Virus record (IMG/VR): IMGVR_UViG_3300033463_000072
Coordinates: 1 to 64,000 of that record
Reading direction: 5' to 3' (one strand)
Origin: a virus
Lineage: Duplodnaviria > Caudoviricetes
DNA length: 64,000 nt
Shown: one piece after another, positions 1 through 64,000 of the stretch
Numbering within the stretch: the stretch's first letter is position 1
How the letters are laid out: each line of letters opens with the position of its first letter
Made by a program: the position numbers and the translations under genes
The notes under the pieces: generated by a model
The model's database searches: none
What the model was told of the DNA's origin: nothing
The model's input: the letters and a program-made list of their open reading frames with translations, nothing else

Positions 1-11
1 GAGGGAGACTA

Positions 12-1133
12 ATGACAAGTTCATTACAAGGATTAGATCCGGAATTGGATTTAATCGGAATAACTGTTCAAGACATTATCGATTCTATTACATTAGAAGA
101 TGTTTATACATTCTTAGAGAGTTTGGGAGTTGACCAGATTGCAATGTATCCTGAAAAGGGTTATTTGGTTTGCCCAACTATTTGTCATAATCCTCTTGAT
201 GAAGCCGAATCTATGAAATTATATTGGTATCAGAATAATAAGATATTTAGATGTTATACAGAATGTAATGAAGCAATGTCTATCTTCACTCTTTATCAAA
301 AGTTTATGCAGATAAACTATCATAGGGTAGAGTTTGAAGAAGCGTTTGATTATGTTAAGAAATGCTTAAAGCATATTGTAGTATCTGAAAAAAAGAAATA
401 TAAAGCAAGTGTAGATTTTGAGAGATATAAGTTTGACGCGGCAGTTCCACAACTAACAGAATATCCTAAAGCGATGTTATCTTATTTCTTGCCGAAACAT
501 CATCCACTGTGGCTGAAAGATGGTATTAAGCCAGAAGTTATGGATAAGTTTCATATTGGCTTTTTGCCCGCACAAAATAAGATAACGATTCCGCATTTTG
601 ACATAGATGGAAGATTGGTTGGTATTCGCGGCAGAACATTAGATCCCGAAGAAGCAGAGATGTGCGGAAAATATCGCCCGATTCAAATTGGAGATGTATT
701 ATACGCGCATCCATTACACTTTAACCTATATGGAATATATGAGCATAAAGATGCAATTAAGATGCGTCGAAGTGCAATTATTGCAGAAGGAGAAAAGTCC
801 GTATTGTTGGATGATGGGTATTATGGAGATTTAAGTAATACTGTGGCCTGTTGCGGATCAAACCTCAATAAATTTCAAATTAGCTTATTAACTAACATAT
901 TAGGCGCCAATGAAATAACTATTGCTTTTGATAAGGAATATGAAAGCTGGCGCTCGGAAGAAGCGCGGATTTATCGTGAAAAGATAGAGAATATGTGTAG
1001 GAAATATAAAGGACAAGCAACTTTCTATTATATATGGGATATGGATAATCTATTAGATTTGAAAGATTCCCCATTTGATAAAGGTAAAGAAGTATTTGAA
1101 GAACTTTTTAAACATAGGATTCGAGTAAGATAA
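12..1133 (+). CDS. DNA primase (Zn-binding N-terminus + TOPRIM)
   Basis: CPTICHN..CYTEC Zn motif; RITIP..GRLVGIRGR-like segment; TOPRIM EGEKS and AFDKE motifs. Confidence 0.85.
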   Translation: MTSSLQGLDPELDLIGITVQDIIDSITLEDVYTFLESLGVDQIAMYPEKGYLVCPTICHNPLDEAESMKLYWYQNNKIFRCYTECNEAMSIFTLYQKFMQINYHRVEFEEAFDYVKKCLKHIVVSEKKKYKASVDFERYKFDAAVPQLTEYPKAMLSYFLPKHHPLWLKDGIKPEVMDKFHIGFLPAQNKITIPHFDIDGRLVGIRGRTLDPEEAEMCGKYRPIQIGDVLYAHPLHFNLYGIYEHKDAIKMRRSAIIAEGEKSVLLDDGYYGDLSNTVACCGSNLNKFQISLLTNILGANEITIAFDKEYESWRSEEARIYREKIENMCRKYKGQATFYYIWDMDNLLDLKDSPFDKGKEVFEELFKHRIRVR

Positions 1134-1143
1134 GGAGATTATC

Positions 1144-2916
1144 ATGAAATATAAATTAAGAAAAGAATATAGTACAAATCCAAATAGAGCATTAAAGGAG
1201 TTACTACAAGACCGCGGCGTTGAAGATGTAGATAACTACCTAAATCCGAGTGCCAAGTGTGAACTTGACCCGCACCGTTTGAAGAATATTGATGCCGCCG
1301 CGGAAAAGTTATTGTATCATCTACGCAGAGATAGTGATATTCTATTTGTTGTTGACTGTGATGCTGATGGTTTTACCAGCTCTTCCATTCTTTGGCTATA
1401 TATTAAACATATCTTCCCAAAGGCACGTTTAGAGTTTACAGTGCATGAGCATAAGCAGCATGGTCTAAATGATAAGGTAGATTGGATTACAGATGAAGCC
1501 AAGTGGGACTTAGTTGTTTGTCCTGACGCCGGCAGTTATGATGTTGCAGAGCATCGTGCGCTTGCTGAACTAGGTATGGATGTTATCTGCTTGGATCACC
1601 ATGAACAGCTATATGATGAAAATGGCAATCCTGTTATATCTAATCTTCCTACCACTATTGTAGTAAACAATCAGTTATCACCAGATTATCCCAATAAATC
1701 ACTATGCGGTGCAGGTGTAGTTTATAAGTTCTGCGAAGTTCTTGATGAAATGCTTGGCATTGATCAGGCGCATGAATATATTGACCTTGCAGCATTGGGC
1801 GAAATTGCCGACGTTATGAATCGCTGTAATATAGAAACTAACTACATTATGCTGGAAGGGCTAAAGAATATTAAAAATTGCGGCTTCAAGGCTCTACTTA
1901 AAGCAGTAGAAACAACTCCAAGCCTGGGTGATCGTGCAAAGCCACCATATATTGGGCTTACTCCAATTGATATTGCTTTCTATATTGCCCCAATTATAAA
2001 TGCTATTACTCGTGTTGGTACACTAAAAGATAAAGAAGCAATGTTCTATTGTTTCGTAGAACCAGACCGTCCTATGCAGAGTACAAAGCGTGGTGCCAAG
2101 CCAGGAGATATTGAGCTTGCGGCCGAACAAACAGCCCGTGTGGGTAAGAATGCTAAGTCGCGGCAGGACACCATTAAAGAGCGAGCAATGGGCATAATTG
2201 ATTTTAAGATTCAAAAAGACAATCTGAATGATAATAATATTATTATTGTAGAATTAGATGCCTCAGATAATATTCCACAAGAACTAACTGGTTTAATCGC
2301 TATGGGCATTGTTACTAAGTATCACAAGCCTGTAATGATTGGTCGCCGCAATTACGATAATGAAATTCAAGGTAGTATCCGTTCTGATGGTAACTTCGCT
2401 GGTCTACCAAGTTTTAAGAAATTCCTTGAAGATAGTGGACTTGTTACCTATACTGCAGGCCATGATAACGCGGCCGGCTGGGGATTAAATGGTGATAAGC
2501 TGGAAGCACTAATAAATTATGCCAATGCAAATCTAAAAGCTGAAGACTTTGAGAATTGTTATATTGTTGATTATGTGCTGGATGCTTCCGACTATAATGA
2601 AGAACTACTTAGTGTAATCGCTTCTAATGCAAAGTATTTTGGAAACCAAGTAGAAGAAGTAAATGTAGTAATTAAGAATATTCCACTAATCAGTGTACTA
2701 GAAATGAAGTCTGATAGTATTCGTATTTCATATAATGGTATTGACTATGTGAAGTTTAGAGATCCTAAGTTTATTGAACAGATTATGAGCAATCGTCTAA
2801 AGAAGCTTACTGTATATGGTAAGGCAAAATTAAATGAATGGATGGGCAAAACTTCAGTTCAAGTATTTATTAACGACTATGAGTTAGGAGAGGACACTAG
2901 CAAATATGAGTTTTAA
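1144..2916 (+). CDS. recJ: RecJ-like ssDNA exonuclease (DHH/DHHA1)
   Basis: DCDADG motif I, DHH motif, GSIRS and GHDNAAG of DHHA1. Confidence 0.9.
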   Translation: MKYKLRKEYSTNPNRALKELLQDRGVEDVDNYLNPSAKCELDPHRLKNIDAAAEKLLYHLRRDSDILFVVDCDADGFTSSSILWLYIKHIFPKARLEFTVHEHKQHGLNDKVDWITDEAKWDLVVCPDAGSYDVAEHRALAELGMDVICLDHHEQLYDENGNPVISNLPTTIVVNNQLSPDYPNKSLCGAGVVYKFCEVLDEMLGIDQAHEYIDLAALGEIADVMNRCNIETNYIMLEGLKNIKNCGFKALLKAVETTPSLGDRAKPPYIGLTPIDIAFYIAPIINAITRVGTLKDKEAMFYCFVEPDRPMQSTKRGAKPGDIELAAEQTARVGKNAKSRQDTIKERAMGIIDFKIQKDNLNDNNIIIVELDASDNIPQELTGLIAMGIVTKYHKPVMIGRRNYDNEIQGSIRSDGNFAGLPSFKKFLEDSGLVTYTAGHDNAAGWGLNGDKLEALINYANANLKAEDFENCYIVDYVLDASDYNEELLSVIASNAKYFGNQVEEVNVVIKNIPLISVLEMKSDSIRISYNGIDYVKFRDPKFIEQIMSNRLKKLTVYGKAKLNEWMGKTSVQVFINDYELGEDTSKYEF

Positions 2917-3160
2917 AAATATTATTACGATTGGTAATCCAAATGCCACCAATTCTCATTTTAAAATAACAGCAAAAGTATCTTCTGGTAAAGCAGTAAT
3001 AGATCCCGTAGAATTTGATGTATATGCAGAAACTGCGGAAGAAGTGCTAGAATTAATAAATGCGTATTTTGATGACGAGTTCCAGAAAATTAAAGATGAA
3101 TATGATGATTTAACGGACGCGGAATGGGCATATCGTGATCATGAGAACCCTTATGGTTGA
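2906..3160 (+). CDS. hypothetical protein
   Basis: 84-aa ORF, AGGAGG RBS, in operon. Confidence 0.65.
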   Translation: MSFKNIITIGNPNATNSHFKITAKVSSGKAVIDPVEFDVYAETAEEVLELINAYFDDEFQKIKDEYDDLTDAEWAYRDHENPYG

Positions 3161-3172
3161 AAGGAGTAAATT

Positions 3173-3577
3173 ATGAAGATTGTATTACTATTTATTATGA
3201 TCTTTTGTCATATTGTAGATGATTACTACCTGCAAAAGGGTCTTTTAGCGAATCTGAAGCAGCGCAAATGGTGGGAAACTAATGCACCAGATCCTATGTA
3301 TAAAAATGATTATAAAGCCGCACTCCTGGCGCATGGCTTTTCCTGGGCATTTATGATTTTACTTCCTCTATTAGTGTTTATGATTATCAATGGAACAACT
3401 GGGGTATTTATATTTGGCTTTTATATTCCAGCTCTTATTTATAACACTTTAATGCACTGTTATATTGATAATGAAAAAGCAAATGAACATAGTATTAACT
3501 TAATTACTGATCAGCTCTGCCATATGGTTCAAATTGGTCTGACTTACATTTGGTTCTATGTTATAACCCTTATTTAA
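3173..3577 (+). CDS. DUF3307-like membrane protein
   Basis: HIVDDYYLQ, H..ID..K and DQ..H motifs with hydrophobic helices. Confidence 0.7.
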   Translation: MKIVLLFIMIFCHIVDDYYLQKGLLANLKQRKWWETNAPDPMYKNDYKAALLAHGFSWAFMILLPLLVFMIINGTTGVFIFGFYIPALIYNTLMHCYIDNEKANEHSINLITDQLCHMVQIGLTYIWFYVITLI

Positions 3578-3587
3578 TAAAAATAAT

Positions 3588-3616
3588 TTGACAAAAAATG
3601 AAATTTATGATATAAT
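3588..3616 (+). promoter_or_regulatory. sigmaA/sigma70 promoter for dnaE operon
   Basis: TTGACA-17-TATAAT with TG extension. Confidence 0.85.
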
Positions 3617-3640
3617 AGATATAGAAAAAGGAGTGATAAA

Positions 3641-6600
3641 ATGTCAAAATATCCTGGTTCGTTACATAACCATACTGAATATAGTAATGAAACTTTGCGC
3701 GACTGTATTAATACAGTCCCAGGGTTGATTGATTTGGCTATTGAACTTGGGCATGAATGTGTGGCGATCACAGACCATGAAACTATATCAAGTTATATTA
3801 AAGCTGAAAAGTATTATAAAAAGATAAAAGAAAAGAATCCTGATTTTAAGTTGATTCGTGGTAATGAAATTTATCTCACAAGAAATGGTTTAACCGCGAA
3901 AAATTATGATAGATTAAAGGATCGTTACTTCCACTTTATCCTTTTAGCAAAGGATTTAGTAGGATATAAACAAATTTGTCAGTTGTCTACAAGAGCTTGG
4001 CAGCGTTCATATATGAGTCGCCGCCAGCGCAGACGTCCAACTTACTATCAAGATTTAAAGGATATTGTAAAGCCCGATCAAGGGCACTTAATTGCATCAA
4101 GTGCATGTCTTGGTTCCCAGTTGGATAAGTTTCTATTAAGATATATGGATACTGGCGACCAAGAGTATTATGAAACAGCAAAACGCTGGTGCGAATATAT
4201 TGTTGATATTTTTGGGGAAGGCAATTTCTACTTGGAAATGCAACCATCTGATAGTGTAGAACAAAAGTTTGTAAACGTTCAGCTTCTTCAGATCTCCCAA
4301 GAATTAGGTATTAAATATATCATAACAACCGATAGTCATTATGGTCGTCCAGAAGATGCTTCAATTCATGAAGCGTTCTTAAATGCACAGGATGGTGACC
4401 GTGAGGTTAAAACATTCTATGCGACGACTTATATGATGAAAGATGAAGAAATTAGAAGTTTCTTCCCTTATCTCACAGAAGATCAAATTGAAGCAGCATA
4501 CGCGGCGATCCGTGAAATTAAAGATAAGTGTGAAGACTTCAGTATCCTAAAGCCGCTAAAGATTCCGAGTCTTCCTTGGCGGAATTTTTCAGAAATAGGT
4601 TTAAGGGAATTAGAATGGATGGAAGAAAGAATGCCGGCAATAGCGCATTTCCATTCATCTGAATATATAGCAGATAATGCTCTAGTAGATGCGTTGTATG
4701 AAGGAATACAAAAACATCCAGATTTACAGAATGAAGAAGCATACAAAGCATTAAATGAATGTCTTGAAATGACATGGGAATCTTCTCAAGTAAACAATGC
4801 ACAATGGAGCGCATACTTCCTCAATCTTCAAAAGATTATTGATGAATGTTGGAACGCAGGAACAATTGTTCTACCGGCACGTGGTTCTGGTATGGGCTTC
4901 GTTCTTCTATATGCTTTGGATATTATTCAAATCAATTGTCTCCGAGAAAAGACAAAGACATATCCTTGGCGATTCTTGAATCCAGCGCGTGTATCGGTAC
5001 TTGATATTGACGTTGATATTGAAGGTGTACGTCGAGCGCAAACGCTTGAACATCTCCGCAAAGTATATGGCGCAAATCGAGTATCAAACGTTGCAACATT
5101 TAAGACTGAAAAGTCTAAGTCAGCAATTCAAACTGCGGCTCGTGGTTTGGGAATTGATGTTGATGAAGCGTCTTATATTTCAAACTTGATTCCAAGTGAA
5201 CGTGGTGCAGTTTATACATTAAAGCAAACCTATTATGGCGATGAAGAAAATGGTATCGCGCCGAGTCAGACATTTATAAATGAAGTAAATAAGTATCCTA
5301 AGTTGTGGGAAGTCGCACAGCGAATTGAAGGTTTGATTTGCGGTCAAGGTATTCACGCAGGCGGTGTAGTATTTACAGATGAAGACTTTACAGAGTCGAG
5401 TGCTTTGATGCGGGCGCCTGATGGCACGATTATAACACAGTTTGAGCTACATGACCTTGAAGACGTGTCCATGATTAAGATGGACTTGTTGAGTGTTGAA
5501 GCCGCGGATAAGATTCATACATGTTTGGATCTTCTCGCAGATCAAGGATATATTGAAAGAAAGCCGACACTGAGAGAAACATATGAAAATGCTCTTGGTG
5601 TATATAAGATAAATCGTGATGATGAACGTATGTGGGATATGGTTCAGAATCATGAGATTGTAAGTCTGTTCCAAATGGAACAGCAGAGTGGTGTGCGTGG
5701 TATTGCGCTAACGCACCCACGAACGGTTGACGAACTTGCAGTACTTAACTCTGTTATCCGACTAATGGCAACAGAGAAGGGCGCAGAAAGTCCACTTGAT
5801 AAATATGCACGATTCAGACTTAGTCCTAAAGATTGGGATAAGGAAATGTTCGATATGGGATTAAACCCAAAAGAGCGTCAAATCATGCATGATGAATTAG
5901 ATATCTCAAATGGACTATCAATCACGCAGGAACAGTTTATGAAGCTTGTTCAATTGCCAGAGTGTGGTGGATGGGATCTACAATGGGCGGACAAACTTCG
6001 TAAGTCAATCGCAAAGAAGAACCCTAAAGAATATGATGCTTTAACTAAGCAGTTCTTTGAAAATGCAGAAGAAAAGAACTTGAGTAAAGCATTTTGTAAC
6101 TATGTGTGGAATATTGAAATCGCGCTATCTCGTGGATACGGTTTTAATGCAGCGCACACGTACTCCTACTCGATGGTAGCTCTTCAGGAAATGAATCTTG
6201 CACGATTTTATCCAATTATCTTCTGGAATACCGCGAACTTAATTGTTGATAGCGGCGGTATCCAAACTGATGAAAATGTAGATGAAGATGAAGGTTTGGA
6301 TGTTGAACCGGAAGATGATATGGAAGAAGAAGAACAAGAAGAATGGGAAGAGGAAAACGAAATAGAGGATTCCACAGAAGGAGAAAAAGAAGATAAGAAA
6401 AAGGATAAGGCAAAGACAGTTGACTATGGTAAGGTTGCAACTGCAATTGGCCGATTTGGTGGTTATGGAATTAAGGTTTCACCGCCAGATATAAATTATT
6501 CTTCTTACACATTTACTCCGGTTGTAGATAGAAATGAAATCTTATATGGATTGCGTGGTATCACGCGACTGTCTATCTCTACAATTAAAGAGATAATGGA

Positions 6601-7606
6601 TAATCGTCCATTTACATCTATGGAAGATTTCTTAGCAAAGATTAAAGTGAACAAGATTCAAATGTCTAACCTAATTAAATGCGGAGCATTTGATGCATTA
6701 GTCGGACTACCTCGTGAACAAATTATGGAAAAGTATATTGGCATGATTGCGGATCAAAAGCAGAGAATAACTTTGCAGAATATGCAGATGCTAATTGACC
6801 ATGATTTGATTCCAGAAGAAATGATATTTGGTAAGAAATTATTCCTCTTCAATAAGTTCCTAAAGAAACAAAAAGCAAAGGAGTATTATGATTTAAATGA
6901 CGCTGCCGTCAATTTTATTGCTAGCCATTTTGGCGCTGACTGGTTACATAATGGAACTATGATCTCCGTACCTGTCTGGGAAGGATTATATAAGAAGGGT
7001 ATGGAGCCAATGAGAGCATATTTAAAGGAGCATAAAGATGAAATGCTCAAAGCATTGAATGATGCATTGTACAAAGAAATGTATGATAAATATGCGGCCG
7101 GCAATATCTCACATTGGGAAATGGAATCTGTAAGTTTCTACAGTAATAAGCATGAGCTAAGTGACTCTCAATATCTATATGATGATTTCTTCAAGCTACC
7201 AACTGAACCAGAAGTAGATTATACTTTCTTTGGTAAAGACGGTAATGAGGTTAGAATCTATACGTTAAAGAAAATTATTGGTACAGTAATTGATAAGAGC
7301 AAGATGAAGAATACAGTTACATTATTAACTCCGACCGGTGTTGTTAATGTAAAGATTTATAAGAACCAATACGCTGGATATGATAAGCAATTATCAGAAA
7401 AAGGCGCAGATGGTAAGAAACATGTTAAGGAAAAAAGCTGGTTTAGCCGCGGAACATTGCTGATGATCCAAGGTATTAAACGCGGTCAAGACTTCATTCC
7501 GAAGAAGCGCAAAGATAGCTTCTATCCGATTATCTCTAAGATAACTGATATACATGATGATGGAACATTAGAGTTCCAGACTGAAAGGGCGGAAATTGTA
7601 GAATGA
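3641..7606 (+). CDS. dnaE: DNA polymerase III alpha subunit (family C)
   Basis: PHP domain (HNHTEYS, AITDH), RGSG, DIDVD catalytic motif, GIHAGG, KMDLL, YGFNAAH, C-terminal OB fold. Confidence 0.95.
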   Translation: MSKYPGSLHNHTEYSNETLRDCINTVPGLIDLAIELGHECVAITDHETISSYIKAEKYYKKIKEKNPDFKLIRGNEIYLTRNGLTAKNYDRLKDRYFHFILLAKDLVGYKQICQLSTRAWQRSYMSRRQRRRPTYYQDLKDIVKPDQGHLIASSACLGSQLDKFLLRYMDTGDQEYYETAKRWCEYIVDIFGEGNFYLEMQPSDSVEQKFVNVQLLQISQELGIKYIITTDSHYGRPEDASIHEAFLNAQDGDREVKTFYATTYMMKDEEIRSFFPYLTEDQIEAAYAAIREIKDKCEDFSILKPLKIPSLPWRNFSEIGLRELEWMEERMPAIAHFHSSEYIADNALVDALYEGIQKHPDLQNEEAYKALNECLEMTWESSQVNNAQWSAYFLNLQKIIDECWNAGTIVLPARGSGMGFVLLYALDIIQINCLREKTKTYPWRFLNPARVSVLDIDVDIEGVRRAQTLEHLRKVYGANRVSNVATFKTEKSKSAIQTAARGLGIDVDEASYISNLIPSERGAVYTLKQTYYGDEENGIAPSQTFINEVNKYPKLWEVAQRIEGLICGQGIHAGGVVFTDEDFTESSALMRAPDGTIITQFELHDLEDVSMIKMDLLSVEAADKIHTCLDLLADQGYIERKPTLRETYENALGVYKINRDDERMWDMVQNHEIVSLFQMEQQSGVRGIALTHPRTVDELAVLNSVIRLMATEKGAESPLDKYARFRLSPKDWDKEMFDMGLNPKERQIMHDELDISNGLSITQEQFMKLVQLPECGGWDLQWADKLRKSIAKKNPKEYDALTKQFFENAEEKNLSKAFCNYVWNIEIALSRGYGFNAAHTYSYSMVALQEMNLARFYPIIFWNTANLIVDSGGIQTDENVDEDEGLDVEPEDDMEEEEQEEWEEENEIEDSTEGEKEDKKKDKAKTVDYGKVATAIGRFGGYGIKVSPPDINYSSYTFTPVVDRNEILYGLRGITRLSISTIKEIMDNRPFTSMEDFLAKIKVNKIQMSNLIKCGAFDALVGLPREQIMEKYIGMIADQKQRITLQNMQMLIDHDLIPEEMIFGKKLFLFNKFLKKQKAKEYYDLNDAAVNFIASHFGADWLHNGTMISVPVWEGLYKKGMEPMRAYLKEHKDEMLKALNDALYKEMYDKYAAGNISHWEMESVSFYSNKHELSDSQYLYDDFFKLPTEPEVDYTFFGKDGNEVRIYTLKKIIGTVIDKSKMKNTVTLLTPTGVVNVKIYKNQYAGYDKQLSEKGADGKKHVKEKSWFSRGTLLMIQGIKRGQDFIPKKRKDSFYPIISKITDIHDDGTLEFQTERAEIVE

Positions 7607-8694
7607 TAGGCTTAGTTGATCTACAATTGCAGAGCTGGGATAAACCTCAGCTCTGCCCTCCCAATTTAGAGATAATGAAACTTGCTACTTATTATCAGGC
7701 AGAAGAAAATAAATTCTGTCGTCTTATAAACTTGGATGAAACTGAATTAAGCGGTTATGAAAAAGTATATGTATTCAGTGAATCTAAGGATCATATTACA
7801 GTACCAGAAGCATTTAAACGCGCCGATAATGTGGTATTCGGCGGTACAGCTTTTACAAACGGTATATATGTACCATTTGAAAATAAACTAATTGATTATA
7901 CTATTGCGCGCCCGCGCATATACGCAAACTTCTTAAAGGAAAAATATCAAGCTGGACTTAAAGAGATTGAAGTTACACGCTTACTTGATAATTCCTATTA
8001 TAGATGGCATGCTGGCGAAACGCCGCTACCATTACCTGCAATTAAGAAACGGCATCGTATTTATATATACGATAGAGAATTTTTCCAAGAAGGCTGGCGC
8101 AAAATAATAGATAGGATAATAGATCGAGGGCCTTCCTCTATTAACTTTATTCATCCCGCGCATTATAAACATATTTCCGACTTCTTAGAGGTTCGTGAAA
8201 ACGCTTTAATTGCTCGCGGGAATGACGCATTTCTCGATCTTGATATTCCTCTAAAAGAAACACCAATTCTAATGAAACTTTACAAAAATCGATTACTTGC
8301 AGTAATCAGTCAGAGTTCCCAAGTGTACATTACACTTGGAGGCTCTTTTCATTATCAATCAGATTATCTGAAAGATATAATTTATAAACTTAATTTATTA
8401 TACGTATTTTGGAGTTGTAAGATTCCATTAAAGATAAAATACGAAGAGCCAACGTTGGGTTGTTATAATCCAATCGCGGACTTATCCAAACTAATATCAA
8501 CGTGGTCGCAAGGTGAAACCTGTCATGTAAAAAGTATTGTAGATAGGATACCAAAAGACAAGAAATTAACTGAAATACGTCCGGAACGTGAACAGCTTAG
8601 AGTAATATTAGACAGATATCCGTCATCTAAAACTTTATTTTACCAAACCACGGAAACAGCTAAACAAGGAGGCTTCTGGAAATATGGATATTAA
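7603..8694 (+). CDS. hypothetical protein; N-terminus resembles phage radical-SAM-like family but lacks CxxxCxxC
   Basis: IGLVD...PNLEIMKLATYY...YEKVY...GGTAF pattern; no Fe-S triad found. Confidence 0.5.
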   Translation: MIGLVDLQLQSWDKPQLCPPNLEIMKLATYYQAEENKFCRLINLDETELSGYEKVYVFSESKDHITVPEAFKRADNVVFGGTAFTNGIYVPFENKLIDYTIARPRIYANFLKEKYQAGLKEIEVTRLLDNSYYRWHAGETPLPLPAIKKRHRIYIYDREFFQEGWRKIIDRIIDRGPSSINFIHPAHYKHISDFLEVRENALIARGNDAFLDLDIPLKETPILMKLYKNRLLAVISQSSQVYITLGGSFHYQSDYLKDIIYKLNLLYVFWSCKIPLKIKYEEPTLGCYNPIADLSKLISTWSQGETCHVKSIVDRIPKDKKLTEIRPEREQLRVILDRYPSSKTLFYQTTETAKQGGFWKYGY

Positions 8695-8890
8695 CAATGT
8701 TAAAGCTACATATGAGCAGCTAAAATCCGATTTAAAACATGCATTATCACGCATGGAACGTAGCGATCGTGTTTTCGCCATTAGAGATCAGATGATTGAT
8801 CTACAAAATATGTGTCCACATAATAATGGGAACTATGATTTTTCTGATACAGATGAGTGCCCTTATTGCGGAAAGCGCTTTAAGGGGTGA
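8684..8890 (+). CDS. small protein with Cys motifs (CPH...CPYCG)
   Basis: 68-aa ORF coupled to neighbours. Confidence 0.65.
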   Translation: MDINNVKATYEQLKSDLKHALSRMERSDRVFAIRDQMIDLQNMCPHNNGNYDFSDTDECPYCGKRFKG

Positions 8891-8894
8891 GCTT

Positions 8895-9119
8895 ATGACA
8901 GAAATATATACATTACCATCTTGTCCTATTTGTGAAATGGTCAAGAAAAAACTCGCGGCGAAAGCTATTCCATTCGTAGAACGACAATTTGAAGAACTAC
9001 CAAAAGAATTAGACACTGACCGCGCACCAGTATTAGCCATAGATGATGCAAAGCATCCAGGCTACCCAATATATTTACTATCTCCAATAGAGATAAATGA
9101 ATGGATACAGGCGGTGTAA
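8895..9119 (+). CDS. NrdH/glutaredoxin-like redoxin
   Basis: YTLPSCPICEMVK CxxC motif, APV; immediately upstream of nrdD. Confidence 0.8.
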   Translation: MTEIYTLPSCPICEMVKKKLAAKAIPFVERQFEELPKELDTDRAPVLAIDDAKHPGYPIYLLSPIEINEWIQAV

Positions 9120-9121
9120 GT

Positions 9122-11035
9122 ATGGACATTAAAGTACGACTAAATAAAAACTTCCAAACTGCATACAATCGTATGACAGAATTATATGGAGAAGAAATGG
9201 CTTATCTAAATGGTTTTGGAGATAAGCAGTTATCATATACTGACTTTATTGATAACTTTATTGATAAAGATACAGTTGCCGATGCCTCTGTAGATGGCAA
9301 TTCAAATGTAGGCAATAAAGATATGCGGACTCTGATGAATGAAATGCCAAAGCCGCACAGAAAGCTACTTGCTTTTAACAAGATTTTCTATGAAATGAAT
9401 AAGCGTTATGGATTTAAAGATGCTAATGAGTGGCTTGAAAAGGAATGGACTAAAGCACTCTATATGCACGACGCAGATACAAGTACCTATGTTCATTACT
9501 GCTTTGCTTATGACCTAAAGGATGTTGCAGAGAAAGGATTATTCTTCCTAAATAACTTCAATGCAGAACCTCCAAAACACCTAAGTACATTTGTAGATTT
9601 CGTTAAAGAATATATTAGTTTCGCGGCCAATCGCTCTTCTGGCGCAGTTGGCTTACCTAACTTAATTCCATATATGTATTACTTCTGGAAAAAAGATGTA
9701 GAAAATGGCTATGCTACAAAGTCTCCGGATTATTATGCGAAGCAACAGATTCAACGTTTCGTATACGCAGTAAATCAACCCTATGTTCGTGATGGTATGC
9801 AGAGTGCATTTACTAACTGTTCTGTATATGATATGAAATATCTTGAGGCGCTATTCGCTGGAAGTCAATTCCCAGATGGCTCCTTTATGATTGATGAGTT
9901 AATGGGAATTCAAGATTTCCAAAAGGTATTTATGGAAACTATCGCGGAAATCCGCCAACATAATATGTTCACTTTCCCCGTTCTCACTATCTCCCTACTT
10001 CGTAAGGATGGTAAGTTCGCAGATGAAGAATTTGCACGTTGGGGCATTGAACATAACAGAATTTGGAGTGACTCTAACCTATTCATTGATGATAGTGTAA
10101 ACTCTCTAAGTAACTGTTGCCGCCTAAAGAGTAATATCGAAGACTTAGGATACTTTAATAGTATCGGTGGTACAGCATTAAAGGTTGGTTCTGTAAAAGT
10201 TTCTACTGTAAATCTTGCGCGCCTCGCGCTTGAATATGCTGGTGATGAAGATCTCTATCTCGCGGCATTACGGGATCTTGTAGAGCTAGATTGCAAAGCT
10301 CTTGATTGTGTACGTCATATCATTGAACGTAATGTAGAAAAAGGTCTTCTACCAAACTTCTCTAAAGGAATTGTAGACTTTGAGCATCTTTATAATACCG
10401 TTGGTATTATTGGCATCTACGAAACAATGAAAACATTCGGCTACACTCGTGAAGATGAACTTGGAAATGTTTATTATACAGAAAAAGCTGATGCCTTTGG
10501 TAAACGAATCTTTGAAATGATTCATGCAACTAAAGATGGTTTCGCGGCAGATAAAGATTACAAGATCAATATTGAACAAATCCCGGGTGAATCCGCGGCA
10601 GCAAAGATGCAGATTGCAGATGAATTCTTCTATCCTGATGAGGTAGTCAAAGACCTACCATTATATGGTAATCAGTTCATTCCTCTAGGAATTAAAACTA
10701 CTATGGTAGAGCGCATCCGTATCGCTTCTCTATTTGATAGCTATTGCAACGGCGGTAGTATCGCACATTTAAATATTGATGCTCCATTTGATAGCTTTGA
10801 GAAGGCGTGGGAAGCAGTTAATTATATTGCGGATCAAGGCTTAACCTATTTTGCTTTTAATACAAAGATTCAAGCCTGTGCAAAGAACCATGCGTTCTAT
10901 GGTACAAAATGCCCTGTTTGCGGCGGTGACGTTGCAACTGAATATACACGTATAGTTGGCTTCTATACCCCAATTAAATCTTGGTGTAAAGAACGTAAGG
11001 CAGAATTTAAATTGCGCCAATGGGAGCATATATAA
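9122..11035 (+). CDS. nrdD: anaerobic ribonucleoside-triphosphate reductase (class III), no ATP-cone
   Basis: SNCCRL finger loop, C-terminal CxxxH..CPVCG and TRIVGFY glycyl-radical motif. Confidence 0.93.
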   Translation: MDIKVRLNKNFQTAYNRMTELYGEEMAYLNGFGDKQLSYTDFIDNFIDKDTVADASVDGNSNVGNKDMRTLMNEMPKPHRKLLAFNKIFYEMNKRYGFKDANEWLEKEWTKALYMHDADTSTYVHYCFAYDLKDVAEKGLFFLNNFNAEPPKHLSTFVDFVKEYISFAANRSSGAVGLPNLIPYMYYFWKKDVENGYATKSPDYYAKQQIQRFVYAVNQPYVRDGMQSAFTNCSVYDMKYLEALFAGSQFPDGSFMIDELMGIQDFQKVFMETIAEIRQHNMFTFPVLTISLLRKDGKFADEEFARWGIEHNRIWSDSNLFIDDSVNSLSNCCRLKSNIEDLGYFNSIGGTALKVGSVKVSTVNLARLALEYAGDEDLYLAALRDLVELDCKALDCVRHIIERNVEKGLLPNFSKGIVDFEHLYNTVGIIGIYETMKTFGYTREDELGNVYYTEKADAFGKRIFEMIHATKDGFAADKDYKINIEQIPGESAAAKMQIADEFFYPDEVVKDLPLYGNQFIPLGIKTTMVERIRIASLFDSYCNGGSIAHLNIDAPFDSFEKAWEAVNYIADQGLTYFAFNTKIQACAKNHAFYGTKCPVCGGDVATEYTRIVGFYTPIKSWCKERKAEFKLRQWEHI

Positions 11036-11220
11036 TGATAAAAATTGATATGGAAATGCCGCAGAGCTGTAAAGACTGCAGAATGGTAGATGAAGAATTT
11101 ATATACTGTCATGCTAAAGGTAAAATTCGATCATGGGAATGTTGGGATCAATTAGATAATGGAAAAGATAAGCGTCCAAGTTGGTGTCCGTTAATTGAGG
11201 TAAAAAATGAAAGAGAATAA
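11035..11220 (+). CDS. small Cys-rich phage protein
   Basis: MPQSCKDC...RPSWCPLIEV. Confidence 0.7.
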   Translation: MIKIDMEMPQSCKDCRMVDEEFIYCHAKGKIRSWECWDQLDNGKDKRPSWCPLIEVKNERE

Positions 11221-11413
11221 ATGTAGATTATGTGAAGAATTAGAACCAGGAGATACTTTATATCAATCAAGTAGCTGGGATGGCGGTATTGGATTTGACT
11301 ATATTCGGGATATCCAATACTGTCCACTCTGTGGCTCTAAGTTAATTTCTTGGGACGAGCGCCGCAAAGCTAACAGGGAGGCGCAGAAAGATGAAGCTGA
11401 AGGGAATAATTGA
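11207..11413 (+). CDS. small Zn-finger-like protein
   Basis: CRLC...YCPLCG. Confidence 0.65.
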   Translation: MKENKCRLCEELEPGDTLYQSSSWDGGIGFDYIRDIQYCPLCGSKLISWDERRKANREAQKDEAEGNN

Positions 11414-11870
11414 TTATGATTGCACCAATTATAAACAACCAACGCTTACACTTGAATTTCCATATTGTGATTTCAAATGTGATAAATTAAATGGATGCCA
11501 AGTATGTCAGAATAGCGCGCTGGCGCAAGAGCCTGATATAGAAGTTCGCTGTGAAACTATCTGGAAATTATATTCAGAAAACCCGCTAACGAAAGCATTT
11601 TGTTTTCAAGGTCTTGAACCATTTGATAGCTTTATGGACTTAATGGAATTAATTATATTTATAAGAAAAGATAAACAATGTAATGACCCCATAATAATAT
11701 ATACTGGATTTAATAAGGGAGAAGATATAGCAGTAGAAATGTTCCTAAATCATTATCATAATATTATAGTAAAATGGGGTAGATTCATAATGGGGCATGA
11801 ACCCCATTATGACGAGGTTCTTGGAATTAACCTCGCAAGTGATAATCAATATGCGGAAGTGATAACATGA
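11391..11870 (+). CDS. nrdG: anaerobic RNR activating enzyme (radical SAM)
   Basis: CDFKC..CQN cluster motif, GLEPF, IIIYTGF, KWGRF; linked to nrdD. Confidence 0.85.
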   Translation: MKLKGIIDYDCTNYKQPTLTLEFPYCDFKCDKLNGCQVCQNSALAQEPDIEVRCETIWKLYSENPLTKAFCFQGLEPFDSFMDLMELIIFIRKDKQCNDPIIIYTGFNKGEDIAVEMFLNHYHNIIVKWGRFIMGHEPHYDEVLGINLASDNQYAEVIT

Positions 11871-12064
11871 AGGTACACATTAACCCTGATAAAGAAATTG
11901 TAAAAGCTGTAAAAGAAGCACTAAAAGAAAATGATGGATACTGCCCATGCGTACATGAAAGTTGGGGCAAGGCAGAATATAAGTGCATGTGTGAGGATTT
12001 CCTTAACAACGTACAAGTTGGAAAAACATGCCATTGTGGATTATATATTAAGGACGAGCTGTAA
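11867..12064 (+). CDS. ferredoxin-thioredoxin reductase catalytic-chain-like protein
   Basis: GYCPC...CMC...CHCGLY motif set. Confidence 0.75.
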   Translation: MKVHINPDKEIVKAVKEALKENDGYCPCVHESWGKAEYKCMCEDFLNNVQVGKTCHCGLYIKDEL

Positions 12065-12093
12065 AAAGTTCGTCCTTCATTATTGCAAATACT

Positions 12094-12122
12094 TGACTTT
12101 TTGCAAAAAATCTGTTATAATA
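12094..12122 (+). promoter_or_regulatory. sigmaA promoter
   Basis: TTGACT-17-TATAAT. Confidence 0.75.
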
Positions 12123-12150
12123 AGGTATCAAGAAAAATAGTGGTGATAAA

Positions 12151-13095
12151 ATGATATACGCTATATTTGGATGCCTTATTATAATAGGCTTTTTGGTATA
12201 TAAACTTTACCAAAAACAGCGAATTGATAAAAGTGAGTTAGAAAAATATAATAGTGACTTACTAAATACTAAAGCAGAAAAGAAAATCTTAGATGAATAG
12301 TTGAGTTATGAAAGACAAAAACTTAATGAATGTCGACAAGATATTGAGACTGCGCTTGATACATACAAAGATATTACTGAAACTCGTTTAGGAGAATTAA
12401 ACACTCAAATAGAAGAGCAGCGACAGAAGCGGCAAGAAGATTTAAATAAAGTAATTGAAGCCAAATAGAAAGATGTTGATGATGAAATCTTACGTTTGGA
12501 TGAAATACTAAAAAATACTAAGGCAGAAACAGAGTATGAGGCCGCGCAGTATTGGTATAAAGTACATTTAGAAAAACAAAAATATGAAAGTTTACTTGAA
12601 CCTATTAAACAATATGAAAAAGATAGGCAAGAAAAACTTTTCTATACAATACAATTACCTGAAGAGTTTTAGGAAGATATTGAATACCTATTAACTACGG
12701 TCGCCACGAAAGTACAACATCCAGATATAATAAGTAAATTAGTTTGGGCTGAGTACGTAAAACCAAATCTTGATAATACATTTAAACGTATTGAAATAAA
12801 AACTGAGCCAGGCATTTACAAACTGACAAGTTTGGAGAATGGAATGGCCTATATCGGCAAGAGCACTGATGTAAAGAAACGTATAGCAGATCACTTTAAA
12901 TCAAGTATCGGCATCAAGAGTATAGCTGATCAAGCTGTACATCATGCAATACTTAAAGAAGGATTTTGGAACTGGACGATTGAAGTTATAACTTATGCCG
13001 ATAAAGATCAATTAAATGAACTCGAAAAGTATTATATAGAGTTCTTTAAGACGCAGGAATACGGATATAATAAAAATAGTGGAGGCGGCGGATAA
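12151..13095 (+). CDS. GIY-YIG nuclease with N-terminal TM helix and coiled coil (314 aa, 3 in-frame TAG)
   Basis: ATG 12151 in frame with ORF 12832; in-frame TAG at 12298, 12466, 12670; GIYKLTSLENGMAYIGKS motif. Confidence 0.85.
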
Positions 13096-13099
13096 AGTT

Positions 13100-13519
13100 A
13101 TGACAGATTTAACTAATGAAATAAATGAATCATTTGTAACAGATGATGTAGCAATACAATCAACAGAAGAGATAATTGATCGTTTCGCGGCAATTCATAA
13201 TATGAGCCGTGAAGATGCGATGGATAGACTTAAAGTGGTAAGTACATCTTCACCTACATATACACTTTCTCGTATTGAAAAATATACTGTTGATAAGATC
13301 AATTCTAAAAGAGTGACAATGAATCGTGAACAACGAAGAGCACTTAAAAAGAAAGTTGGCGCAAAGAAATACGCTGAAATGATCGCAGAAGAAGGCGATA
13401 CGGTGGAAGTAATAGTTGAAACCGCGAAGAAACTTAATTATATAGACTTAATTCAAAAACTAAAAAAGATAAATGAGGAGAATGAAAAGAATGGCAAGTA
13501 TAATGACGAAGAAGACTGA
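13100..13519 (+). CDS. hypothetical protein
   Basis: ORF with RBS; MNREQRRA motif common in phage proteins. Confidence 0.7.
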   Translation: MTDLTNEINESFVTDDVAIQSTEEIIDRFAAIHNMSREDAMDRLKVVSTSSPTYTLSRIEKYTVDKINSKRVTMNREQRRALKKKVGAKKYAEMIAEEGDTVEVIVETAKKLNYIDLIQKLKKINEENEKNGKYNDEED

Positions 13520-13712
13520 GGTCTTTAAGGTTGACACCGAAGAAGAAGCTACGGAGATTATCGAAGATTACAAGGCTCGGTCAGTGACCGGCGGCTATAT
13601 CGTATCTAAGACTAAGGTTGATTATAAGACCAAGAAATATCGTAGCGGTGAGCATAAAGGCGAAATTGAGGATGAATGGTGGATGGTAGAAATCACTGTT
13701 TCCTATGAATAA
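13491..13712 (+). CDS. hypothetical protein
   Basis: ORF with GAGGAG RBS, operonic. Confidence 0.7.
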   Translation: MASIMTKKTEVFKVDTEEEATEIIEDYKARSVTGGYIVSKTKVDYKTKKYRSGEHKGEIEDEWWMVEITVSYE

Positions 13713-13725
13713 GGAGTGAATCACA

Positions 13726-14499
13726 ATGAATGAATTGGAGACTTTCATTAAATCAATATAGGAATTACTTAATATTCCAGATGAAACGCTAACTGATGAT
13801 ACTCTAAAAGTTATATTAGAGAATATCAAGCAACAGTTTTCAGAAGCTCAAATTGCTACTAGCGTAAATCAGATTGTTAACAATCTGGAAATGGAAAACC
13901 TTACTAAAGAAGAAGCGAGAAATGTTGTCGAAGTCCTAATTTCTACAATTAAAGAAATGGCCTATGGAGAGCAGGCAGTCACAGGCAACAAAAAAATCTT
14001 AATTGACACTGTACTTAGTAGTATGTTTGATATCTTCTACAAGGCATTAGACAAGTATCATACCTATGCAATCGAACTTCCTATGGTACTAGATGCCGGC
14101 GCAAAAGTGCCGACTTACGCGCATGATACTGATGCCGCTGCAGATTTATATGCGCTAGAAGATGTTACCCTTGAAGGTAATACCAAAGGCAACAAAATTC
14201 GTACAGGTGTAAAGATTCAATTACCAGAAAGTTGGCTAGCTCTTATTATCCCGCGTTCTAGCATTGGCGCAAAGACTCCATTGCGTTTAAGTAATAGCGT
14301 TGGATTAATTGATAGCGGCTATCGTGGTGAACTTGGAGTATTATATGACAATACTTCTGATGAATCATATGACATTAAGGCTGGCGACCGCATTGCACAG
14401 CTACTTATTATGCCAAGCTATAGATTCCAACCAAAAGTAGTTGATGTTCTTGCTTCCTCTGACCGCGGTGAAACAGGTTTTGGGGATAGTGGTAAGTAA
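13726..14499 (+). CDS. dut: trimeric dUTPase with ~125-aa N-terminal extension (TAG at codon 12)
   Basis: AAADL, PRSS, GLIDSGYRGE, RIAQL, RGETGFGDSG; RBS AAGGAGTGA before ATG 13726; in-frame TAG 13759. Confidence 0.9.
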
Positions 14500-15248
14500 T
14501 GGGTAAGATAAACATTTATACGGTGCAAAATGCACTTGAAGCTGAAGGCTGGAAACTTGTAAGTGAAACCTACCAGAATTTAAAGACTCCACTTCAAATG
14601 ATTTGCCCAGCCGGCCACCCACAAGAACAGACATTTGAAACTTGGCGCAAACATAAGCTATGTGATATTTGTCTGGCGGGAGACCCTTATAAGGTCAAAA
14701 AAAATAAAGTACCCAAAAAGGGTACAGAAACTCAGCGTATTCTAGCCTTAGACGCCGCGACTGGTGTTACAGGCTATGCAATATATGATGATAAGGTGTT
14801 AGTGGGTTATGGAACTTATAAAACAAGTTCCACCTTACCCGCAACCGAGCGCATTAATCAAGTAAAGAATTGGTTAAAAGCTGCATTAAAAGAATGGGAA
14901 CCAGACTTCGTAGGTATTGAAAATATTCAGTTGCAGAAGTATGGCGCTTCCGCGGCGCAAGCGCAAGTTAAGACCTTCCAAACTTTAGCAAATTTGCAAG
15001 GAGTTATTTTAGATACCATATTTGAAGCCGGTATCAATAATGACTTAGTATATCCAAGTGAATGGCGCGCTTATTGCGGAATCAATGATGGTGACCAACA
15101 TCGTGACGCTAAAAAGAAAGCAGCGCAAACTAAAGTAAAAGTTTGGTATAGCATGGATTGCTCTGAAGATGAAGCAGATGCAATTTGTATCGGAAAATAT
15201 TTTTGTGGAAAACTAAAAACACATAACTCATGGGGTGAACAGATATGA
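14499..15248 (+). CDS. RuvC-like Holliday junction resolvase with N-terminal Zn-ribbon
   Basis: ILALDAATGVTGY, GIENI, DEADAICIG; C-x3-H and CxxC in N-terminus. Confidence 0.8.
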   Translation: MGKINIYTVQNALEAEGWKLVSETYQNLKTPLQMICPAGHPQEQTFETWRKHKLCDICLAGDPYKVKKNKVPKKGTETQRILALDAATGVTGYAIYDDKVLVGYGTYKTSSTLPATERINQVKNWLKAALKEWEPDFVGIENIQLQKYGASAAQAQVKTFQTLANLQGVILDTIFEAGINNDLVYPSEWRAYCGINDGDQHRDAKKKAAQTKVKVWYSMDCSEDEADAICIGKYFCGKLKTHNSWGEQI

Positions 15249-15637
15249 TTAAAGTAAAAATTCTCCAGCTAATTAATAGCGCGGAAATGTTACAGAAGTT
15301 GTCTAAACAGGACTTTACAGCAAAGCTAGCGTGGAAAATTGCTCGTCTACTAAAAGCCGCAGAAGCTGAAATTCAGAGTTTCAATGAGACTCGTATGACG
15401 CTAATCAACAAGTACGGTGAAAAGGATGAAAATGGGCAGTTAATTACTGATGAAATTGGTAATTGTAAGATTGATGAAGCTAGTGTAGCAGAATTTAGCC
15501 AACAGCTAAACGACCTGCTTGATACAGAGGTAGAGATCAATGCCAACAAGATGAAGATGGAAGATTTGGAGGAAGTTAAATTTACTCCAAGCGAAATCGG
15601 CGTGCTTGAACCCTTCCTCGAAGCGGAAGATGAATAA
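15245..15637 (+). CDS. conserved phage hypothetical protein
   Basis: 130-aa helical ORF ending operon. Confidence 0.7.
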   Translation: MIKVKILQLINSAEMLQKLSKQDFTAKLAWKIARLLKAAEAEIQSFNETRMTLINKYGEKDENGQLITDEIGNCKIDEASVAEFSQQLNDLLDTEVEINANKMKMEDLEEVKFTPSEIGVLEPFLEAEDE

Positions 15638-15638
15638 T

Positions 15639-15680
15639 AAAAAAAGAGACCCTCTCGAAAGAGAGGGTCTTATTTTTTTT
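15639..15680. terminator. bidirectional intrinsic terminator between convergent operons
   Basis: A-tract, AGACCCTCTC-GAAA-GAGAGGGTCT, T-tract. Confidence 0.9.
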
Positions 15681-18600
15681 ATGGATAATAATAGACTGTA
15701 CAAGGAACACGAGATTCTGTCGCGTCAGTAAAGCACTGTACATCAAATATAACACTTGTTGAGTTAGTTGCTGGGAAACCATAAATGTAATAATACAATG
15801 TAGAGTTTTCTCCGCACAAGTTGATTTTACTTGAACCAGTAGTTGTTACCGATGCTGATTCTGGGAATCCATTAACATTACCGGTAGAGTCAGCATAACA
15901 GCGTTCGCCATTTCTAAATGTGATTTTAACATGAGGAACATCGGGGTCTGCTGTACTAATTGGAGAGTTAGCCAAAGTAATAGAAACATAGCTGTTACTA
16001 CTTGCGATTGAACTACCGCGCCAAGAATAAATTGTAGCTTTATACGTATAATAAGTTGAACCATCACCAAAAGCTAAACTTTCTCCATTTTTTGTCGCCA
16101 GCTAATTACTACGCTAAGAGGCCCATGCAACGTCAACATTATCGCCTAAGATAGAACGATAGGAAATCTCTGCGTCATAGAATGGTTTAATTAATACCCA
16201 GTCATGACGTGCATCTGCAGTACCAATATGTAGCGCGGCCTCAATGCTTGCCATTGAACGGCGCCAATAATCCGGATTAGTTGTATCGTTTTCATCAATA
16301 TTAGGTTGCATAATAACAATATCGTCACGGCTCCATTCTTTCTGACCATTAATCATAAGGTGGGCACTGTTTAGAGTAATATTCTTACCGCTCATGCTAA
16401 TACCATTGGAATTAAGTGTAAAGGCGGTAGCATTATTAACCTTTAAACTAATAGAACTATCAGTAAGTTGTAAACTAGTATTGGAAGTTGCACTTTTAAC
16501 ACTTGCCCATATTTCTGCATCGCTCATAGTAAAACTAGATGCCTTATTATCGACACGATTATCTATATAGGTCTATAAGCTGGTGCTATTAATAGTTAAT
16601 GAGTTAACATTCATATCTAACTTACCGTCAGCTGTATATTTTAATACTGAATTGTTACCATTCTTTAACTAGAATACAGTTCCAGTACTAGTTGCATTAG
16701 AACTAATCACCATATTCGGCGTACTTATATTCAATGCTTTGTTAGTTGCAAGAGTAATACCATTATCATTAATTAATACTGAATTGCTACTTGTACTAGT
16801 GCCAATATAAATACTTTTACTAGAAGCTAGCGCAATACCATTATCATTAATTAATACTGAATTATTACTTGTGCTGGCGCCGATATAAATACTCTTACCA
16901 GAAGTGATCTTTAAATCGCCATTTGTATCGATATTACCATTACTGTCAATAGTAAGTATTCCATTATTATTCTTATAGAAACCTATTACTGAGCTATTAG
17001 CTTTGAATTGCGTTCCATTTGGGCCAGTTGCAGTTAATGTAGAAGCATAAACCGAACCATTGACAAACAATCCATTCTTGTTTAGAAGTAACTTAACTTG
17101 TGGATTGCTTGTATAAGGAGTAAAGGTGTTATTAGTTTTCTTTTCAATTGCACCAGATGATACATTATATGCACTATCTTGATCGACATACTGTAGATCA
17201 CTACCAACGGCAAGAATAGTTTCACCGTCAGAGAAGTTACCACTGTTACCTTTATCCTTACTATGTGTTTGTAGTTTAAAGTTGTTAGTATTAAAATAAA
17301 TATCAGCCAAAGAACCAAATTCAAGTCCACTAGCACCACTGATACTAATATAAGAACCACTAGTTTCTGGGTCTGCTCCCGCGCCTAAGCTAATTCCATC
17401 ACTATTTAGAAGAATTACTGCGCGATTTGCATTGGTGCCTGTTGCTAATCCAATAGAATTCTTGGTAATTTTAACACCAGAAATAGAGCCATCTAAAGTA
17501 ATATTTTCATTATCCCCATCGAGTGAAGTAATAGTATTACCTGCAGTAAAGATAATATGCTTTTCAGTAATCTCTGCGGCCGTAGCACTACTACTATTAC
17601 TATTATTCATACCAAAAAGAATATGAGTAGGACTTATTTCCACATTAGCTGAATTGCCAGTATTATTACTTGCAAATAAGCTAATCTTTTTACTAGAGCC
17701 AATCCAAATACCATTTGCGCCATCTAACTCTAATGCCGCTACTGAATTAGCAGCTGTACCTGTGTACATTGTAATCTTAGAGCCGGCCATAGTAATTTCG
17801 GTAGGATGAATTAATACTTTTGCAACATGAGCATCAGTAATATTATTTGTATTATATCCTGCCGCTACAATATTAACTCCACCTACACGGCCATTGGCTT
17901 CAGCCGCGATATTGATAGTTGTACCACCAATATTTACTTCTTTATTACCTACGATATCAACCTTTTCATCTGCCGCGATATACACACTATTGCCAGATCT
18001 AATATTGATTTGGTTCGCGGCTTTAAGATCGACAATACCATCTGCGGCATTAATATCTAACGCTGCTCCAGTAATTGCGGATAAGCTGCCATCCTAGGTT
18101 CTTACAAAACCAGAAGTACCATTAACTCCACTTTCACCGCTAAAAGCAGTAGCAATGTAGTGATTGCCTGTGCCATCAATCCAAATATCACCAGGCTTAA
18201 AGTTGAGAGGTTTAGTTGCAGATTGATGCACCTTAGGAGTTAATTCAGAGATAACTTGGTCAGCGAAACCTTGTAAAATCGCGGCGTTCTTCGCGCTTAA
18301 AGAACGAATATTATGAAGTGCCTTATTAGAGTCACTTAATACCTATCCTGCTTCAGTAAATAGAGAAGCTAATTTATCTTGTACTACTATACTAGAATCA
18401 AAGTAAGAATCTAAATAACTTTGTAGTACCAATGCATTTTGATCAAAGCTATCGACTAATGCCATTTCAGTAAGGCCTACATTACCAACTGAAGCTTCCA
18501 TAATAGCGTCACCTGCGCGTTTTAGTGCTTCAGTTTGCGCTACAATGGTAGAGAATAGATCTTCAAATTTAGTCTTATAATTCTTAATTTCGAGCGTATC

Positions 18601-21600
18601 ATTGGAAGGAGTATCCAAATCAAGTTCAAGCTGAGAGACGTAACCGAATACGTTCTCAAACTTTAACTTAGTATCGTTAATCATTACTATCTATGCAAGG
18701 CGATTGTATAATGTATGACTTAAATTAGGATTTAAGACATTAACATCGATTGTATAAGAGGCCTTTGGATAAGCATTTTCTTTAGATATTTTTAAAGCAT
18801 CTAAATAAATGGATGTATTGGCATTAGATAATACATAGTTAACATATACTTCATTATTAGTATTATATCCTATACGAATTAAAGCCTCTGGCTTTAAAGT
18901 CACATAAAACTCTGGATAGTAATTTCCATTACGTTCAGTGTTTCGTACATTTACATAATAGTCACTATACGCAGTTAAAAGTGTATCGTGATATTTGATT
19001 ATTAAATTGGATGTGTCCGTCTTTAATGATTGAGAAGAGAATTTAATACGTGGAAGTATGATAGGAGTAGTAGCTTTATCCGCACCGGTATTAACTAAAA
19101 TCCAGCTATTTCCAATGTTCTTAACATTGTTGTGAGAAAGTACTACTGCTCCATTAGCTACTGTTGCTTCATATTTTTCTAAGCGTGCTTGACCTGCGTT
19201 ACCAGTTAACCGCGCAAGCTGGTCATCTGGTAAGGTCTACGCGCCTGTAAGTACCAATACGGGAACAATATTGCCTCCATATCTAATAAATTGTATTAGA
19301 GCTTTTGAACCAACACTATAAATTTGTAAATCTTTTGGAGAGTTCCAATTTGCATTATTATTGGCTTTCCATACTACACTATATTTATCTAGGTCAGTAG
19401 GAATGTTTCCATTAAATAATGTATTTAAGTTAATGCAAGGATAATAATGTGCTGTTTGATTTACGCCCATCTCGTAATATAGAGTGAGTTCATCATCAAA
19501 TAGTTTAGTGTCCCAGGCAATAATTGCGGAGTCACCGCTATCAGCAGTAATATTATTAGTAGTAATCTTGCTTGTATACTCTAAGTGATTGCCGTAATCA
19601 TTGTAATTTTCTGGTTGCCAATAACCTTCACGTAAGGCTGGCCCCATTAAGTTCTGGAATTTCTTGACTTCGGCTTCCTTTGCACTAAGAGTATCATCGA
19701 TTTGCTGATATACGTCATCTAATAACTTATATAGACCCTTGTTATACGCTTGTGCAAAAGTCGTTCCATCGGAGTAACAACTTAAATCATATTCTGTATC
19801 AGTAGATGATTTTGGACCAAGTTGTCTCTGATATTCATTATAATGCTCTTGATCTTGATACAATTTAGTAGTCCACATGTCTATTATCTTTTGATAATAT
19901 AACTTTGGATCATATCTGTATAGTACATAAACTAGGCGACCTGTGGAGGATGTAGTATTACTACTGATATTCGCTACAGTACAATATTCTAAGTCATTGT
20001 AATCAATGTCTTCGAAAGCAATATTAGAAGGATTACTGTTCATACCGAACCAATCATTTTTGGCTCTGATTAAATCCCATTCTGCTTGCCGCTCATGTAG
20101 ATCATTACTCCAATCACCTAAATGATTACTATTTGCGACAGCGATCTTTAGAATAAGTTTCTTCTGACCTGCGTCATTTGACATCCACTTGTTCTGCGGA
20201 TAATCATAGATAATTTTATCAAAATAGGCATCAACTTGTGCTTCAGATAATACTGTACCATCTGCGCAAATAGGAGTATAAGCAATATCATAAGTTACAT
20301 TATCTGCCTCAACAGTTATACTTGAAGAGTATAATGTACCATAAGTTCCATCAAAGTCAGTGTAACCGGCCGCGATAAAAGCTGAAGCTGGTACAATCTT
20401 TCGATTGATTAAATCAACATTACCATTATAACCAGAAGGGATATAATAAGTCTTGCCGATTTGTTTCCAGTCGACATTACTGCTACCGATTAATTCACTT
20501 GTATCTAAGAAAGTAATATCAGATAGATTACCATTATCATCTGTATTGATTTTAAACTTAGTAATCTAATTACTTAACATACAACCATTATCAGTAAATT
20601 GTAAGTTATTATAGATTTTAATACTTGCTTCATCAATACCTTTATTGGTTGTCTTTAAGTTAATATACTTTTCGCCAGATTCACGGGTCATTATGACAAA
20701 TTGATCTGGATTTGCGCTGGTTAACTGAATATAACCATCTGCATCTCCATCAACAATATCTAAGGCATTTAACAGATTATTATTCTGTAAAATCTATTCT
20801 TCATCCAAAGCAATAGAGTTCTTTGCAACTGTTGCTTTGCCCTCGATTTCCGGAATCTATAATTCATATGTGTCACGTGTTTGCTGTAACACGATTAATT
20901 CATTGTTAAATTGACGCATCTTGATCTCATAAGGAGTAATAGCGTCATATTGTTCACGAGTAATAGTTCCACTAGAATATAGATAATCAAAATTTAAAAT
21001 ATAATCTTCTCGTGACGCATTTGCAGGAGAGTTCATAATACTACTGTATCCCGACATTGTATCAGGTGAGTCTGCATCCATAACGAATAGTTGAGTGGTA
21101 ACATTCTCACATTCCATTTTACGAGATACTTTCTTTGTAGAATAAGGATATTGGAAGCTATAAATGCCCTCTTCTTCCTGTACAAAATTATTATAGAAGA
21201 TTATAAGTCTGCCGATAATATGATAATTACTATCATATAAGTATTCATAGCGGCAAAATACCTGGAATACCTCAGCAATTTTTTGAGTAACATTGTATAA
21301 GTTACTCTTCTCTGCTTCAACTGCACGCGCCTTTTCACGATAGTTCTCTACCGCAGTTGGGAACAAGTTATTGTTCCAGGCTGTACTAAAAGATTCTTCA
21401 TATATTACATTAGAGGAACGTTGCTCGATAGAAGCTTCGTTTTGGAAAGAACGCCAATTCATGCGGACTTCATAATACCAGACACTTGGAATAATATCAT
21501 CATCATTCTGCGGGCGCGGCAGTAGACCTGCTTGCTCTTCGCACCAATAATTGATATTTTGAATCGGCTCAGTAGTTACCTCTGTGCCGTCTTTTTTATG

Positions 21601-22122
21601 CCAGACTCCGGTATCCGCCCATTCATTATAAACTAACTCAAAATTAGCTTGCGATAGATTTACTTTATAGCCGCGTTTTCCTAATTCTTGGAAGAACATG
21701 CCATCACATTCAATCTCACAAGTTAAAACATCCTCTTCATGCTTATCCTCAACGTTTATAATGAGAAACTCAAATACTCGTTCATCATCAGTCTGCTTAT
21801 TAAATATAACTTTAATTTTACGCAGACCTTTAATAATATTGCCATTACGTGTATTATACCAATTAGGATTCTCTACTAATTCTCCTTTCTCGCGATAATA
21901 CATAGGAATTGAGAATGTTAATTTCTCAGTTCCATCAATATTGATAGTCATTATAGGATGTTCTATGCGTCCTTTTTGCTCCACATCGGACCACTTTAGG
22001 ACGGTGATAAACTCGTCCTAAAGCGTCCATAGGGAGACTTCATAACTACGAACTTCTTTTTTTAGTATGCCGCGGTCATAATACTATTCAAGCATTAAGG
22101 CTTTTTGTTCATTCGTAATCAT
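15679..22122 (-). CDS. large tail/baseplate hub-fibre protein (~2147 aa with TAG read-through)
   Basis: Seven ORF-track fragments (15679, 16114, 16669, 18343, 18691, 19237, 20857) share one frame; gaps checked contain only TAG; RBS AAGGAGGAG before ATG 22122; beta-rich repeats with SISL/ITL. Confidence 0.8.
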
Positions 22123-22146
22123 GTTCTCTCCTCCTTTTATCTCTTA

Positions 22147-23814
22147 TTATAAGTACATATTTTTGTAAAGAATAGATATATTTTCCAACGGTACACGGCA
22201 GTTGTGATATAACTTATGTGAATATTCTTTATGGCCACTAGTCCATGCAGAAATTGTACCATGCGCCGCATTTGGCTGGTTTCTATCCCTAAGAATTATG
22301 TAGTTTGAGCGCAACATATCTCCAACATCTTCTGTTACAGTTGTCAAAACAGTTGAACCATTATTCTAAATTACTTGATAACTAAACGTACCAAGTGCTT
22401 CGCCAGTTTCGCTATTAAATGTAAACGTTACTGGCTAAATTACACCATTATTCTTTAAGAAATTCCACATATTTTGACGTAAAGTCGCGGCTAAACCCGC
22501 AGATCTAATGTTTGTGGAATTAGTTGGTAGATCGTCTAATATCTTATTTGCCCATGCGCGGACTTGTGGGTGACGTACTTCATCTCTAATAAGTTCACGC
22601 ACTTCTTCCCAAGATTTTGTAGTGGTAGTTGTAACATTTCTTAAGAAGAGCGAAATTACTTTATTAAAACTTGTATATACATTAGGAGTTGTAAAGCGTA
22701 ATTCCTGCTTATTAAGACTTTCTACTGTAAATGTGCTATATTCTAAATTGCTTCTTGGGACATAAGAATTAGCAGGTGTATTAACATACATATTAGTACC
22801 ACTATCTCCAGGGGTTAAAGTAAAGGAGATAATAGTAGGCGCTGGAGCGGTACCAGAGTAATAGAAATAACCATTCGATCCGCTAGAAAGCGAATAAAGT
22901 CCATTCCCGTCATCTTGAATAATTGCGCCTGCAATATATCCTCTGGTATAAGGATAAGTTGCATCATCTGGCTCAATTCGTGCGCCAGTACCATCGGGTT
23001 CTCCATTAGTAAATGTGATATCCTCATAACGAGCGATACTCCATATTTTACAGAGTTCGTTATCTTCTACGTTTGCATACGCGCCATTACCTAATAGCAT
23101 ATTATTCTGAATCATACTACCAAGCGGGATGCCGTCTTCATATAGAATCTTGAGTGCATCGGCGGAAGCAAAGATACTTACTTCATTACCATTTACATCA
23201 TCGTAATAATCAACATAACGATCATTCCGCTTCTTACCTAGGATATTCGTAAGAGAATACCAATGCGGCTGATCCATAACAAACTTTAACTCAATTGTAC
23301 CTTTATATAAAGTTGTATGAATGGTATGAGTATTATCAGAAATTAGTATATCAACAGTAGATTCAAAAGGTAATAGATCTAAATGTGGAGGCTCCGATAC
23401 ACGCGCAAGAATCGCTCTATTAGGATGTTCGGCTAATACAAGCTCTTTAGTTTCGCCAGCCTAGAACCAATGTAAAAAGTTATCAAGGTTCTTTTGATCA
23501 ATTCCATCAGTAGCTAGTGTAAACTCCATAGTATTAGCTTCATAATGCGTTCCCCAATACTATTGTCCATTTAATACTTCATAAGAAGTTGTAATATCGT
23601 TAAATGGCGCGAATCCTTCTCGATTTAAGCTATTATTAACTGTTGTAGCGATTAAATCAAAATCTTCAATCTTTTTACCACCAAATGTAAAACTGATAAA
23701 AGAACGATTCATAAAGGGGAGGGTATTGCCCTCCCCATCATGAGTCGCCTAATATACTTGGGAACGTTTTACAGTTGTGGCTACTTCTTGTCCATTTAAG
23801 ACTTCAGTAATCAT
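22147..23814 (-). CDS. distal tail (Dit-like) protein, 555 aa with TAG read-through
   Basis: SFISFTFGGKKIEDF N-terminus; position after tape measure; fragments 22147 and 22435 in frame. Confidence 0.7.
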
Positions 23815-23822
23815 AACTCATT

Positions 23823-26800
23823 TTACCTCCCTATTCTATTATTTGCTGTTGTTTTACGTGCAATTTCAAGCATCTTGCTAAGTGCTTCTTCGCCTGCACG
23901 TTGTGCGTCGTAGTCATCAGCAATCTTTGTCACATTCATGTTTACTTCCGCACGTTCAATCGTAACGGAGTTAGAGTTATCAGAGATAGAATCATAAGTA
24001 GATTGTGATAGCCCACGATATGCCTCATTATAAGATTTAAGTAGACTAATAAGTGAACTTGGACGATCACTTAAAATATTCTCACGAAGAACCTAGGTCT
24101 ATTCCGCAGTAAAGATAGCTTCAGTACCTTGTTCTCCAATCTCATAAAGACCGTGGCCTGTATATCCACCACTTGCTTTTTTCTGAATCTTTAACTTATT
24201 TAAAGTATCAAGTAGTGTGTTAGCCGTAGTCCACGTTACAGGCTTAAGAGTTGATTGTGGAGTTATAACAGTCTTGGTTTGAGTTTGTGCCGCTTTCGCT
24301 GAATTATCCACAATTGTGTTAGCATAACTATCACTAATTGGGCCTTTAGCATAATTAATTGAATCAGCACCGCAAACACATCTACCATTATTATATCTAT
24401 GCTTTTCTTTTCCGACATCCTTATAAGTACCATTACTCTGTAATTTCTTCTTCATGTGGTAAGTATCATCAATCTTTTCATAGATATATTCCGCTTTAGG
24501 GGTTTTACCTTTACCTCCACCGTCGCCTCCACCACTTGCGGCAGGAGCTGGAGCAGAAGCACCTGTATTGCCACCAATTTCTTCATCAGAAACGGTTGGC
24601 GCTTCGGCTTCTTCTGGATTCAAATACTTATTAAGTAAATCATAAATATTGCCCGCGTTCTCTCTAAATTCGCCCCATTGTTGCGCTTTAAAGAGTTCTT
24701 CGGTGAAGCTCTTTTCATATTCAGTTGCGGATTGTCCCCAATACTCCTTTGTATTCTTCATAATGAATTCTGCAATATACTCTGGAGATTCGCTCATTAC
24801 TGCGTATACTTCCTGCCAAAGCATTCCGTGTTCCTTTTCATAAGCTAGGGTTTCTTCCATCAATTCAATCTACTTTTCTAACTTTTCAATCTGACGATCT
24901 GCCGCATCCTTGATTGCATCAATCTGTTGTTGCTGTACATCGAAGTACATATCCTTCTGCTTATCAGACAACTGCTTTTGTAGATTTGCAATTTCAGAAG
25001 CAGAGCCGCCGGAACGCTGTAGAATTGATAGCTGACGCTGAATCTTAGTGACTTCATTTTGATTCTATTGATTCTGATACATTTGCTGTTCGCGTTGCAT
25101 CTGCTCATTTAAGCCGTCAACCAAAGCATCTGTACTTTCCTTAATAGCATCTTTTTCGTCCTTAAGATTATCAATTGCGCGCTGCTTAATCTCTTCAACA
25201 GCTTTTAGAACGTCTTTTTCAAGATCGATCTAATTATCTCTAATGGCTTGTAGAATTTCATTTGCGCTATTCTGAGCCTCAACCGTTGCCTGTTCATGCT
25301 CCATAATAGAATCATGTAGACTCTGCATTTCTTCCTTATCGGCATCAATCTTATCCCAGAAGGCTTGTACAGCAGTTGCATACCACTCATTGCCTTCTTT
25401 CTTAATTTGATTACCAGAAGAATCATATTGCATGAACTGTTCGAAGCCCGCGGCAACTAATTGTTTATATTGCTCTTCAGCAGTATAATTAGCTTCGCCA
25501 GTTACCTCGTTACGTCCAGCGAGGTCAGATAGCCATTCAAATGCGCTCTTATCGCCATATATATCTTTGTAGTATAGCTGGCCTGTTTCACTGAAGCCGT
25601 ATAAAGCACTAAATGCACTTTGCTGATTTAGTTCTTTTCTACGTTTATCAAAGTATGCTTGTTGCGAGTTCAGTAGAGAACGTTCAACAGCTATTTGTTG
25701 TCTTAACTTATCTAAAGTAGCAACCTGGCTAGTATAGTATTCTTTACCATGTGCAATTAAGTTACTCTGATATTCATTACGTTTTGCTTCTTCTTGATTG
25801 ATTTCTTTTTCAAGTTGAGCAATCTGTTGTAACCAGTCATACCAACGCTCTAGGTCTTTAAGGAAGGCTTTAGGATCTCCTCCACCGCCTCCACCACCGC
25901 CGCCTTTACCAGCGAGGTCTTGCGCGCTTAAACCAGCTAATGCGTTCCATTGTGCGCGTAGTTGCTTTAATGCAGCTAACGCCGCGGAAGCACTTGCCAT
26001 AGCAGGACCAGTACCTTTTGCAGCGGCAGGTAATTCGATTTCTGCAATTGGAGCGTTCCATAAGTGGCCGCTTACGCCGCCATTAGAGGTAATGACTTGA
26101 TAGTTGTAAGTCCAGCCTGTCTTCCATGGAACATCTTTTCCACCAGAATTAGCAGGTCCTTCAACATTACCTTTAGCGTAAGAAATAGCATTTTGTTCGT
26201 TAGTAAATGGTTTACCACGAGAACCGATACTACCAGAACTCATTAATCTTTCAGTCTGCTTATGATTGAATACAATCGCATCCTTTTCAAGATTAACAAA
26301 TTCCGCACCAGCTTGACCAACAACAAAGTAATGTCCATTGGAAACTACAAGTTCTGGGCCAAGTTCACCCATTAGGGTTGGAGTACCAGCCGCAAGAGCA
26401 ACATTGCCCTTTGCGTTACTACCACCACCGTGCTGTACACGAACAATAATATTAGCAATTGCTTGTACTGTTTTTCCAGTAATTGAAATATTATTTAATG
26501 CCGATTTTGCGGCCTGAGCAGGACCAGGATTGATAGTATTAATTGCGTTCTTTGCAGAAACAGCTTTAGCAGGAATAATTCCATTTGCTGCTTCCTTTAA
26601 TGCTTCAACTTTAGAAGCTTTAATACCATCAAGAGTATCAGCAATCGCTTTAAATGGATTGCTAATACCTTCAAATAGTACAGAAAGATTCATTCCACCA
26701 AAGGAGTCTTCACCTTCAATAGAACCATTTGGAGCCTTTAGTTGAGCAAGGCCTTGTGCAATCTTGCTATAATCAACAGCTTGTAGTTCTTGTAGAACAC

Positions 26801-29800
26801 TAAGCATGCTGGATAGTGCACTTGCAACTTCTTTAGGTCCATCTGCACTAATATCATTTAGTGCGGAAACAATATCTGGAATTGCATTTGTAATACCTTT
26901 TGTAATGATATCTCCTAAGTTAATATCAATACCAAGAGCATTAGCAATCTCTTCCGCAGATAAGCCACGTAATTGAGAGAATATAGCATTTTCATTAATA
27001 ATGCGGTTAACTTCAATTACGTCACCTTTACTTAATGCACTTTCTAGTTCTTGTCTCAACTGTTCATCTACAGCCTTATAAGAGACAGAATCAAGTTTAA
27101 TTGCCCCAGTTTCTAACTTAACTCTAACAGCTTTTTGTGCTCTTGTTTCCGCTGGTTCATGTGCAATTAAGTTTTCTACATATTCGGTGAGTGAGTTACC
27201 TTCAACGCCAGCTCCGGTAAATTTCATATTACCTTCTTTATCACGATTGACATTGACAGTCGCACCGTCAACTTCTATCGTGCCATAGGCCGTTCCATCT
27301 GCATGATATACTGCATTAGTTGAACCAATAGATTCAAATGCGGCCATAGCTAACGCTTCATCTAGGTTATCGTAAGATTCACCGCCAGGAGTCTCATAAT
27401 TTCCATCTTCGGTTTCAATAACCATTGAACCCTTCTTAATATGTAAAATTGAGTCTCCTAATTCAATAGTTCCTTCAAAGTTAGAGCTACCCATGACTTG
27501 CTGAATAGATCCATATAGATCATCCAAATTATATTCGCCAGAGGTATACATCTTATATAAGGAATTAATTACAGAAGTGAAATTAGTAGCTTCTTCTTTC
27601 GTCAAACCACTAGAAACAGCTTTCTTAGCCCAATTACGTAAAGACGTTGAGTTAATTAAAATGTTATCTAATGCTTTTCCTAAGTCACTATCTGGATCAG
27701 CAGGAATTAATACATTGTTAAGCCAATCAATAGCCTTTTGATTATTAATCTATCGTTCTTCTCCTTCTTGCCAATTAATAACCGGGAATAAATCTATTAT
27801 ATCAATAGTGTCATTCGCACCAGTAATATCTCCAAGTTTTTCCATTGCTACGACGGTTTCAAGTAACTGAATCATACCGTCTAACATTTTAACTTGGGAC
27901 TTGGCTAAAGACTGAATACCTTGGGTAACTCCGCTAGAGAAGGCATCGGCTCCGGCTTCGAAGTCTAATTCCATTCCGCTTAATGCTACCTTAATCTCAC
28001 CAGTATTAGTTGCAACTAGTGATGCCGCGCCTTTTTCAATTAGTTTTGCGGCGGCTTCTAAGGAACCATCAAGTTCTTGACCAGCAAATGTAATCTTGTG
28101 ACTTTCAGACGCAAGATTATTCATTTCTGTAATCATATTATACCAATCTTGGTAATCAATGAAACCAGATTGTATTGTTTCACCATCTCTGGTATAGCTT
28201 CCTCTTTCTTTATTCTTTAATGCATCATTAAATCCTTTAATCGCCTTAGCCCAGTTATTAAAGTAATTAATTGGATTGTTCTAAGCTCCTGGGATTGAGT
28301 TAGACATAAAGTTGAAGGAGGAATCTTCGGTAGTAGAACGTACTGCAAGAATTTCTTTAGCTAAAGCCAATTCTTGAGCATACTGTTGCGAACGCTCTGG
28401 ATGGGTTTCGCTTTCAATCCAGGCAATACGATTCATAATATCTGAAATGCTTCTATAATGTTCATCTGTAGATGTTAATGAACTATTTAATTCATCAAAT
28501 ACTAATTTTGCTTGGAAAGCATCAATTTGTTTTAATTGATAATATAGAGCAGTTGCAGATTCTTGTGCTAATTTAAATCCATCAGCTGTTTTAGTAAAGT
28601 CAGCTTCAGTAAGAGTAATTCCTAACTGCGTACTTGCAAGATTCTATAAGTTGTTTTTGTCAACATTACTTAAACTGCCTTTAATACCATTGGTAATTAA
28701 ATCGCCAATTTCTTGTAATATCTTTGCTATTGAATCAGCAAGTTCAGCAATCTGATCAGGAATTAATTGTCCCGCCTTTGCGGCAGCATTAGAAAGAGCA
28801 TTGATAATGCCAGGGATGTTAGCATTTTGAGATAGAGAAAGCACTCCATTTTCTAAAGATGCATGCATTCCTTCAAGAGAAGCATTAAGTACATCTTCGC
28901 CTAAAGTACTCAAGTAAGCTACGCTTACCTTTGTATTAGGCTTAGCTTCTGCCAAACTCTTTATTTCATTATAAATCTCTTCACTAAATTTGTTTGTCTT
29001 ATTAATCTGTGCTTCATTAAAATCATTTAAGGCATCTAAATACTCAGTAGATGTACGGGAAATAGCCACACCAAACTGCGCTTCAAGCGCGAGAATGAAT
29101 GAATCAAAACTGCCTTGAATTTCATACTTATTGGTGAGTGTATTATAACTTAAATGACCTTGTAAAGCACCTAAAACTTCACCGGAAGTTACATCAATGA
29201 TACTAGTAAGTCTTCTACCAAAACTATTAGCTAGTGATTCAAGAGAATCAGTAGTAATATCACCCGTAGCAAAATCAAGTGCAACGCCATTCTTTCCGCC
29301 ATTATTAAATAAAGAAGCTTCAAGAATTGCCTTTGCATTGGCATTATAGTCACTTAATGCATATCCGGCTTCTCCAATACTAGCCGCTAACGTATCTAAG
29401 AACTGCTTCGCGGCCGCTATCGCTTGTTCAGAACCCGCTTTAATTCCGGTAATACTGATACCTAATTCCGCGGCGGCACCCATGGTTTTATCGGTAATAA
29501 TTGAACCGACAGAAGTTAACTGATCAATAGCATTTGTATACTGCTCAATATTGCTCTTCTTTACATCGGTTTTGGTAGCCTTAGAAATGATATTTTCATA
29601 TCCATGCTTTTTAAGTAACAGTTCAAATGAACCAAAATTACCTTTAAGCAAGTCGGTAATAATATTTTCAGTAAACTCATTTGCTTCAATACCTAATTGA
29701 CTCAAATAGAAAGTTAATAATTCAGTACCTTTCTCTTTGGTAATTGTGCCATCTGCAAATTCGTTCCAATTAAAGCTGGTTAGTACGGTTAACGGTAAAG

Positions 29801-32800
29801 CAGCAAGGATTCGTTCTAGAGCTGGACCTTGAATCTCTTGTAAACTCTTTAATTTGTCTAATTGTTGTTGTAGATATTCAACAACATCAATATGCTAACT
29901 TTCAGCATCTTGTTCCCAAGTCTGGAGTTTAGCATTGAAGGACTCAATAGACTCCTTCCGGTCGCCCATCTTAACGATGTCACCAGTTGCAGATGTAAAG
30001 GTTACATTATCGAAATCTGCATTAGAACGGTAATTATCAATATAAGATTGTAATAAAGCAATCTATGCACTTGTTTTATCCGAAGCCTCAACTAATCCAT
30101 CAGAATAAGATTTAACTAACTGATTGTATCCTTCGGTAGTTGCGTCAAGTGTTAAGTCCCATTTGCCAATATCAGAATCAAACTTAATTAAATCTGTTGC
30201 AATGCGGTCCTTAGCTTCAGATTTATCGATAATCTCTTGTGCTTTCTTTAAAGCCTCGGAGTATTCTAGCCCCTTACCAAAATTCTTAAAGAACTTGTCG
30301 GTAGACTCTGCGAGTTCTGGTGCGCTTTCAGCAAGCTGTAGATACATAGCTTCAACGTTATCAGCAATACGGTTACGGGCTTTAGTTAAAACACTAATTA
30401 ATGTTTTATATTTGTCTTTTAATTCAAGAGAACTTAAAGCTTCAATAGCAGAATCAAGACTGTCAGTATCGGCAATATCTAAGTCTTTGAGGATTGAATA
30501 TGCTTCATCTTGATATTCAGGCTCAAGTTTCCCGATCTGGGTATAAATTTGTCCTACACCAAGTAGATAATTACGTGCAAGAACTTTATATCCTTGTTTC
30601 TGTAAGTCTTTATATTGCTTAAATGCGCTTTGTAGCTAAGGAATAAATTCTGATTTAACGTTATCATCAGTAACTTTTTCATCGAATAACTTAGTAAATT
30701 GTTCTTGATAACGATCTAAGTTATCAGTAATACCCTTAGTATATTGATCACGTATTTTATCGAATGTTGACGTCCACTCTTTAGCATAACTATCAACAAT
30801 AATCTTATTAGAAAGTTCGCCCTTTCCTTCCGCGGCTAAAGCTTCACGAAGTTTATCTTTAGAACGATAATCTTCAATATTAAAAGACTCTTGTAACCAC
30901 TTTACAGCATCAGCATGACTGGTAGCCCATTCAAGCCAGCTATCATACTGTGCTTTAAATATATCAGCATTCTTGACGTCACTAAAATCAATTCCGCCAT
31001 TTTCATTATAATAATCATTATCATATAGGCGGCTAATCATCTTAGTAATAAAGGTATCATAACCTCTATCAAGATACTTATTACGGGTTTCATTATCTAA
31101 TAACTCAAACTGTTTATCTACTTCTACTAATGCAGTAGAGTATGTTTTAGATTTTGAACGTGTAAGCTAGCTCTTGTCAATCTGATTAATACGTTCCTAC
31201 GCCCAAGTGTCGATTCGTACAATTAAATCTTCTAAACTCTTTGGTTCTTCAATGTTACTATAAGACTCAAAATCAAATAGTTTAAGAATATTAGCATCTG
31301 GAATTTGTCTGTTTAGACTTTCAATGGACTCTTTAAGTTTGTTCTTTGCAAGAGGTACACTACTGTCCATTCCGTTTTCGCCATTCAAAGCAACATGAGC
31401 CATATCTAAGTTTTCTCTTAATTGCTCATATGCTTCTTTCTGGTCATTAGCTAAATTTTCTTCACGTTCAATACTTTCTACGGTCGCTCTCGCGGCATTA
31501 GTACGAGCAGAAGCCAATTCATCTTCTAAAGCAGCTAAGTCAATCGTTTTATTTCCGACTTCATCCATTTTAGCGACTAATAATGGGTACGAGTCACCTA
31601 ATTGATTCTAATAATCAGTAAATTCTTTTAGTGATTCACTAGAGGAAGAAGCTGCTTCCTGAAGTGTAATTAATTTGTCACGAGCCGAAGATAATTCATC
31701 AACCTTACCTTGTGCTTTAACCTGTTTTGATTTAGCTTCTTGTATATTCTTTTCATCTAATTCAATCTAACGTTCTAATGTAACGTTATGCATACTAATT
31801 GCTGAAATTGCAGAAGGTAAGAATGAAACAATTGCTGATAAAGCACCGACAAGTGGACTACCAGACATTAAAGTTCCAGATAAGAAACCGGAACCTGCAT
31901 TTAGTAATGCAGAAATGCCCATATTATGGCCTGCTGCCTGGTCTTCGCTACGGCTCATGCTGGAACCATATTGACTCATGGCATTCATAGACAACATAGC
32001 CGCGCCAGTAGATAAAGCCGATGAGGCATAAAGACCAGCCATGCGACCAGCACTAGTATTAAGGAATGCTGAGAATCCTGTAACACCAGCAGCATTTAAC
32101 TTTTGCATTTCAGCGCGGAAACGCTCTACAAAGCTACGTCCGGCTATTGTTCCAGCTTGTCCACTATCACTAATAACAGTAGTGAATAGATTTTTACCAG
32201 AAGTTTTAATAGTTTCTAGACTTGTCTAAACTGAAGCAATAATTAATTTTAATATATTTTTAATTGCATTAACAACTTGTAATCCAACTGCGATTGCAGT
32301 AGTTGGGAAATTACCAAAAACTTTTGGTAAATCATTCGCGGCACTAATAACATTAGTAATAGTATCTAATATGCCTTTATAAAGATTTTCAATACCAGAG
32401 CTAGTGTAGAACTCTTGAACTGTAACTTTCATCTGTTCAATCTTTGCATCAACAGAGTCAAGGGTCTTTAGAGTCTGTAATTCACCAGCATTATCAGCAT
32501 TATTAGCAAGTTCTAATGCTCTCTTATATTCTTCAACATTGCTTACTAATGCTAAGAAACGAGACTGTTGTCTGTTACCAGCCATAACAGTAGCAATATA
32601 ACGTTGAGTATTTGTATCAATGGTATCCCAATGCTCAGCTAATTCTAAGATAACGTCATCGAAATCTCTAAATTGGCCAGTCGCATCATGGATGCTAACA
32701 CCGATAGTCTGCAAGGCTTTATCAACTTTGTTTAAGCTGTATTCTTCACCTTCATCATCGATACCTGTAACATTTTCTTTCATTTCACCATAACGTGCAA

Positions 32801-34967
32801 TGATAGACTTTAATGCAGTACCAATGTTGGTTGCAGATTCACGAGTGGTTGCAATCATGGTTGCCATCATGGCAGAAGTGGACTCAAAGCTAGAACCTAC
32901 AGAAGCGGCAGATGCTGCTGTCTTACTAATTGCAGTTGCAAGTTCTTCTGTACTAGAAGCTGTATGTGCGGCTAAGTTACTGAATACGTCGGTAACATGC
33001 GCGGCATCAGTCATCTCTAATTTGAAACCGCGAATAGCTGTTGTCATGTAGTCAGCAGCCGTGCTATAATCAATTCCTGCGATACGAGCCATCTTCAAGG
33101 TTTCTTGAGTTAGGGTCATTACATCGCCCTGTTGTAAACCTTGCTGATAGTAAATCTGAGAAACTTCATATACACCTTTAATTGCTACGCCATATTGACG
33201 AGCAATTTCACTGTATTTACCAATCTGTCCCCATAAATCACTCTGAGACATATTAGTAACAACAGCGATTTTAGTCATAACCTGGTCAAGTTCTTGGACA
33301 TGCTGCTTCATGTCATTAACAGCACGCTTGGTTAGATTTAATACTTGCCAGAAGCCCATCCAACGGTCAACTGCCATTTTAACGTTACTTAATGCTTGTT
33401 GACGATGTTCTAATTTAGATAGACTTTCAATATATGATTCAAGAGAAGATTTTGCTTGATTTAAATTATCATTCGCTCCTGGAACTTCTAATTTTGTTTC
33501 ATTGGCCTTCTGTTTCTTTTCAACAAACTGTCCTAATGAACCATTGAGTTCTTCGATAGCTGATAATAACTGACGCACGCGCTCGGCTTCTCCTTCTGCG
33601 GAAGAAGAAACTAATCCATCCGCGGCACCAAGCTCACTTTTCTTGTTTTTTAAATCATCTAAAGATATATTTAGATTTTCAATCTAAGTACGTAAATTGT
33701 TAGCATAACTATCGAGACCAGTACGTACAGACTGTATAAATTGCCCGAAGTCCATATCTTTAGTTATGCTGTTGAAAATATTTTGAATATTAGTATCTTC
33801 AAGAATATCTTTACCAAAGGCTTCTGTAAAGATAGTTTTTAATTGAGCACGTAGTTTATCTGGAGAGATAACCTTGTTAACATCAATTCCATCAAATACA
33901 TTCTTAATATTGGCTAGCATTTGCTCGCCCAAATCTGCAGTTTTAATTGCATCATTGAACTGGCCTTCAATAGACTTAATATACTTAAGCCAATTGACTT
34001 CATTCGCATCTCCAAAGATACCAAACCGCTGTCCAATTTCATCTGCGCGAGCTTTTTGTTCCGCCGCAGAGCCGCCCTTTGGCATTTTGTATAGAGATTT
34101 GAGTTCTTCCAAAGCGGCTTTATATTGAGGAATTTGCTCTCTTACTTTAACAATTCCATCACGAATACTATTACATTCTTGTTCTATGAACTTCTGAATG
34201 TCTCCGCCGGTCTTTACATTGCCCTATTTACCAGCATATCCTTCATACTAGGCATAGAAATTCTTTAATGCTTCCGTATATTGGAATAGATTTTCGCTCT
34301 TAAAGGTGGTCTTAGTGGTTGCCATGTCAAGAGCATTTTGAATCTTATCCGTAAAGCTAGTCAGTTTATCTCCACTTAAAGAACCTAGTAGAGTATTCAG
34401 ATTAGTTATACGCTGATCGATAGATTCAATTTCGCTATTAACATTTGCGGTTTCTTTGCGAATTTCACTACTTAATTTACTAAAAGTAATTTTATCGATT
34501 TCGCCGCCAAGATTGGAAATAATCTCACGAACTTTATCTGCGCCTGCGGCACTACTGTCATCAAAGATTTTACCAATCTTACCCTTATTAACGATCTCAA
34601 TCTCTTTCTATAATTCTCTTAACCTATTGAGCATTCCGTCAACAGACTCCTGCTCCTCGGTAGATAATTTTAGACCTTCTAAGCCAACATTACCAAATTT
34701 AGCTTTGGCTACAGTAAGCATAGAGATTAATTTCTCATAATCCTTTAGGAAACTTTTCGTACCAGAAGAGGTTTTAAACGCATCGGCCATTTTGCCTTTT
34801 AAGTTATCCGCGGCATTTCCAATCTTGTTGATAATGCCTAATATCTCCTAATACGCAGAGGAGTCCGGCTTAACACTCTCATTGACGATTTGCTTTAACT
34901 AATTAGCCTATGCAATTACGCCTGATAAACCTAGCGTCACTTGCGCCTCAATTGTGTTATTTCCCAT
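23823..34967 (-). CDS. tape measure protein (~3714 aa with TAG read-through)
   Basis: Eleven fragments all in one frame; TP901-like core (ELDQVMTKIAVVT, IGTALKSIIARY); Ala-rich helical composition; GELGPE motif; not every gap was checked codon by codon. Confidence 0.85.
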
Positions 34968-34997
34968 GCCTTCTCACTTCCTTTTTTCTCATATAAT

Positions 34998-35030
34998 AAA
35001 AAAAGAGCCACTTTCGTAAGAAAGTGGCTT
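34998..35030 (-). terminator. intrinsic terminator upstream of tape measure gene
   Basis: AGCCACTTTC-loop-GAAAGTGGCT followed by T-tract on - strand. Confidence 0.75.
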
Positions 35031-35901
35031 AAATGTCAGCGTCGATATCTCTATCAAGACGCGTGATCTCCATAATTAAATTTTTCTTCTCCCCAATAGT
35101 TTCTGGCATTCCGATAATATTGAATGTTGAAACAGTAGGATCGGCCCTTTCTCCCAATCGTAAGCTAATATCACTTACGATCCTAACTTTAGGCATATAC
35201 AAAATATTTGTATAATTATGCCCTTCATTTTCATCCTTTGAGTAGAATTTTGCTTCTAACGTAAAAAGACCATTAAATCTTTCTTTTTGAATACTATAAA
35301 GAAGCGCTTCATCCTCATATTTATAGTAGTAATCAATAACAAAATTCCCACCATTATTTATCGGGTGCTCACAATTTTTATCACTAAAAATTTCCAATCT
35401 TGGGTAATCATTTTTTTCTTCAACTTCTAAGTTGGTTCTATATTTCCGACCATAAACCTTCTGCTAAATAGCATTACGTTCATAGGTAAAAATAAATGTC
35501 TTCTTCTCCGGATATGATACGGGCCAATGTTTTATATCCAGAACGTTATCAAAGGAACACTCTTTTGGGCCTTCTTTTACATGTATATATAAAGGTTGAT
35601 TGTCTTGTTCGGATGCAACATTTGCGGAAAGCAAGATGCCCATGCCAACAGACGACATAACACCTTCTACTATCTAAAACTGAACTTCACTACGTTCGTC
35701 CCAAATAACATGCGGCATGTTACCCCAGCCGCCCTTTGCGAATATAGGTTTATTTTGCTCGGTAAGTAGGGACATATTTACCGTATTAAAATACATTATC
35801 GGTTCATCTGCTTCAATATACCGATTGCCAAACTGCATTGGATTCTTTGCACGAAGTACAACTTCATACAACTCTTTATGTCCAAAATATTGATCTTGCA
35901 T
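35029..35901 (-). CDS. tail tube-like protein, paralog of major tail protein (2 TAG)
   Basis: Fragments 35029/35464/35674 joined by TAG; FGHKELYEV, GGWGNMPHVIWD, ADPTVSTFNI match the major tail protein. Confidence 0.7.
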
Positions 35902-35918
35902 AGGTATCACCGCCTATT

Positions 35919-35953
35919 AAAAAAAATAAAGGGCTTTCCTTTTGGGAAAGCCC
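35919..35953 (-). terminator. intrinsic terminator after major tail gene
   Basis: GGGCTTTCC hairpin plus T-tract on - strand. Confidence 0.8.
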
Positions 35954-35966
35954 GTTATTCACACGA

Positions 35967-36908
35967 TTAAGATCCGCCAACAACAGAGCCAATATCGTCA
36001 GCAGCAGCAGAGCTGGTAGCACCGCTGATGTTATAACGAACTAGCTTCATCATTTCGTTCTCACCAGCATCGTTGGTAGAACGTAGTACGTTTAGAGTCA
36101 TCTCAAACGTAGTAGGATCGCCTTCAGCCTGAAGGGTTAGAGTTACATTACTCTGTACCTTAGCCTTGTTGATGATGAACTGGAAGGGCTCGTCCTTACC
36201 AGTTTCCTGAGCACGCATGAAGGTGTCACCGACAACCTTGTAAGTGCCAGGGAAGGTATCTGGGGAAATGGTAACTTCAACGGCAGTTTCCTTACCATTG
36301 TTATTGGTTAGAACTTCTTCCCAGAAAATACGTACGTGATCGCCCTGTGCAGACTGCACAGGATCAGCACCGATTAACTTAGGATTCTTAAAGTTAATTG
36401 GCTTAGTACCATCAATGGTGCTGGCAGTAAGCTGAGTACGAGTACCGGTCGTAAGGTTGATTAGACGAACTGGGTGAGCAACAGAAGCAGTAATAGCACT
36501 GAACTGTTCACCAGTTAGATGATCCTTTGGTAGTGGTAGAACGCCATTTTCGCCGCAAACAACTTCTTCAGTATGACGAACAATAATAGGTTCCTGAGCA
36601 GTAGGATCCTTCTTAATAGCGCCACCAAGCATGAAACGTAAGGATTCTAGAGACATTAGAGCATCTTCTAGAGTAATGTTAAGTTCCTTACCATAGTCCC
36701 ACTGTACGAGTTTAGGGTTGCCCCAGCCGCCCTGTGCAGCAACATTTTCAGCAGTAGCTTCAATGGTGGAGACCTTTAGGGTATCAAGGAATAGAACGAT
36801 ATCTCCCTTATAAACACCAGCAGCAACATCATCGTCGAGAGCTTCAAAGTATACGTTAGCAACCTCTTTAATGCCATATTTGTCAAAAATATTAACGTTA
36901 CTTGCCAT
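35967..36908 (-). CDS. major tail (tube) protein
   Basis: YGIKEVA, GGWGNPKL, AEGDPTTFEMTL; strongly biased codon usage; own terminator; no TAG. Confidence 0.8.
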   Translation of the reverse strand: MASNVNIFDKYGIKEVANVYFEALDDDVAAGVYKGDIVLFLDTLKVSTIEATAENVAAQGGWGNPKLVQWDYGKELNITLEDALMSLESLRFMLGGAIKKDPTAQEPIIVRHTEEVVCGENGVLPLPKDHLTGEQFSAITASVAHPVRLINLTTGTRTQLTASTIDGTKPINFKNPKLIGADPVQSAQGDHVRIFWEEVLTNNNGKETAVEVTISPDTFPGTYKVVGDTFMRAQETGKDEPFQFIINKAKVQSNVTLTLQAEGDPTTFEMTLNVLRSTNDAGENEMMKLVRYNISGATSSAAADDIGSVVGGS

Positions 36909-36926
36909 AAGAGTTTACCTCCTTTT

Positions 36927-37700
36927 TTATTTGTCAGAACTAGCAATGGAGCGCATCCAATGCTTCAGCTAAGACTTATTGATTTTCGCGCCCGCGAGGG
37001 CAGCTTGCTAATTTATATTAAACTAGTCACGCCAACCCATCCGCTTTAGCTGATCGTGAAAAGCATAATATGTAATATCCCAAACATTTACCATGTTTAG
37101 GCCACAATCATTGATAGTAATACTACCAATGAGATCGGACATTTTTAAATCCGACTTTTCTTGTGCGGCTTTAGCCGCCTTTGCACGACGAACCTTTTCA
37201 CGGTTCACGCGCATTTGCATTTTTAATCTCTTCGTAGCTGGTAAATCATCATCATAGATAATAATTTCATCGCCTTCATTCTCAAGAAAATACATTCTTC
37301 GTAATAGGCGCTACAAGTCATAAAAATGTGATTCATCAAGGATATGTTGTTCTTCAACCGGCCCTAATAAAATCTAAGGCGGCGCCAACATAATAGTTGC
37401 ATCTGAACGAGTAAAGAAGAATAATGCTTCTTTAAGTAATGAATTAATTGTTATATCGTTTGCTGAAAGTAGAAGCAAATACTGAAAATCACTTAACTCA
37501 TTAAACATTTTTTTAAATTCTTCATCACCTTTTAGATCCGTAGGTTTAGTCGCAGTTAAAATACTTAAATATTGCTAAAATTTTTCATAACCTACATCAA
37601 CTATCTCACCTAGTTTTACAGAATAAACAGCGCATATATCATCAAGGAATACAGGACCGCCCTTCATAAACTTCAATACTTCATTATCAGTTAAATTCAT
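36927..37700 (-). CDS. tail-associated protein/possible assembly chaperone (257 aa, several TAG)
   Basis: ATG 37700 overlaps upstream stop; read-through gives WRDQFNINQQAALAGAK..LKHW; position between terminator-like gene and tail tube. Confidence 0.65.
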
Positions 37701-38193
37701 TGATTCTGTATTTCATTGTATAACCGCCAATTTGAGGAGTAAATACCGTTCGGTCTGCTCTCAAAAACTGTAATGTGCCGATGCCTTCCATTTGAGCACC
37801 ATTAAACTTTCTGTCGATTTGTTCCATAATTAAGTATGGGCGAAGGGAATTCCCATCTAAAACCCATTCATCATATGGACAAGCAATATCGAAGCTAATG
37901 GTACTAACCTTAAAATCTGGGTTAACCGCATTGGCAATAAAGTTATCAAATAAAGCGACTATATATGAAGTCTTTTCCGTACTTTCATCCCAAATCTTAG
38001 GAGTAATCATAATTTGCTTATTCAGCAAGGTCACTCCATCAACATCGGGATATTTCTCTTTATCAAAAGGATCTCGTACTTGATATTTTAAAAGGCGGCA
38101 TATGCGTTGATCTTGTAGTATTTTGTTGGCCATGTTAAATGCGTTATTACCCATTACTGAAAATCTACGTTGAGTAGGCTCTTGAATCTGCAT
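37687..38193 (-). CDS. tail completion/terminator-like protein
   Basis: 168-aa ORF in head-tail joining position; LRPYLIME..D..F motif. Confidence 0.6.
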   Translation of the reverse strand: MQIQEPTQRRFSVMGNNAFNMANKILQDQRICRLLKYQVRDPFDKEKYPDVDGVTLLNKQIMITPKIWDESTEKTSYIVALFDNFIANAVNPDFKVSTISFDIACPYDEWVLDGNSLRPYLIMEQIDRKFNGAQMEGIGTLQFLRADRTVFTPQIGGYTMKYRINEFN

Positions 38194-38203
38194 TTAACTC
38201 ACC

Positions 38204-39409
38204 TCACCATAGAGGCTTTATTTTAATAGTCTTCGTGTATGTAACTCCATTGTAAGAAGCCTATAAAATAATATCTCCAAGTTTATTTTTTGCATTAGCA
38301 TGTATTACACATTCATTAGTTTTAGTCTCACTTATCACCGCAAGCTGAGTATCCACTAATGTAAACTCAACTGTACCTAATATTGCGCTTGTACCATTTA
38401 AAGTATAAGTACAATATCTATCTAATTTAATTTCATCCGGACCATCGATATAAGCAGAGAACTCAATATTAGGAGTATTGATTAAAACCTCATACTCTTT
38501 AGTTACAGCCGCTCTACCACGAAGGCGCATAACGAAAGTTAACTTACCAGGTGCAATTGCGCGCCAATGATCATCACTTTCATCTTTCTCAACTAATGAA
38601 GTGTCAGTAGGAATTAGTTCGATTTCCCATTCATTTAAGGTACCCGCCTCAAACTGTGGAACAATCTTATCTCCTACGGTATATAAAGGTTGTAATGTAG
38701 GGAATTTCCAACGGTCAGTATCTGCGACATCAATGTCACGGTCATCATACTGATAATTAACTTTACTTTCTGTTAAAGACATATAAATAATACCTTCAAC
38801 GCTAGTCCAGTCACATTCAATGACAAGCCATCCTTCATTTTCAATAATAAAGGTAATGCCGCGCATTAACTCGTCTTTATCTGTCCCTTCGAGAACCGGC
38901 CGCGGCATAATAATTTCTGCAAACTTATTAGGCTGTGGAGAAATCAAGCTATGCCACATTCTGAAATTACCCTTAACTTTATCATCTGTGGAACTTACTG
39001 CATAAGCCCAAGACTTACGTAAATAACCTTCTGCATCAATCCATTTCAATTCATAATTGCATTTAATGATTTGAAATGTCTGATATGTGCCATGTACTTT
39101 ATGTATTTGCTGTAATAGAATCCACTTCTCAATGGTTCCATTATCTTGTTTCCATGTCAATATATCTCCTACTTTAATAGGAATGTCATTTGCGACATAT
39201 AAATACATTAACTTCTTTTCTTCCTTATCCTTACTGGTTTCAATTATACCGCTAAAATAAAAGCCACGTTCAACGGATAAGTCGGTTACTGTAAACGGAG
39301 ATTGTGCAAGCCATTTTTCAAAGGCTACAATTCCGCTATTCTTTATACGCTCAGCTGTAGTTGTTCCAAAATGATTAACACGGGAAAAATATACGTCAAG
39401 ATAATTCAT
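38204..39409 (-). CDS. head-closure/stopper-like protein with C-terminal Ig-like region (401 aa, TAG at 38261)
   Basis: Position after adaptor; read-through adds ASYNGVTYTKTIKIKPLW ending at TGA. Confidence 0.6.
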
Positions 39410-39659
39410 CTGGAATACTTAACCCATTGACTAAGTTAATGCACTCAAAAATATTCTTTCTGAAATGCTCATAAGAAAGATAGCGTAATAACACCAACTT
39501 TCCTAATAATGGCCACCAATTGATTGAATTGGCGCCCAATCCCATCAATTCAATAATAATTGAATCAAGGAACTTTTCCCATTCTCCGTCTTTTTCGCGC
39601 TCACATAATAGCCCATATAAGCGACCTTTTAGCTTATTCTTATAGCCGTCAAAGGTCAC
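39396..39659 (-). CDS. hypothetical protein (start uncertain)
   Basis: Protein-like C-terminal part of ORF 39396..39776; upstream part overlaps adaptor gene. Confidence 0.55.
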   Translation of the reverse strand: MTFDGYKNKLKGRLYGLLCEREKDGEWEKFLDSIIIELMGLGANSINWWPLLGKLVLLRYLSYEHFRKNIFECINLVNGLSIPDELS

Positions 39660-39660
39660 T

Positions 39661-40146
39661 TCAGTTAGAGCGTCTTTTCCCTGCCAGTTTTCTGAATATC
39701 TCTGAAGGGGTTTTTCCACGCGATCTATCATATATATCCTATTGTTCTTCGACCTCTCGTTTAACATTAAACTCAAGATCGTTTAATTTATCTAAATGAT
39801 TCGCGGCGGAGAAATCTTTGGATGTATACAGCTGTCCAATATGTTCCCAACTTGCTACACAACGCTTAATCCATTCATGCTTCATATACATCGCTAAAAG
39901 CTGAATTTCATCGTTGGACAAGTCTTCTTTGAACTAATATATTTTAAGTTGAGGAGCATCTTCTGCGGTATCTGACGCTTCCTCAAAATCTAAACTCACA
40001 CGAGGATATTTAAACCGAGCAATGGCCATTTTGAGAAGTTCTTGCCAATCTCGTTCCACGATAGCTAACTCTTCTTCTAATGTCCACTCGTCCGCGGTTA
40101 TGCGTGCGAGAAATGCGTCATAAACTTTTAAGAAGGGCGTTGCCAT
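39661..40146 (-). CDS. head-tail adaptor/connector (161 aa, 2 TAG)
   Basis: Fragments 39934 and 39739 joined by TAG; TPFLKVYDAFL, LSNDEIQLLAMYM..EW, DFSAANHL. Confidence 0.7.
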
Positions 40147-40152
40147 TTATCA

Positions 40153-40590
40153 TCACTTCTCTTCTGCTTCGTGATTCTTCGCAATAGCATCGATAACATC
40201 AACGTTGCAGTATTTCTTAATTAAGGCCACAATACCGGCATTGGTAATTTTCTGCTCAACAGCGATAGTTACTGCGCTTTCCTTCTCAGAATCAGTTGCC
40301 TTTACAATAAATCTAGAGAACGCATTAATATCATTATCTTTGAGCATCTTCGCAATTTCGGTTGCGGGAAACACTTCACCAACCTCAGAAACCTGCTGTC
40401 CTTCATCAACACCCTCAACAACGAGATAGTGTCCATTAACAAGAGCCATAAATCCTGCGTCAAAAGTTAATTCCTCATACTCTTCCTGAGATACTGGAAT
40501 TGCGCGGCCAGGAATTAGTTCACGGTTTAGTCTGATCGTTGGTACATATAGAGATACTAACGAAGTGCTTACATTTTTAATTTTAATCAT
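40153..40590 (-). CDS. head-associated hypothetical protein
   Basis: 145-aa ORF after capsid, AAGGAGG RBS. Confidence 0.7.
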   Translation of the reverse strand: MIKIKNVSTSLVSLYVPTIRLNRELIPGRAIPVSQEEYEELTFDAGFMALVNGHYLVVEGVDEGQQVSEVGEVFPATEIAKMLKDNDINAFSRFIVKATDSEKESAVTIAVEQKITNAGIVALIKKYCNVDVIDAIAKNHEAEEK

Positions 40591-40619
40591 ACGAATTTCC
40601 TCCTTTTAACTCCAAGATC

Positions 40620-40644
40620 GGGAGGGGAGATATACTCCCCTCCC
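40620..40644 (-). terminator. hairpin after major capsid gene (terminator or stabiliser)
   Basis: GGGAGGGGAG-loop-CTCCCCTCCC; no clear T-tract. Confidence 0.5.
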
Positions 40645-40655
40645 AATATATTCAA

Positions 40656-41789
40656 TTAAGAATTAGTGTCACCATTGTCGAGGGTTGGTACTAGAGCCTG
40701 GTTATAAGCAGCCCAGCCGCTTCCTTCGTCTAGAGCACTATTGTAATAGATGCCCCAGTAGTTAGGAGTGGTGAATAGACCAACACCGACCTTTACGTAG
40801 AACTGTAGATCGAAGGAGTTGTCGCCAGGATGTAAGTCAGAACCACGTTCGAATACCTGTGGAGATCCTTCGAAAGCCATCTTGATGATCTTTTCCTTAC
40901 CAGCTGGTAAGACATAAGCGAAAGATGGGTTGAACATTAACTTGGTGTTCTTTTCATCGGTGAAGGACTGAGGCATTACAACAACAGGAACGCCCTGGAA
41001 CTTGCCGATGTAGCCGCGCTCACGGATCTCGATCATATCCTGGTCAGAGATCTTGGTGGTTGCATTGTAAACAATAGCGTTTACCATTTCCGCCGCGAAC
41101 TCAGGAGTGCAGTAGATGATTGGAGAACCATATGGAGCAACGGTGTTGCAAAGTTTCTTCATAGCAACAGGATTGAAAGCGTTAGCCGCAACCTTGTTAC
41201 GAGCTGGACGTCCAGCAGCGTTCCAAGAAGCGAGTAAGCATTCCTGTACCATTTCGAATAAGCGATCTACGATACCTTCCTGGATTACTTCGTAGATGTC
41301 GGTCATGGACTCAAGACCATCGAGATAGCGCTCGAAGTCTACGTATCCAGCGCCACCGATAGCCTGGATATATAAGTCGAAACGATCACGGTCGAGACGG
41401 AAGGTCTCATAGTTACCGGATTCGGTTGCACGAGTAACGAACTGCTTACCACGAATCTTACCGCGGGTTACAGTGAACTCTGGGCGCTGACCCTGTGCAT
41501 AGTATTTAACTTCAACGAACATATCGAGTGCGCTCTTTACGTTCTGAGGAAGCATTTCTTCGAGGTTTTCCTCTAAGAGTTCGAATAGCTGATTCTTGTT
41601 CTCTTCGAATGCATGGCGATTGAACTCCATCGCGCCAGTCTTACGATTGGGTCTGCAAACTAACTTTGCAATTTCATCGTGTAGCGCGGTTTCATAATCG
41701 AAATCTTCAGCAGAATATTCTGCAGGAACGGCACGACCAAATACGCCGTTCATCAAAACCTTTAGCTTATCCATAAGTCGCACCTCCAT
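40656..41789 (-). CDS. major capsid protein (HK97-like, SPbeta-type)
   Basis: 377 aa; position after scaffold/decoration; GYIGKFQGVPVVVMPQ; highly biased codons; no TAG. Confidence 0.85.
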   Translation of the reverse strand: MEVRLMDKLKVLMNGVFGRAVPAEYSAEDFDYETALHDEIAKLVCRPNRKTGAMEFNRHAFEENKNQLFELLEENLEEMLPQNVKSALDMFVEVKYYAQGQRPEFTVTRGKIRGKQFVTRATESGNYETFRLDRDRFDLYIQAIGGAGYVDFERYLDGLESMTDIYEVIQEGIVDRLFEMVQECLLASWNAAGRPARNKVAANAFNPVAMKKLCNTVAPYGSPIIYCTPEFAAEMVNAIVYNATTKISDQDMIEIRERGYIGKFQGVPVVVMPQSFTDEKNTKLMFNPSFAYVLPAGKEKIIKMAFEGSPQVFERGSDLHPGDNSFDLQFYVKVGVGLFTTPNYWGIYYNSALDEGSGWAAYNQALVPTLDNGDTNS

Positions 41790-42418
41790 TATAGTCTAAT
41801 AATCTGATACTTAACGCCGAGACCGCCGTTAGGAATCGTGTAGAATTTAGTGATCTTTCCGTAGATGCCGGAGCCAGGAATTGCCTTTACGATAGCAGGA
41901 ACTGCTTTTGCAGAAGCCGCTGCCGCATCAGAAGCATTGCCAGGTACGACATATAGAGGAGTATTCTCGAGATCTTCGAGAGCCGCGATTAGAGCAGCGT
42001 CATTAGCGAAAACAGCGGTACTATACTGTAAGCAGTTAGTAGTTACTGTGTCGCCTACACCAAGGATACCTACGCGAGGATAATCGCCCGCAATCTTGCG
42101 GCCAAAACGCTGTAGGCCCATGTGCATTTTGTCATATTCTTTTTCAGTGGTATATACGATACCAATTGGAGCGTCGGTTGCAGCAGCAGGTGGATTGATA
42201 GCACCAGCAGCTTTGTCAGCAACAACCCACATACCATTCTCACAAGGAGCGGTTCTGGTGAAAGCAGCTCCGAGAGGAGTCTGAGAAACTACCATACCAG
42301 TCTTTGGGAATGCTACCTGGTTTAGTTCTAGGCTGGCGTATAGCTTTTCATCGGGATCACGATGCTGAGCAACTAGATCGCCTTCGACATTAGTAATAGG
42401 AAATCTATTGTATGCCAT
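41789..42418 (-). CDS. capsid decoration/cement-like protein
   Basis: LELNQVAF, CENGM, PRVG..GVGD.VTTN; between scaffold and capsid genes. Confidence 0.65.
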   Translation of the reverse strand: MAYNRFPITNVEGDLVAQHRDPDEKLYASLELNQVAFPKTGMVVSQTPLGAAFTRTAPCENGMWVVADKAAGAINPPAAATDAPIGIVYTTEKEYDKMHMGLQRFGRKIAGDYPRVGILGVGDTVTTNCLQYSTAVFANDAALIAALEDLENTPLYVVPGNASDAAAASAKAVPAIVKAIPGSGIYGKITKFYTIPNGGLGVKYQIIRL

Positions 42419-42431
42419 AAGTTATTCCTCC

Positions 42432-43769
42432 TTAATTCTTGCGGTACTTTTCCATGAAAGCCGCGAATTCGTCAACAACGGGTTCTGGTAGTGGAACTAC
42501 TTGGTTATTAGCACTGCCAGCCATATGTTTCTTAGCGTAGCAAACAGCTAGTTTGCCTTCCAACTCGTTTAGAGAGAAATTATTCATCTCAGCACGGATT
42601 GGGCTAACTTCTTCCTCACCTAAATCAGCAGCATACTGATCGATTAAGGAATTTTTCTTTTCTACTTCTAAACGAGCACGCTCCGCTTCATAAGTAGCAA
42701 TCTCATTACGTAAACTAGTTTCAAGCTCAAACGCGGATGATATTTGTGCTTCAAGTTCGGCAATGCGATTACGAGCATTCTCATAATTAGTAGTCATTTC
42801 ATTGAGTTGATTCTGAAGTTCAGCAATCTGCGCTTCAAAATCTACGGCAGGTTCTGTGTCTGCCGCAGGTTCAGGCTCCGCACCAGCAGGTTCATCTTCT
42901 TGAGGTTCTACCTGTGGTTCAGCCGCAGGCTCTACTGCTGGTTCCGCAGCGGGTTCCGCCACAGGTTCAGCCGCAGGTTCTGCAACTGGTTCTACGGCTG
43001 GTTCAGCCGCAGGTTCAACTGGAGCTACTGGCTCCTGAGCAGCAGGTTCTTGTTCGAAAGCCTGCGCAGGAGTGGGTTCATTTACTTCGGGATTCATTCC
43101 ATTTTGCATTTGATGTTCCCCTCCTTCGATTGGTTGTTTTTCAGCCTCTTCAACCTTAGCTTTCAAATCAGCCAATAGAGAAGAGAACTTTTCATATTGA
43201 GAAGTGTATGCATCATCATTCTTACTAAAGAACGCTGATACGGAAAAACATGGTTCATGATTACCAATAATACATAGCCCCATGATTTTTGCTTTTGTAT
43301 AAACAAAATATTCTTTGTTATCGATAGTCGCCCAATCGCCTTCGATTGAACTAATATCGAGTTCCATTGATTGATTTTGTCCTACAACAAAATTAGCAGC
43401 ATCAAAATAAGTAGTGAATAGCGCAACAGAGAATACCGCATAATCACGTGTTATACCATCGCTATCCTGGAATGGTTGCCATCCTTCGAAACCTTCTACA
43501 TAACCGTAACCATTAGCAACTGTCGGCCCTGTATGACCTGCCCATGTTTTGGTTTCTTTATCGAAGAATCCAACTACCGGAGTCGGATAGGTTAAAATAC
43601 CATTGATTAGCATATCCGCTACGCCGTCTGTAATATAGGAACCGTTGCGATTTCCATACTTTGTAAATACACCAACTTTTAAACGATTAACATCGTTAGT
43701 TGGAGTTATAGGCTGGGGAGGAGCCATTATAACAACATTGTCAAAATAAATTGGAATGTCTTTTTTCAT
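42432..43769 (-). CDS. prohead protease/scaffolding protein
   Basis: QSMEL, GLCIIG.HEPCF N-terminal domain, PAAEP repeats, coiled-coil C-terminus. Confidence 0.75.
   Translation of the reverse strand: MKKDIPIYFDNVVIMAPPQPITPTNDVNRLKVGVFTKYGNRNGSYITDGVADMLINGILTYPTPVVGFFDKETKTWAGHTGPTVANGYGYVEGFEGWQPFQDSDGITRDYAVFSVALFTTYFDAANFVVGQNQSMELDISSIEGDWATIDNKEYFVYTKAKIMGLCIIGNHEPCFSVSAFFSKNDDAYTSQYEKFSSLLADLKAKVEEAEKQPIEGGEHQMQNGMNPEVNEPTPAQAFEQEPAAQEPVAPVEPAAEPAVEPVAEPAAEPVAEPAAEPAVEPAAEPQVEPQEDEPAGAEPEPAADTEPAVDFEAQIAELQNQLNEMTTNYENARNRIAELEAQISSAFELETSLRNEIATYEAERARLEVEKKNSLIDQYAADLGEEEVSPIRAEMNNFSLNELEGKLAVCYAKKHMAGSANNQVVPLPEPVVDEFAAFMEKYRKN
42860..43065 (-). repeat. tandem 12-bp coding repeats (PAAE/PVAE/PAVE)
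   Basis: GGTTCAGCCGCA-like units repeated; protein PAAEPAVEPVAEPAAEP. Confidence 0.85.
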
Positions 43770-43781
43770 AATATCCCTCCC

Positions 43782-45326
43782 TTATCCCATCGCCGCAATA
43801 TTAGCTTGCGTTTTTTCGGATTTATCTTCATCTGCTAATTCGGGTCTTCCGCCCTTATTAGTTATGTCTTTTACCTACAGTGATGTACTACTATTTTTTT
43901 TCTGTGAATTATTTTTTTTATCAGAATTTTCGTCGCCACTCTGTGTGTAAGACGATAGTAGTGGAATCATCATTTCATCAAGATTTAGGAGATTGTTTTC
44001 AAAGTCTATCATGCTAATAAGGTTACGCTGCTTAACACCCATTGCTACACCAGCGCGCATCTTAGAATAACCAAACTGTGCGCCAGATAGATATTGCGCT
44101 TGATATTCTTTAATATTGAAAACAGTAGTAGGTAGAATTTCAAAATCGAAAATTAAGCCGGTACGAGTAAAACGCTGATTGATTAGGAAACGAATCCAGG
44201 TATCATATTGGCTAAGGTAAAGCCGCATAATACTTTCGAGACGCTTAATAACATATGCAAGAGAAGAACTATTTTCAGCATTGAATAATAGTTGGCTGGT
44301 GCCCAATGCTTCCCAAGCATTGTTATTATATTTCTCTAATCTGTTATTCGCGGAAGAAGCCGCAGAATTTTCTTGTAAGTTCTCTAAAGAAGTATCACCG
44401 AAGGTAGTTAATACATCAACAGTATCTAAGTCTTTTAACATATTAGCTACGCCTGCGTGAATTTGTTCAACTTCGTCTAATTCAAATACCAAGTGTCCAT
44501 CACTGTCAATTGGCATTTTCTGAATCAATAACTTATACAATTCATTTTCATCGCGCTTTTCTTCACGTCCAACCGCGTCTTTCAACTTGGCTAATTCCGG
44601 AATGGAAGCTATAAATAGTGGAGTCTGGTCTTCTGCAAAACAGAAAACTACCCCGCCGGCACTTGCTGGGATCATAACCCAAGGATTTTGTAAAGTCTTA
44701 TTTTTCCACTTTCGCCAAGCAATTTGAACTGCTTCTGGGAAATTTAAGACCGCCGCGTCACGCAACTTTTCATCCATATACGTATTAGTAAAGTACGTAA
44801 TATTAAATTCCAAAACATTTAAGTTATTAAAATCTTTAAAGCGTGTACGGCAATAGGTTATAGGCAAGTCCTGTACGACCACCTTGTCACCTAGTTCTTG
44901 CAGAATACCAAAATATATCCCGGTCTTTAACCATTCACGAGTAATTCGAGATAAGGTATTTTTTACATCTAAGGCTTCAACAAAACTACAAGCATTGTAA
45001 AATGCTTTAATCATCTATGCTTTAGAACCTTTATCTAGATCATAAATAGGAGTGACTATTGTATCATATAGAGGTAAAGCCGCAAGGAAGTCTACGTTAT
45101 TACGGTAGCGAGCATTTGTTCTATAATAATATCGTGATAGTTCACGAATTGCACCGATGTCGCCAGAACTGATAATATCTTCAATTTCGGCCAGAGAGAA
45201 ATCTCTGCGGGACACGCCGCTTATACGACGGCTACCCCATCGGGTAGTACGCTCATTGGAATCCATAGGTACGTAATTAATACGAAACTAGGATTTCTGG
45301 AACATAGAAGCAAAATCCTAACCCAT
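43782..45326 (-). CDS. portal protein (514 aa, TAG at codons 3 and 13 and later)
   Basis: RBS AGGAGGTGA, ATG GGT TAG; fragments 45015 and 43875 joined by TAG; C-terminal GRPELADEDKSEKT. Confidence 0.85.
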
Positions 45327-45331
45327 AAAAT

Positions 45332-47110
45332 TCACCTCCTAATCTTAGGGGTGTAAAAACCGTACTAACCAATATTCTTTTTTTTCTTTTTAAAAATTTC
45401 TTTATCTTCGTAATACTTGATTCTATATAGGCCGTATGATAGACTGGAGAAACGGTCCTTCTCAAGGGAACGAGAAATACGTTCAACCTTATACTTGTTC
45501 TCAATGCCTGTAGGCTTAATCCGCAAGTTGTTCAATTCGTCCATCAATCTTGAAGTCATTTCATATGGAAGTAAGAAAACTCTTCTATCATACGCAGTCA
45601 TTTTCTGACCTTTCTTAGTTTTCATTAACTTCTCTTTAACAATTCTCTCATGCGCCAAGAATGAAGTAGAACCATTATTTATAGCAGACAAGAACGCAGA
45701 GTTAATTTCGTCTTCATTTGAAGCTGATGCTTTAATGTCATAAATAATGGCATTATAGCGTGGTTCTGGTTCATCTTTTGGTTCGTGTAAGTCCGGCGGC
45801 AGGTGATGGTCATTGTTAAAGACGTAATAAGCTGGGAATTGCTCACCAGTGTTTTTATCATAGGACGGCAATACCATAGCATCGAGCAGACCGATACCAG
45901 GACCGTTACCATCGATTACGACCTCACGTGGCTGATATATCTGAATCAATTTCTTAAGTCGTGGTGCTTGCTCTGTAATGTAGTTCGCGCCATTAATAAC
46001 TTCAGTATATACGACATTTTTCTTGAAACGCTGCGCCCCGGGTAGCACCTTAATAACCATTATAGCGGTGTTTGCGCTATAACGGCCAATGTCGGCCGCA
46101 AGCAGATACCATGCATTAGGATTCTGCGGCGAGTACGTAGCTTTTCTTTCGCATTTCAATAATGAACGGTGTCTATTGAGTCGGCGCGAATCAAGCCATG
46201 CTTCATCACTATTACCTGTCCATATTGATAAGTTTTCACGAGCGAAGGAGTCTTCGCTAACAGTATTTGAATAACGTTGGTCTAACATCATGTCTTTATC
46301 AATTAAGCCATAATGTAGTGGAACTTCGTAGGAAAGTCCCCAGCAAAAATAGGTGTCCGGCCGCAATACGGCATTAACGGCTATTTCTATTAAACGACCA
46401 TACATAAATTTGGTACGGTCAGAAGCAGTAGTAATGAAAGTCTGTGGAGAAGAAGGTTCATCGAGATTTAAAGTACCATCTACTTCACGGCGCTTAACGT
46501 TAAGCTGTGGCTGAAGAACTTCAACATATGCTTCTTCACTAATAAGGGCGCACTCTTCAAGGATTGCCGCAGTAGCACGAAGACCACGAGAAGTATCTTT
46601 TGCAACAACAGTAATTGAACTACCATTCTTAAATTTCAATTCATAGTAGTTATTACTTGATTTCTTACCACTTTCACCATCATCGCCTCTTGTTTTAAGT
46701 TCTCTCTCAAGAAGAGGCCAGTGACGGAAGAATTGCTCAAACTTATCTTTCGCAATATTAATAACCGTACCCTTAACATCGGATGCAATCATTATAGAAG
46801 AACGTGGTAATAGTACTGCACGTACAAGCGCGCATAAATAAGCTGTGAATGACTTAGATGTTGCACGGGTTGCTGTCCAGAAATGATAACGATAACGCAT
46901 GGATGCCCGCAATGAGATACGCTGAAACGGCATCAAATGGAAGTTTTTTGCATCTTCAGAATCCTGTATAGCATCTAAGAATAGGTCCGGATACAATATC
47001 CAAAGATTCAAATACTTCGTAAATAGCTCTTGATTTGCATCAAGAAATTCTTTGGTTAATGTAATACCTTTCTCAATCGGTATTCCATCACGCATCATGA
47101 CTTCACTCAT
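45332..47110 (-). CDS. terL: terminase large subunit (592 aa, one TAG near C-terminus)
   Basis: ATRATSKS Walker A, RGLRATAAILEE Walker B, ADIG nuclease, KDRFSSLSYG. Confidence 0.92.
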
Positions 47111-48059
47111 CGAATGCATCACCATCGCTTAACAATTCTTGATTCAATTCTGCCGATCCTTCATACTCAATATCCGCGGTTTCATCCATATCAACTTTCT
47201 CGTTTTCAATTTCTTCTAAGCGCTCTGTCATGTTATAACGTTCACGTTTATCTTCAACTTGCTCTGCAAAGTTACCTTCATTCATTACTAATCTCTTTAA
47301 GTAGTTCTGAATGTTCTCCATCATAAAGTCAACCGAGTCTTGCGGCTCAGTATGCCAGTTTGGATGCCATCCTTTCTTACCATAATAAACCATTAGTTCG
47401 CCAACGGATTCAAAGTCAGCCGCAGATTTAGCATTTGTAGCGGTAAAATTGTACGTCTTAACGATGTTATCAATTGAGTCCATAATCTTCTTAACATCGC
47501 CGCCCTCACGTAGAATCTTTTTCGCCGCAAGCTGTAACTCACAAAGGTCTCGCGCCTTTTCTTGAAGAATAGGCGTAGATACGTTTTGCGTGGCAACAAT
47601 CTTATTATAGAAATTATCAAGCCAGAGTAGTTCTTCGGGGCGATAAACCGCAGACCAAGTTTTCTTCAACTTCTTGAGTTTAGCATCTCCAAGAACTTTA
47701 ATCTCGTCATCGATTGTTCCTTCAGCACGTGCTTGGCGCCATCTTTCGCTTTCATCCATCCAGCGCAATTGTTCATAATGGTCATCATATAAGAGATTAA
47801 AGTATGCAGTCAAAGTATGGTCCTTATGTTGCTCATAAAGTTGTGTCCATTTGTTGAGGTCGAATGGCAAGTCCAACCACCGCATCAATCTATCAACTTC
47901 ACCTAAGTTGTCCTGCTTTATCATCGTTTCAAGGCACGGCGTACAAATATAGCATCGTCCACCTGGGAAGAATTTGGAAGGAGTTGACTGGAAGAACTCT
48001 AAAGGTTGCTCTCTCTTACATTTGAGACAGCGTTTGATCTTTTTTTCTGAGGTCTCCAT
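47103..48059 (-). CDS. putative terminase small subunit/packaging protein with N-terminal Zn finger
   Basis: CLKC..CTPC; directly upstream of terL; no TAG. Confidence 0.55.
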   Translation of the reverse strand: METSEKKIKRCLKCKREQPLEFFQSTPSKFFPGGRCYICTPCLETMIKQDNLGEVDRLMRWLDLPFDLNKWTQLYEQHKDHTLTAYFNLLYDDHYEQLRWMDESERWRQARAEGTIDDEIKVLGDAKLKKLKKTWSAVYRPEELLWLDNFYNKIVATQNVSTPILQEKARDLCELQLAAKKILREGGDVKKIMDSIDNIVKTYNFTATNAKSAADFESVGELMVYYGKKGWHPNWHTEPQDSVDFMMENIQNYLKRLVMNEGNFAEQVEDKRERYNMTERLEEIENEKVDMDETADIEYEGSAELNQELLSDGDAFDE

Positions 48060-49326
48060 CTTTATTGATCACTCCTCTTCTAATGCGGGATTCTTTGTCG
48101 CATTGCTTACACGTATTCGACAACTTATCCTTATGTGCATTATTCTTACTAAAGAATAGTAAGTCCATTGGCAGCATGCGGCCGCAATGTATACATTTTT
48201 TACATCCTTCCATCGGAGTTTCTTGCTCCAGCCGCATCATGCGGGCAACCTGGGCAATCTTTTTCGGTACTTCATTACTTACAATCGACACCAAGTAGTT
48301 TGGTGAATATTCCATCGCATACTTTGCGCGCATTTCATCCAAAATGTCCTCATATGCCATGCCCTTTTTCCGCAAGTCAATGAGGAACAGCCGCAATTCG
48401 CTAAAATTACATAACGATACGTAGCGGTCGAAGTCCCATAGAAGGGTGCGCCCATAGGTATCTAACTTATCTTTTAATGCATCATATAGGGTATAATAAT
48501 GATTAAGTAGTGCGCGAACATGTTTAGGGTTCTCCCAATCAAACGTATGCTCACATACCACCCACTTTATCTCTAAATTATCCCCCTCCCCCCTAGTCTC
48601 ATAATCCGCAAGATTCTTGGAAATGCGGCTAGTATAGGAGTGATTGACGCGATTTTCCCACTATTCCTTCGTTAACCAATAGAAGGAATCGCCGCACCAA
48701 TCATAGAATTGCGGTTTTGGGTGATCTAAGTTTTGGAAGTGCAACGTCGGTTTGTACGAATCTTTCAAGTAGTACTGATGCTTGCGAATATCAATGAGGT
48801 TATGCTTTAGTTGATAAACTCGGTAGGGATCCGTGACAAGAGTGTCTTTTTCGTTCGCGGCAACCTTGCCCTGCGCAACGTCCAACATTCTCTACCATCT
48901 ATCAATAATTTCCCACTATTCGATCATGCCGGGGACGTCACTATCGCCGGGGTCAATCATCTCACCCGTCGTCTTATCATAGCGAGGTCGCTTTATACAT
49001 GGTTTCGGCACAGTATAAGCATCGCGCTTGTAGGCGCTGCGCAACTGTTGCTCATCGAAACCCGGCACCTCCATCATTTCATCTAACGATTGTACCTTAT
49101 CATCTTTTGTCTTATAACTCTTATATCTCTTATCTTTATCAATTGTTTCGTTTCTCTAAATTGAATTCTTGCCTTCCTCGTCCTTGCCGTATAGGATATA
49201 GGAGGCCATTTGTTCGAGTTCGGTAGGCGAGGGATTGGTAGGTAGTTCGTCGAGGATTTCTTCCACGGCGGCAAGCCTATCAGTGTCACGCACTATCGAA
49301 AAATCAAGTGAGTATTTCTTTTTCAT
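48016..49326 (-). CDS. putative DNA-binding regulator (HTH-like + C-terminal Zn finger), 436 aa with 4 TAG
   Basis: RBS GGAGGTGA, ATG 49326; translated through 4 TAG into fragments 48661 and 48016; CIHC..CKQC. Confidence 0.7.
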
Positions 49327-49348
49327 GTGCTCACCTCCATCTGTTAAT

Positions 49349-49378
49349 ATTATAGCATGATTGGTTTTATTTTGTCAA
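49349..49378 (-). promoter_or_regulatory. sigmaA promoter of morphogenesis operon
   Basis: TTGACA-18-TATAAT with TG extension on - strand. Confidence 0.8.
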
Positions 49379-49552
49379 ATGTTTAAAAATTACCGGTTGG
49401 TGGAAAGTGTGGAGACCCCGGGTCTTGTCTGGCGCTTTAGCACGCTAAATCACGAAAGTATCCCCCCTATCCGGAAAAGTAAGGAAAAACAACGGTTGAA
49501 AAACGTTTCAAAAACTTTTTTCATTTTTTTTGAAAAAAATTATAAAAAAGGC

Positions 49553-49581
49553 TTGCAATCTTTTTTTAGGTGTGTTATATT
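49553..49581 (+). promoter_or_regulatory. sigmaA promoter containing a palindrome half-site (TTTAGGTGT, 49565-49573) in its spacer
   Basis: TTGCAA-17-TATATT. Confidence 0.7.
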
Positions 49582-49785
49582 ATTCTTGCCGGAAGGGGAC
49601 AAGGGGAGCGAAACGGTGTTGACGGTCTCACCGCATGACCGGAAAAACGGTTAGTCTGAAATCAACAGACGATAAACAAAAAGTACATAGGCGAGAGCGG
49701 CGGCGGCAAATTGCCTTAATAGACTACCGGAGCGCTAAACCGAAAAAAGCTACAAACCACAACAAAAAGAAAGGAAGTAAGAACA

Positions 49786-50376
49786 ATGACAAAGCAGGAA
49801 AAATTTAACGCTATCCGTGAATTTAACATCCGTATCCGTGATGAACAGACAAAGGGAAGTACAGGCTACATTGGCAAGCAAGTTGACTTTTGGGTACGTG
49901 ATAGCATTATGGTGCATGGTGTTAGCTCCGTTGCTGATGTCCGTTGCCGTCGTGCTGGTGCTGATGACTGGTGTATCCGTATTAACGGAAAGCTGTACAG
50001 GGGCGAGACAAAAACCAATATGGGCGAGTGGAAAGTTCCTTGTGCTCGGATTTGCGCTGATGACATCTTTCCGAAAGCTGACTATGTCGCCTTTACCGCT
50101 GAAGTGGAAGGGCTGACCGCTGAAAACGTTGCTGACAACGTGTTCGTGTTCACACGTGAGCAGTTCATCGAAATGCTGACCATGACCGGACGGAAGGGGC
50201 TGGAAAGCTCGCTCCGGTACAATGCAAAGCGTGGTACAGTCGGGATTCAGGCTTGGAAGCTGTACAGCAACCAAACCGGAAAGTGGGTTGAAGCTCGGCT
50301 GAACAAGTATTATGACTACTTGGAAGCCAATGCAATCCCCACGATTGCGGAGTTCCTGGAAATGGTGAGGGGCTGA
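49786..50376 (+). CDS. hypothetical protein, possible PD-(D/E)XK fold
   Basis: ADDW..RINGKLYRGETKT resembles D..ExK; strong RBS; stop in terminator loop. Confidence 0.7.
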   Translation: MTKQEKFNAIREFNIRIRDEQTKGSTGYIGKQVDFWVRDSIMVHGVSSVADVRCRRAGADDWCIRINGKLYRGETKTNMGEWKVPCARICADDIFPKADYVAFTAEVEGLTAENVADNVFVFTREQFIEMLTMTGRKGLESSLRYNAKRGTVGIQAWKLYSNQTGKWVEARLNKYYDYLEANAIPTIAEFLEMVRG

Positions 50377-50447
50377 AGCCCCTCACCTTCCCCTTGTGGG
50401 GAACACCTAAATAATCGAACACCTAAATAAGCTGGGAGGACAGAGCA

Positions 50448-50732
50448 ATGAAAAAGCTGGTTAATCATTCCGTAATCAGTTCATACGAACTGATTCTGAA
50501 TTACGAAACTAACACCGCTGAATTACGGCGGTACAATCGCCCGGTAACGGCGAACGATGAAGGTACAATCTTTGTACAGAAGATTTCCGCTGAAAGCTAT
50601 TACCGCCTGCTGACCTATTTTGGCGGAGTAAGCTATTTCCGGGCGAACAAGCGGGAAGAGTGGTACACTTGCGGAGTGACCTTCCCCGGTTATGAGAACA
50701 GTGCGAGAACAGGTCGCCTGTTCCGGTTGTAA
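50448..50732 (+). CDS. hypothetical protein
   Basis: GGAGG RBS; followed by GAGAAGGGC-GAAA-GCCCTTCTC hairpin. Confidence 0.75.
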   Translation: MKKLVNHSVISSYELILNYETNTAELRRYNRPVTANDEGTIFVQKISAESYYRLLTYFGGVSYFRANKREEWYTCGVTFPGYENSARTGRLFRL

Positions 50733-50791
50733 GAGAAGGGCGAAAGCCCTTCTCAATTCTAACACCTAAATAATTGAAGGAGGACAATACA

Positions 50792-51013
50792 ATGAAGTGC
50801 ATCCGTATGAGTTTTGAACAGGTCCAGCGCATGAGAGCAAGACAGGACGGTTATGATGACTTTGAGGAGTGGTTAGAAGATACACCAGAAGAAGAACGGA
50901 GCAGTATATATGATTTAGTAGGAGAACCTTTTGACATTGTGCCTTATGACGGCGGTAAGGGTTACATTTTCCTTGATGATAAAGACCGTTACTGCATATG
51001 GGTGAAATACTGA
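50792..51013 (+). CDS. hypothetical acidic protein
   Basis: AAGGAGG RBS; terminator hairpin overlaps stop. Confidence 0.75.
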   Translation: MKCIRMSFEQVQRMRARQDGYDDFEEWLEDTPEEERSSIYDLVGEPFDIVPYDGGKGYIFLDDKDRYCIWVKY

Positions 51014-51165
51014 CGGGCAATTTTTGCCCGTCTAATTATTTAGGTGTTCGGAATAGTTAGTCACGACTAACACGCGCAATTATTTAGGTGTTCATCACCT
51101 AAATAGTATGGTTGACAAGGCGAGCGTATAGGTATATAATGTGTACAGTGAGGGGAGGATAGCAT

Positions 51166-51354
51166 ATGTATAATGGGATTATCGGTGGTTTTCTGCTGGG
51201 CGGCCTGCTGGCCGGAGCTATGTTCGGGCTTATACCTGGTGCTATACTCATGGGCTTAGGCGGCGCAGTAGCTGCGCTGCAAGCTGCCCAGGAAGCTAAA
51301 CGTGAAGAAGCTGAAGAAGGCTGGCGCAAGAGCTACCCTACGTACAAGTACTGA
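51166..51354 (+). CDS. small membrane protein with glycine-zipper helices
   Basis: GGFLLGGLLAGAMFG; own promoter and RBS. Confidence 0.75.
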   Translation: MYNGIIGGFLLGGLLAGAMFGLIPGAILMGLGGAVAALQAAQEAKREEAEEGWRKSYPTYKY

Positions 51355-51427
51355 GGGTAGCACTTATTTAGGTGTTACTCACCTAAATAATTATATTGAC
51401 ATATATATAAGATTGTATTATTATATA

Positions 51428-51553
51428 ATTGTCCTAAGGGGAGACGAGGCAGAGCCGTCAGAGCCTTCACGGGTGGGCGGTGTGACCCATGAGTGTCTGT
51501 AAGACCCTTTTAAGTGCCCCTTCACAATGACCCGTCGCCCAGGCAGGGCGACA
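51428..51553 (+). ncRNA. candidate small structured RNA (cassette without ORF)
   Basis: Promoter 51396-51424, no RBS-led ORF, AAGGGG/CCCCTT closing stem, terminal GTCGCCC/GGGCGAC hairpin. Confidence 0.55.
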
Positions 51554-51662
51554 TTTCATTCTGGAATTTAGGTGTTACTCACCTAAATAAAGGTATTGCA
51601 TTTTATCCCTATATATATTATAATATCATCAAGAGATAGAAAAACAAAAGGAGGATAATACA

Positions 51663-51830
51663 ATGAACTTCAAAACCCTTTACTGCGTGGTAACTGTCAA
51701 GAGCGGTCTGGTGGTGCGTCGCGGTTTCAAACAGTGGAGGAGCGCATGGAGCTATGCGCAAGCCGCAGATGACGGACATTTTGACGAAGAAGGCGGACTC
51801 CGTGTAGAAGGATATCGACTCCTCTTGTAA
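51663..51830 (+). CDS. hypothetical protein (55 aa, below ORF-track cutoff)
   Basis: Promoter, AAGGAGG RBS, MNFKTLYCVV..., hairpin after stop. Confidence 0.75.
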   Translation: MNFKTLYCVVTVKSGLVVRRGFKQWRSAWSYAQAADDGHFDEEGGLRVEGYRLLL

Positions 51831-51961
51831 TAGGGACACCGTCCCTATTTTATTTTTGAGATTTAGGTGTTGGTCACCTAAATATAGGTATTGCACTATT
51901 CCCGAAACTGTGCTATTATATACTTGTCCGAAGGGACAATAAATAGTGGAGGAGTTCCAGT

Positions 51962-52177
51962 ATGTATATTGAAGTTACCGTCGAAGAAGCCGCTCGTCTG
52001 TTCGCCCGTGGTGTCCATGTCTGGGATGATGCTGACCCTCGTTATGCCTGCACGTTTGAATTGCGCGGCACTCCCCGCAGCTGGAAAAAAGCTCGTCGCC
52101 TGCGCAAGCTGACCCGTAAGCTCCGCGGCCCGTGGGCTGGCCCAGAAGGACGCTGGTTTGTTTACAAGAGGACATAA
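51962..52177 (+). CDS. hypothetical basic protein
   Basis: Own promoter, RBS and terminator. Confidence 0.75.
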   Translation: MYIEVTVEEAARLFARGVHVWDDADPRYACTFELRGTPRSWKKARRLRKLTRKLRGPWAGPEGRWFVYKRT

Positions 52178-52291
52178 GTCCTCTTCCCATTATTTAGGTG
52201 TTCGTCACCTAAATATTAGTATTGCATTTTCCCGTAACTTATGCTATTATATACTCAGCCGAAGGGCAATAAAGAAAGTGAGGTTACTAAC

Positions 52292-52534
52292 ATGTTGGAT
52301 ACTCGTTACACAGGCGTTTTCATCAGGGTTATCAATGGCGCTCCCACTTCCTGTTGGATGGCTATTCAGGAGAATGACAATCCGACAGAACGTACCGATC
52401 TGGAACCGGACAAAGCGAAGAAGCTGATGTGGGAGCTGATGAAAGCTGGCGGCGATCGTGGCATCGATATGGATATCATTAATCCCAAAAGCTACTATTA
52501 CCACGTTTCTCATATGTTCTTCTGGTACCACTGA
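52292..52534 (+). CDS. hypothetical protein
   Basis: Own promoter, GAGGT RBS, terminator. Confidence 0.7.
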   Translation: MLDTRYTGVFIRVINGAPTSCWMAIQENDNPTERTDLEPDKAKKLMWELMKAGGDRGIDMDIINPKSYYYHVSHMFFWYH

Positions 52535-52658
52535 CCGGATTTTCCGGTCTTTTACTATTTAGGTGTTGGACACCTAAATTCATACTTGACAAAATCCCAT
52601 TACTAATGTTATAATTCCTTTGGAACAAAGGAATTAAACGAAAGAGAGGGGAAACAAA

Positions 52659-52940
52659 ATGACAACTCATACTTACGGAATCGAAAAACTGACTATGCGG
52701 CTCACCGTGAAACTTCCGGACAACTACGCAACTGTTCAGCGGCTTTATGACTATGGTGCATGGTTCAGGCTCCAGCGCGAGCATGTAACAGACCTTGACC
52801 GCATTGCTCACCTTATCGAGTATATCAAGAACAATGGCGGCGGCCAGATCGATGAAAATGTTTTCATTGATGACGATGATCTCCAAGAGAAACACACCTT
52901 CACATACGAACTTGTAAAGGATTATAAAAATAACGAGTGA
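52659..52940 (+). CDS. hypothetical protein
   Basis: Own promoter, RBS, terminator. Confidence 0.75.
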   Translation: MTTHTYGIEKLTMRLTVKLPDNYATVQRLYDYGAWFRLQREHVTDLDRIAHLIEYIKNNGGGQIDENVFIDDDDLQEKHTFTYELVKDYKNNE

Positions 52941-53052
52941 GGGTCTTTGACCCTCCCGTGATTATTTAGGTGTTAGTCACCTAAATTCTTATCTTGCGTT
53001 ATCAATCCATATGATATATAATTAGTATAGAAATTGAAGGGAGGATCGAAAA

Positions 53053-53211
53053 ATGGAGGAACAGAACAAGGAAGTCAAACAAGAGGAAGAAAAAGAAGAA
53101 AAATGGGCTTGGATTCGTTGTAATAATTGTGATTGTGTTTGCTTAGTCCCGAAACTGTACGCAATCGACCCGTTCCTTTGTTGGAATTGTATAGAGCTTT
53201 TATCAAGATAA
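53053..53211 (+). CDS. small Cys-rich protein (52 aa)
   Basis: GGGAGG RBS; CNNCDC...CWNC. Confidence 0.65.
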   Translation: MEEQNKEVKQEEEKEEKWAWIRCNNCDCVCLVPKLYAIDPFLCWNCIELLSR

Positions 53212-53222
53212 GGAGGACTACA

Positions 53223-53378
53223 ATGACTTACTACGAAATTTACTTCAACAATAACAAGTGGGAAGTATGGGAATGGACGGACTGCGGCACTCATGCCCGG
53301 TGTCTTAAAGTCTATAAAACCAAAAAAAGCGTAGAAAAATGGGCAGCAAAACAATGGTTAAAGGTCACTTGGCGGTGA
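53223..53378 (+). CDS. hypothetical protein (51 aa)
   Basis: AAGGAGG RBS; stop inside hairpin. Confidence 0.7.
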   Translation: MTYYEIYFNNNKWEVWEWTDCGTHARCLKVYKTKKSVEKWAAKQWLKVTWR

Positions 53379-53490
53379 CCTTTATAATTTAGGTGTTAAT
53401 CACCTAAATATATGTGTTGACAGATTGCACTCTATATGTTAATATACAATTGTCCAAAGGGACAATAAATAAAAGAAAGAGGTAGTTACA

Positions 53491-53778
53491 ATGGCACGGT
53501 ATCTTTATAGCAAGGCGGTTGCAGGTCACAACTATGCTCAGGCACAGGAAAACTTTTTCGATGACGGCACAGTCCAGCTCCAAAGCTACAGCACTATTAT
53601 CATTGAGATTGACCCGGAAGGCTGGCTCCATGTGACAGGGCTGTACAGCATGACCACGATCAAGCACATCGGCTGGTTCATGCGCTCCCGTGGTTTGTCC
53701 TACCAGCTGGCGAAACAGATGTTGTACGATCACAAAGACTACAACGTCCGGACGGGCGAAGTTCGGGACTGGAAGTAA
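53491..53778 (+). CDS. conserved phage hypothetical protein
   Basis: LQSYSTII...GLYSMTTIKHIGWF motif of a widespread small phage family. Confidence 0.75.
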   Translation: MARYLYSKAVAGHNYAQAQENFFDDGTVQLQSYSTIIIEIDPEGWLHVTGLYSMTTIKHIGWFMRSRGLSYQLAKQMLYDHKDYNVRTGEVRDWK

Positions 53779-53829
53779 TTCCAGCCCTTTTAGATTTAGG
53801 TGTTCGACACCTAAATTAAAACCCTTGCA

Positions 53830-54180
53830 TTACTGCAAGGGGTCACCGGTAATTTCATAGATGTTCATATTATCATACAGGGGTTCAGAAATCTTGTATC
53901 CTTTATCAATCAGCTCTTTATATGTAGTGGGTTCTGTGATTGAAATGGTATACGTATGTTCGCCGGTAGGTACTTTTCTCGCGCCTATAGCAATTACTGC
54001 AACCAAAACAATAGTTATAAGAAGACCAAAAATTGCGGCGAAACAATGACCGCCGGATGAATCGTTGCTCAAGGTCGCAAACAAGATAATAGTAGCAACC
54101 ATCACCACCAGATTAACAATAAAACAAACATCTACCCACCCAGGCCAGTCCATAATTGCAACATCTTTCAGAATTTCCAT
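53830..54180 (-). CDS. 2-TM membrane protein in inverted cassette
   Basis: - strand promoter, AAGGAGG RBS, stop-in-loop hairpin; paralog of 59801..60187. Confidence 0.8.
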   Translation of the reverse strand: MEILKDVAIMDWPGWVDVCFIVNLVVMVATIILFATLSNDSSGGHCFAAIFGLLITIVLVAVIAIGARKVPTGEHTYTISITEPTTYKELIDKGYKISEPLYDNMNIYEITGDPLQ

Positions 54181-54323
54181 ACTCAATTCCTCCTTTACTG
54201 TACTCATTATATCACATTCTGACAGAATTTCAATATGAAAATTTAGGTGTTCGACACCTAATATTTATGGTTGCATAAAATCCCAAAACATGGTATATTG
54301 ATAATGTAAAGGAGGCATACATT

Positions 54324-54551
54324 ATGAGATACTTAATTGAAAGTTGGCGTTTTGATCCTCTTTATGACGGCGGCGATTATACCGGCGAGTTTGTCCCTCT
54401 GCCCGATGTATTCAAGGATTCATGGGATGAAGCCCTCGCGTACTTTGTCGAACAGGTAAAAAATCCGATGTGCGACCAGTGCTTTGTTACTGCCATATGG
54501 AACAACAAACCATATGAAGATGACGAGCCGGTACTGTCATACTGTCCTTAA
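54324..54551 (+). CDS. hypothetical acidic protein
   Basis: Own promoter, AAGGAGG RBS, hairpin. Confidence 0.75.
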   Translation: MRYLIESWRFDPLYDGGDYTGEFVPLPDVFKDSWDEALAYFVEQVKNPMCDQCFVTAIWNNKPYEDDEPVLSYCP

Positions 54552-54626
54552 TAAGGACAGTATATATTTAGGTGTTAGACACCTAATTTTATATATTGAT
54601 ATTATTCCAAAACATGGTATAATACA

Positions 54627-54817
54627 ATTGTTCAAGGGAAATCGAGCGGACCGGAAATAGGTACGGTGAGTCAATAAGGCTTATAATCCATGGTAAACCA
54701 GACGTAACCCTTGAATAGGGCAAGAGCAAATGTCCTGTGAGTACCATCTGATCAATGGAAAAATAGTAGAAATGTGCGGCGGCGCGAGGGGCGACCTAAA
54801 TACCTCTTGCTTGCTTG
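54627..54817 (+). ncRNA. candidate structured RNA (~190 nt)
   Basis: Promoter 54596-54623; TTCAAGGG/CCCTTGAA closing stem around several hairpins; no RBS-led ORF. Confidence 0.55.
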
Positions 54818-54879
54818 AATTTAGGTGTTATACACCTAAAATAATATGTTGACTTTCTACACAGATGTGATATAATACA

Positions 54880-55214
54880 ATTGTTCCAAGGGAAGAACCA
54901 AAGGGCCACCAAAAGAAGCTTAAAGATTCTTCGGTGGTGTGGAGTAGGGCTTATAGGAAACTATAAGTGGCGAACGCGAGTAGTGAACCGAGGAAAAGCG
55001 GTACTGACGAGTGCCCAAAAATCCTTTTACGAGGCAGAGGATGTGGAGAGGCGATACGGATAGCTGTAGCTCGGCGCGAGCTACTGCGAGCGTAAGTGTA
55101 GTAAAAGGTATCTTGCGAGGAGTGGAGCGCAAGGCCAAGCGCGGGTGAGGTTTCACGGGTGAACGCCGTGGTGTAGCAAGATGAAAGGTGTACTTCGCGA
55201 GTACACCTTTCTTT
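54880..55214 (+). ncRNA. candidate large structured RNA (~335 nt)
   Basis: Promoter 54849-54876; at least 7 hairpins; 11-bp terminator with T-tract; no RBS-led ORF. Confidence 0.65.
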
Positions 55215-55305
55215 AATTCTATGATTTAGGTGTCAAACACCTAAATTATTAGTTTGACATTATATGCGTATATGATATAATGTATATGAAAGGAGATGTT
55301 ACAAA

Positions 55306-55866
55306 ATGTACGTAGGAATGTTTATTAGTAGGCATAAGGATAATAGATGTGTTCTTAATTTTCAATCTCGTACCAAAATGTTCTTCATGGATAAAGAAAT
55401 TCCCGCTTATTATAAAGATTTTAAACAATTTGTTGAAGAAGGACAGCCCGGCGAAATGTGTCGTTTTTACATGAGCGCAAGTGAGCGTAATATGGAAAAG
55501 ACGCAAAAAGAACTCGCATGCCGTCTTATTAGAGAACCTATCGACTTTACTCGGCTTAATGGTATTGCAACATCTATTGCAATGAAATCGGAACAAGAAA
55601 CCTTTAAAAAATGGTTATTTGATTTTGACTGTCCTATTACTGGCTTAATGATGGAATTTTGTAGTGAGTTAATGGACATGGGATTTATTCCTAAGTGGTA
55701 TCTCTCTCCTAATGGTTACTCTGTTATCATTGAACACGGTTTTGATATTCGTGAATTTCTTGACCGTTGGAATAAACGTTTACAGCAGATTGATCCGAAA
55801 TACAGTGTAGAACTTAAACGCAATGCAATGGTGATTGTGGATTGGGAAACTAAAAGTGCCGAATAA
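55306..55866 (+). CDS. conserved phage protein, possible AEP/PrimPol-like fold
   Basis: FISRHKDN, WLFDFD, SPNGYSV..EHGFD; own promoter and terminator. Confidence 0.7.
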   Translation: MYVGMFISRHKDNRCVLNFQSRTKMFFMDKEIPAYYKDFKQFVEEGQPGEMCRFYMSASERNMEKTQKELACRLIREPIDFTRLNGIATSIAMKSEQETFKKWLFDFDCPITGLMMEFCSELMDMGFIPKWYLSPNGYSVIIEHGFDIREFLDRWNKRLQQIDPKYSVELKRNAMVIVDWETKSAE

Positions 55867-55969
55867 TCGGCACTTCCCATAATTTAGGTGTTCGACACTT
55901 AAATCTTGATATCGACAATCATATATATATCTGCTATAATATTTATAGTTCAAGGAAGGAGAACTGATT

Positions 55970-56137
55970 GTGAAACGATTTAAAGTATTGCTGATTATCA
56001 CCGCGCTTCTCGGCTTGCTGGTTCTTGCCGGATGTGAAGCGCAATATCGCCCCGAAGGTAGTAACTGGTCTTTCGGGACGGATGCGTCCATTTATTATAC
56101 TCCTAAGAATAGTAAATGGACAATCAAAGTTTGGTAA
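55970..56137 (+). CDS. small lipoprotein (55 aa)
   Basis: GTG start with AAGGAG RBS; MKRFK + hydrophobic stretch + LAGC lipobox. Confidence 0.75.
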   Translation: MKRFKVLLIITALLGLLVLAGCEAQYRPEGSNWSFGTDASIYYTPKNSKWTIKVW

Positions 56138-56274
56138 CTATGGGAACATGCCAATAGGCATATTTCCCTATTTCATTTAGGTGTTCGACACTTAAATAAT
56201 CGTATTGACTTCTATATAATATATGTTATAATAAGATTGTCCAAAGGGACAGCAAAGGAAAGGAGATAAAAAGC

Positions 56275-56514
56275 ATGTACCTCTTCTATGCGGAACGTAA
56301 CGGATGGATCCCAGCAGGCAGCGATGGTCAACTTAAGTTGCCGAGAAATAACATGTCTCGCCGTGCCATTGAAGATGTGGCAAGAAAGTTCATTGGCAAT
56401 AGAGCTGGCGTGATATATCTTATGCATGAGTGGACACAGCAGATGTCTGAATTGGGACCGTGGGCATTCTCATGGTATATTGCTCGCAACGGCGAAAAGG
56501 TGGTGTATAATTAA
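56275..56514 (+). CDS. hypothetical protein
   Basis: Own promoter and RBS. Confidence 0.75.
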   Translation: MYLFYAERNGWIPAGSDGQLKLPRNNMSRRAIEDVARKFIGNRAGVIYLMHEWTQQMSELGPWAFSWYIARNGEKVVYN

Positions 56515-56722
56515 TGTCCGGCTTATATTATGCTCGTGCTCCCACTATGGAAACCTAATTATATACGTTGATAGAGATAATGTGGCGGCCACTCCCAGGC
56601 CGCCAATTGTTTTTTATTATTTAGGTGTTAGACACCTAATCATACTACTTGCATTATTCTTATAACTATGATAATATAAACATGCACCAAGAGTGCAAAT
56701 AAAATTAAGGAGATGCGTTACA

Positions 56723-56965
56723 ATGACAATGATAGTTGAAAGAAATCTGAAGGATTTTGAGTTCTGGGGAGGCGCCGAGGATGTCGCCGCAAAACTGACC
56801 ACCGAAGAGCTGAATACTATCGAGGAAACTCTTGAACAGATAATCGGCTATGGAAGTGAGCTGTGGAGTGAAACTCAAGTCAATGACTTTATGGCTTTTG
56901 ACTTTGAAGATTATTGTGAAGAATGGATTGGTGTTAGCTATGAGGAAGTAATGGCAAGGGAGTGA
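56723..56965 (+). CDS. acidic hypothetical protein (FEFWGGA motif)
   Basis: AAGGAG RBS; own promoter. Confidence 0.75.
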   Translation: MTMIVERNLKDFEFWGGAEDVAAKLTTEELNTIEETLEQIIGYGSELWSETQVNDFMAFDFEDYCEEWIGVSYEEVMARE

Positions 56966-56969
56966 AACT

Positions 56970-57152
56970 ATGATTAACATTGGACTTTTCAACCTCATTG
57001 TCTATCTGCCCTGGTGGGTGTTTCTGCTGATTCCGCTTGTTCCTTTTATTCTCGCGGGCATCGTTACCCTTATCGTTTACATCTCGGAAAGGTTCTTTTA
57101 AGACTCCATTGGAGTCTTTTTATATTTAGGTGTTCAACACCTAACCACATGA
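56970..57152 (+). CDS. small membrane protein (60 aa) reading through hairpin and palindrome
   Basis: GGGAG RBS; hydrophobic LPWWVFLLIPLVP. Confidence 0.6.
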
Positions 57153-57224
57153 CTTGCAAAACTATATAGTATATGATATAGTATAACTGTCCAAAGGGAC
57201 TAATAAGGGAAAGAAGGTAGTAGC

Positions 57225-57449
57225 ATGGTAAAGGTAACAAAGGCACTCGCAAAAAAGTTGTACGATGAAGGTGAAGCGGTTATGGTCATTCCTAATCGTA
57301 TTCGCCCTACCAGCCAGCTTGCACATTGGACTACAAAGCCTGCTAATGATCCCAATGCGGACTTTGAAAAGCTGTGCAACGCAATCTTCTACTATAACTG
57401 TTCTCCCGAAACCGGCATGAAGCTGGCATATTATGTGAAAGAGGTGTAA
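57225..57449 (+). CDS. conserved phage hypothetical protein
   Basis: AKKLYDEG...YYNCSPETG pattern; own promoter. Confidence 0.75.
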   Translation: MVKVTKALAKKLYDEGEAVMVIPNRIRPTSQLAHWTTKPANDPNADFEKLCNAIFYYNCSPETGMKLAYYVKEV

Positions 57450-57452
57450 ACG

Positions 57453-57719
57453 ATGACCGTAGAAGGTAATTTCAAGTGGGATTTGGATATCCCTAACATG
57501 GAGCTGGATGAGTTGGATGCTCTCATGACGGCTTGTGAGCGTGCCCGAAAGAACATTATTAAACTCAGCCTTATTGAGCGGTTTGATCAGCTGGTCGATG
57601 AAGCAAAACAAAATGACTGTTATTTTGAAACAGTCTCCCGTAGCGGCGAAGTGGTTGGTTTGACCAATCCCAATAATGTTTGTCTCCAGGACTATCCCAA
57701 ACCTCAGTTGGAAGTATAA
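57453..57719 (+). CDS. hypothetical protein
   Basis: GAGGT RBS; hairpin at stop. Confidence 0.7.
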   Translation: MTVEGNFKWDLDIPNMELDELDALMTACERARKNIIKLSLIERFDQLVDEAKQNDCYFETVSRSGEVVGLTNPNNVCLQDYPKPQLEV

Positions 57720-57834
57720 TGCGCTTACAAGCGCATTATATTTTCATTTCAATTAGGTGTTAAACACCTAATACCATACATTGACAATCCTATAACCATA
57801 TGATATACTCATACCGTGAAAGGGGGATTCCAAG

Positions 57835-58161
57835 ATGGCAGAAATGACCTACCACGTATCAGTAGACCGAGCCGAGCGAGTGAAGAATATCGTAGAAAAA
57901 ATCGGCATGGGACAAATCATTAAAGAAAAGTATATCGGTTATGGTATCGGTGGACCAGCTGGGCGGTATGTCTGCATCACGGATACCGGGGTTACTATCA
58001 TCAAAGATGAAAAGAAAGAGAAAATCATCACCATGTATGTAACCACGCAGAAAGAGCTGGTTCAGGTCTACGGTGGCACTAAAAAAATTCCACCCTTCCT
58101 GCGGAAAAAGGTAGACTATAATCAGAGTAAGTTTACTGAAGATGGTAAGACTATTTGGTAA
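57835..58161 (+). CDS. hypothetical protein
   Basis: Own promoter and RBS. Confidence 0.75.
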   Translation: MAEMTYHVSVDRAERVKNIVEKIGMGQIIKEKYIGYGIGGPAGRYVCITDTGVTIIKDEKKEKIITMYVTTQKELVQVYGGTKKIPPFLRKKVDYNQSKFTEDGKTIW

Positions 58162-58182
58162 TGAAGGGAGAAAAGATATAAA

Positions 58183-58344
58183 ATGAAAATTATCTGTACA
58201 GAAGAAGAAAAAAAGGGTCTTATGAATATACTTGACAGTTCGTGGGATTGTCCCTTTAATCCCGAAGCCTGCGGCAGTGATAAGTGTGAAGAATGTTTAA
58301 ATGGTAAAAGAATCCAGTGGGAAATTATAGAAGGGGGTGAATAA
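58183..58344 (+). CDS. small Cys-containing protein (53 aa)
   Basis: GGGAG RBS; CPF...C...CEEC. Confidence 0.65.
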   Translation: MKIICTEEEKKGLMNILDSSWDCPFNPEACGSDKCEECLNGKRIQWEIIEGGE

Positions 58345-58345
58345 A

Positions 58346-58483
58346 ATGTTGGGTATCGCAGTTATCGTATTGGCTATTCTGTATTGGTGCGGAACTATTC
58401 CGGCTAATGCTCTCGCCATCGTATCCGTGATCTACGTGGTGTGCAATTTCATCGTTGAACTGTCACGCAAACTGAACGACTAA
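58346..58483 (+). CDS. small membrane protein (45 aa)
   Basis: GGGGGTGA RBS; two hydrophobic segments. Confidence 0.65.
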   Translation: MLGIAVIVLAILYWCGTIPANALAIVSVIYVVCNFIVELSRKLND

Positions 58484-58507
58484 TATGAGTTGATAGGAGT
58501 GAAAAGT

Positions 58508-58654
58508 ATGAACTATATGAGAGCCATGTGTACCGCCCTTTGTATCGCACAGATTTGGGCGCTTGGTGCGGACAAAACATATCAGAAAGTAATAGCATAT
58601 ATCTTTGCTATTCTTGCATGGGTACTGTGCGTATGGGTAATACCTTGGGACTAA
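58508..58654 (+). CDS. small membrane protein (48 aa)
   Basis: AGGAGTGA RBS; stop in hairpin loop. Confidence 0.65.
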   Translation: MNYMRAMCTALCIAQIWALGADKTYQKVIAYIFAILAWVLCVWVIPWD

Positions 58655-58703
58655 TCCCAAGGTTTATGTTTAGGTGTTAAACACCTAATAGTATAGTATC
58701 GCA

Positions 58704-59009
58704 TTACTGCGATACAAATACTTTCTTATATTCTTCACTGTGCTTACCAATATAAACGGCAAGACCATCGCTTCTCGGCCACTCAAATCTGTCACCACGA
58801 ATTGTACGGACAATCTGAAGCAACACGTCATAAGGATAGAAGATTATACTTGCCCACCGCCGCGGCCGAATAATCAACACGCAACCGCTTTTGAGATTAT
58901 ATGCCACGCACTTAAACAGACGTCGTTTCCACGGGCGCATCCAACTGACATAGCCATAGCATACATCTCGCCATACTGCCACTGGTAAATGTTTCACATA
59001 CTCTTTCAT
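58704..59009 (-). CDS. hypothetical basic protein in inverted cassette
   Basis: - strand promoter 59040-59067, GGAGGAG RBS, stop-in-loop hairpin. Confidence 0.75.
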   Translation of the reverse strand: MKEYVKHLPVAVWRDVCYGYVSWMRPWKRRLFKCVAYNLKSGCVLIIRPRRWASIIFYPYDVLLQIVRTIRGDRFEWPRSDGLAVYIGKHSEEYKKVFVSQ

Positions 59010-59154
59010 CGTTCCACTCCTCTCCCTGATTACATTTACATTATAGCATAAAGTCTATAAATTGCAATAGGATAATTTAGGTGTTAAACACCTAAAATTA
59101 AAGTTTGACAAATATTAAATTTATGATATAATTCTATTGTAAGGAGGGATATGC

Positions 59155-59307
59155 ATGGGTAAGAAGAAGAAGCAGAAACCCAAAACTTGGGTTGAAGTGT
59201 TTCAATCCGAGCGTAAAACGTTTCCTCAAGGTTACTGCGTAAGTCGAGTGATAGAGGACAAGCGCAATAAACCGCCGAAGCATAAGAAAGGATGGGAAGA
59301 AGAATGA
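59155..59307 (+). CDS. small basic protein (50 aa)
   Basis: AAGGAGG RBS; MGKKKKQK...PPKHK. Confidence 0.7.
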   Translation: MGKKKKQKPKTWVEVFQSERKTFPQGYCVSRVIEDKRNKPPKHKKGWEEE

Positions 59308-59582
59308 AGCTCTATACTGTTGAAAGAATTAGTCATCGTAAAGATGATTCCATTTCGGAAATTCAAGGTGTATATTCCAGCCTTCATAATACCTATGTTG
59401 CTATCGGACAAGAACTGAAAGAGGATAAAATTAACATTAATCTGATTAGCAAAACTAAGTACAGTATTGATGTACCCGAAGAAGCAACGGATGGTTGGAT
59501 TTATCCTCATACTTATCATATCGAAAGTCATGTGCTTGACTGTGATATTGACGAGGACGATGACGAAAATGATGATGATTAA
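59304..59582 (+). CDS. hypothetical protein with acidic tail
   Basis: ATGA overlap with upstream gene. Confidence 0.7.
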   Translation: MKLYTVERISHRKDDSISEIQGVYSSLHNTYVAIGQELKEDKININLISKTKYSIDVPEEATDGWIYPHTYHIESHVLDCDIDEDDDENDDD

Positions 59583-59799
59583 ATTCATTAGCCGAGTTAT
59601 TCGGCACGATATTGACACCGGACACAAACTCAAAGAACGTGGAATCCATGTATTCGGTTCAATCTATAAAGTGCATATGCCTTATAAGGGAAAACCGTGG
59701 ACATATTTTTGGCTTCGTAGTGAACTGAATGATGACTTAAAGTATTGGTATCGTGTAACTGATTACTTCTTCATTGAAAGTAAGAAAGGATGGAAATAA
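59569..59799 (+). CDS. hypothetical protein
   Basis: GAGGA RBS; operonic. Confidence 0.65.
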   Translation: MMMIKFISRVIRHDIDTGHKLKERGIHVFGSIYKVHMPYKGKPWTYFWLRSELNDDLKYWYRVTDYFFIESKKGWK

Positions 59800-59800
59800 T

Positions 59801-60187
59801 ATGAGTATCCTTCAGGTAATTACTTGCTATGATGTTAAAGTATTGTTAGATGTAGCAATTATTGGCATTATAGCGTGCGCCATTAGTGGTATAGTCATTT
59901 ATATTTTACACGACGATTATAACACTCCCGCTACTGTAATAAAAATGATTTTTCTGTTCGTTTTCGTTATAGGTTTTATCCTCATTGCAATCGGTGGTGC
60001 AACCAAAACAACTACCCCTTCCGAAACTAAACGAACCTACGTAGTAACAATCACTGATAACGATATGTATCCCAAACTTTATGAACAGGGCTATACTATC
60101 GAACGTCAGTATGACATGGGTAATGTTTATAAGATTACCGGCCCGATTATCGAAAATGAATCCGACTATATGGAAAATGGGACTTGA
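59801..60187 (+). CDS. 2-TM membrane protein, paralog of 53830..54180
   Basis: Two hydrophobic helices + TYVVTITD..Y..L...GY...Y.ITG domain. Confidence 0.8.
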   Translation: MSILQVITCYDVKVLLDVAIIGIIACAISGIVIYILHDDYNTPATVIKMIFLFVFVIGFILIAIGGATKTTTPSETKRTYVVTITDNDMYPKLYEQGYTIERQYDMGNVYKITGPIIENESDYMENGT

Positions 60188-60301
60188 AATCCCATTTCCA
60201 AATCTTTAGGTGTTAAACACCTAATTAAATGAATTGACAAATCCTATAACTTGAAGTAATATATAATTGTTCCAAGAGGAACAAAGAAGGAGGAATGGAA
60301 A

Positions 60302-60448
60302 ATGGGTACTCTGTATGTAGCAAAAAGTTTTGGACGATATTTCTTCTTTAAGACAGAAGCAGAGCGTGATGCTTACGTGGAAACTCTGCCGGAATGGGAA
60401 AAGAAGTATGTCCAGCTCTCTGTTAGCCGCTTTGGGAAGGTGACCTAA
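60302..60448 (+). CDS. hypothetical protein (48 aa)
   Basis: Own promoter, AAGGAGG RBS. Confidence 0.7.
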   Translation: MGTLYVAKSFGRYFFFKTEAERDAYVETLPEWEKKYVQLSVSRFGKVT

Positions 60449-60449
60449 T

Positions 60450-60662
60450 ATGACTACAAGGGTGTATTACATGCCGAATAATAACGTTTCTCGGCTACTG
60501 CTCAACTCCATGTTCTCTCGTGTTGGTTGTAGTATCGGTGAAATCACAACCAACCCCACACATGAAACTATACGAGTTCCTATCACTTGTGAGGATAAGG
60601 ATATTCGTACTGTTGAAAGAATACTCAAACTCTATGGAATTATAGGAGATGTGAAAAAATGA
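60450..60662 (+). CDS. hypothetical protein
   Basis: Operonic ORF. Confidence 0.65.
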   Translation: MTTRVYYMPNNNVSRLLLNSMFSRVGCSIGEITTNPTHETIRVPITCEDKDIRTVERILKLYGIIGDVKK

Positions 60663-60919
60663 GTAACACAAGAACATCAACAACAACGTCTGGTGTCGGT
60701 ATTCTCGAACTTCTGACAGTGGCCTTCGTAATCCTTAAACTGTGCCATGTCATTGACTGGTCATGGTGGTGGGTACTCGCGCCCACATGGATTCCTCTGG
60801 CATTCGCCGCTGTGATTCTGATCGTTTGCGGTATCATCAAACTGATCGGGTGGATTCTCGGTCGCAGACGCCGCAAGCAGAGAGAACAGTTTGTCTTTAC
60901 CTCCCGTTCCCGCACATGA
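60659..60919 (+). CDS. conserved small phage membrane protein (LKL..VIDWSWWWV..P motif)
   Basis: Motif and two TM helices; stop in hairpin loop. Confidence 0.75.
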   Translation: MSNTRTSTTTSGVGILELLTVAFVILKLCHVIDWSWWWVLAPTWIPLAFAAVILIVCGIIKLIGWILGRRRRKQREQFVFTSRSRT

Positions 60920-60995
60920 TGCGGGAATTTTTATTTAGGTGTTAAACACCTAAAACTAACTGTTGACATATTAGTATCAATAGTATATACTATAA

Positions 60996-61282
60996 TTGTT
61001 CCAAGAGAGATCACTGATTCACACTAATCGGCCTCTCGGAAAACCGTTGTTAGACCAAGAGTTGAATCGATAACAAAACTCTCGGCGGTTTAGAAGTTTG
61101 CTTTCTGGTTGCGATTGTGCTTCTTCCGTGAAGAGAAGCAGAAACGGGGAACCGGTAGCGATTGTGAATCAAAAGACCTACAACCGGAGATCAGAGGAGT
61201 CATGACCCGAGATCAAAGGAATTGTTATCTTAGAGGTCACAAAAAAGAGACAGTAAACAGTGTGGTTTACTGTCTTGCGCTA
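60996..61282 (+). ncRNA. candidate large structured RNA (~285 nt)
   Basis: Promoter 60963-60991; five or more long hairpins; 11-bp terminal hairpin; no RBS-led ORF. Confidence 0.6.
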
Positions 61283-61399
61283 GATCCAAATTTAGGTGTT
61301 AAACACCTAACTGTATCTATTGCATTTTCACAATAGTATGATATAATACTTATGAAAAGTGAAGGACACACTATAACACCGGAAAGGATTTAAAATCGT

Positions 61400-61774
61400 A
61401 TGGCACAGAATTTCATGGACAGAATGTCGGAAATCGGTGAAGAGAGAGTTCGTCTTGCGGTTGAGCGGAGAATGGCGGTAATTCGCCGGGAAGCGGAAGA
61501 GAGAGAGGAAGAGAAGCGGGGTTTTCTGCAGGAGCTGGCTCCTGCTCTGACCAAATACAGTGAAACCAAAGAGCTGTTTACCACTTATAAGCTCGGAAAA
61601 GCTGTCTATGGTCGTCGTTATCTGGATTCGGATCAGATCAATGGTGAGTATTATTGTTTCGTTTTGCCTGCAAAGATCGGCGCGACCCTTCAGGAACTGG
61701 CTGAAATCGGTGTTCTGAAGTGCATCGAAGGTGTCAATAATCCCTACTGCCCCTATCTGTATCAGTTCGCCTAA
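61400..61774 (+). CDS. hypothetical protein (coiled N-terminus, winged-helix-like C-terminus)
   Basis: Own promoter, RBS, terminator. Confidence 0.7.
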   Translation: MAQNFMDRMSEIGEERVRLAVERRMAVIRREAEEREEEKRGFLQELAPALTKYSETKELFTTYKLGKAVYGRRYLDSDQINGEYYCFVLPAKIGATLQELAEIGVLKCIEGVNNPYCPYLYQFA

Positions 61775-61832
61775 GCACCCTACGGGGTGCCCTTTTTATT
61801 AGGTGTTAAACACCTAATTGGGATTCTGCCGA

Positions 61833-62135
61833 TTACGGCAGAGTATCTTCTTTATCTTTCGATCTATCTCTAAAAATCCAATAGAAAACCGCACAGACTC
61901 CACAAATCAGAAGCAACAGACCTTTTCCGACAAGTGTAATAACTATCGCAGGCAAGGTAACTATCGTAGCAAGAACCATACAAATGATTCTACCAGCAAG
62001 ATTCAACTCGCCTTTAGTGGCGCGCCAAATCCAATCCAAGTGTCCGAAGGTTTCTTCAGTTGCGGCATTAAGCGCCCCAACCGCAACATTCACGAAGAAA
62101 AGAATAAAGAAAAGAATTACCCAAACGATCGTCAT
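61833..62135 (-). CDS. membrane protein in inverted segment
   Basis: AAGGAG RBS; hydrophobic helices; stop-in-loop hairpin. Confidence 0.75.
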   Translation of the reverse strand: MTIVWVILFFILFFVNVAVGALNAATEETFGHLDWIWRATKGELNLAGRIICMVLATIVTLPAIVITLVGKGLLLLICGVCAVFYWIFRDRSKDKEDTLP

Positions 62136-62154
62136 AATTTATTTCTCCTTTAAA

Positions 62155-62352
62155 TTATCCTACTAATCCACCAGCAACAACAATTCCCAAGAATACCAGC
62201 GCCAAACCGAGAAGAGTAAGTAACACAAATATACCGGTAAATATATAATCACCATCTCCAAAAGACTCTTTGATTCCAAGAATTGTTAATCCAGTTCCAG
62301 CAAGACCAGCACAGATACACAGTGTTGCCATTATAATTCGTATCCACAGCAT
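62155..62352 (-). CDS. 2-TM small membrane protein
   Basis: AAGGAGG RBS before ATG 62352. Confidence 0.7.
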   Translation of the reverse strand: MLWIRIIMATLCICAGLAGTGLTILGIKESFGDGDYIFTGIFVLLTLLGLALVFLGIVVAGGLVG

Positions 62353-62365
62353 TTTACCATCCTCC

Positions 62366-62557
62366 TTACTTACAGAAAAATAATCCAATTCCCAAACCGA
62401 GTATAATTACTCCCGAAAGGCAAACTATTATACTGCCGACAAACAGTTCAAAATCGTCCCTGTCCCTGATATTTTCACGCAGTAGTGAAACACCACCGCA
62501 AAAAAGAAATATTCCCGCAAAAATGGTCATTATTGCTACGAGGTATACTCCTATCAC
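62366..62557 (-). CDS. 2-TM small membrane protein
   Basis: GTG start, hydrophobic pattern similar to neighbour. Confidence 0.7.
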   Translation of the reverse strand: MIGVYLVAIMTIFAGIFLFCGGVSLLRENIRDRDDFELFVGSIIVCLSGVIILGLGIGLFFCK

Positions 62558-62558
62558 A

Positions 62559-62834
62559 TTACCATCCCCTTATCTTTCTTCTCAGATTATCATACCAACT
62601 CGGTACATACTGTGTAACAATAAACACTTCATAACGGTCAAAGCGAGTTGTACCATCAGACCGCTTGACTACCTTATACATAGTATGACCTTTCCAAACA
62701 TGCTTGCCATACTCATAGATATAATTGAGAATAGCAAAGTCATCAAGAGTAGGAAGAAAGTCCTGTTCCATATAAGAATACTGTTCCGTATCCGCATTAA
62801 ACAGACAAACTCTTTTAATCTTAATCGCTTTCAT
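62559..62834 (-). CDS. hypothetical protein
   Basis: - strand promoter 62857-62884, AAGGAG RBS. Confidence 0.7.
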   Translation of the reverse strand: MKAIKIKRVCLFNADTEQYSYMEQDFLPTLDDFAILNYIYEYGKHVWKGHTMYKVVKRSDGTTRFDRYEVFIVTQYVPSWYDNLRRKIRGW

Positions 62835-62979
62835 CCTTCCATCTCCTTTCATAAGCATTATATCATATCTATAAAATAAATCAATACACATATTTAGGTG
62901 TTCAACACATAAATATATTAGTTGACATTCTATATATCATATGATAGAATGACTATGGTAAATGAAAGGAGTTGAAGGA

Positions 62980-63429
62980 ATGAAAACTATCTTCTTCGAT
63001 ATGGACGGTACACTGAATCGTCTGTATGACTACCCTAATTGGTTGGAAAAACTGCGTGCATTTGACCCCTCTCCGTATGCCGAAGCTGAGGTTAATCTTA
63101 ATATGAGTCTGTTGGCGCGGTATCTGAATAAACTGCGTACAATGGGATTCCGGGTGGAAATCATCAGCTGGCTTTCCCAGATTCCCAATCCTGCTTATGA
63201 CCAGGCTGTAACCGCTGAAAAGTATAGCTGGCTGGATAAGCATCTCGGCTCTGTTGAGTTTGATGCTATCCATATCACGGCCTATGGTGTCCCGAAGCAG
63301 AACTTTATCACCGAAGAGGATGACATTCTTTTCGATGATAACGCCGCCATCCGTCAGGCATGGACAGGGCAAGCCTATGAACCGTCTGAAATTCTGACTG
63401 TTCTGTACAATCTCATCAAGGGGAATTAA
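62980..63429 (+). CDS. HAD-family 5'(3')-deoxyribonucleotidase-like phosphatase
   Basis: FFDMDGTL motif I, EKYSWL, ILFDDN motif IV. Confidence 0.85.
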   Translation: MKTIFFDMDGTLNRLYDYPNWLEKLRAFDPSPYAEAEVNLNMSLLARYLNKLRTMGFRVEIISWLSQIPNPAYDQAVTAEKYSWLDKHLGSVEFDAIHITAYGVPKQNFITEEDDILFDDNAAIRQAWTGQAYEPSEILTVLYNLIKGN

Positions 63430-63549
63430 TCCCCTTTACTTAATTTAGGTGTTCAACACCTAAAATATAGTTTTGACAAATACGTACAACTATGGTACAA
63501 TATGTATGCAATAGAGGAAGGATACCTCACAAACCGAAGGAGTTACGAT

Positions 63550-64000
63550 TTGAGTTATTGTATCGTATTAGATACTGAAACAACCGGACTTGACAAGCCT
63601 TTCTGTTATGATTGTTCGTGGGTTATCATGGACATGGACAATGGCGAGCTGGTCGATTGTCAGTGTAACGTTGTGGAACAAGTATGGCATAACCTGCCCT
63701 TGTTTGAATCCGCATACTACAAAGAAAAGCGTCAGAAATACGTGGAAATGATGCGGAAGCATGATGCCCTCATGGACAAATGGGGTTATATCATGCGAAA
63801 GCTGAAACAGGACATTAAAAAGTATGAAATTACTGCGGTTTATGCGTACAACTCAACCTTTGACGATAAGGTTATTCGCTACAACTGCGAGTGGTTTCAT
63901 TGTAACAATCCCCTTGATAATATTCCGGTTTATGACATATGGGGATATGCAAGCCAGTTTATCACAAATGGTCTGGGTTATCGGCTATTTTGTGAAAACA
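63550..64000 (+). CDS. DEDDh 3'-5' exonuclease (partial, runs off window)
   Basis: TTG start with AAGGAG RBS; VLDTETTG ExoI and AYNSTFD ExoII motifs. Confidence 0.8.
   Translation, partial: MSYCIVLDTETTGLDKPFCYDCSWVIMDMDNGELVDCQCNVVEQVWHNLPLFESAYYKEKRQKYVEMMRKHDALMDKWGYIMRKLKQDIKKYEITAVYAYNSTFDDKVIRYNCEWFHCNNPLDNIPVYDIWGYASQFITNGLGYRLFCEN

Follow-up and report, generated by a model that had tools for sequence, protein, structure and literature searches.

The window, by which we mean the whole 64,000-nt stretch analyzed here, is part of an 84-kb contig of a cattle-gut phage and contains an array of small units joined by a 23-bp palindrome (Table 1). A search for ATTTAGGTG-N5-CACCTAAAT with up to three mismatches returned 26 matches within 12.4 kb, against 0.03 expected from shuffled sequences; outside the array, neither the rest of the window nor the rest of the contig contained a match. 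This agrees with the original prediction, made from the letters of the window, which had counted 26 copies and seen no full copy elsewhere. The array runs beyond the window to about position 74,500, and the contig carries 40 palindromes in total. The span first proposed, 50402-63465, holds for full sites from 51082 onward, whereas 50402-51050 contains half-sites only. Across 511 sites the arm columns are about 90-100% invariant, and the center is variable. The same architecture was present in about 30 related SPbeta-like gut phages. tRNA and Rfam scans of the array gave no match, and we found no published description of the motif or system in the literature searched, coverage of which was incomplete.

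Table 1. Features of the array and its left boundary (positions in the window)
Feature	Position	Strand	Remarks
436-aa late gene	48016..49326	-	4 in-frame TAG; first gene of the divergent yonG/terminase operon; fixed landmark to the left of the array and control in the co-variation test
sigma-A-type promoter of head gene	49553..49581	+	half-site TTAGGTGT at 49566-49573 in the -35/-10 spacer; A-tract upstream
Head gene, 196-aa PD-(D/E)XK-fold protein P0001	49786..50376	+	first gene of the array; candidate palindrome reader
Degenerate array head	50403..51050	+	right half-sites 50403, 50419, 50762; left half-site 51039
Two small ORFs among the half-sites of the array head	50448-50732, 50792-51013	+	within 50403-51050
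Palindrome, consensus ATTTAGGTGTT-N-AACACCTAAAT	51082..63465	.	26 sites in the window, 14 further beyond
Palindrome starts 1-13	51082, 51366, 51566, 51861, 52192, 52557, 52964, 53387, 53794, 54241, 54566, 54819, 55224
Palindrome starts 14-26	55882, 56175, 56619, 57124, 57751, 58668, 59075, 60204, 60933, 61290, 61797, 62892, 63443
ORF-less unit, candidate small RNA	51389..51565	+	structure z 0.2, not significant
Single-gene unit, forward	52215..52556	+	absent from G006 at the same place
Inverted unit, ORF of ~116 aa	53817..54240	-	promoter adjoins site 54241, terminator adjoins site 53794
Two ORF-less units, candidate small RNAs	54589-54818, 54842-55223	+	z -0.8 (not significant), -2.5
Units with F3 (56693-56965), F2 (57225-57449), F14 (57835-58161)	56642..58667	+	rival binder candidates
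Inverted unit, 101-aa ORF (58704-59009)	58691..59074	-	absent from G006
ORF-less unit, candidate small RNA	60956..61289	+	z about -2.1; precise indel versus L092
Inverted multi-gene unit	61820..62891	-	family F21, on either strand in relatives

The array consists of repeated terminator/early-promoter composite elements between ORFans; most of the encoded proteins remained unnamed in Pfam and PHROG searches. The elements follow the predicted order in most units, but three units in the window are inverted. Sites 53794, 58668, and 61797 therefore lack a promoter and lie between two terminators, while sites 54241, 59075, and 62892 are flanked by promoters on both sides. Some units had been described as structured RNAs. 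They are indeed ORF-less, but their predicted structure is modest or not significant (z values in Table 1), and none of the four had an Rfam match.

The palindrome occupies a fixed position at the promoters scored in this clade. A gap of 7 bp separates it from the -35 element in 372 of 517 promoters, and one of 5-8 bp in 469, with a second cluster at 16-19 bp, one helix turn further; the 6-9 bp given originally was a loose range around what is essentially a fixed spacing. Distant phages with variant palindromes also keep the 7-bp gap (18/19, 20/20, and 12/13 promoters), even where the palindrome is shorter by 1 bp. The letters within the gap vary (283 kinds among 337), and on the terminator side the gap is loose (0-20). 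In the cattle-gut phage, about 35 early promoters are preceded by a palindrome at 7 bp. Sites without a promoter, between convergent terminators, match the consensus as well as the remaining sites do (0.27 mismatches in both cases), for which a role as operator alone does not account.

Between relatives, whole units have been gained or lost at the palindrome, or have changed position or orientation there. The inverted unit at 53817-54240 is precisely missing in G006 and L098; its left flank is identical to G006 (60/60), and the right flank resumes at the site. The unit at 54589-54818 is likewise a precise indel relative to these two phages, the unit at 51389-51565 is relocated as a whole in L098 (76% identical end to end), and the unit at 52215-52556 is found in L092 after the leader of the next unit. 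Palindromes cover about 5% of the array, and 49 of 116 alignment ends fall on them. Unit order is mostly conserved (Kendall tau 0.83-0.9). The units are portable and breakpoints map inside the palindrome, so this half of the original interpretation is upheld. In assembled Logan contigs aligned to 63-76 kb of the genome, the joints had short sides matching at 90% and derived mostly from other phages, which made them unreliable as evidence of mini-circles such as those formed by PeSL cassettes during infection.

The array begins with the gene for P0001, which was named by neither Pfam nor PHROG and for which we found no relative in cultured phages. Its structural model (pLDDT 90) places a conserved D..(D/E)xK motif on an alpha/beta core, with strands at 62-66 and 69-77, and residues D61, E74, and K76 are invariant down to 28% identity. 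The top five structural matches all have a PD-(D/E)XK-type fold, although the matches are weak (Z 5.0-6.0, below 8; Foldseek E ~0.1); the best were HhaI (Z 6.0) and I-Ssp6803I (Z 5.5, rmsd 5.1 over 126 residues). In the Atlas, P0001 scores 0.94 to a restriction-endonuclease cluster. P0001 appears to be a restriction-endonuclease-fold protein, newly reported here, and neither a recombinase nor an HTH repressor. The head families are linked by hhalign with E 5e-7 and, weakly, with E 0.0025 for family 3 (30 rows), which alone comprises more than 150 clusters. Families 1 and 2 keep the catalytic D/E/K. For family 2, the Atlas search gave no usable match, and the fold search returned mostly helical noise and one restriction enzyme at Z 5.5.

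Each of the 28 arrays tested has a head-family gene or a remote relative in first position, three of these being recognized through a weak match. An initial assignment of G006, G010, and G012 as lacking the head nuclease was rejected when the family link was recovered. In three complete early regions, which share the gene families and contain 28-39 promoters, both the palindrome and the head gene are missing and A-tracts precede the -35 element; the phages concerned are genome fragments and may represent a single early-region lineage. Site variants follow the genome rather than the cassette (Jaccard 0.27 versus 0.05), and they track the distance between head proteins in a Mantel test (rho 0.53, permutation p <=0.0007), a test that is not independent of phylogeny and in which the proximal sites are physically coupled to the head gene. 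The controls explained little: the partial rho was 0.51 given the adjacent 436-aa gene and 0.60 given a cassette protein. Phages G000 and G006 have identical YonG, yet differ in head protein and site variant; G006 and L130 have a head clade and site variant in common, while their core gene is only 50% identical. Head proteins that are only about 13% identical occur with the same core palindrome arms.

From the anatomy, spacing, breakpoints, co-occurrence, co-variation, and fold class we infer, at about even odds (roughly 0.5), that P0001 regulates the early promoters by binding the palindromes, and that the repeat doubles as a recombination seam similar to that of PeSL cassettes. The palindrome would be the operator for a DNA-binding protein of two-fold symmetry that the phage encodes, most likely P0001; an operator role is suggested because the site lies exactly 7 bp, or one helix turn more, before the -35 element. 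Bound there, where the palindrome-free relatives carry an A-tract UP element, P0001 would switch about 35 strong host-sigma-A promoters together, its probable role being that of a master switch and not of a classical recombinase. Delayed shut-off is slightly favored as the direction of the switch, and activation is possible. The half-site in the head-gene promoter makes autoregulation a candidate, and P0001 probably controls its own promoter through it; about seven relatives have a similar half-site, including L106 with its own variant. Recombination by Sak4-type annealing, possibly helped by P0001 nicks, would take the palindrome as its seam because no other symmetric, nearly invariant repeat at each terminator/promoter joint is as long; the complete relatives encode a Sak4-like annealing protein. 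Whole promoter-gene-terminator units would then be deleted, inserted, moved, or inverted with promoter geometry intact. The original prediction had offered, as its alternative, a regulator that binds here and also sets the crossover points; this option fits best given the strict phasing to the -35 element. As a counterpoint, a pure regulator need not retain the catalytic residues of families 1 and 2.

These residues also allow for cleavage. The head nuclease might cut or nick the palindrome center, with phage ligase or annealing proteins rejoining the ends either way, as an integron-like system based on a restriction-type enzyme, and regulation being secondary, which we regard as unlikely. The precise indels, relocations, and inversions, as well as the retention of promoter-less sites, agree with cutting, and the palindrome, 23 bp long with constant arms around a variable center, resembles the 23-bp pseudo-palindromic target of I-Ssp6803I (PMC3384342), the second-ranked fold match. 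In close pairs, the crossover lies inside the palindrome, left of center, and the spacers of partner sites often differ. However, unit order is largely retained, and in relatives without the palindrome the same genes are rearranged to an equal or greater degree (tau 0.45-0.82 versus 0.83). A further 15 alignment ends fall in leaders, and many others at ORF borders. The spacer match between neighboring sites barely exceeds that at distance 2 (0.34 versus 0.33); adjacent-spacer identity is mostly a positional gradient, and target-site duplication was rejected. In family 3, glycine replaces the catalytic lysine. Cutting leaves the exact phasing unexplained, and 40 cuts in the phage's own early DNA would be costly. 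We also consider it doubtful that a restriction-fold protein both regulates and cuts the 40-copy joint. This would be an integron-like system without an integrase: cleavage and ligation would excise, invert, and exchange the self-contained units, and head alleles would co-evolve with site variants as co-infecting phages compete.

The head gene could instead encode a free-standing endonuclease of the homing or competition type, sitting in an exchangeable slot, that cuts the palindromes of co-infecting relatives, its own proximal sites drifting to escape, with the operator read by a different conserved phage protein. Head alleles are indeed swapped at this fixed locus between near-identical genomes, with changes in orientation, and nuclease genes are known at exchange boundaries (PMC10055350). 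Site variants accumulate close to the nuclease gene (1.76 deviations in sites 1-5 versus 0.5 in sites 21-35), and a highly conserved HTH gene is present in the replication module of the complete relatives. This explanation nevertheless appears quite unlikely, since distal sites with the shared consensus would be self-targets, the loss of the head gene coincides with the loss of all palindromes, and a half-site lies in the head gene's own promoter. Restriction-site avoidance was rejected as the source of the variants, as no genome-specific depleted word explains them. The palindrome-free phages could also have lost another binder, either the HTH gene product or F2, F3, or F14. The latter three are candidates because they are also missing from these phages; they are disfavored, as they were not detected in L107 or L109.

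It is improbable that the palindrome has no reader at all and is a copied part of the promoter module (a terminator aid or an UP-like element) that gene conversion has propagated, with shuffling due to homologous recombination alone. Sites are homogenized within genomes, and leaders are also shared and also serve as breakpoints; but the symmetric arms are near-invariant across phages whose proteins are 28% identical, changes occur symmetrically in both arms, and the palindrome is tightly linked to one gene. The main idea of the original prediction, in which the palindrome would be att-like and serve a classical recombinase of the tyrosine or serine type encoded by phage or host, is very improbable: the arm-spacer-arm anatomy, the breakpoints within the site, and the inverted units are compatible with it, but PF00589, PF00239, PF07508, and PF01797 had no match in two complete relatives (controls were positive; PF01797, the Y1 transposase of REP/RAYT systems, matched none of five records), partner spacers often differ, and the motif is missing from host genomes. 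GTDB yielded only four single chance matches, and a host Xer, ParB, or regulator site was rejected on the same ground. The prediction is thus supported for portable units with breakpoints in the palindrome, and not supported for the recombinase.

If P0001 is the regulator, it is an early-gene master regulator built on a restriction-enzyme fold and widespread in uncultured, abundant gut phages; if it cuts, the array represents a new kind of gene-cassette engine. The palindrome delimits hundreds of early genes and candidate small RNAs that are self-contained, and functions in host takeover and anti-defense are likely to be common among them. The SPO1/Twort host-takeover regions are similar in having many small early genes behind strong host promoters, and the SPO1 module is not known to contain a phased palindromic joint. 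Mycobacteriophage stoperators are also repeated regulator sites; they are short, asymmetric, and dispersed. Like an integron, the array has repeat-bounded units, a candidate enzyme gene at its head, and polarity along its length; unlike an integron, it has no IntI or attC anatomy, each unit has its own promoter and terminator, and the order is stable.

I-Ssp6803I, a PD-(D/E)XK homing endonuclease with a 23-bp pseudo-palindromic target (PMC3384342), resembles P0001 in fold class, by the weak match, and in the length and symmetry of the putative target; however, homing enzymes have one target in the empty allele, whereas the putative target here occurs in 40 copies in the same genome. The autorepression of I-TevI is a precedent for a homing nuclease repressing its own gene (PMC3384342). 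In Bacillus phage SPbeta, the 15-bp SPBRE motif occurs at about 10 dispersed promoters and is read by MrpR (YopR) (PMC10516654). The lineage is similar (YonB, YonD, and YonG homologs), as is the repeated promoter element, and MrpR is a master regulator derived from a DNA-processing enzyme, as we propose for P0001. MrpR has a dead tyrosine-recombinase fold, whereas the head protein has a PD-(D/E)XK fold with a mostly intact triad; the 40 palindromes are clustered, and no integrase was found.

The promoter/stem-loop (PeSL) cassettes of T4-type phages (PMC2839356, PMC4122927) share repeated terminator/promoter joints in a variable early region where ORFan units are gained and lost, and no dedicated recombinase was found. 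PeSL crossovers map between the -10 element and the ATG, without a separate symmetric site or cognate protein; the array described here differs in its discrete 23-bp palindrome as the main seam, in inversion, in phasing to the -35 element, and in co-variation with one protein. Whether a dedicated helper protein shuffles the cassettes or shuffling is a by-product of recombination was left open for PeSL (PMC2839356). The palindrome system provides a named site and a named candidate protein, along with variant pairs and knock-out lineages that occur in nature, which makes this question testable with a small protein and an oligonucleotide. The array phage itself is not T4-type: its terminase is closest to those of Geobacillus E3 and SPbeta-like phages (32-36%), and it carries Yon-family genes.

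A pattern search with ATTTAGGTG-N5-CACCTAAAT returned 26 matches in the window, all at 51082-63465 (0.03 expected), and none elsewhere in it. This agrees with the 26 copies of the original prediction, and the palindrome-array pattern is real. The array had been said to start at 50402; however, only half-sites occur before the first full site. The phage contig is 83.8 kb long and the window covers its first 64 kb; the array extends to ~74,500, with 40 sites in total. The usual joint has the predicted order of terminator hairpin, site, 7 bp, sigma-A-type promoter, RBS, and small ORF(s), but the window has three inverted units, which leave certain sites flanked by terminators on both sides and others by promoters. 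Units proposed to encode structured RNAs do lack ORFs; however, only some fold better than shuffles, and none has an Rfam match. An inverted unit terminates most arrays. In 174 of 245 units the terminator hairpin contains the stop codon of the last ORF, and hairpins vary when the last gene varies, as if remade from the gene's own 3' end.

Coordinates of the features discussed (unprefixed, window; L-prefixed, other sequence records)
Feature	Position	Strand	Remark
GIY-YIG homing-endonuclease-like gene	12151-13095		3 in-frame TAG; adjoins nucleotide-metabolism genes
Late genes	12151-49326		TAG read as amino acid (code 15)
Head gene	49786-50376	+	D61, E74, K76 invariant
Half-sites alone	50402-51050
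Relocated unit	51389-51565		moved in L098
Relocated unit	52215-52556		moved in L092
Stop codon in hairpin, examples	53766-53790, 55850-55875
Unit absent from G006	53817-54240		60/60 identical bases up to site; homology restarts directly after it
Unit absent from G006	54589-54818		same precise pattern
Paralogous cassettes	L034:1447-2541, L034:4925-5968		first has PcfJ-like domain
NAD-salvage-like genes	L034:8557-9778, L035:6523-9050		nicotinamidase, phosphoribosyltransferase, NAD synthetase
ORF-less stretch after last site	L035:1000-1450 (genome 74,500-74,950)		several AAGCTGG repeats; candidate origin/packaging-related signal
Helicase-like gene, 451 aa	L035:2270-3625	-	ResIII domain, 7 TAG; directly past array
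DnaA-box-like repeats	L091:3400-4046		TTATCCACAG, upstream of head gene of a distant relative

Thirty-three IMG/VR stretches contain the motif, and in 12 genomes, the present one included, it forms arrays of 20-41 sites; GTDB genomes gave four single chance matches and nothing else, and our literature search found no paper on it. In distant phages the architecture persists with symmetric variant palindromes, namely TTTAGATGT-N3-ACATCTAAT in contig L109, TTTACATGT-N3-ACATGTAAA in L107, and one shorter by 1 bp in L106. The metagenomes that best match the phage are from bovine gut, and its complete relatives measure 181-183 kb. Judging by its terminase and its homologs of YonB, YonD, and YonG, it belongs to the broad SPbeta-like group of Firmicutes phages. 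The terminase operon adjoins the array and diverges from it; promoters and gene sizes suggest that the array is an early region of host-takeover type. The late genes read TAG as a sense codon, a known phenomenon (bioRxiv 10.1101/2021.08.26.457843): reading through TAG raised the coding cover of 15-49 kb from 0.75 to 0.98 and yielded a 3714-aa tape measure. TAG is rare as a stop in cassette genes (6/364), and some relatives (L085, L087, L089) are seemingly without recoding.

Sequence comparisons indicate that the units are mobile and that the palindrome is the seam, in line with the portable cassettes originally proposed. Relative to genome G006, whose units are 80-97% identical, two units of the window and one past it are precisely absent, and G006 carries three additional units at a single site. 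Two units are relocated in other relatives, and L089 carries family F39 as a whole unit in inverted orientation. Alignments among four close genomes gave 116 ends, of which 49 fell at sites (~5% of the sequence), although the genome pairs are non-independent and the shared repeat itself draws alignment ends; 15 fell in leaders, and the remainder at gene borders or divergent stretches. Close pairs that are informative place the crossover within the site, whose centre moves with the downstream unit. The comparison of cassettes among relatives that had been proposed thus placed breakpoints at the palindrome, but unit order was mostly conserved (median Kendall tau 0.9, and 0.83 by a second method); mobility is not free shuffling. 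The paralogous cassettes in L034 and a duplication of family F0 imply that units duplicate within the array.

We assign a probability of about one half to a reading in which the product of the head gene, the first gene of the array, is bound to the palindrome at the UP-element position and regulates the early promoters together, the repeat doubling as a recombination seam. The bound protein would act on its own promoter too, and the symmetric repeat would serve homology-driven gain, loss, relocation, and inversion. A half-site lies in the spacer of the head gene's promoter, likewise in about seven relatives, with L106 carrying its own variant there. A head-family gene was present in 28 of 28 arrays tested, counting a third family by weak match (E 0.0025, 158 columns, probability 12%). 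In G006, G010, and G012 the head gene is dissimilar at sight, yet remotely homologous by hhalign (92%, E 5e-7). In the third family Gly replaces the Lys, and its arrays have their own variant palindrome at the same spacing. The head protein has a confident structure model and weak, consistent matches to restriction enzymes and to I-Ssp6803I, a homing enzyme of the PD-(D/E)XK class whose pseudo-palindromic target spans 23 bp (PMC3384342).

Seven contigs that are just as close by the 436-aa late gene lack both palindromes and head gene beside it. Three of them span the whole early region, with the same gene families, 28-39 promoters, and A-tracts upstream of the -35, but no palindrome and, by unfiltered HMM search, no head gene. 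Gene order in these palindrome-free contigs, which are fragments and perhaps one lineage, is not steadier (tau 0.45-0.82), and rearrangement therefore does not need the palindrome. Cassette genes F2, F3, and F14 are likewise absent from the palindrome-free contigs, but two distant palindrome arrays also gave no match to them.

The site is predicted to behave like an operator. The predicted close spacing to the promoter held, but it is tighter than the 6-9 bp proposed: of 517 scored promoters, 372 have a gap to the -35 of exactly 7 bp and 469 one of 5-8; another group clusters at 16-19. The three distant clades also show 7 bp. The identity of these seven bases is unconstrained, and the terminator-side gap is loose. 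Recombination by itself would call for no such spacing. Promoter-less sites are equally intact; either the site is more than an operator, or such joints arose recently or have been homogenised.

Site variants follow the genome, not the cassette. Near the head gene (sites 1-10 of each array) units are short and variants genome-specific, whereas distal units are longer and their sites consensus. Distances between head proteins correlated with the variant profile (rho 0.53; partial values under two controls, 0.51 and 0.60; p at most 0.0007 by permutation), with linkage and shared ancestry as confounders; control genes showed hardly any correlation. G000 and G006 have identical YonG and differing head alleles and variants; G006 and contig L130, whose core genes are just 50% identical, have the same head clade and variant.

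That the head protein cuts and drives cassette exchange is unlikely. A homing or competition nuclease beside a separate regulator seems rather improbable. A palindrome without any reader is hard to credit. A classical recombinase, one of the options originally proposed for the palindrome, is very improbable: tyrosine, small serine, large serine, and Y1 families had no match in two complete relatives, where positive controls worked. Both relatives encode a Sak4-like annealing protein and, by eye, a ligase-like gene; a RuvC-like gene lies within the window.

The array works similarly to PeSL cassettes (PMC2839356, PMC4122927) and, on the regulatory side, to SPBRE/MrpR (PMC10516654), yet belongs to neither, and it is not an integron. 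The present analysis adds a candidate protein, the co-variation, and a palindrome-free lineage.

The 451-aa helicase-like gene is outside the gene set common to genomes G001 and G002 and is present in G025. The NAD-salvage-like genes were judged by eye from translations; NadR-like and PnuC-like genes of that set share one cassette. In the palindrome-free L138-L142 and L148 (G016-G022), the early region has its head part in inverted orientation, and CCGG or GCCGGC occurs in almost all promoter spacers, possibly another operator or a methylation signal.

Follow-up and report, generated by a model that had tools for sequence, protein, structure and literature searches.

A promoter-linked palindrome between early-gene cassettes of a large SPbeta-like phage, and its probable role as a crossover point

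In one early region of a viral genome, three segments are read on the strand opposite to that of their neighbours, and each of them lies between two copies of a short palindrome that also occurs where no promoter exists. Is this palindrome a boundary at which cassettes recombine, a regulatory site, or both? The window analyzed here is a stretch of 64,000 nucleotides, positions 1 to 64,000 of the 83.8-kb IMG/VR record IMGVR_UViG_3300033463_000072. Its source is an uncultured large phage of about 180 kb, a distant relative of Bacillus phage SPbeta; among cultured phages, SPbeta comes closest when DNA polymerases are compared (36% identity of the YorL-type enzymes). The signals of the phage are of Gram-positive type and its lineage is SPbeta-like; phages of this clade have no integrase and are probably not temperate. 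The region, adjoined by a YonG_N gene, is the hyperplastic early-gene region of the phage, in which about 40 small early genes are kept as separate promoter-to-terminator cassettes. Each self-contained cassette holds one small gene or a short operon. It begins with a sigma-A promoter close to consensus, followed by a 5′ hairpin and a strong RBS ahead of the ORF, and ends with a terminator. Each cassette junction carries one near-invariant palindrome of 19–23 bp (Table 1).

Table 1. Features of the array head, the palindrome array and the inverted cassettes (window coordinates; promoter scores out of 12).
Feature	Position	Strand	Details
Head-gene promoter	49553..49581	+	TTGCAA-17-TATATT; left half-site TTAGGTGT (49566-49573) in spacer
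Array-head gene	49786..50376	+	196 aa; predicted PD-(D/E)xK restriction-endonuclease-like fold
Tandem right half-sites, two	50403..50426	+	ACACCTAA at 50403 and 50419, just ahead of RBS of ORF 50448-50732
Isolated left half-site and second conserved palindrome	51040..51071	+	half-site 51040-51047, then AGTTAGTCAYGACTAAC 51055-51071
Palindrome array, part in window	51085..63462		26 copies, one per junction between transcription units; continues to 74497 in record
Tail-to-tail palindrome 1	53794..53816		promoter on neither side
Inverted cassette 1	53817..54240	-	promoter 54233-54206 (11/12); ORF 53830-54180 (116 aa membrane protein); terminator 53841-53822
Head-to-head palindrome 1	54241..54263		common to two divergent promoters; rightward one weaker, TTGCAT-17-TATATT at 54272
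Tail-to-tail palindrome 2	58668..58690		flanks inverted cassette 2
Inverted cassette 2	58691..59074	-	promoter 59067-59040 (10/12); ORF 58704-59009 (101 aa)
Head-to-head palindrome 2	59075..59097		each -35 hexamer begins 10 nt from palindrome edge; rightward promoter 59105-59132 (12/12)
Tail-to-tail palindrome 3	61797..61819		flanks inverted cassette 3
Inverted cassette 3	61820..62891	-	three-gene unit; promoter 62884-62857 (10/12); ORFs 62559-62834, 62155-62352, 61833-62135
Head-to-head palindrome 3	62892..62914		flanks inverted cassette 3; rightward promoter 62922-62950 (11/12)

The palindrome reads TAGGTGT-NNN-ACACCTA and, in its extended form, aTTTAGGTGTT-N-AACACCTAAAt. Shuffled sequences led to an expectation of 0.11 copies in the window and never reached the number observed. 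The whole record holds 40 copies in one block (51085–74497) and none elsewhere in its 83.8 kb; in two complete relatives, all copies are confined to one array some 20 kb long. The information content of the 19-bp core, computed over 317 standard units, is about 1.5–2 bits per position and exceeds that of the −35 and −10 hexamers. Neighbouring palindromes are identical in 13 adjacent pairs, as compared with 3.8 expected (0 of 5000 shuffles reached 13). One array mixes two palindrome types, and there agreement is stronger between the left and right halves of one palindrome (odds ratio 8) than between opposite ends of a cassette (2.9).

The preliminary description had placed the three minus-strand segments each between two palindromes, and this is indeed the case, one palindrome being read on each side. 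Beyond the window, positions 73958–74480 of the record hold a fourth segment of this kind, again with one palindrome tail-to-tail and one head-to-head. As had also been claimed, divergent promoters share one palindrome at the head-to-head sites, each of which has sigma-A-type promoters pointing to both sides, and promoters are absent from the tail-to-tail sites, nothing scoring at least 9/12 beside any of the three. The statement that tail-to-tail palindromes sit between two terminators stood only in part. Canonical terminators, i.e., a hairpin followed by a T-run, were found on the minus strand in inverted cassette 1 and on the plus strand at 58642–58663 and 61775–61790. For the remaining sides the statement is only loosely true, because in cassettes 2 and 3 the hairpins on the minus strand (~58698–58717 and ~61823–61844) lack a T-run there and the plus-strand hairpin ahead of 53794 is bulged and was spotted by eye only. 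Inverted cassette 1 has a forward-strand paralogue at 59801–60187, and head-to-head palindrome 1 has the same central triplet, TCG, as the palindrome at 53794.

The same description preferred a crossover site to a promoter operator. This opposition was not supported, since the palindrome is also linked to promoters, by a fixed spacing to the −35 hexamer and by half-sites in promoters. Of 237 strong promoters, 168 have this hexamer starting exactly 10 nt beyond the 17-mer and 221 have it at 8–11 nt, with lineage-specific values of 8, 9 or 11. The promoters at the head-to-head sites of the three inverted cassettes, leftward and rightward, keep the same 10-nt spacing. A minor class at 19–22 nt corresponds to one helical turn further from the palindrome, whose center lies near −54 in a fixed helical phase relative to the promoter. 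Isolated half-sites are restricted to the array head, where the core promoter of the head gene contains one in 5 of 11 genomes. Besides the two tandem right half-sites, a third (50762–50769) precedes the RBS of ORF 50792–51013, and the isolated left half-site followed by the second palindrome marks the start of the array proper.

Comparison with relatives supported the palindrome as a boundary and crossover point of cassettes on an evolutionary time scale, through palindrome-to-palindrome indels, the ends of homology blocks and opposite orientations. Two cassettes, inverted cassette 1 and a forward one at 66800–67217, are exact palindrome-to-palindrome insertions when compared with the closest relative, IMGVR_UViG_3300031998_000387; the relative has one palindrome at each insertion point, its left flank matching the left copy and its right flank the right copy. 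Among 17 arrays, 13 such indels were counted pairwise (about 9 independent), and 19.5% of homology-block ends lie at most 12 nt from a palindrome center vs. 3.6% of random points, with a pile-up at palindrome edges. Inverted cassette 2 is missing from the closest relative along with the forward ORF 58508–58654, and inverted cassette 3 is present, likewise inverted, with its first gene only. Most arrays carry the family of this gene in inverted orientation, and two carry it forward. The search for the cassettes in plus orientation among relatives was thus positive at the family level, homologous genes being found both ways, although no more than 13 of the 2296 pairs of homologous ORFs are opposite. 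The order of some 15 core cassettes is collinear and serves as a backbone, with genome-specific cassettes interspersed, and homologues of ORFs 75070–75570 (record) and 63550–64308 are translocated in some genomes. The boundary reading is also supported by the tail-to-tail palindromes, which lack promoters yet are preserved no less well than promoter-linked ones, and the sequence variants shared by adjacent palindromes count as evidence of recombination at these sites.

The whole pattern is probably best explained by a palindrome with a dual role, as a promoter-linked protein site and as a short-homology crossover point. It would be bound by a symmetric, probably dimeric protein acting with RNA polymerase at promoters. 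It would also be the place where short-homology recombination joins cassettes, because it is the sole sequence common to all of them and is its own reverse complement. Crossovers between two palindromes could delete, insert or move cassettes, and a cassette entering or flipping in reverse would keep the promoter spacing on both sides. The palindrome being the only homology in the inverted alignment, a reversed cassette would therefore receive one tail-to-tail and one head-to-head palindrome, and the three inverted segments would be fixed products of such crossovers rather than a switch. The data show the cassette anatomy, the palindrome-bounded indels, the differing orientations of homologues, the missing recombinase genes and the constant orientation in close relatives, whereas protein binding, the identity of the protein, its influence on transcription and the route of recombination are inferred. 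Several observations argue against this explanation. Palindromes that are pure by-products should decay, yet 13 of 15 promoter-less tail-to-tail sites are perfect vs. 66% of promoter-linked sites, although the former figure may partly reflect ascertainment, because decayed sites would escape detection. Perfect tail-to-tail palindromes even adjoin a cassette in which protein identity has dropped to 31–47%; such conservation needs a promoter-independent function or ongoing gene conversion. Besides, several indels relative to the closest relative break at gene ends or terminators, away from the palindrome. Both palindromes flanking inverted cassettes 1 and 4 carry the same rare central variant, unlike the single site of the relative, which a single crossover would not predict. 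As for transcription, activation is apparently needless because the promoters are near consensus, and repression from −54 would require an unusual mechanism.

It is extremely improbable that a site-specific recombinase flips the three cassettes as a phase-variable switch of the Gin, Cin or Hin kind. Each segment does carry its own promoter between inverted identical sites, but the latter arises because the palindrome is its own inverted repeat, and the same site also flanks all of the approximately 35 forward cassettes. Resolvase and Phage_integrase domains were absent from this record and from three relatives, two of them complete, in searches whose positive controls worked, and the two complete relatives had no serine or tyrosine recombinase. 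Flipping would leave expression unchanged, because each cassette has its own promoter and terminator. All contigs returned with the identical cassette proteins (about 20, from several independent samples) had these cassettes in inverted orientation with respect to adjacent genes, and two of the three segments are missing altogether from the closest relative. Given this constant orientation and the absence of recombinase genes, an active inversion switch was rejected, and the reading is largely refuted. There is equally little chance that the palindrome works at the RNA level, as a transcribed hairpin serving as terminator, processing site or stabiliser. Its single strand folds at −6 to −8 kcal/mol, a simple terminator scan sometimes rates it terminator-like, and both arms are altered together in two lineages (GGTGG/CCACC and GATGT/ACATC). 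However, it stands outside the main transcripts, because it comes after the real terminator and its T-run and before the −35 hexamer. Head-to-head copies, between divergent promoters, are untranscribed; many copies are 9+1+9 palindromes with a center unable to form a loop; hybrid half-site combinations break the pairing in 11 of the 41 sites of one array; and the palindrome had no Rfam match.

Two further readings keep a bound protein in the picture. A stoperator-like boundary or roadblock, in which a phage protein on every palindrome insulates or collectively silences the early units, is unlikely. The protein could stop read-through from both sides or bridge sites, and selection for one site per junction would maintain the pattern, with incidental recombination there. 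This would agree with a site at every junction, including the promoter-less tail-to-tail ones, which are conserved at least as well as promoter-linked sites, with the absence of any strand switch without palindrome among 17 arrays, with a symmetry that could act in both directions, and with the repeated element bound by a master repressor in SPbeta (PMC10516654). A roadblock nevertheless seems redundant, because the terminator of each unit sits a few nt upstream of the palindrome, and head-to-head sites have no read-through to stop. It needs neither fixed spacing nor helical phasing to the −35 hexamer, and exact palindrome-bounded indels require a recombination role anyway. Nuclease-driven cassette exchange is quite improbable. 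Here, the head-gene protein would recognise the palindrome and nick or cut it, provoking repair and recombination at palindromes between co-infecting phages in either orientation, and would limit its own expression via the promoter half-site. This gene always heads the array, even in relatives where identity falls to 43%, and its product is a candidate palindrome-binding or -cutting protein. In its AlphaFold model (pLDDT 89.6), the invariant residues D61, E74 and K76 lie on adjacent strands, and the sole full-length structural matches are PD-(D/E)xK nucleases, namely type II restriction enzymes, a homing endonuclease and Holliday-junction resolvases (HhaI, Z 6.0; NhoI, 5.8; 3ndh, 5.7; I-Ssp6803I, 5.6; MspI, 5.1; Hjc, 4.5). 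Among language-model clusters, the nearest bears the name “Restriction endonuclease family protein” (score 0.94). The promoter half-site, the restriction of isolated half-sites to the array head and the rare variant shared by the flanks of cassettes 1 and 4 point the same way. Against this, the fold matches are modest (Z ≤6, Foldseek E >0.1), with no sequence-level family match for the protein; early phage nucleases are more often host-DNA-degrading or recombination enzymes, and nothing ties this one to the palindrome sequence in particular. The odds ratios of the mixed-type array do not favour breakage at the palindrome center, and in direct-orientation indels the two flanking palindromes differ from each other.

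Among known systems, the nearest analogues are the PeSL cassettes of T4-type phages, the SPBRE/MrpR sites of SPbeta and the 17-bp repeats of cluster O mycobacteriophages. Integrons resemble this array in having small mobile gene cassettes with imperfectly palindromic sites (attC) between them, at which recombination occurs. They require the tyrosine recombinase IntI, and their cassettes are mostly promoter-less and all in one orientation, whereas here such a recombinase was not found in the genomes searched and every cassette has its own promoter. The stoperators of cluster A mycobacteriophages are present in dozens of intergenic copies, including in promoter-less places, and one protein is believed to silence a whole genome region through them. 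As here, dozens of copies of one short intergenic site occur, some without a promoter. However, stoperators are asymmetric, oriented with transcription and genome-wide, in temperate phages with a known immunity repressor (summarized in part in PMC4351075), whereas the present site is symmetric and limited to one 23-kb array of a phage without integrase. In SPbeta, the master repressor MrpR/YopR binds the repeated element SPBRE (Kohm et al., 2023, PMC10516654). This element is likewise short and found in early-gene promoter regions; some copies end roughly 7 nt before the −35 hexamer (aimR, yonX) and others lie just ahead of an RBS, in parallel with the −54 sites and pre-RBS half-sites described here. 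Its sequence (roughly ACAAATAC-A-rich-ATGTATA) is unrelated, SPbeta has about 10 sites vs. 40 here, and no cassette-boundary or crossover role is reported for SPBRE; neither an MrpR homologue nor a tyrosine-recombinase fold was detected in this clade.

The PeSL (promoter-early stem-loop) elements of T4-type phages, at which cassette indels arise by homologous recombination (Arbiol et al., 2010, PMC2839356; Comeau et al., 2014, PMC4122927), offer a precedent for the same kind of indels. They too frame small ORFan genes of a hyperplastic early region, each element being a recurring combination of a terminator with a strong sigma-70-type promoter. When close relatives are compared, indels and replacements have their breakpoints at the elements, and the element-gene-element arrangement of one phage corresponds to one chimeric element in its relative. 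In PeSLs, the repeated stem-loop is itself the terminator, whereas here the terminators all differ and a separate near-invariant palindrome stands between terminator and promoter. Reverse-orientation joining with one site per junction, which the palindrome permits, is not described in the searched passages of the PeSL papers, and the phage lineages are unrelated. The 17-bp dyad repeats of cluster O mycobacteriophages are of unknown function and predicted to be bound by a dimeric protein (Cresawn et al., 2015, PMC4351075). Their architecture is identical (inverted repeats of 7 bp around 3 variable bp), with more than 30 copies per genome and a central triplet without orientation relative to transcription. 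These repeats are genome-wide, one third of them inside genes and most away from promoters, and few if any were considered by their authors to be involved in insertions, deletions or rearrangements between genomes (PMC4351075); the sites described here, in contrast, are strictly intergenic, promoter-phased and coincident with indel breakpoints.

The palindrome TAGGTGT-NNN-ACACCTA was found 26 times in the window, from 51085 to 63462, against an expectation of 0.11, and 40 times in the whole record (hereafter G000), all from 51085 to 74497. In the standard unit, an individual terminator hairpin with its T-run is followed after ~6 nt by the palindrome, which is a separate element, and 10 nt further by the -35 hexamer; then come a 16-18 nt spacer, the -10, a short 5' hairpin, a strong RBS and one or a few small ORFs. 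Scanning IMG/VR for the exact pattern revealed arrays in ~12 further contigs, and the contigs fetched via the protein of the first array gene (the head protein) also carried the palindrome. Altogether, 373 palindromes were counted in 17 arrays, and in the two complete genomes every copy lies within a single ~20-kb array. The 19-bp core TTAGGTGT(T)N(A)ACACCTAA reached 1.5-2 bits per position across 317 standard units, above the promoter hexamers. Its central triplet had no consistent orientation, TCA, TGA, TAA and TTA all preceding forward promoters. As claimed in the preliminary description, the palindrome borders all three minus-strand segments of the window at both ends, and a fourth segment with the same arrangement was found further along the record. 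Head-to-head copies are indeed common to two divergent promoters, both -35 hexamers starting 10 nt away, and no promoter was found on either side of the tail-to-tail copies. The location of the latter between two terminators holds only in part, as some minus-strand "terminators" are hairpins lacking a T-run. The cassette ORFs are ORFans with absent or weak family matches: no DNA-binding domain was detected by Pfam and PHROGs in 20 cassette and head proteins, whose sole hits were two PHROGs without assigned function and, for 62980-63429, a weak match to 5'-3' deoxyribonucleotidase/HAD. Three cassettes have a promoter and a terminator but no RBS-led ORF; they probably encode small RNAs, although an Rfam search (E up to 0.1) yielded nothing for them, nor for 49-64 kb of the window as a whole. 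Besides, many cassette transcripts are predicted to carry at their 5' end a semi-conserved hairpin (aTTGTCC-AAA-GGGACAAt), located ~60-76 nt past the palindrome, which probably stabilises this end or directs processing.

Coordinates of the palindrome array features in the window, in the whole record (G000) and in related contigs
Feature	Location	Strand	Remark
Head gene	window 49786-50376	+	196 aa
Right half-sites ACACCTAAAT	window 50403-50426, 50762-50769		three in G000
Right half-sites ACACCTAAAT	head operon of G002, a complete relative (contig L174)		three; head protein 51% identical
Second palindrome AGTTAGTCATGACTAACT	window 51055-71
Cassettes without RBS-led ORF	window 51386-51568, 54839-55226, 60953-61292
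Semi-conserved 5' hairpin, examples	window 53449-53466, 56238-56251, 60267-60284
Inverted cassette 1	window 53817-54240	-
Inverted cassette 2	window 58691-59074	-
Inverted cassette 3	window 61820-62891	-
Inverted cassette 4	record 73958-74480	-	outside the window
MKxIKVKRL inverted cassette, examples	window 61797-62914; contig L010 4773-5579
Forward cassette, exact indel	record 66800-67217	+
Minor-class promoter	record 69003		13 others in related arrays
Adjacent palindrome pairs sharing rare variants	window 51369/51569, 53794/54241, 55885/56178; record 73941/74481
Paralogous ORFs in opposite orientation	window 59801-60187 and 53830-54180	+ and -	27% identity

Hyperplastic early regions are where phages hold their fastest-evolving host-takeover and counter-defence genes, and the way in which such genes enter and exit is understood mechanistically in few model groups, chiefly through the PeSL cassettes of T4-type phages. 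The present array was compared with that of the closest relative, IMGVR_UViG_3300031998_000387, which is 80-97% identical to G000 over their common parts. Homology runs up to the right-hand border of palindrome 53797 and restarts at the left-hand border of palindrome 54244, and the relative carries there a single palindrome whose left flank is that of the first G000 copy and whose right flank is that of the second. Given these edges and this single chimeric-flank site, the alignment indicates that inverted cassette 1 is an exact palindrome-to-palindrome insertion, or an exact deletion in the closest relative. The same exact indel was observed for a forward cassette, and a 1.1-kb insertion of the relative at palindrome 56622 is likewise exact. 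Inverted cassettes 2 and 4 are missing from the relative, each together with a neighbouring forward gene; inverted cassette 3 is present and also inverted, with a different content. Over all arrays, 13 pairwise cases of exact palindrome-bounded indels were found, ~9 of them independent, and 19.5% of homology-block ends fell within 12 nt of a palindrome centre, versus 3.6% of random positions. Genome-specific cassettes are interspersed in a collinear backbone of ~15 core cassettes, a few cassettes are translocated, and some indels break elsewhere, at gene ends or terminators.

Two junctions aligned directly would have both the palindrome and the promoter consensus in common. Upon inverted alignment, the palindrome would be their sole match, being its own reverse complement, and since nothing else in the junction has this property, a crossover joining a cassette backward would have to fall within it. 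Such a crossover would leave one copy per new junction while retaining the 10-nt spacing of the flipped promoter. The presence of one palindrome per junction may thus be a consequence of recombination, which agrees with the observed spacing and with the PeSL model, and would give a simple structural reason for the backward entry of cassettes. With an invariant palindrome per junction and many independent base-exact indels, this uncultured clade offers a clean second example of early gene exchange.

These comparisons indicate that the crossover reading is right on the evolutionary time scale; active inversion is not supported. Genes of different cassettes are homologous in the same orientation in 2283 ORF pairs and in the opposite orientation in 13, which represent four cases. 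The family of ORF 62559-62834 is inverted in most arrays and forward in two, a Zn-ribbon-like gene inverted in one genome is forward in the closest relative (45% identity), and two paralogues of opposite orientation within G000 have a common C-terminal domain. Hence, cassette genes do occur in opposite orientation in relatives, as the preliminary description had proposed to check, and orientation is not invariant across diverse relatives. Segments invertible by a Gin/Hin/Cin-type system were considered and rejected. No Resolvase or Phage_integrase domain was found in G000, in the complete relatives G001 and G002 or in the partial relative G003, control genomes being positive in the same search. 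In addition, all contigs with identical cassette 1 or 2 proteins, from several JGI, ENA and Logan samples, had them inverted with respect to their neighbours in the assembled consensus sequences. Since orientation is constant in close contigs and no recombinase domain was found, we conclude that the inversions were fixed long ago and do not constitute a switch. A model in which the palindrome breaks at its centre is not supported either. The array of IMGVR_UViG_3300028888_000066 combines GGTGT/ACACC and GATGT/ACATC palindromes, 11 of its 41 sites being hybrids, and the halves of a palindrome agreed more strongly with each other (odds ratio 8, p = 0.004) than did the ends of a cassette (odds ratio 2.9, p = 0.13). 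Target-site duplication was rejected as well, as flanks are identical at inverted cassettes 1 and 4, but not at cassette 3 nor at direct-orientation indels. In the two former, both G000-specific, the flanking palindromes share a rare centre, unlike the single site of the closest relative. Several adjacent pairs share rare variants (see the table). Identical neighbouring palindromes amount to 13 pairs versus 3.8 expected, a value reached by none of 5000 shuffles, and this sharing suggests a conversion or a duplication-like step; palindrome conversion or local spread is plausible because it exceeds chance.

The preliminary description had favoured a crossover site over an operator. The first half of this claim is supported by the exact indels and breakpoint enrichment, but the exclusion of an operator is not supported in view of the phasing of the palindrome with promoters. 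Indeed, of the 237 strong promoters, 168 have a distance of exactly 10 nt between the 17-mer and the start of the -35, and 221 one of 8-11 nt, with lineage-specific spacings of 8, 9 or 11 nt; a minor class (n = 14) lies 19-22 nt away, i.e., one helical turn further. The sequence of this spacer is not conserved. The fixed spacing together with the minor class suggests that the palindrome, centred near -54, may allow a face-of-the-helix contact with RNA polymerase; precedents are the P2 Ogr site near -55 and phi29 p4, which acts through the alpha C-terminal domain. In two lineages (GGTGG/CCACC and GATGT/ACATC) both palindrome arms changed together, and these co-changing arms, along with the hybrid sites, would be more readily explained by a dimer that reads two half-sites than by a required hairpin. 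Isolated half-sites were found at the array head only: one is located in the spacer of the head-gene promoter, where half-sites were present in 5 of 11 genomes, and variant half-sites in this promoter agree with the local palindrome type. Promoter-less genes of the head operon were also observed to have right half-sites ACACCTAAAT 6-12 nt upstream of their RBS. Separately, the stretch that separates the head operon from the first full palindrome contains 1-2 copies of a second conserved palindrome, AGTTAGTCATGACTAACT, interspersed with isolated left half-sites; this was seen in at least 6 divergent genomes (L173, L049 and other array heads). In the NCBI contig L048, one copy is located upstream of the head gene. 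This second palindrome may function as an origin, for packaging or as another operator.

The conservation of promoter-less sites poses a regulatory puzzle, as a site phased to ~300 promoters is equally conserved where there is none. Tail-to-tail palindromes were perfect in 13 of 15 cases, versus 66% of promoter-linked ones, and the tail-to-tail site next to the terminal inverted cassette is also kept while its protein has diverged to 31-47% identity. A promoter-independent function (boundary, roadblock or collective silencing) is possible, as are maintenance by gene conversion and a failure of the palindrome search to recover decayed sites. The only widely conserved inverted cassette, found in most arrays, encodes a 90-110 aa protein starting with MKxIKVKRL and having no family match; it is array-distal in most arrays and internal in G000.

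A concrete candidate partner of the palindrome is the head protein, whose gene is always first, beside the late operon, and which has ~40 metagenomic homologues. No match to it was obtained in Pfam or by sequence in the PDB, and no curated nuclease family gave a significant sequence-profile match. Its predicted model (pLDDT 89.6) yielded full-length structural matches to PD-(D/E)xK enzymes only, with modest Z scores of 4-6 (HhaI, NhoI, entry 3ndh, I-Ssp6803I, MspI, Hjc and PvuII), the best ones being restriction enzymes (Z 5-6). The model shows the alpha-beta-beta-beta-alpha-beta core with D ... (D/E)xK of this fold, the invariant D61, E74 and K76 being on the adjacent strands 62-66 and 69-77, and a language-model search placed the protein next to "Restriction endonuclease family protein" clusters. 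We hypothesize that the head protein recognises the palindrome; relatives with a head protein at 43% identity have the same palindrome, which speaks neither for nor against it, and the array head is missing from the two fragmentary contigs whose palindromes diverge most (…000411 and …000386). It is conceivable, but in our view improbable, that the array is a self-contained cassette exchange system in which the head protein recognises the palindrome, cuts or nicks it and, bound at -54, also times early transcription. Cassettes with their promoters would then be actively captured, lost and shuffled, in either orientation, when phages co-infect a cell. If true, the array would represent a novel type of gene capture, integron-like in function, with a PD-(D/E)xK nuclease in place of a tyrosine recombinase. 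SPbeta YonI, which occupies an equivalent position, was considered as a counterpart of the head protein and discarded, as there is no similarity.

Among known systems, PeSLs are the closest in behavior. In these, recombination between flanking elements leaves one chimeric element and can excise mini-circles (PMC2839356). As in PeSLs (PMC2839356, PMC4122927), indels between close relatives are bounded by the elements in our array, the shorter genome having a single one, and small genes of a hyperplastic region are framed by a composite of a terminator and a strong early host-type promoter. However, the repeated stem-loop of PeSLs is the terminator itself, whereas terminators are individual and the palindrome separate in our array, and the reverse-orientation joining seen here was not found in the searched passages of the PeSL reports (PMC2839356, PMC4122927). 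In SPbeta, the repressor MrpR binds the SPBRE element at ~10 early promoter regions (PMC10516654). We located SPBRE copies ~7 nt upstream of the -35 at aimR and yonX, compared with 10 nt here, and others just before RBSs, as are the present right half-sites. Despite this likeness of a repeated element in early promoter regions, a motif deduced from seven promoter regions of SPbeta bears no resemblance to TTAGGTGT...ACACCTAA, and no match to YopR (MrpR), a repressor with a tyrosine-recombinase fold, was found in G000 or the two complete relatives by a single-sequence search, in which remote homologues may go undetected. The stoperators of cluster A mycobacteriophages are asymmetric, oriented with transcription and spread genome-wide, unlike the present site, which is a palindrome whose central triplet has no orientation relative to transcription. 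A 7-3-7 dyad without assigned function is present in >30 copies in cluster O mycobacteriophages but, in contrast to our palindrome, is tied neither to promoters nor to indels (PMC4351075). No earlier description of the palindrome element was found.

The record is 83,831 bp long, with an estimated completeness of 47% (CheckV), and the window covers its first 64 kb; the two complete relatives are 181-183 kb long. The left part of the window encodes a RecJ-like exonuclease, an NrdD-type reductase, a tape measure protein, a terminase-like protein and a 1321-aa DnaE/YorL-type DNA polymerase, whose best match among cultured phages is YorL of SPbeta-group Bacillus phages (36% identity). Since the RBSs are AGGAGG-like and the promoters follow TTGACA-17-TATAAT, the host is probably a Firmicute. 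No cultured close relative was found by DNA search with 50-64 kb of the window, nor any match to the head protein among 50,697 phage records. Scanning 185,579 species genomes for the palindrome returned only scattered single hits in unrelated taxa, with no array and nothing similar to the G000 phage, and therefore provided no clue to the host or to a host factor. Judging from the IMG/VR sample numbers, the clade presumably stems from rumen or gut metagenomes. In the structural region (late genes, window 12151-49326), ORFs called with table 11 are short and fragmented. A YonG_N-domain gene adjoins the array in relatives, and the gene adjoining the array head is called there as ~435 aa.
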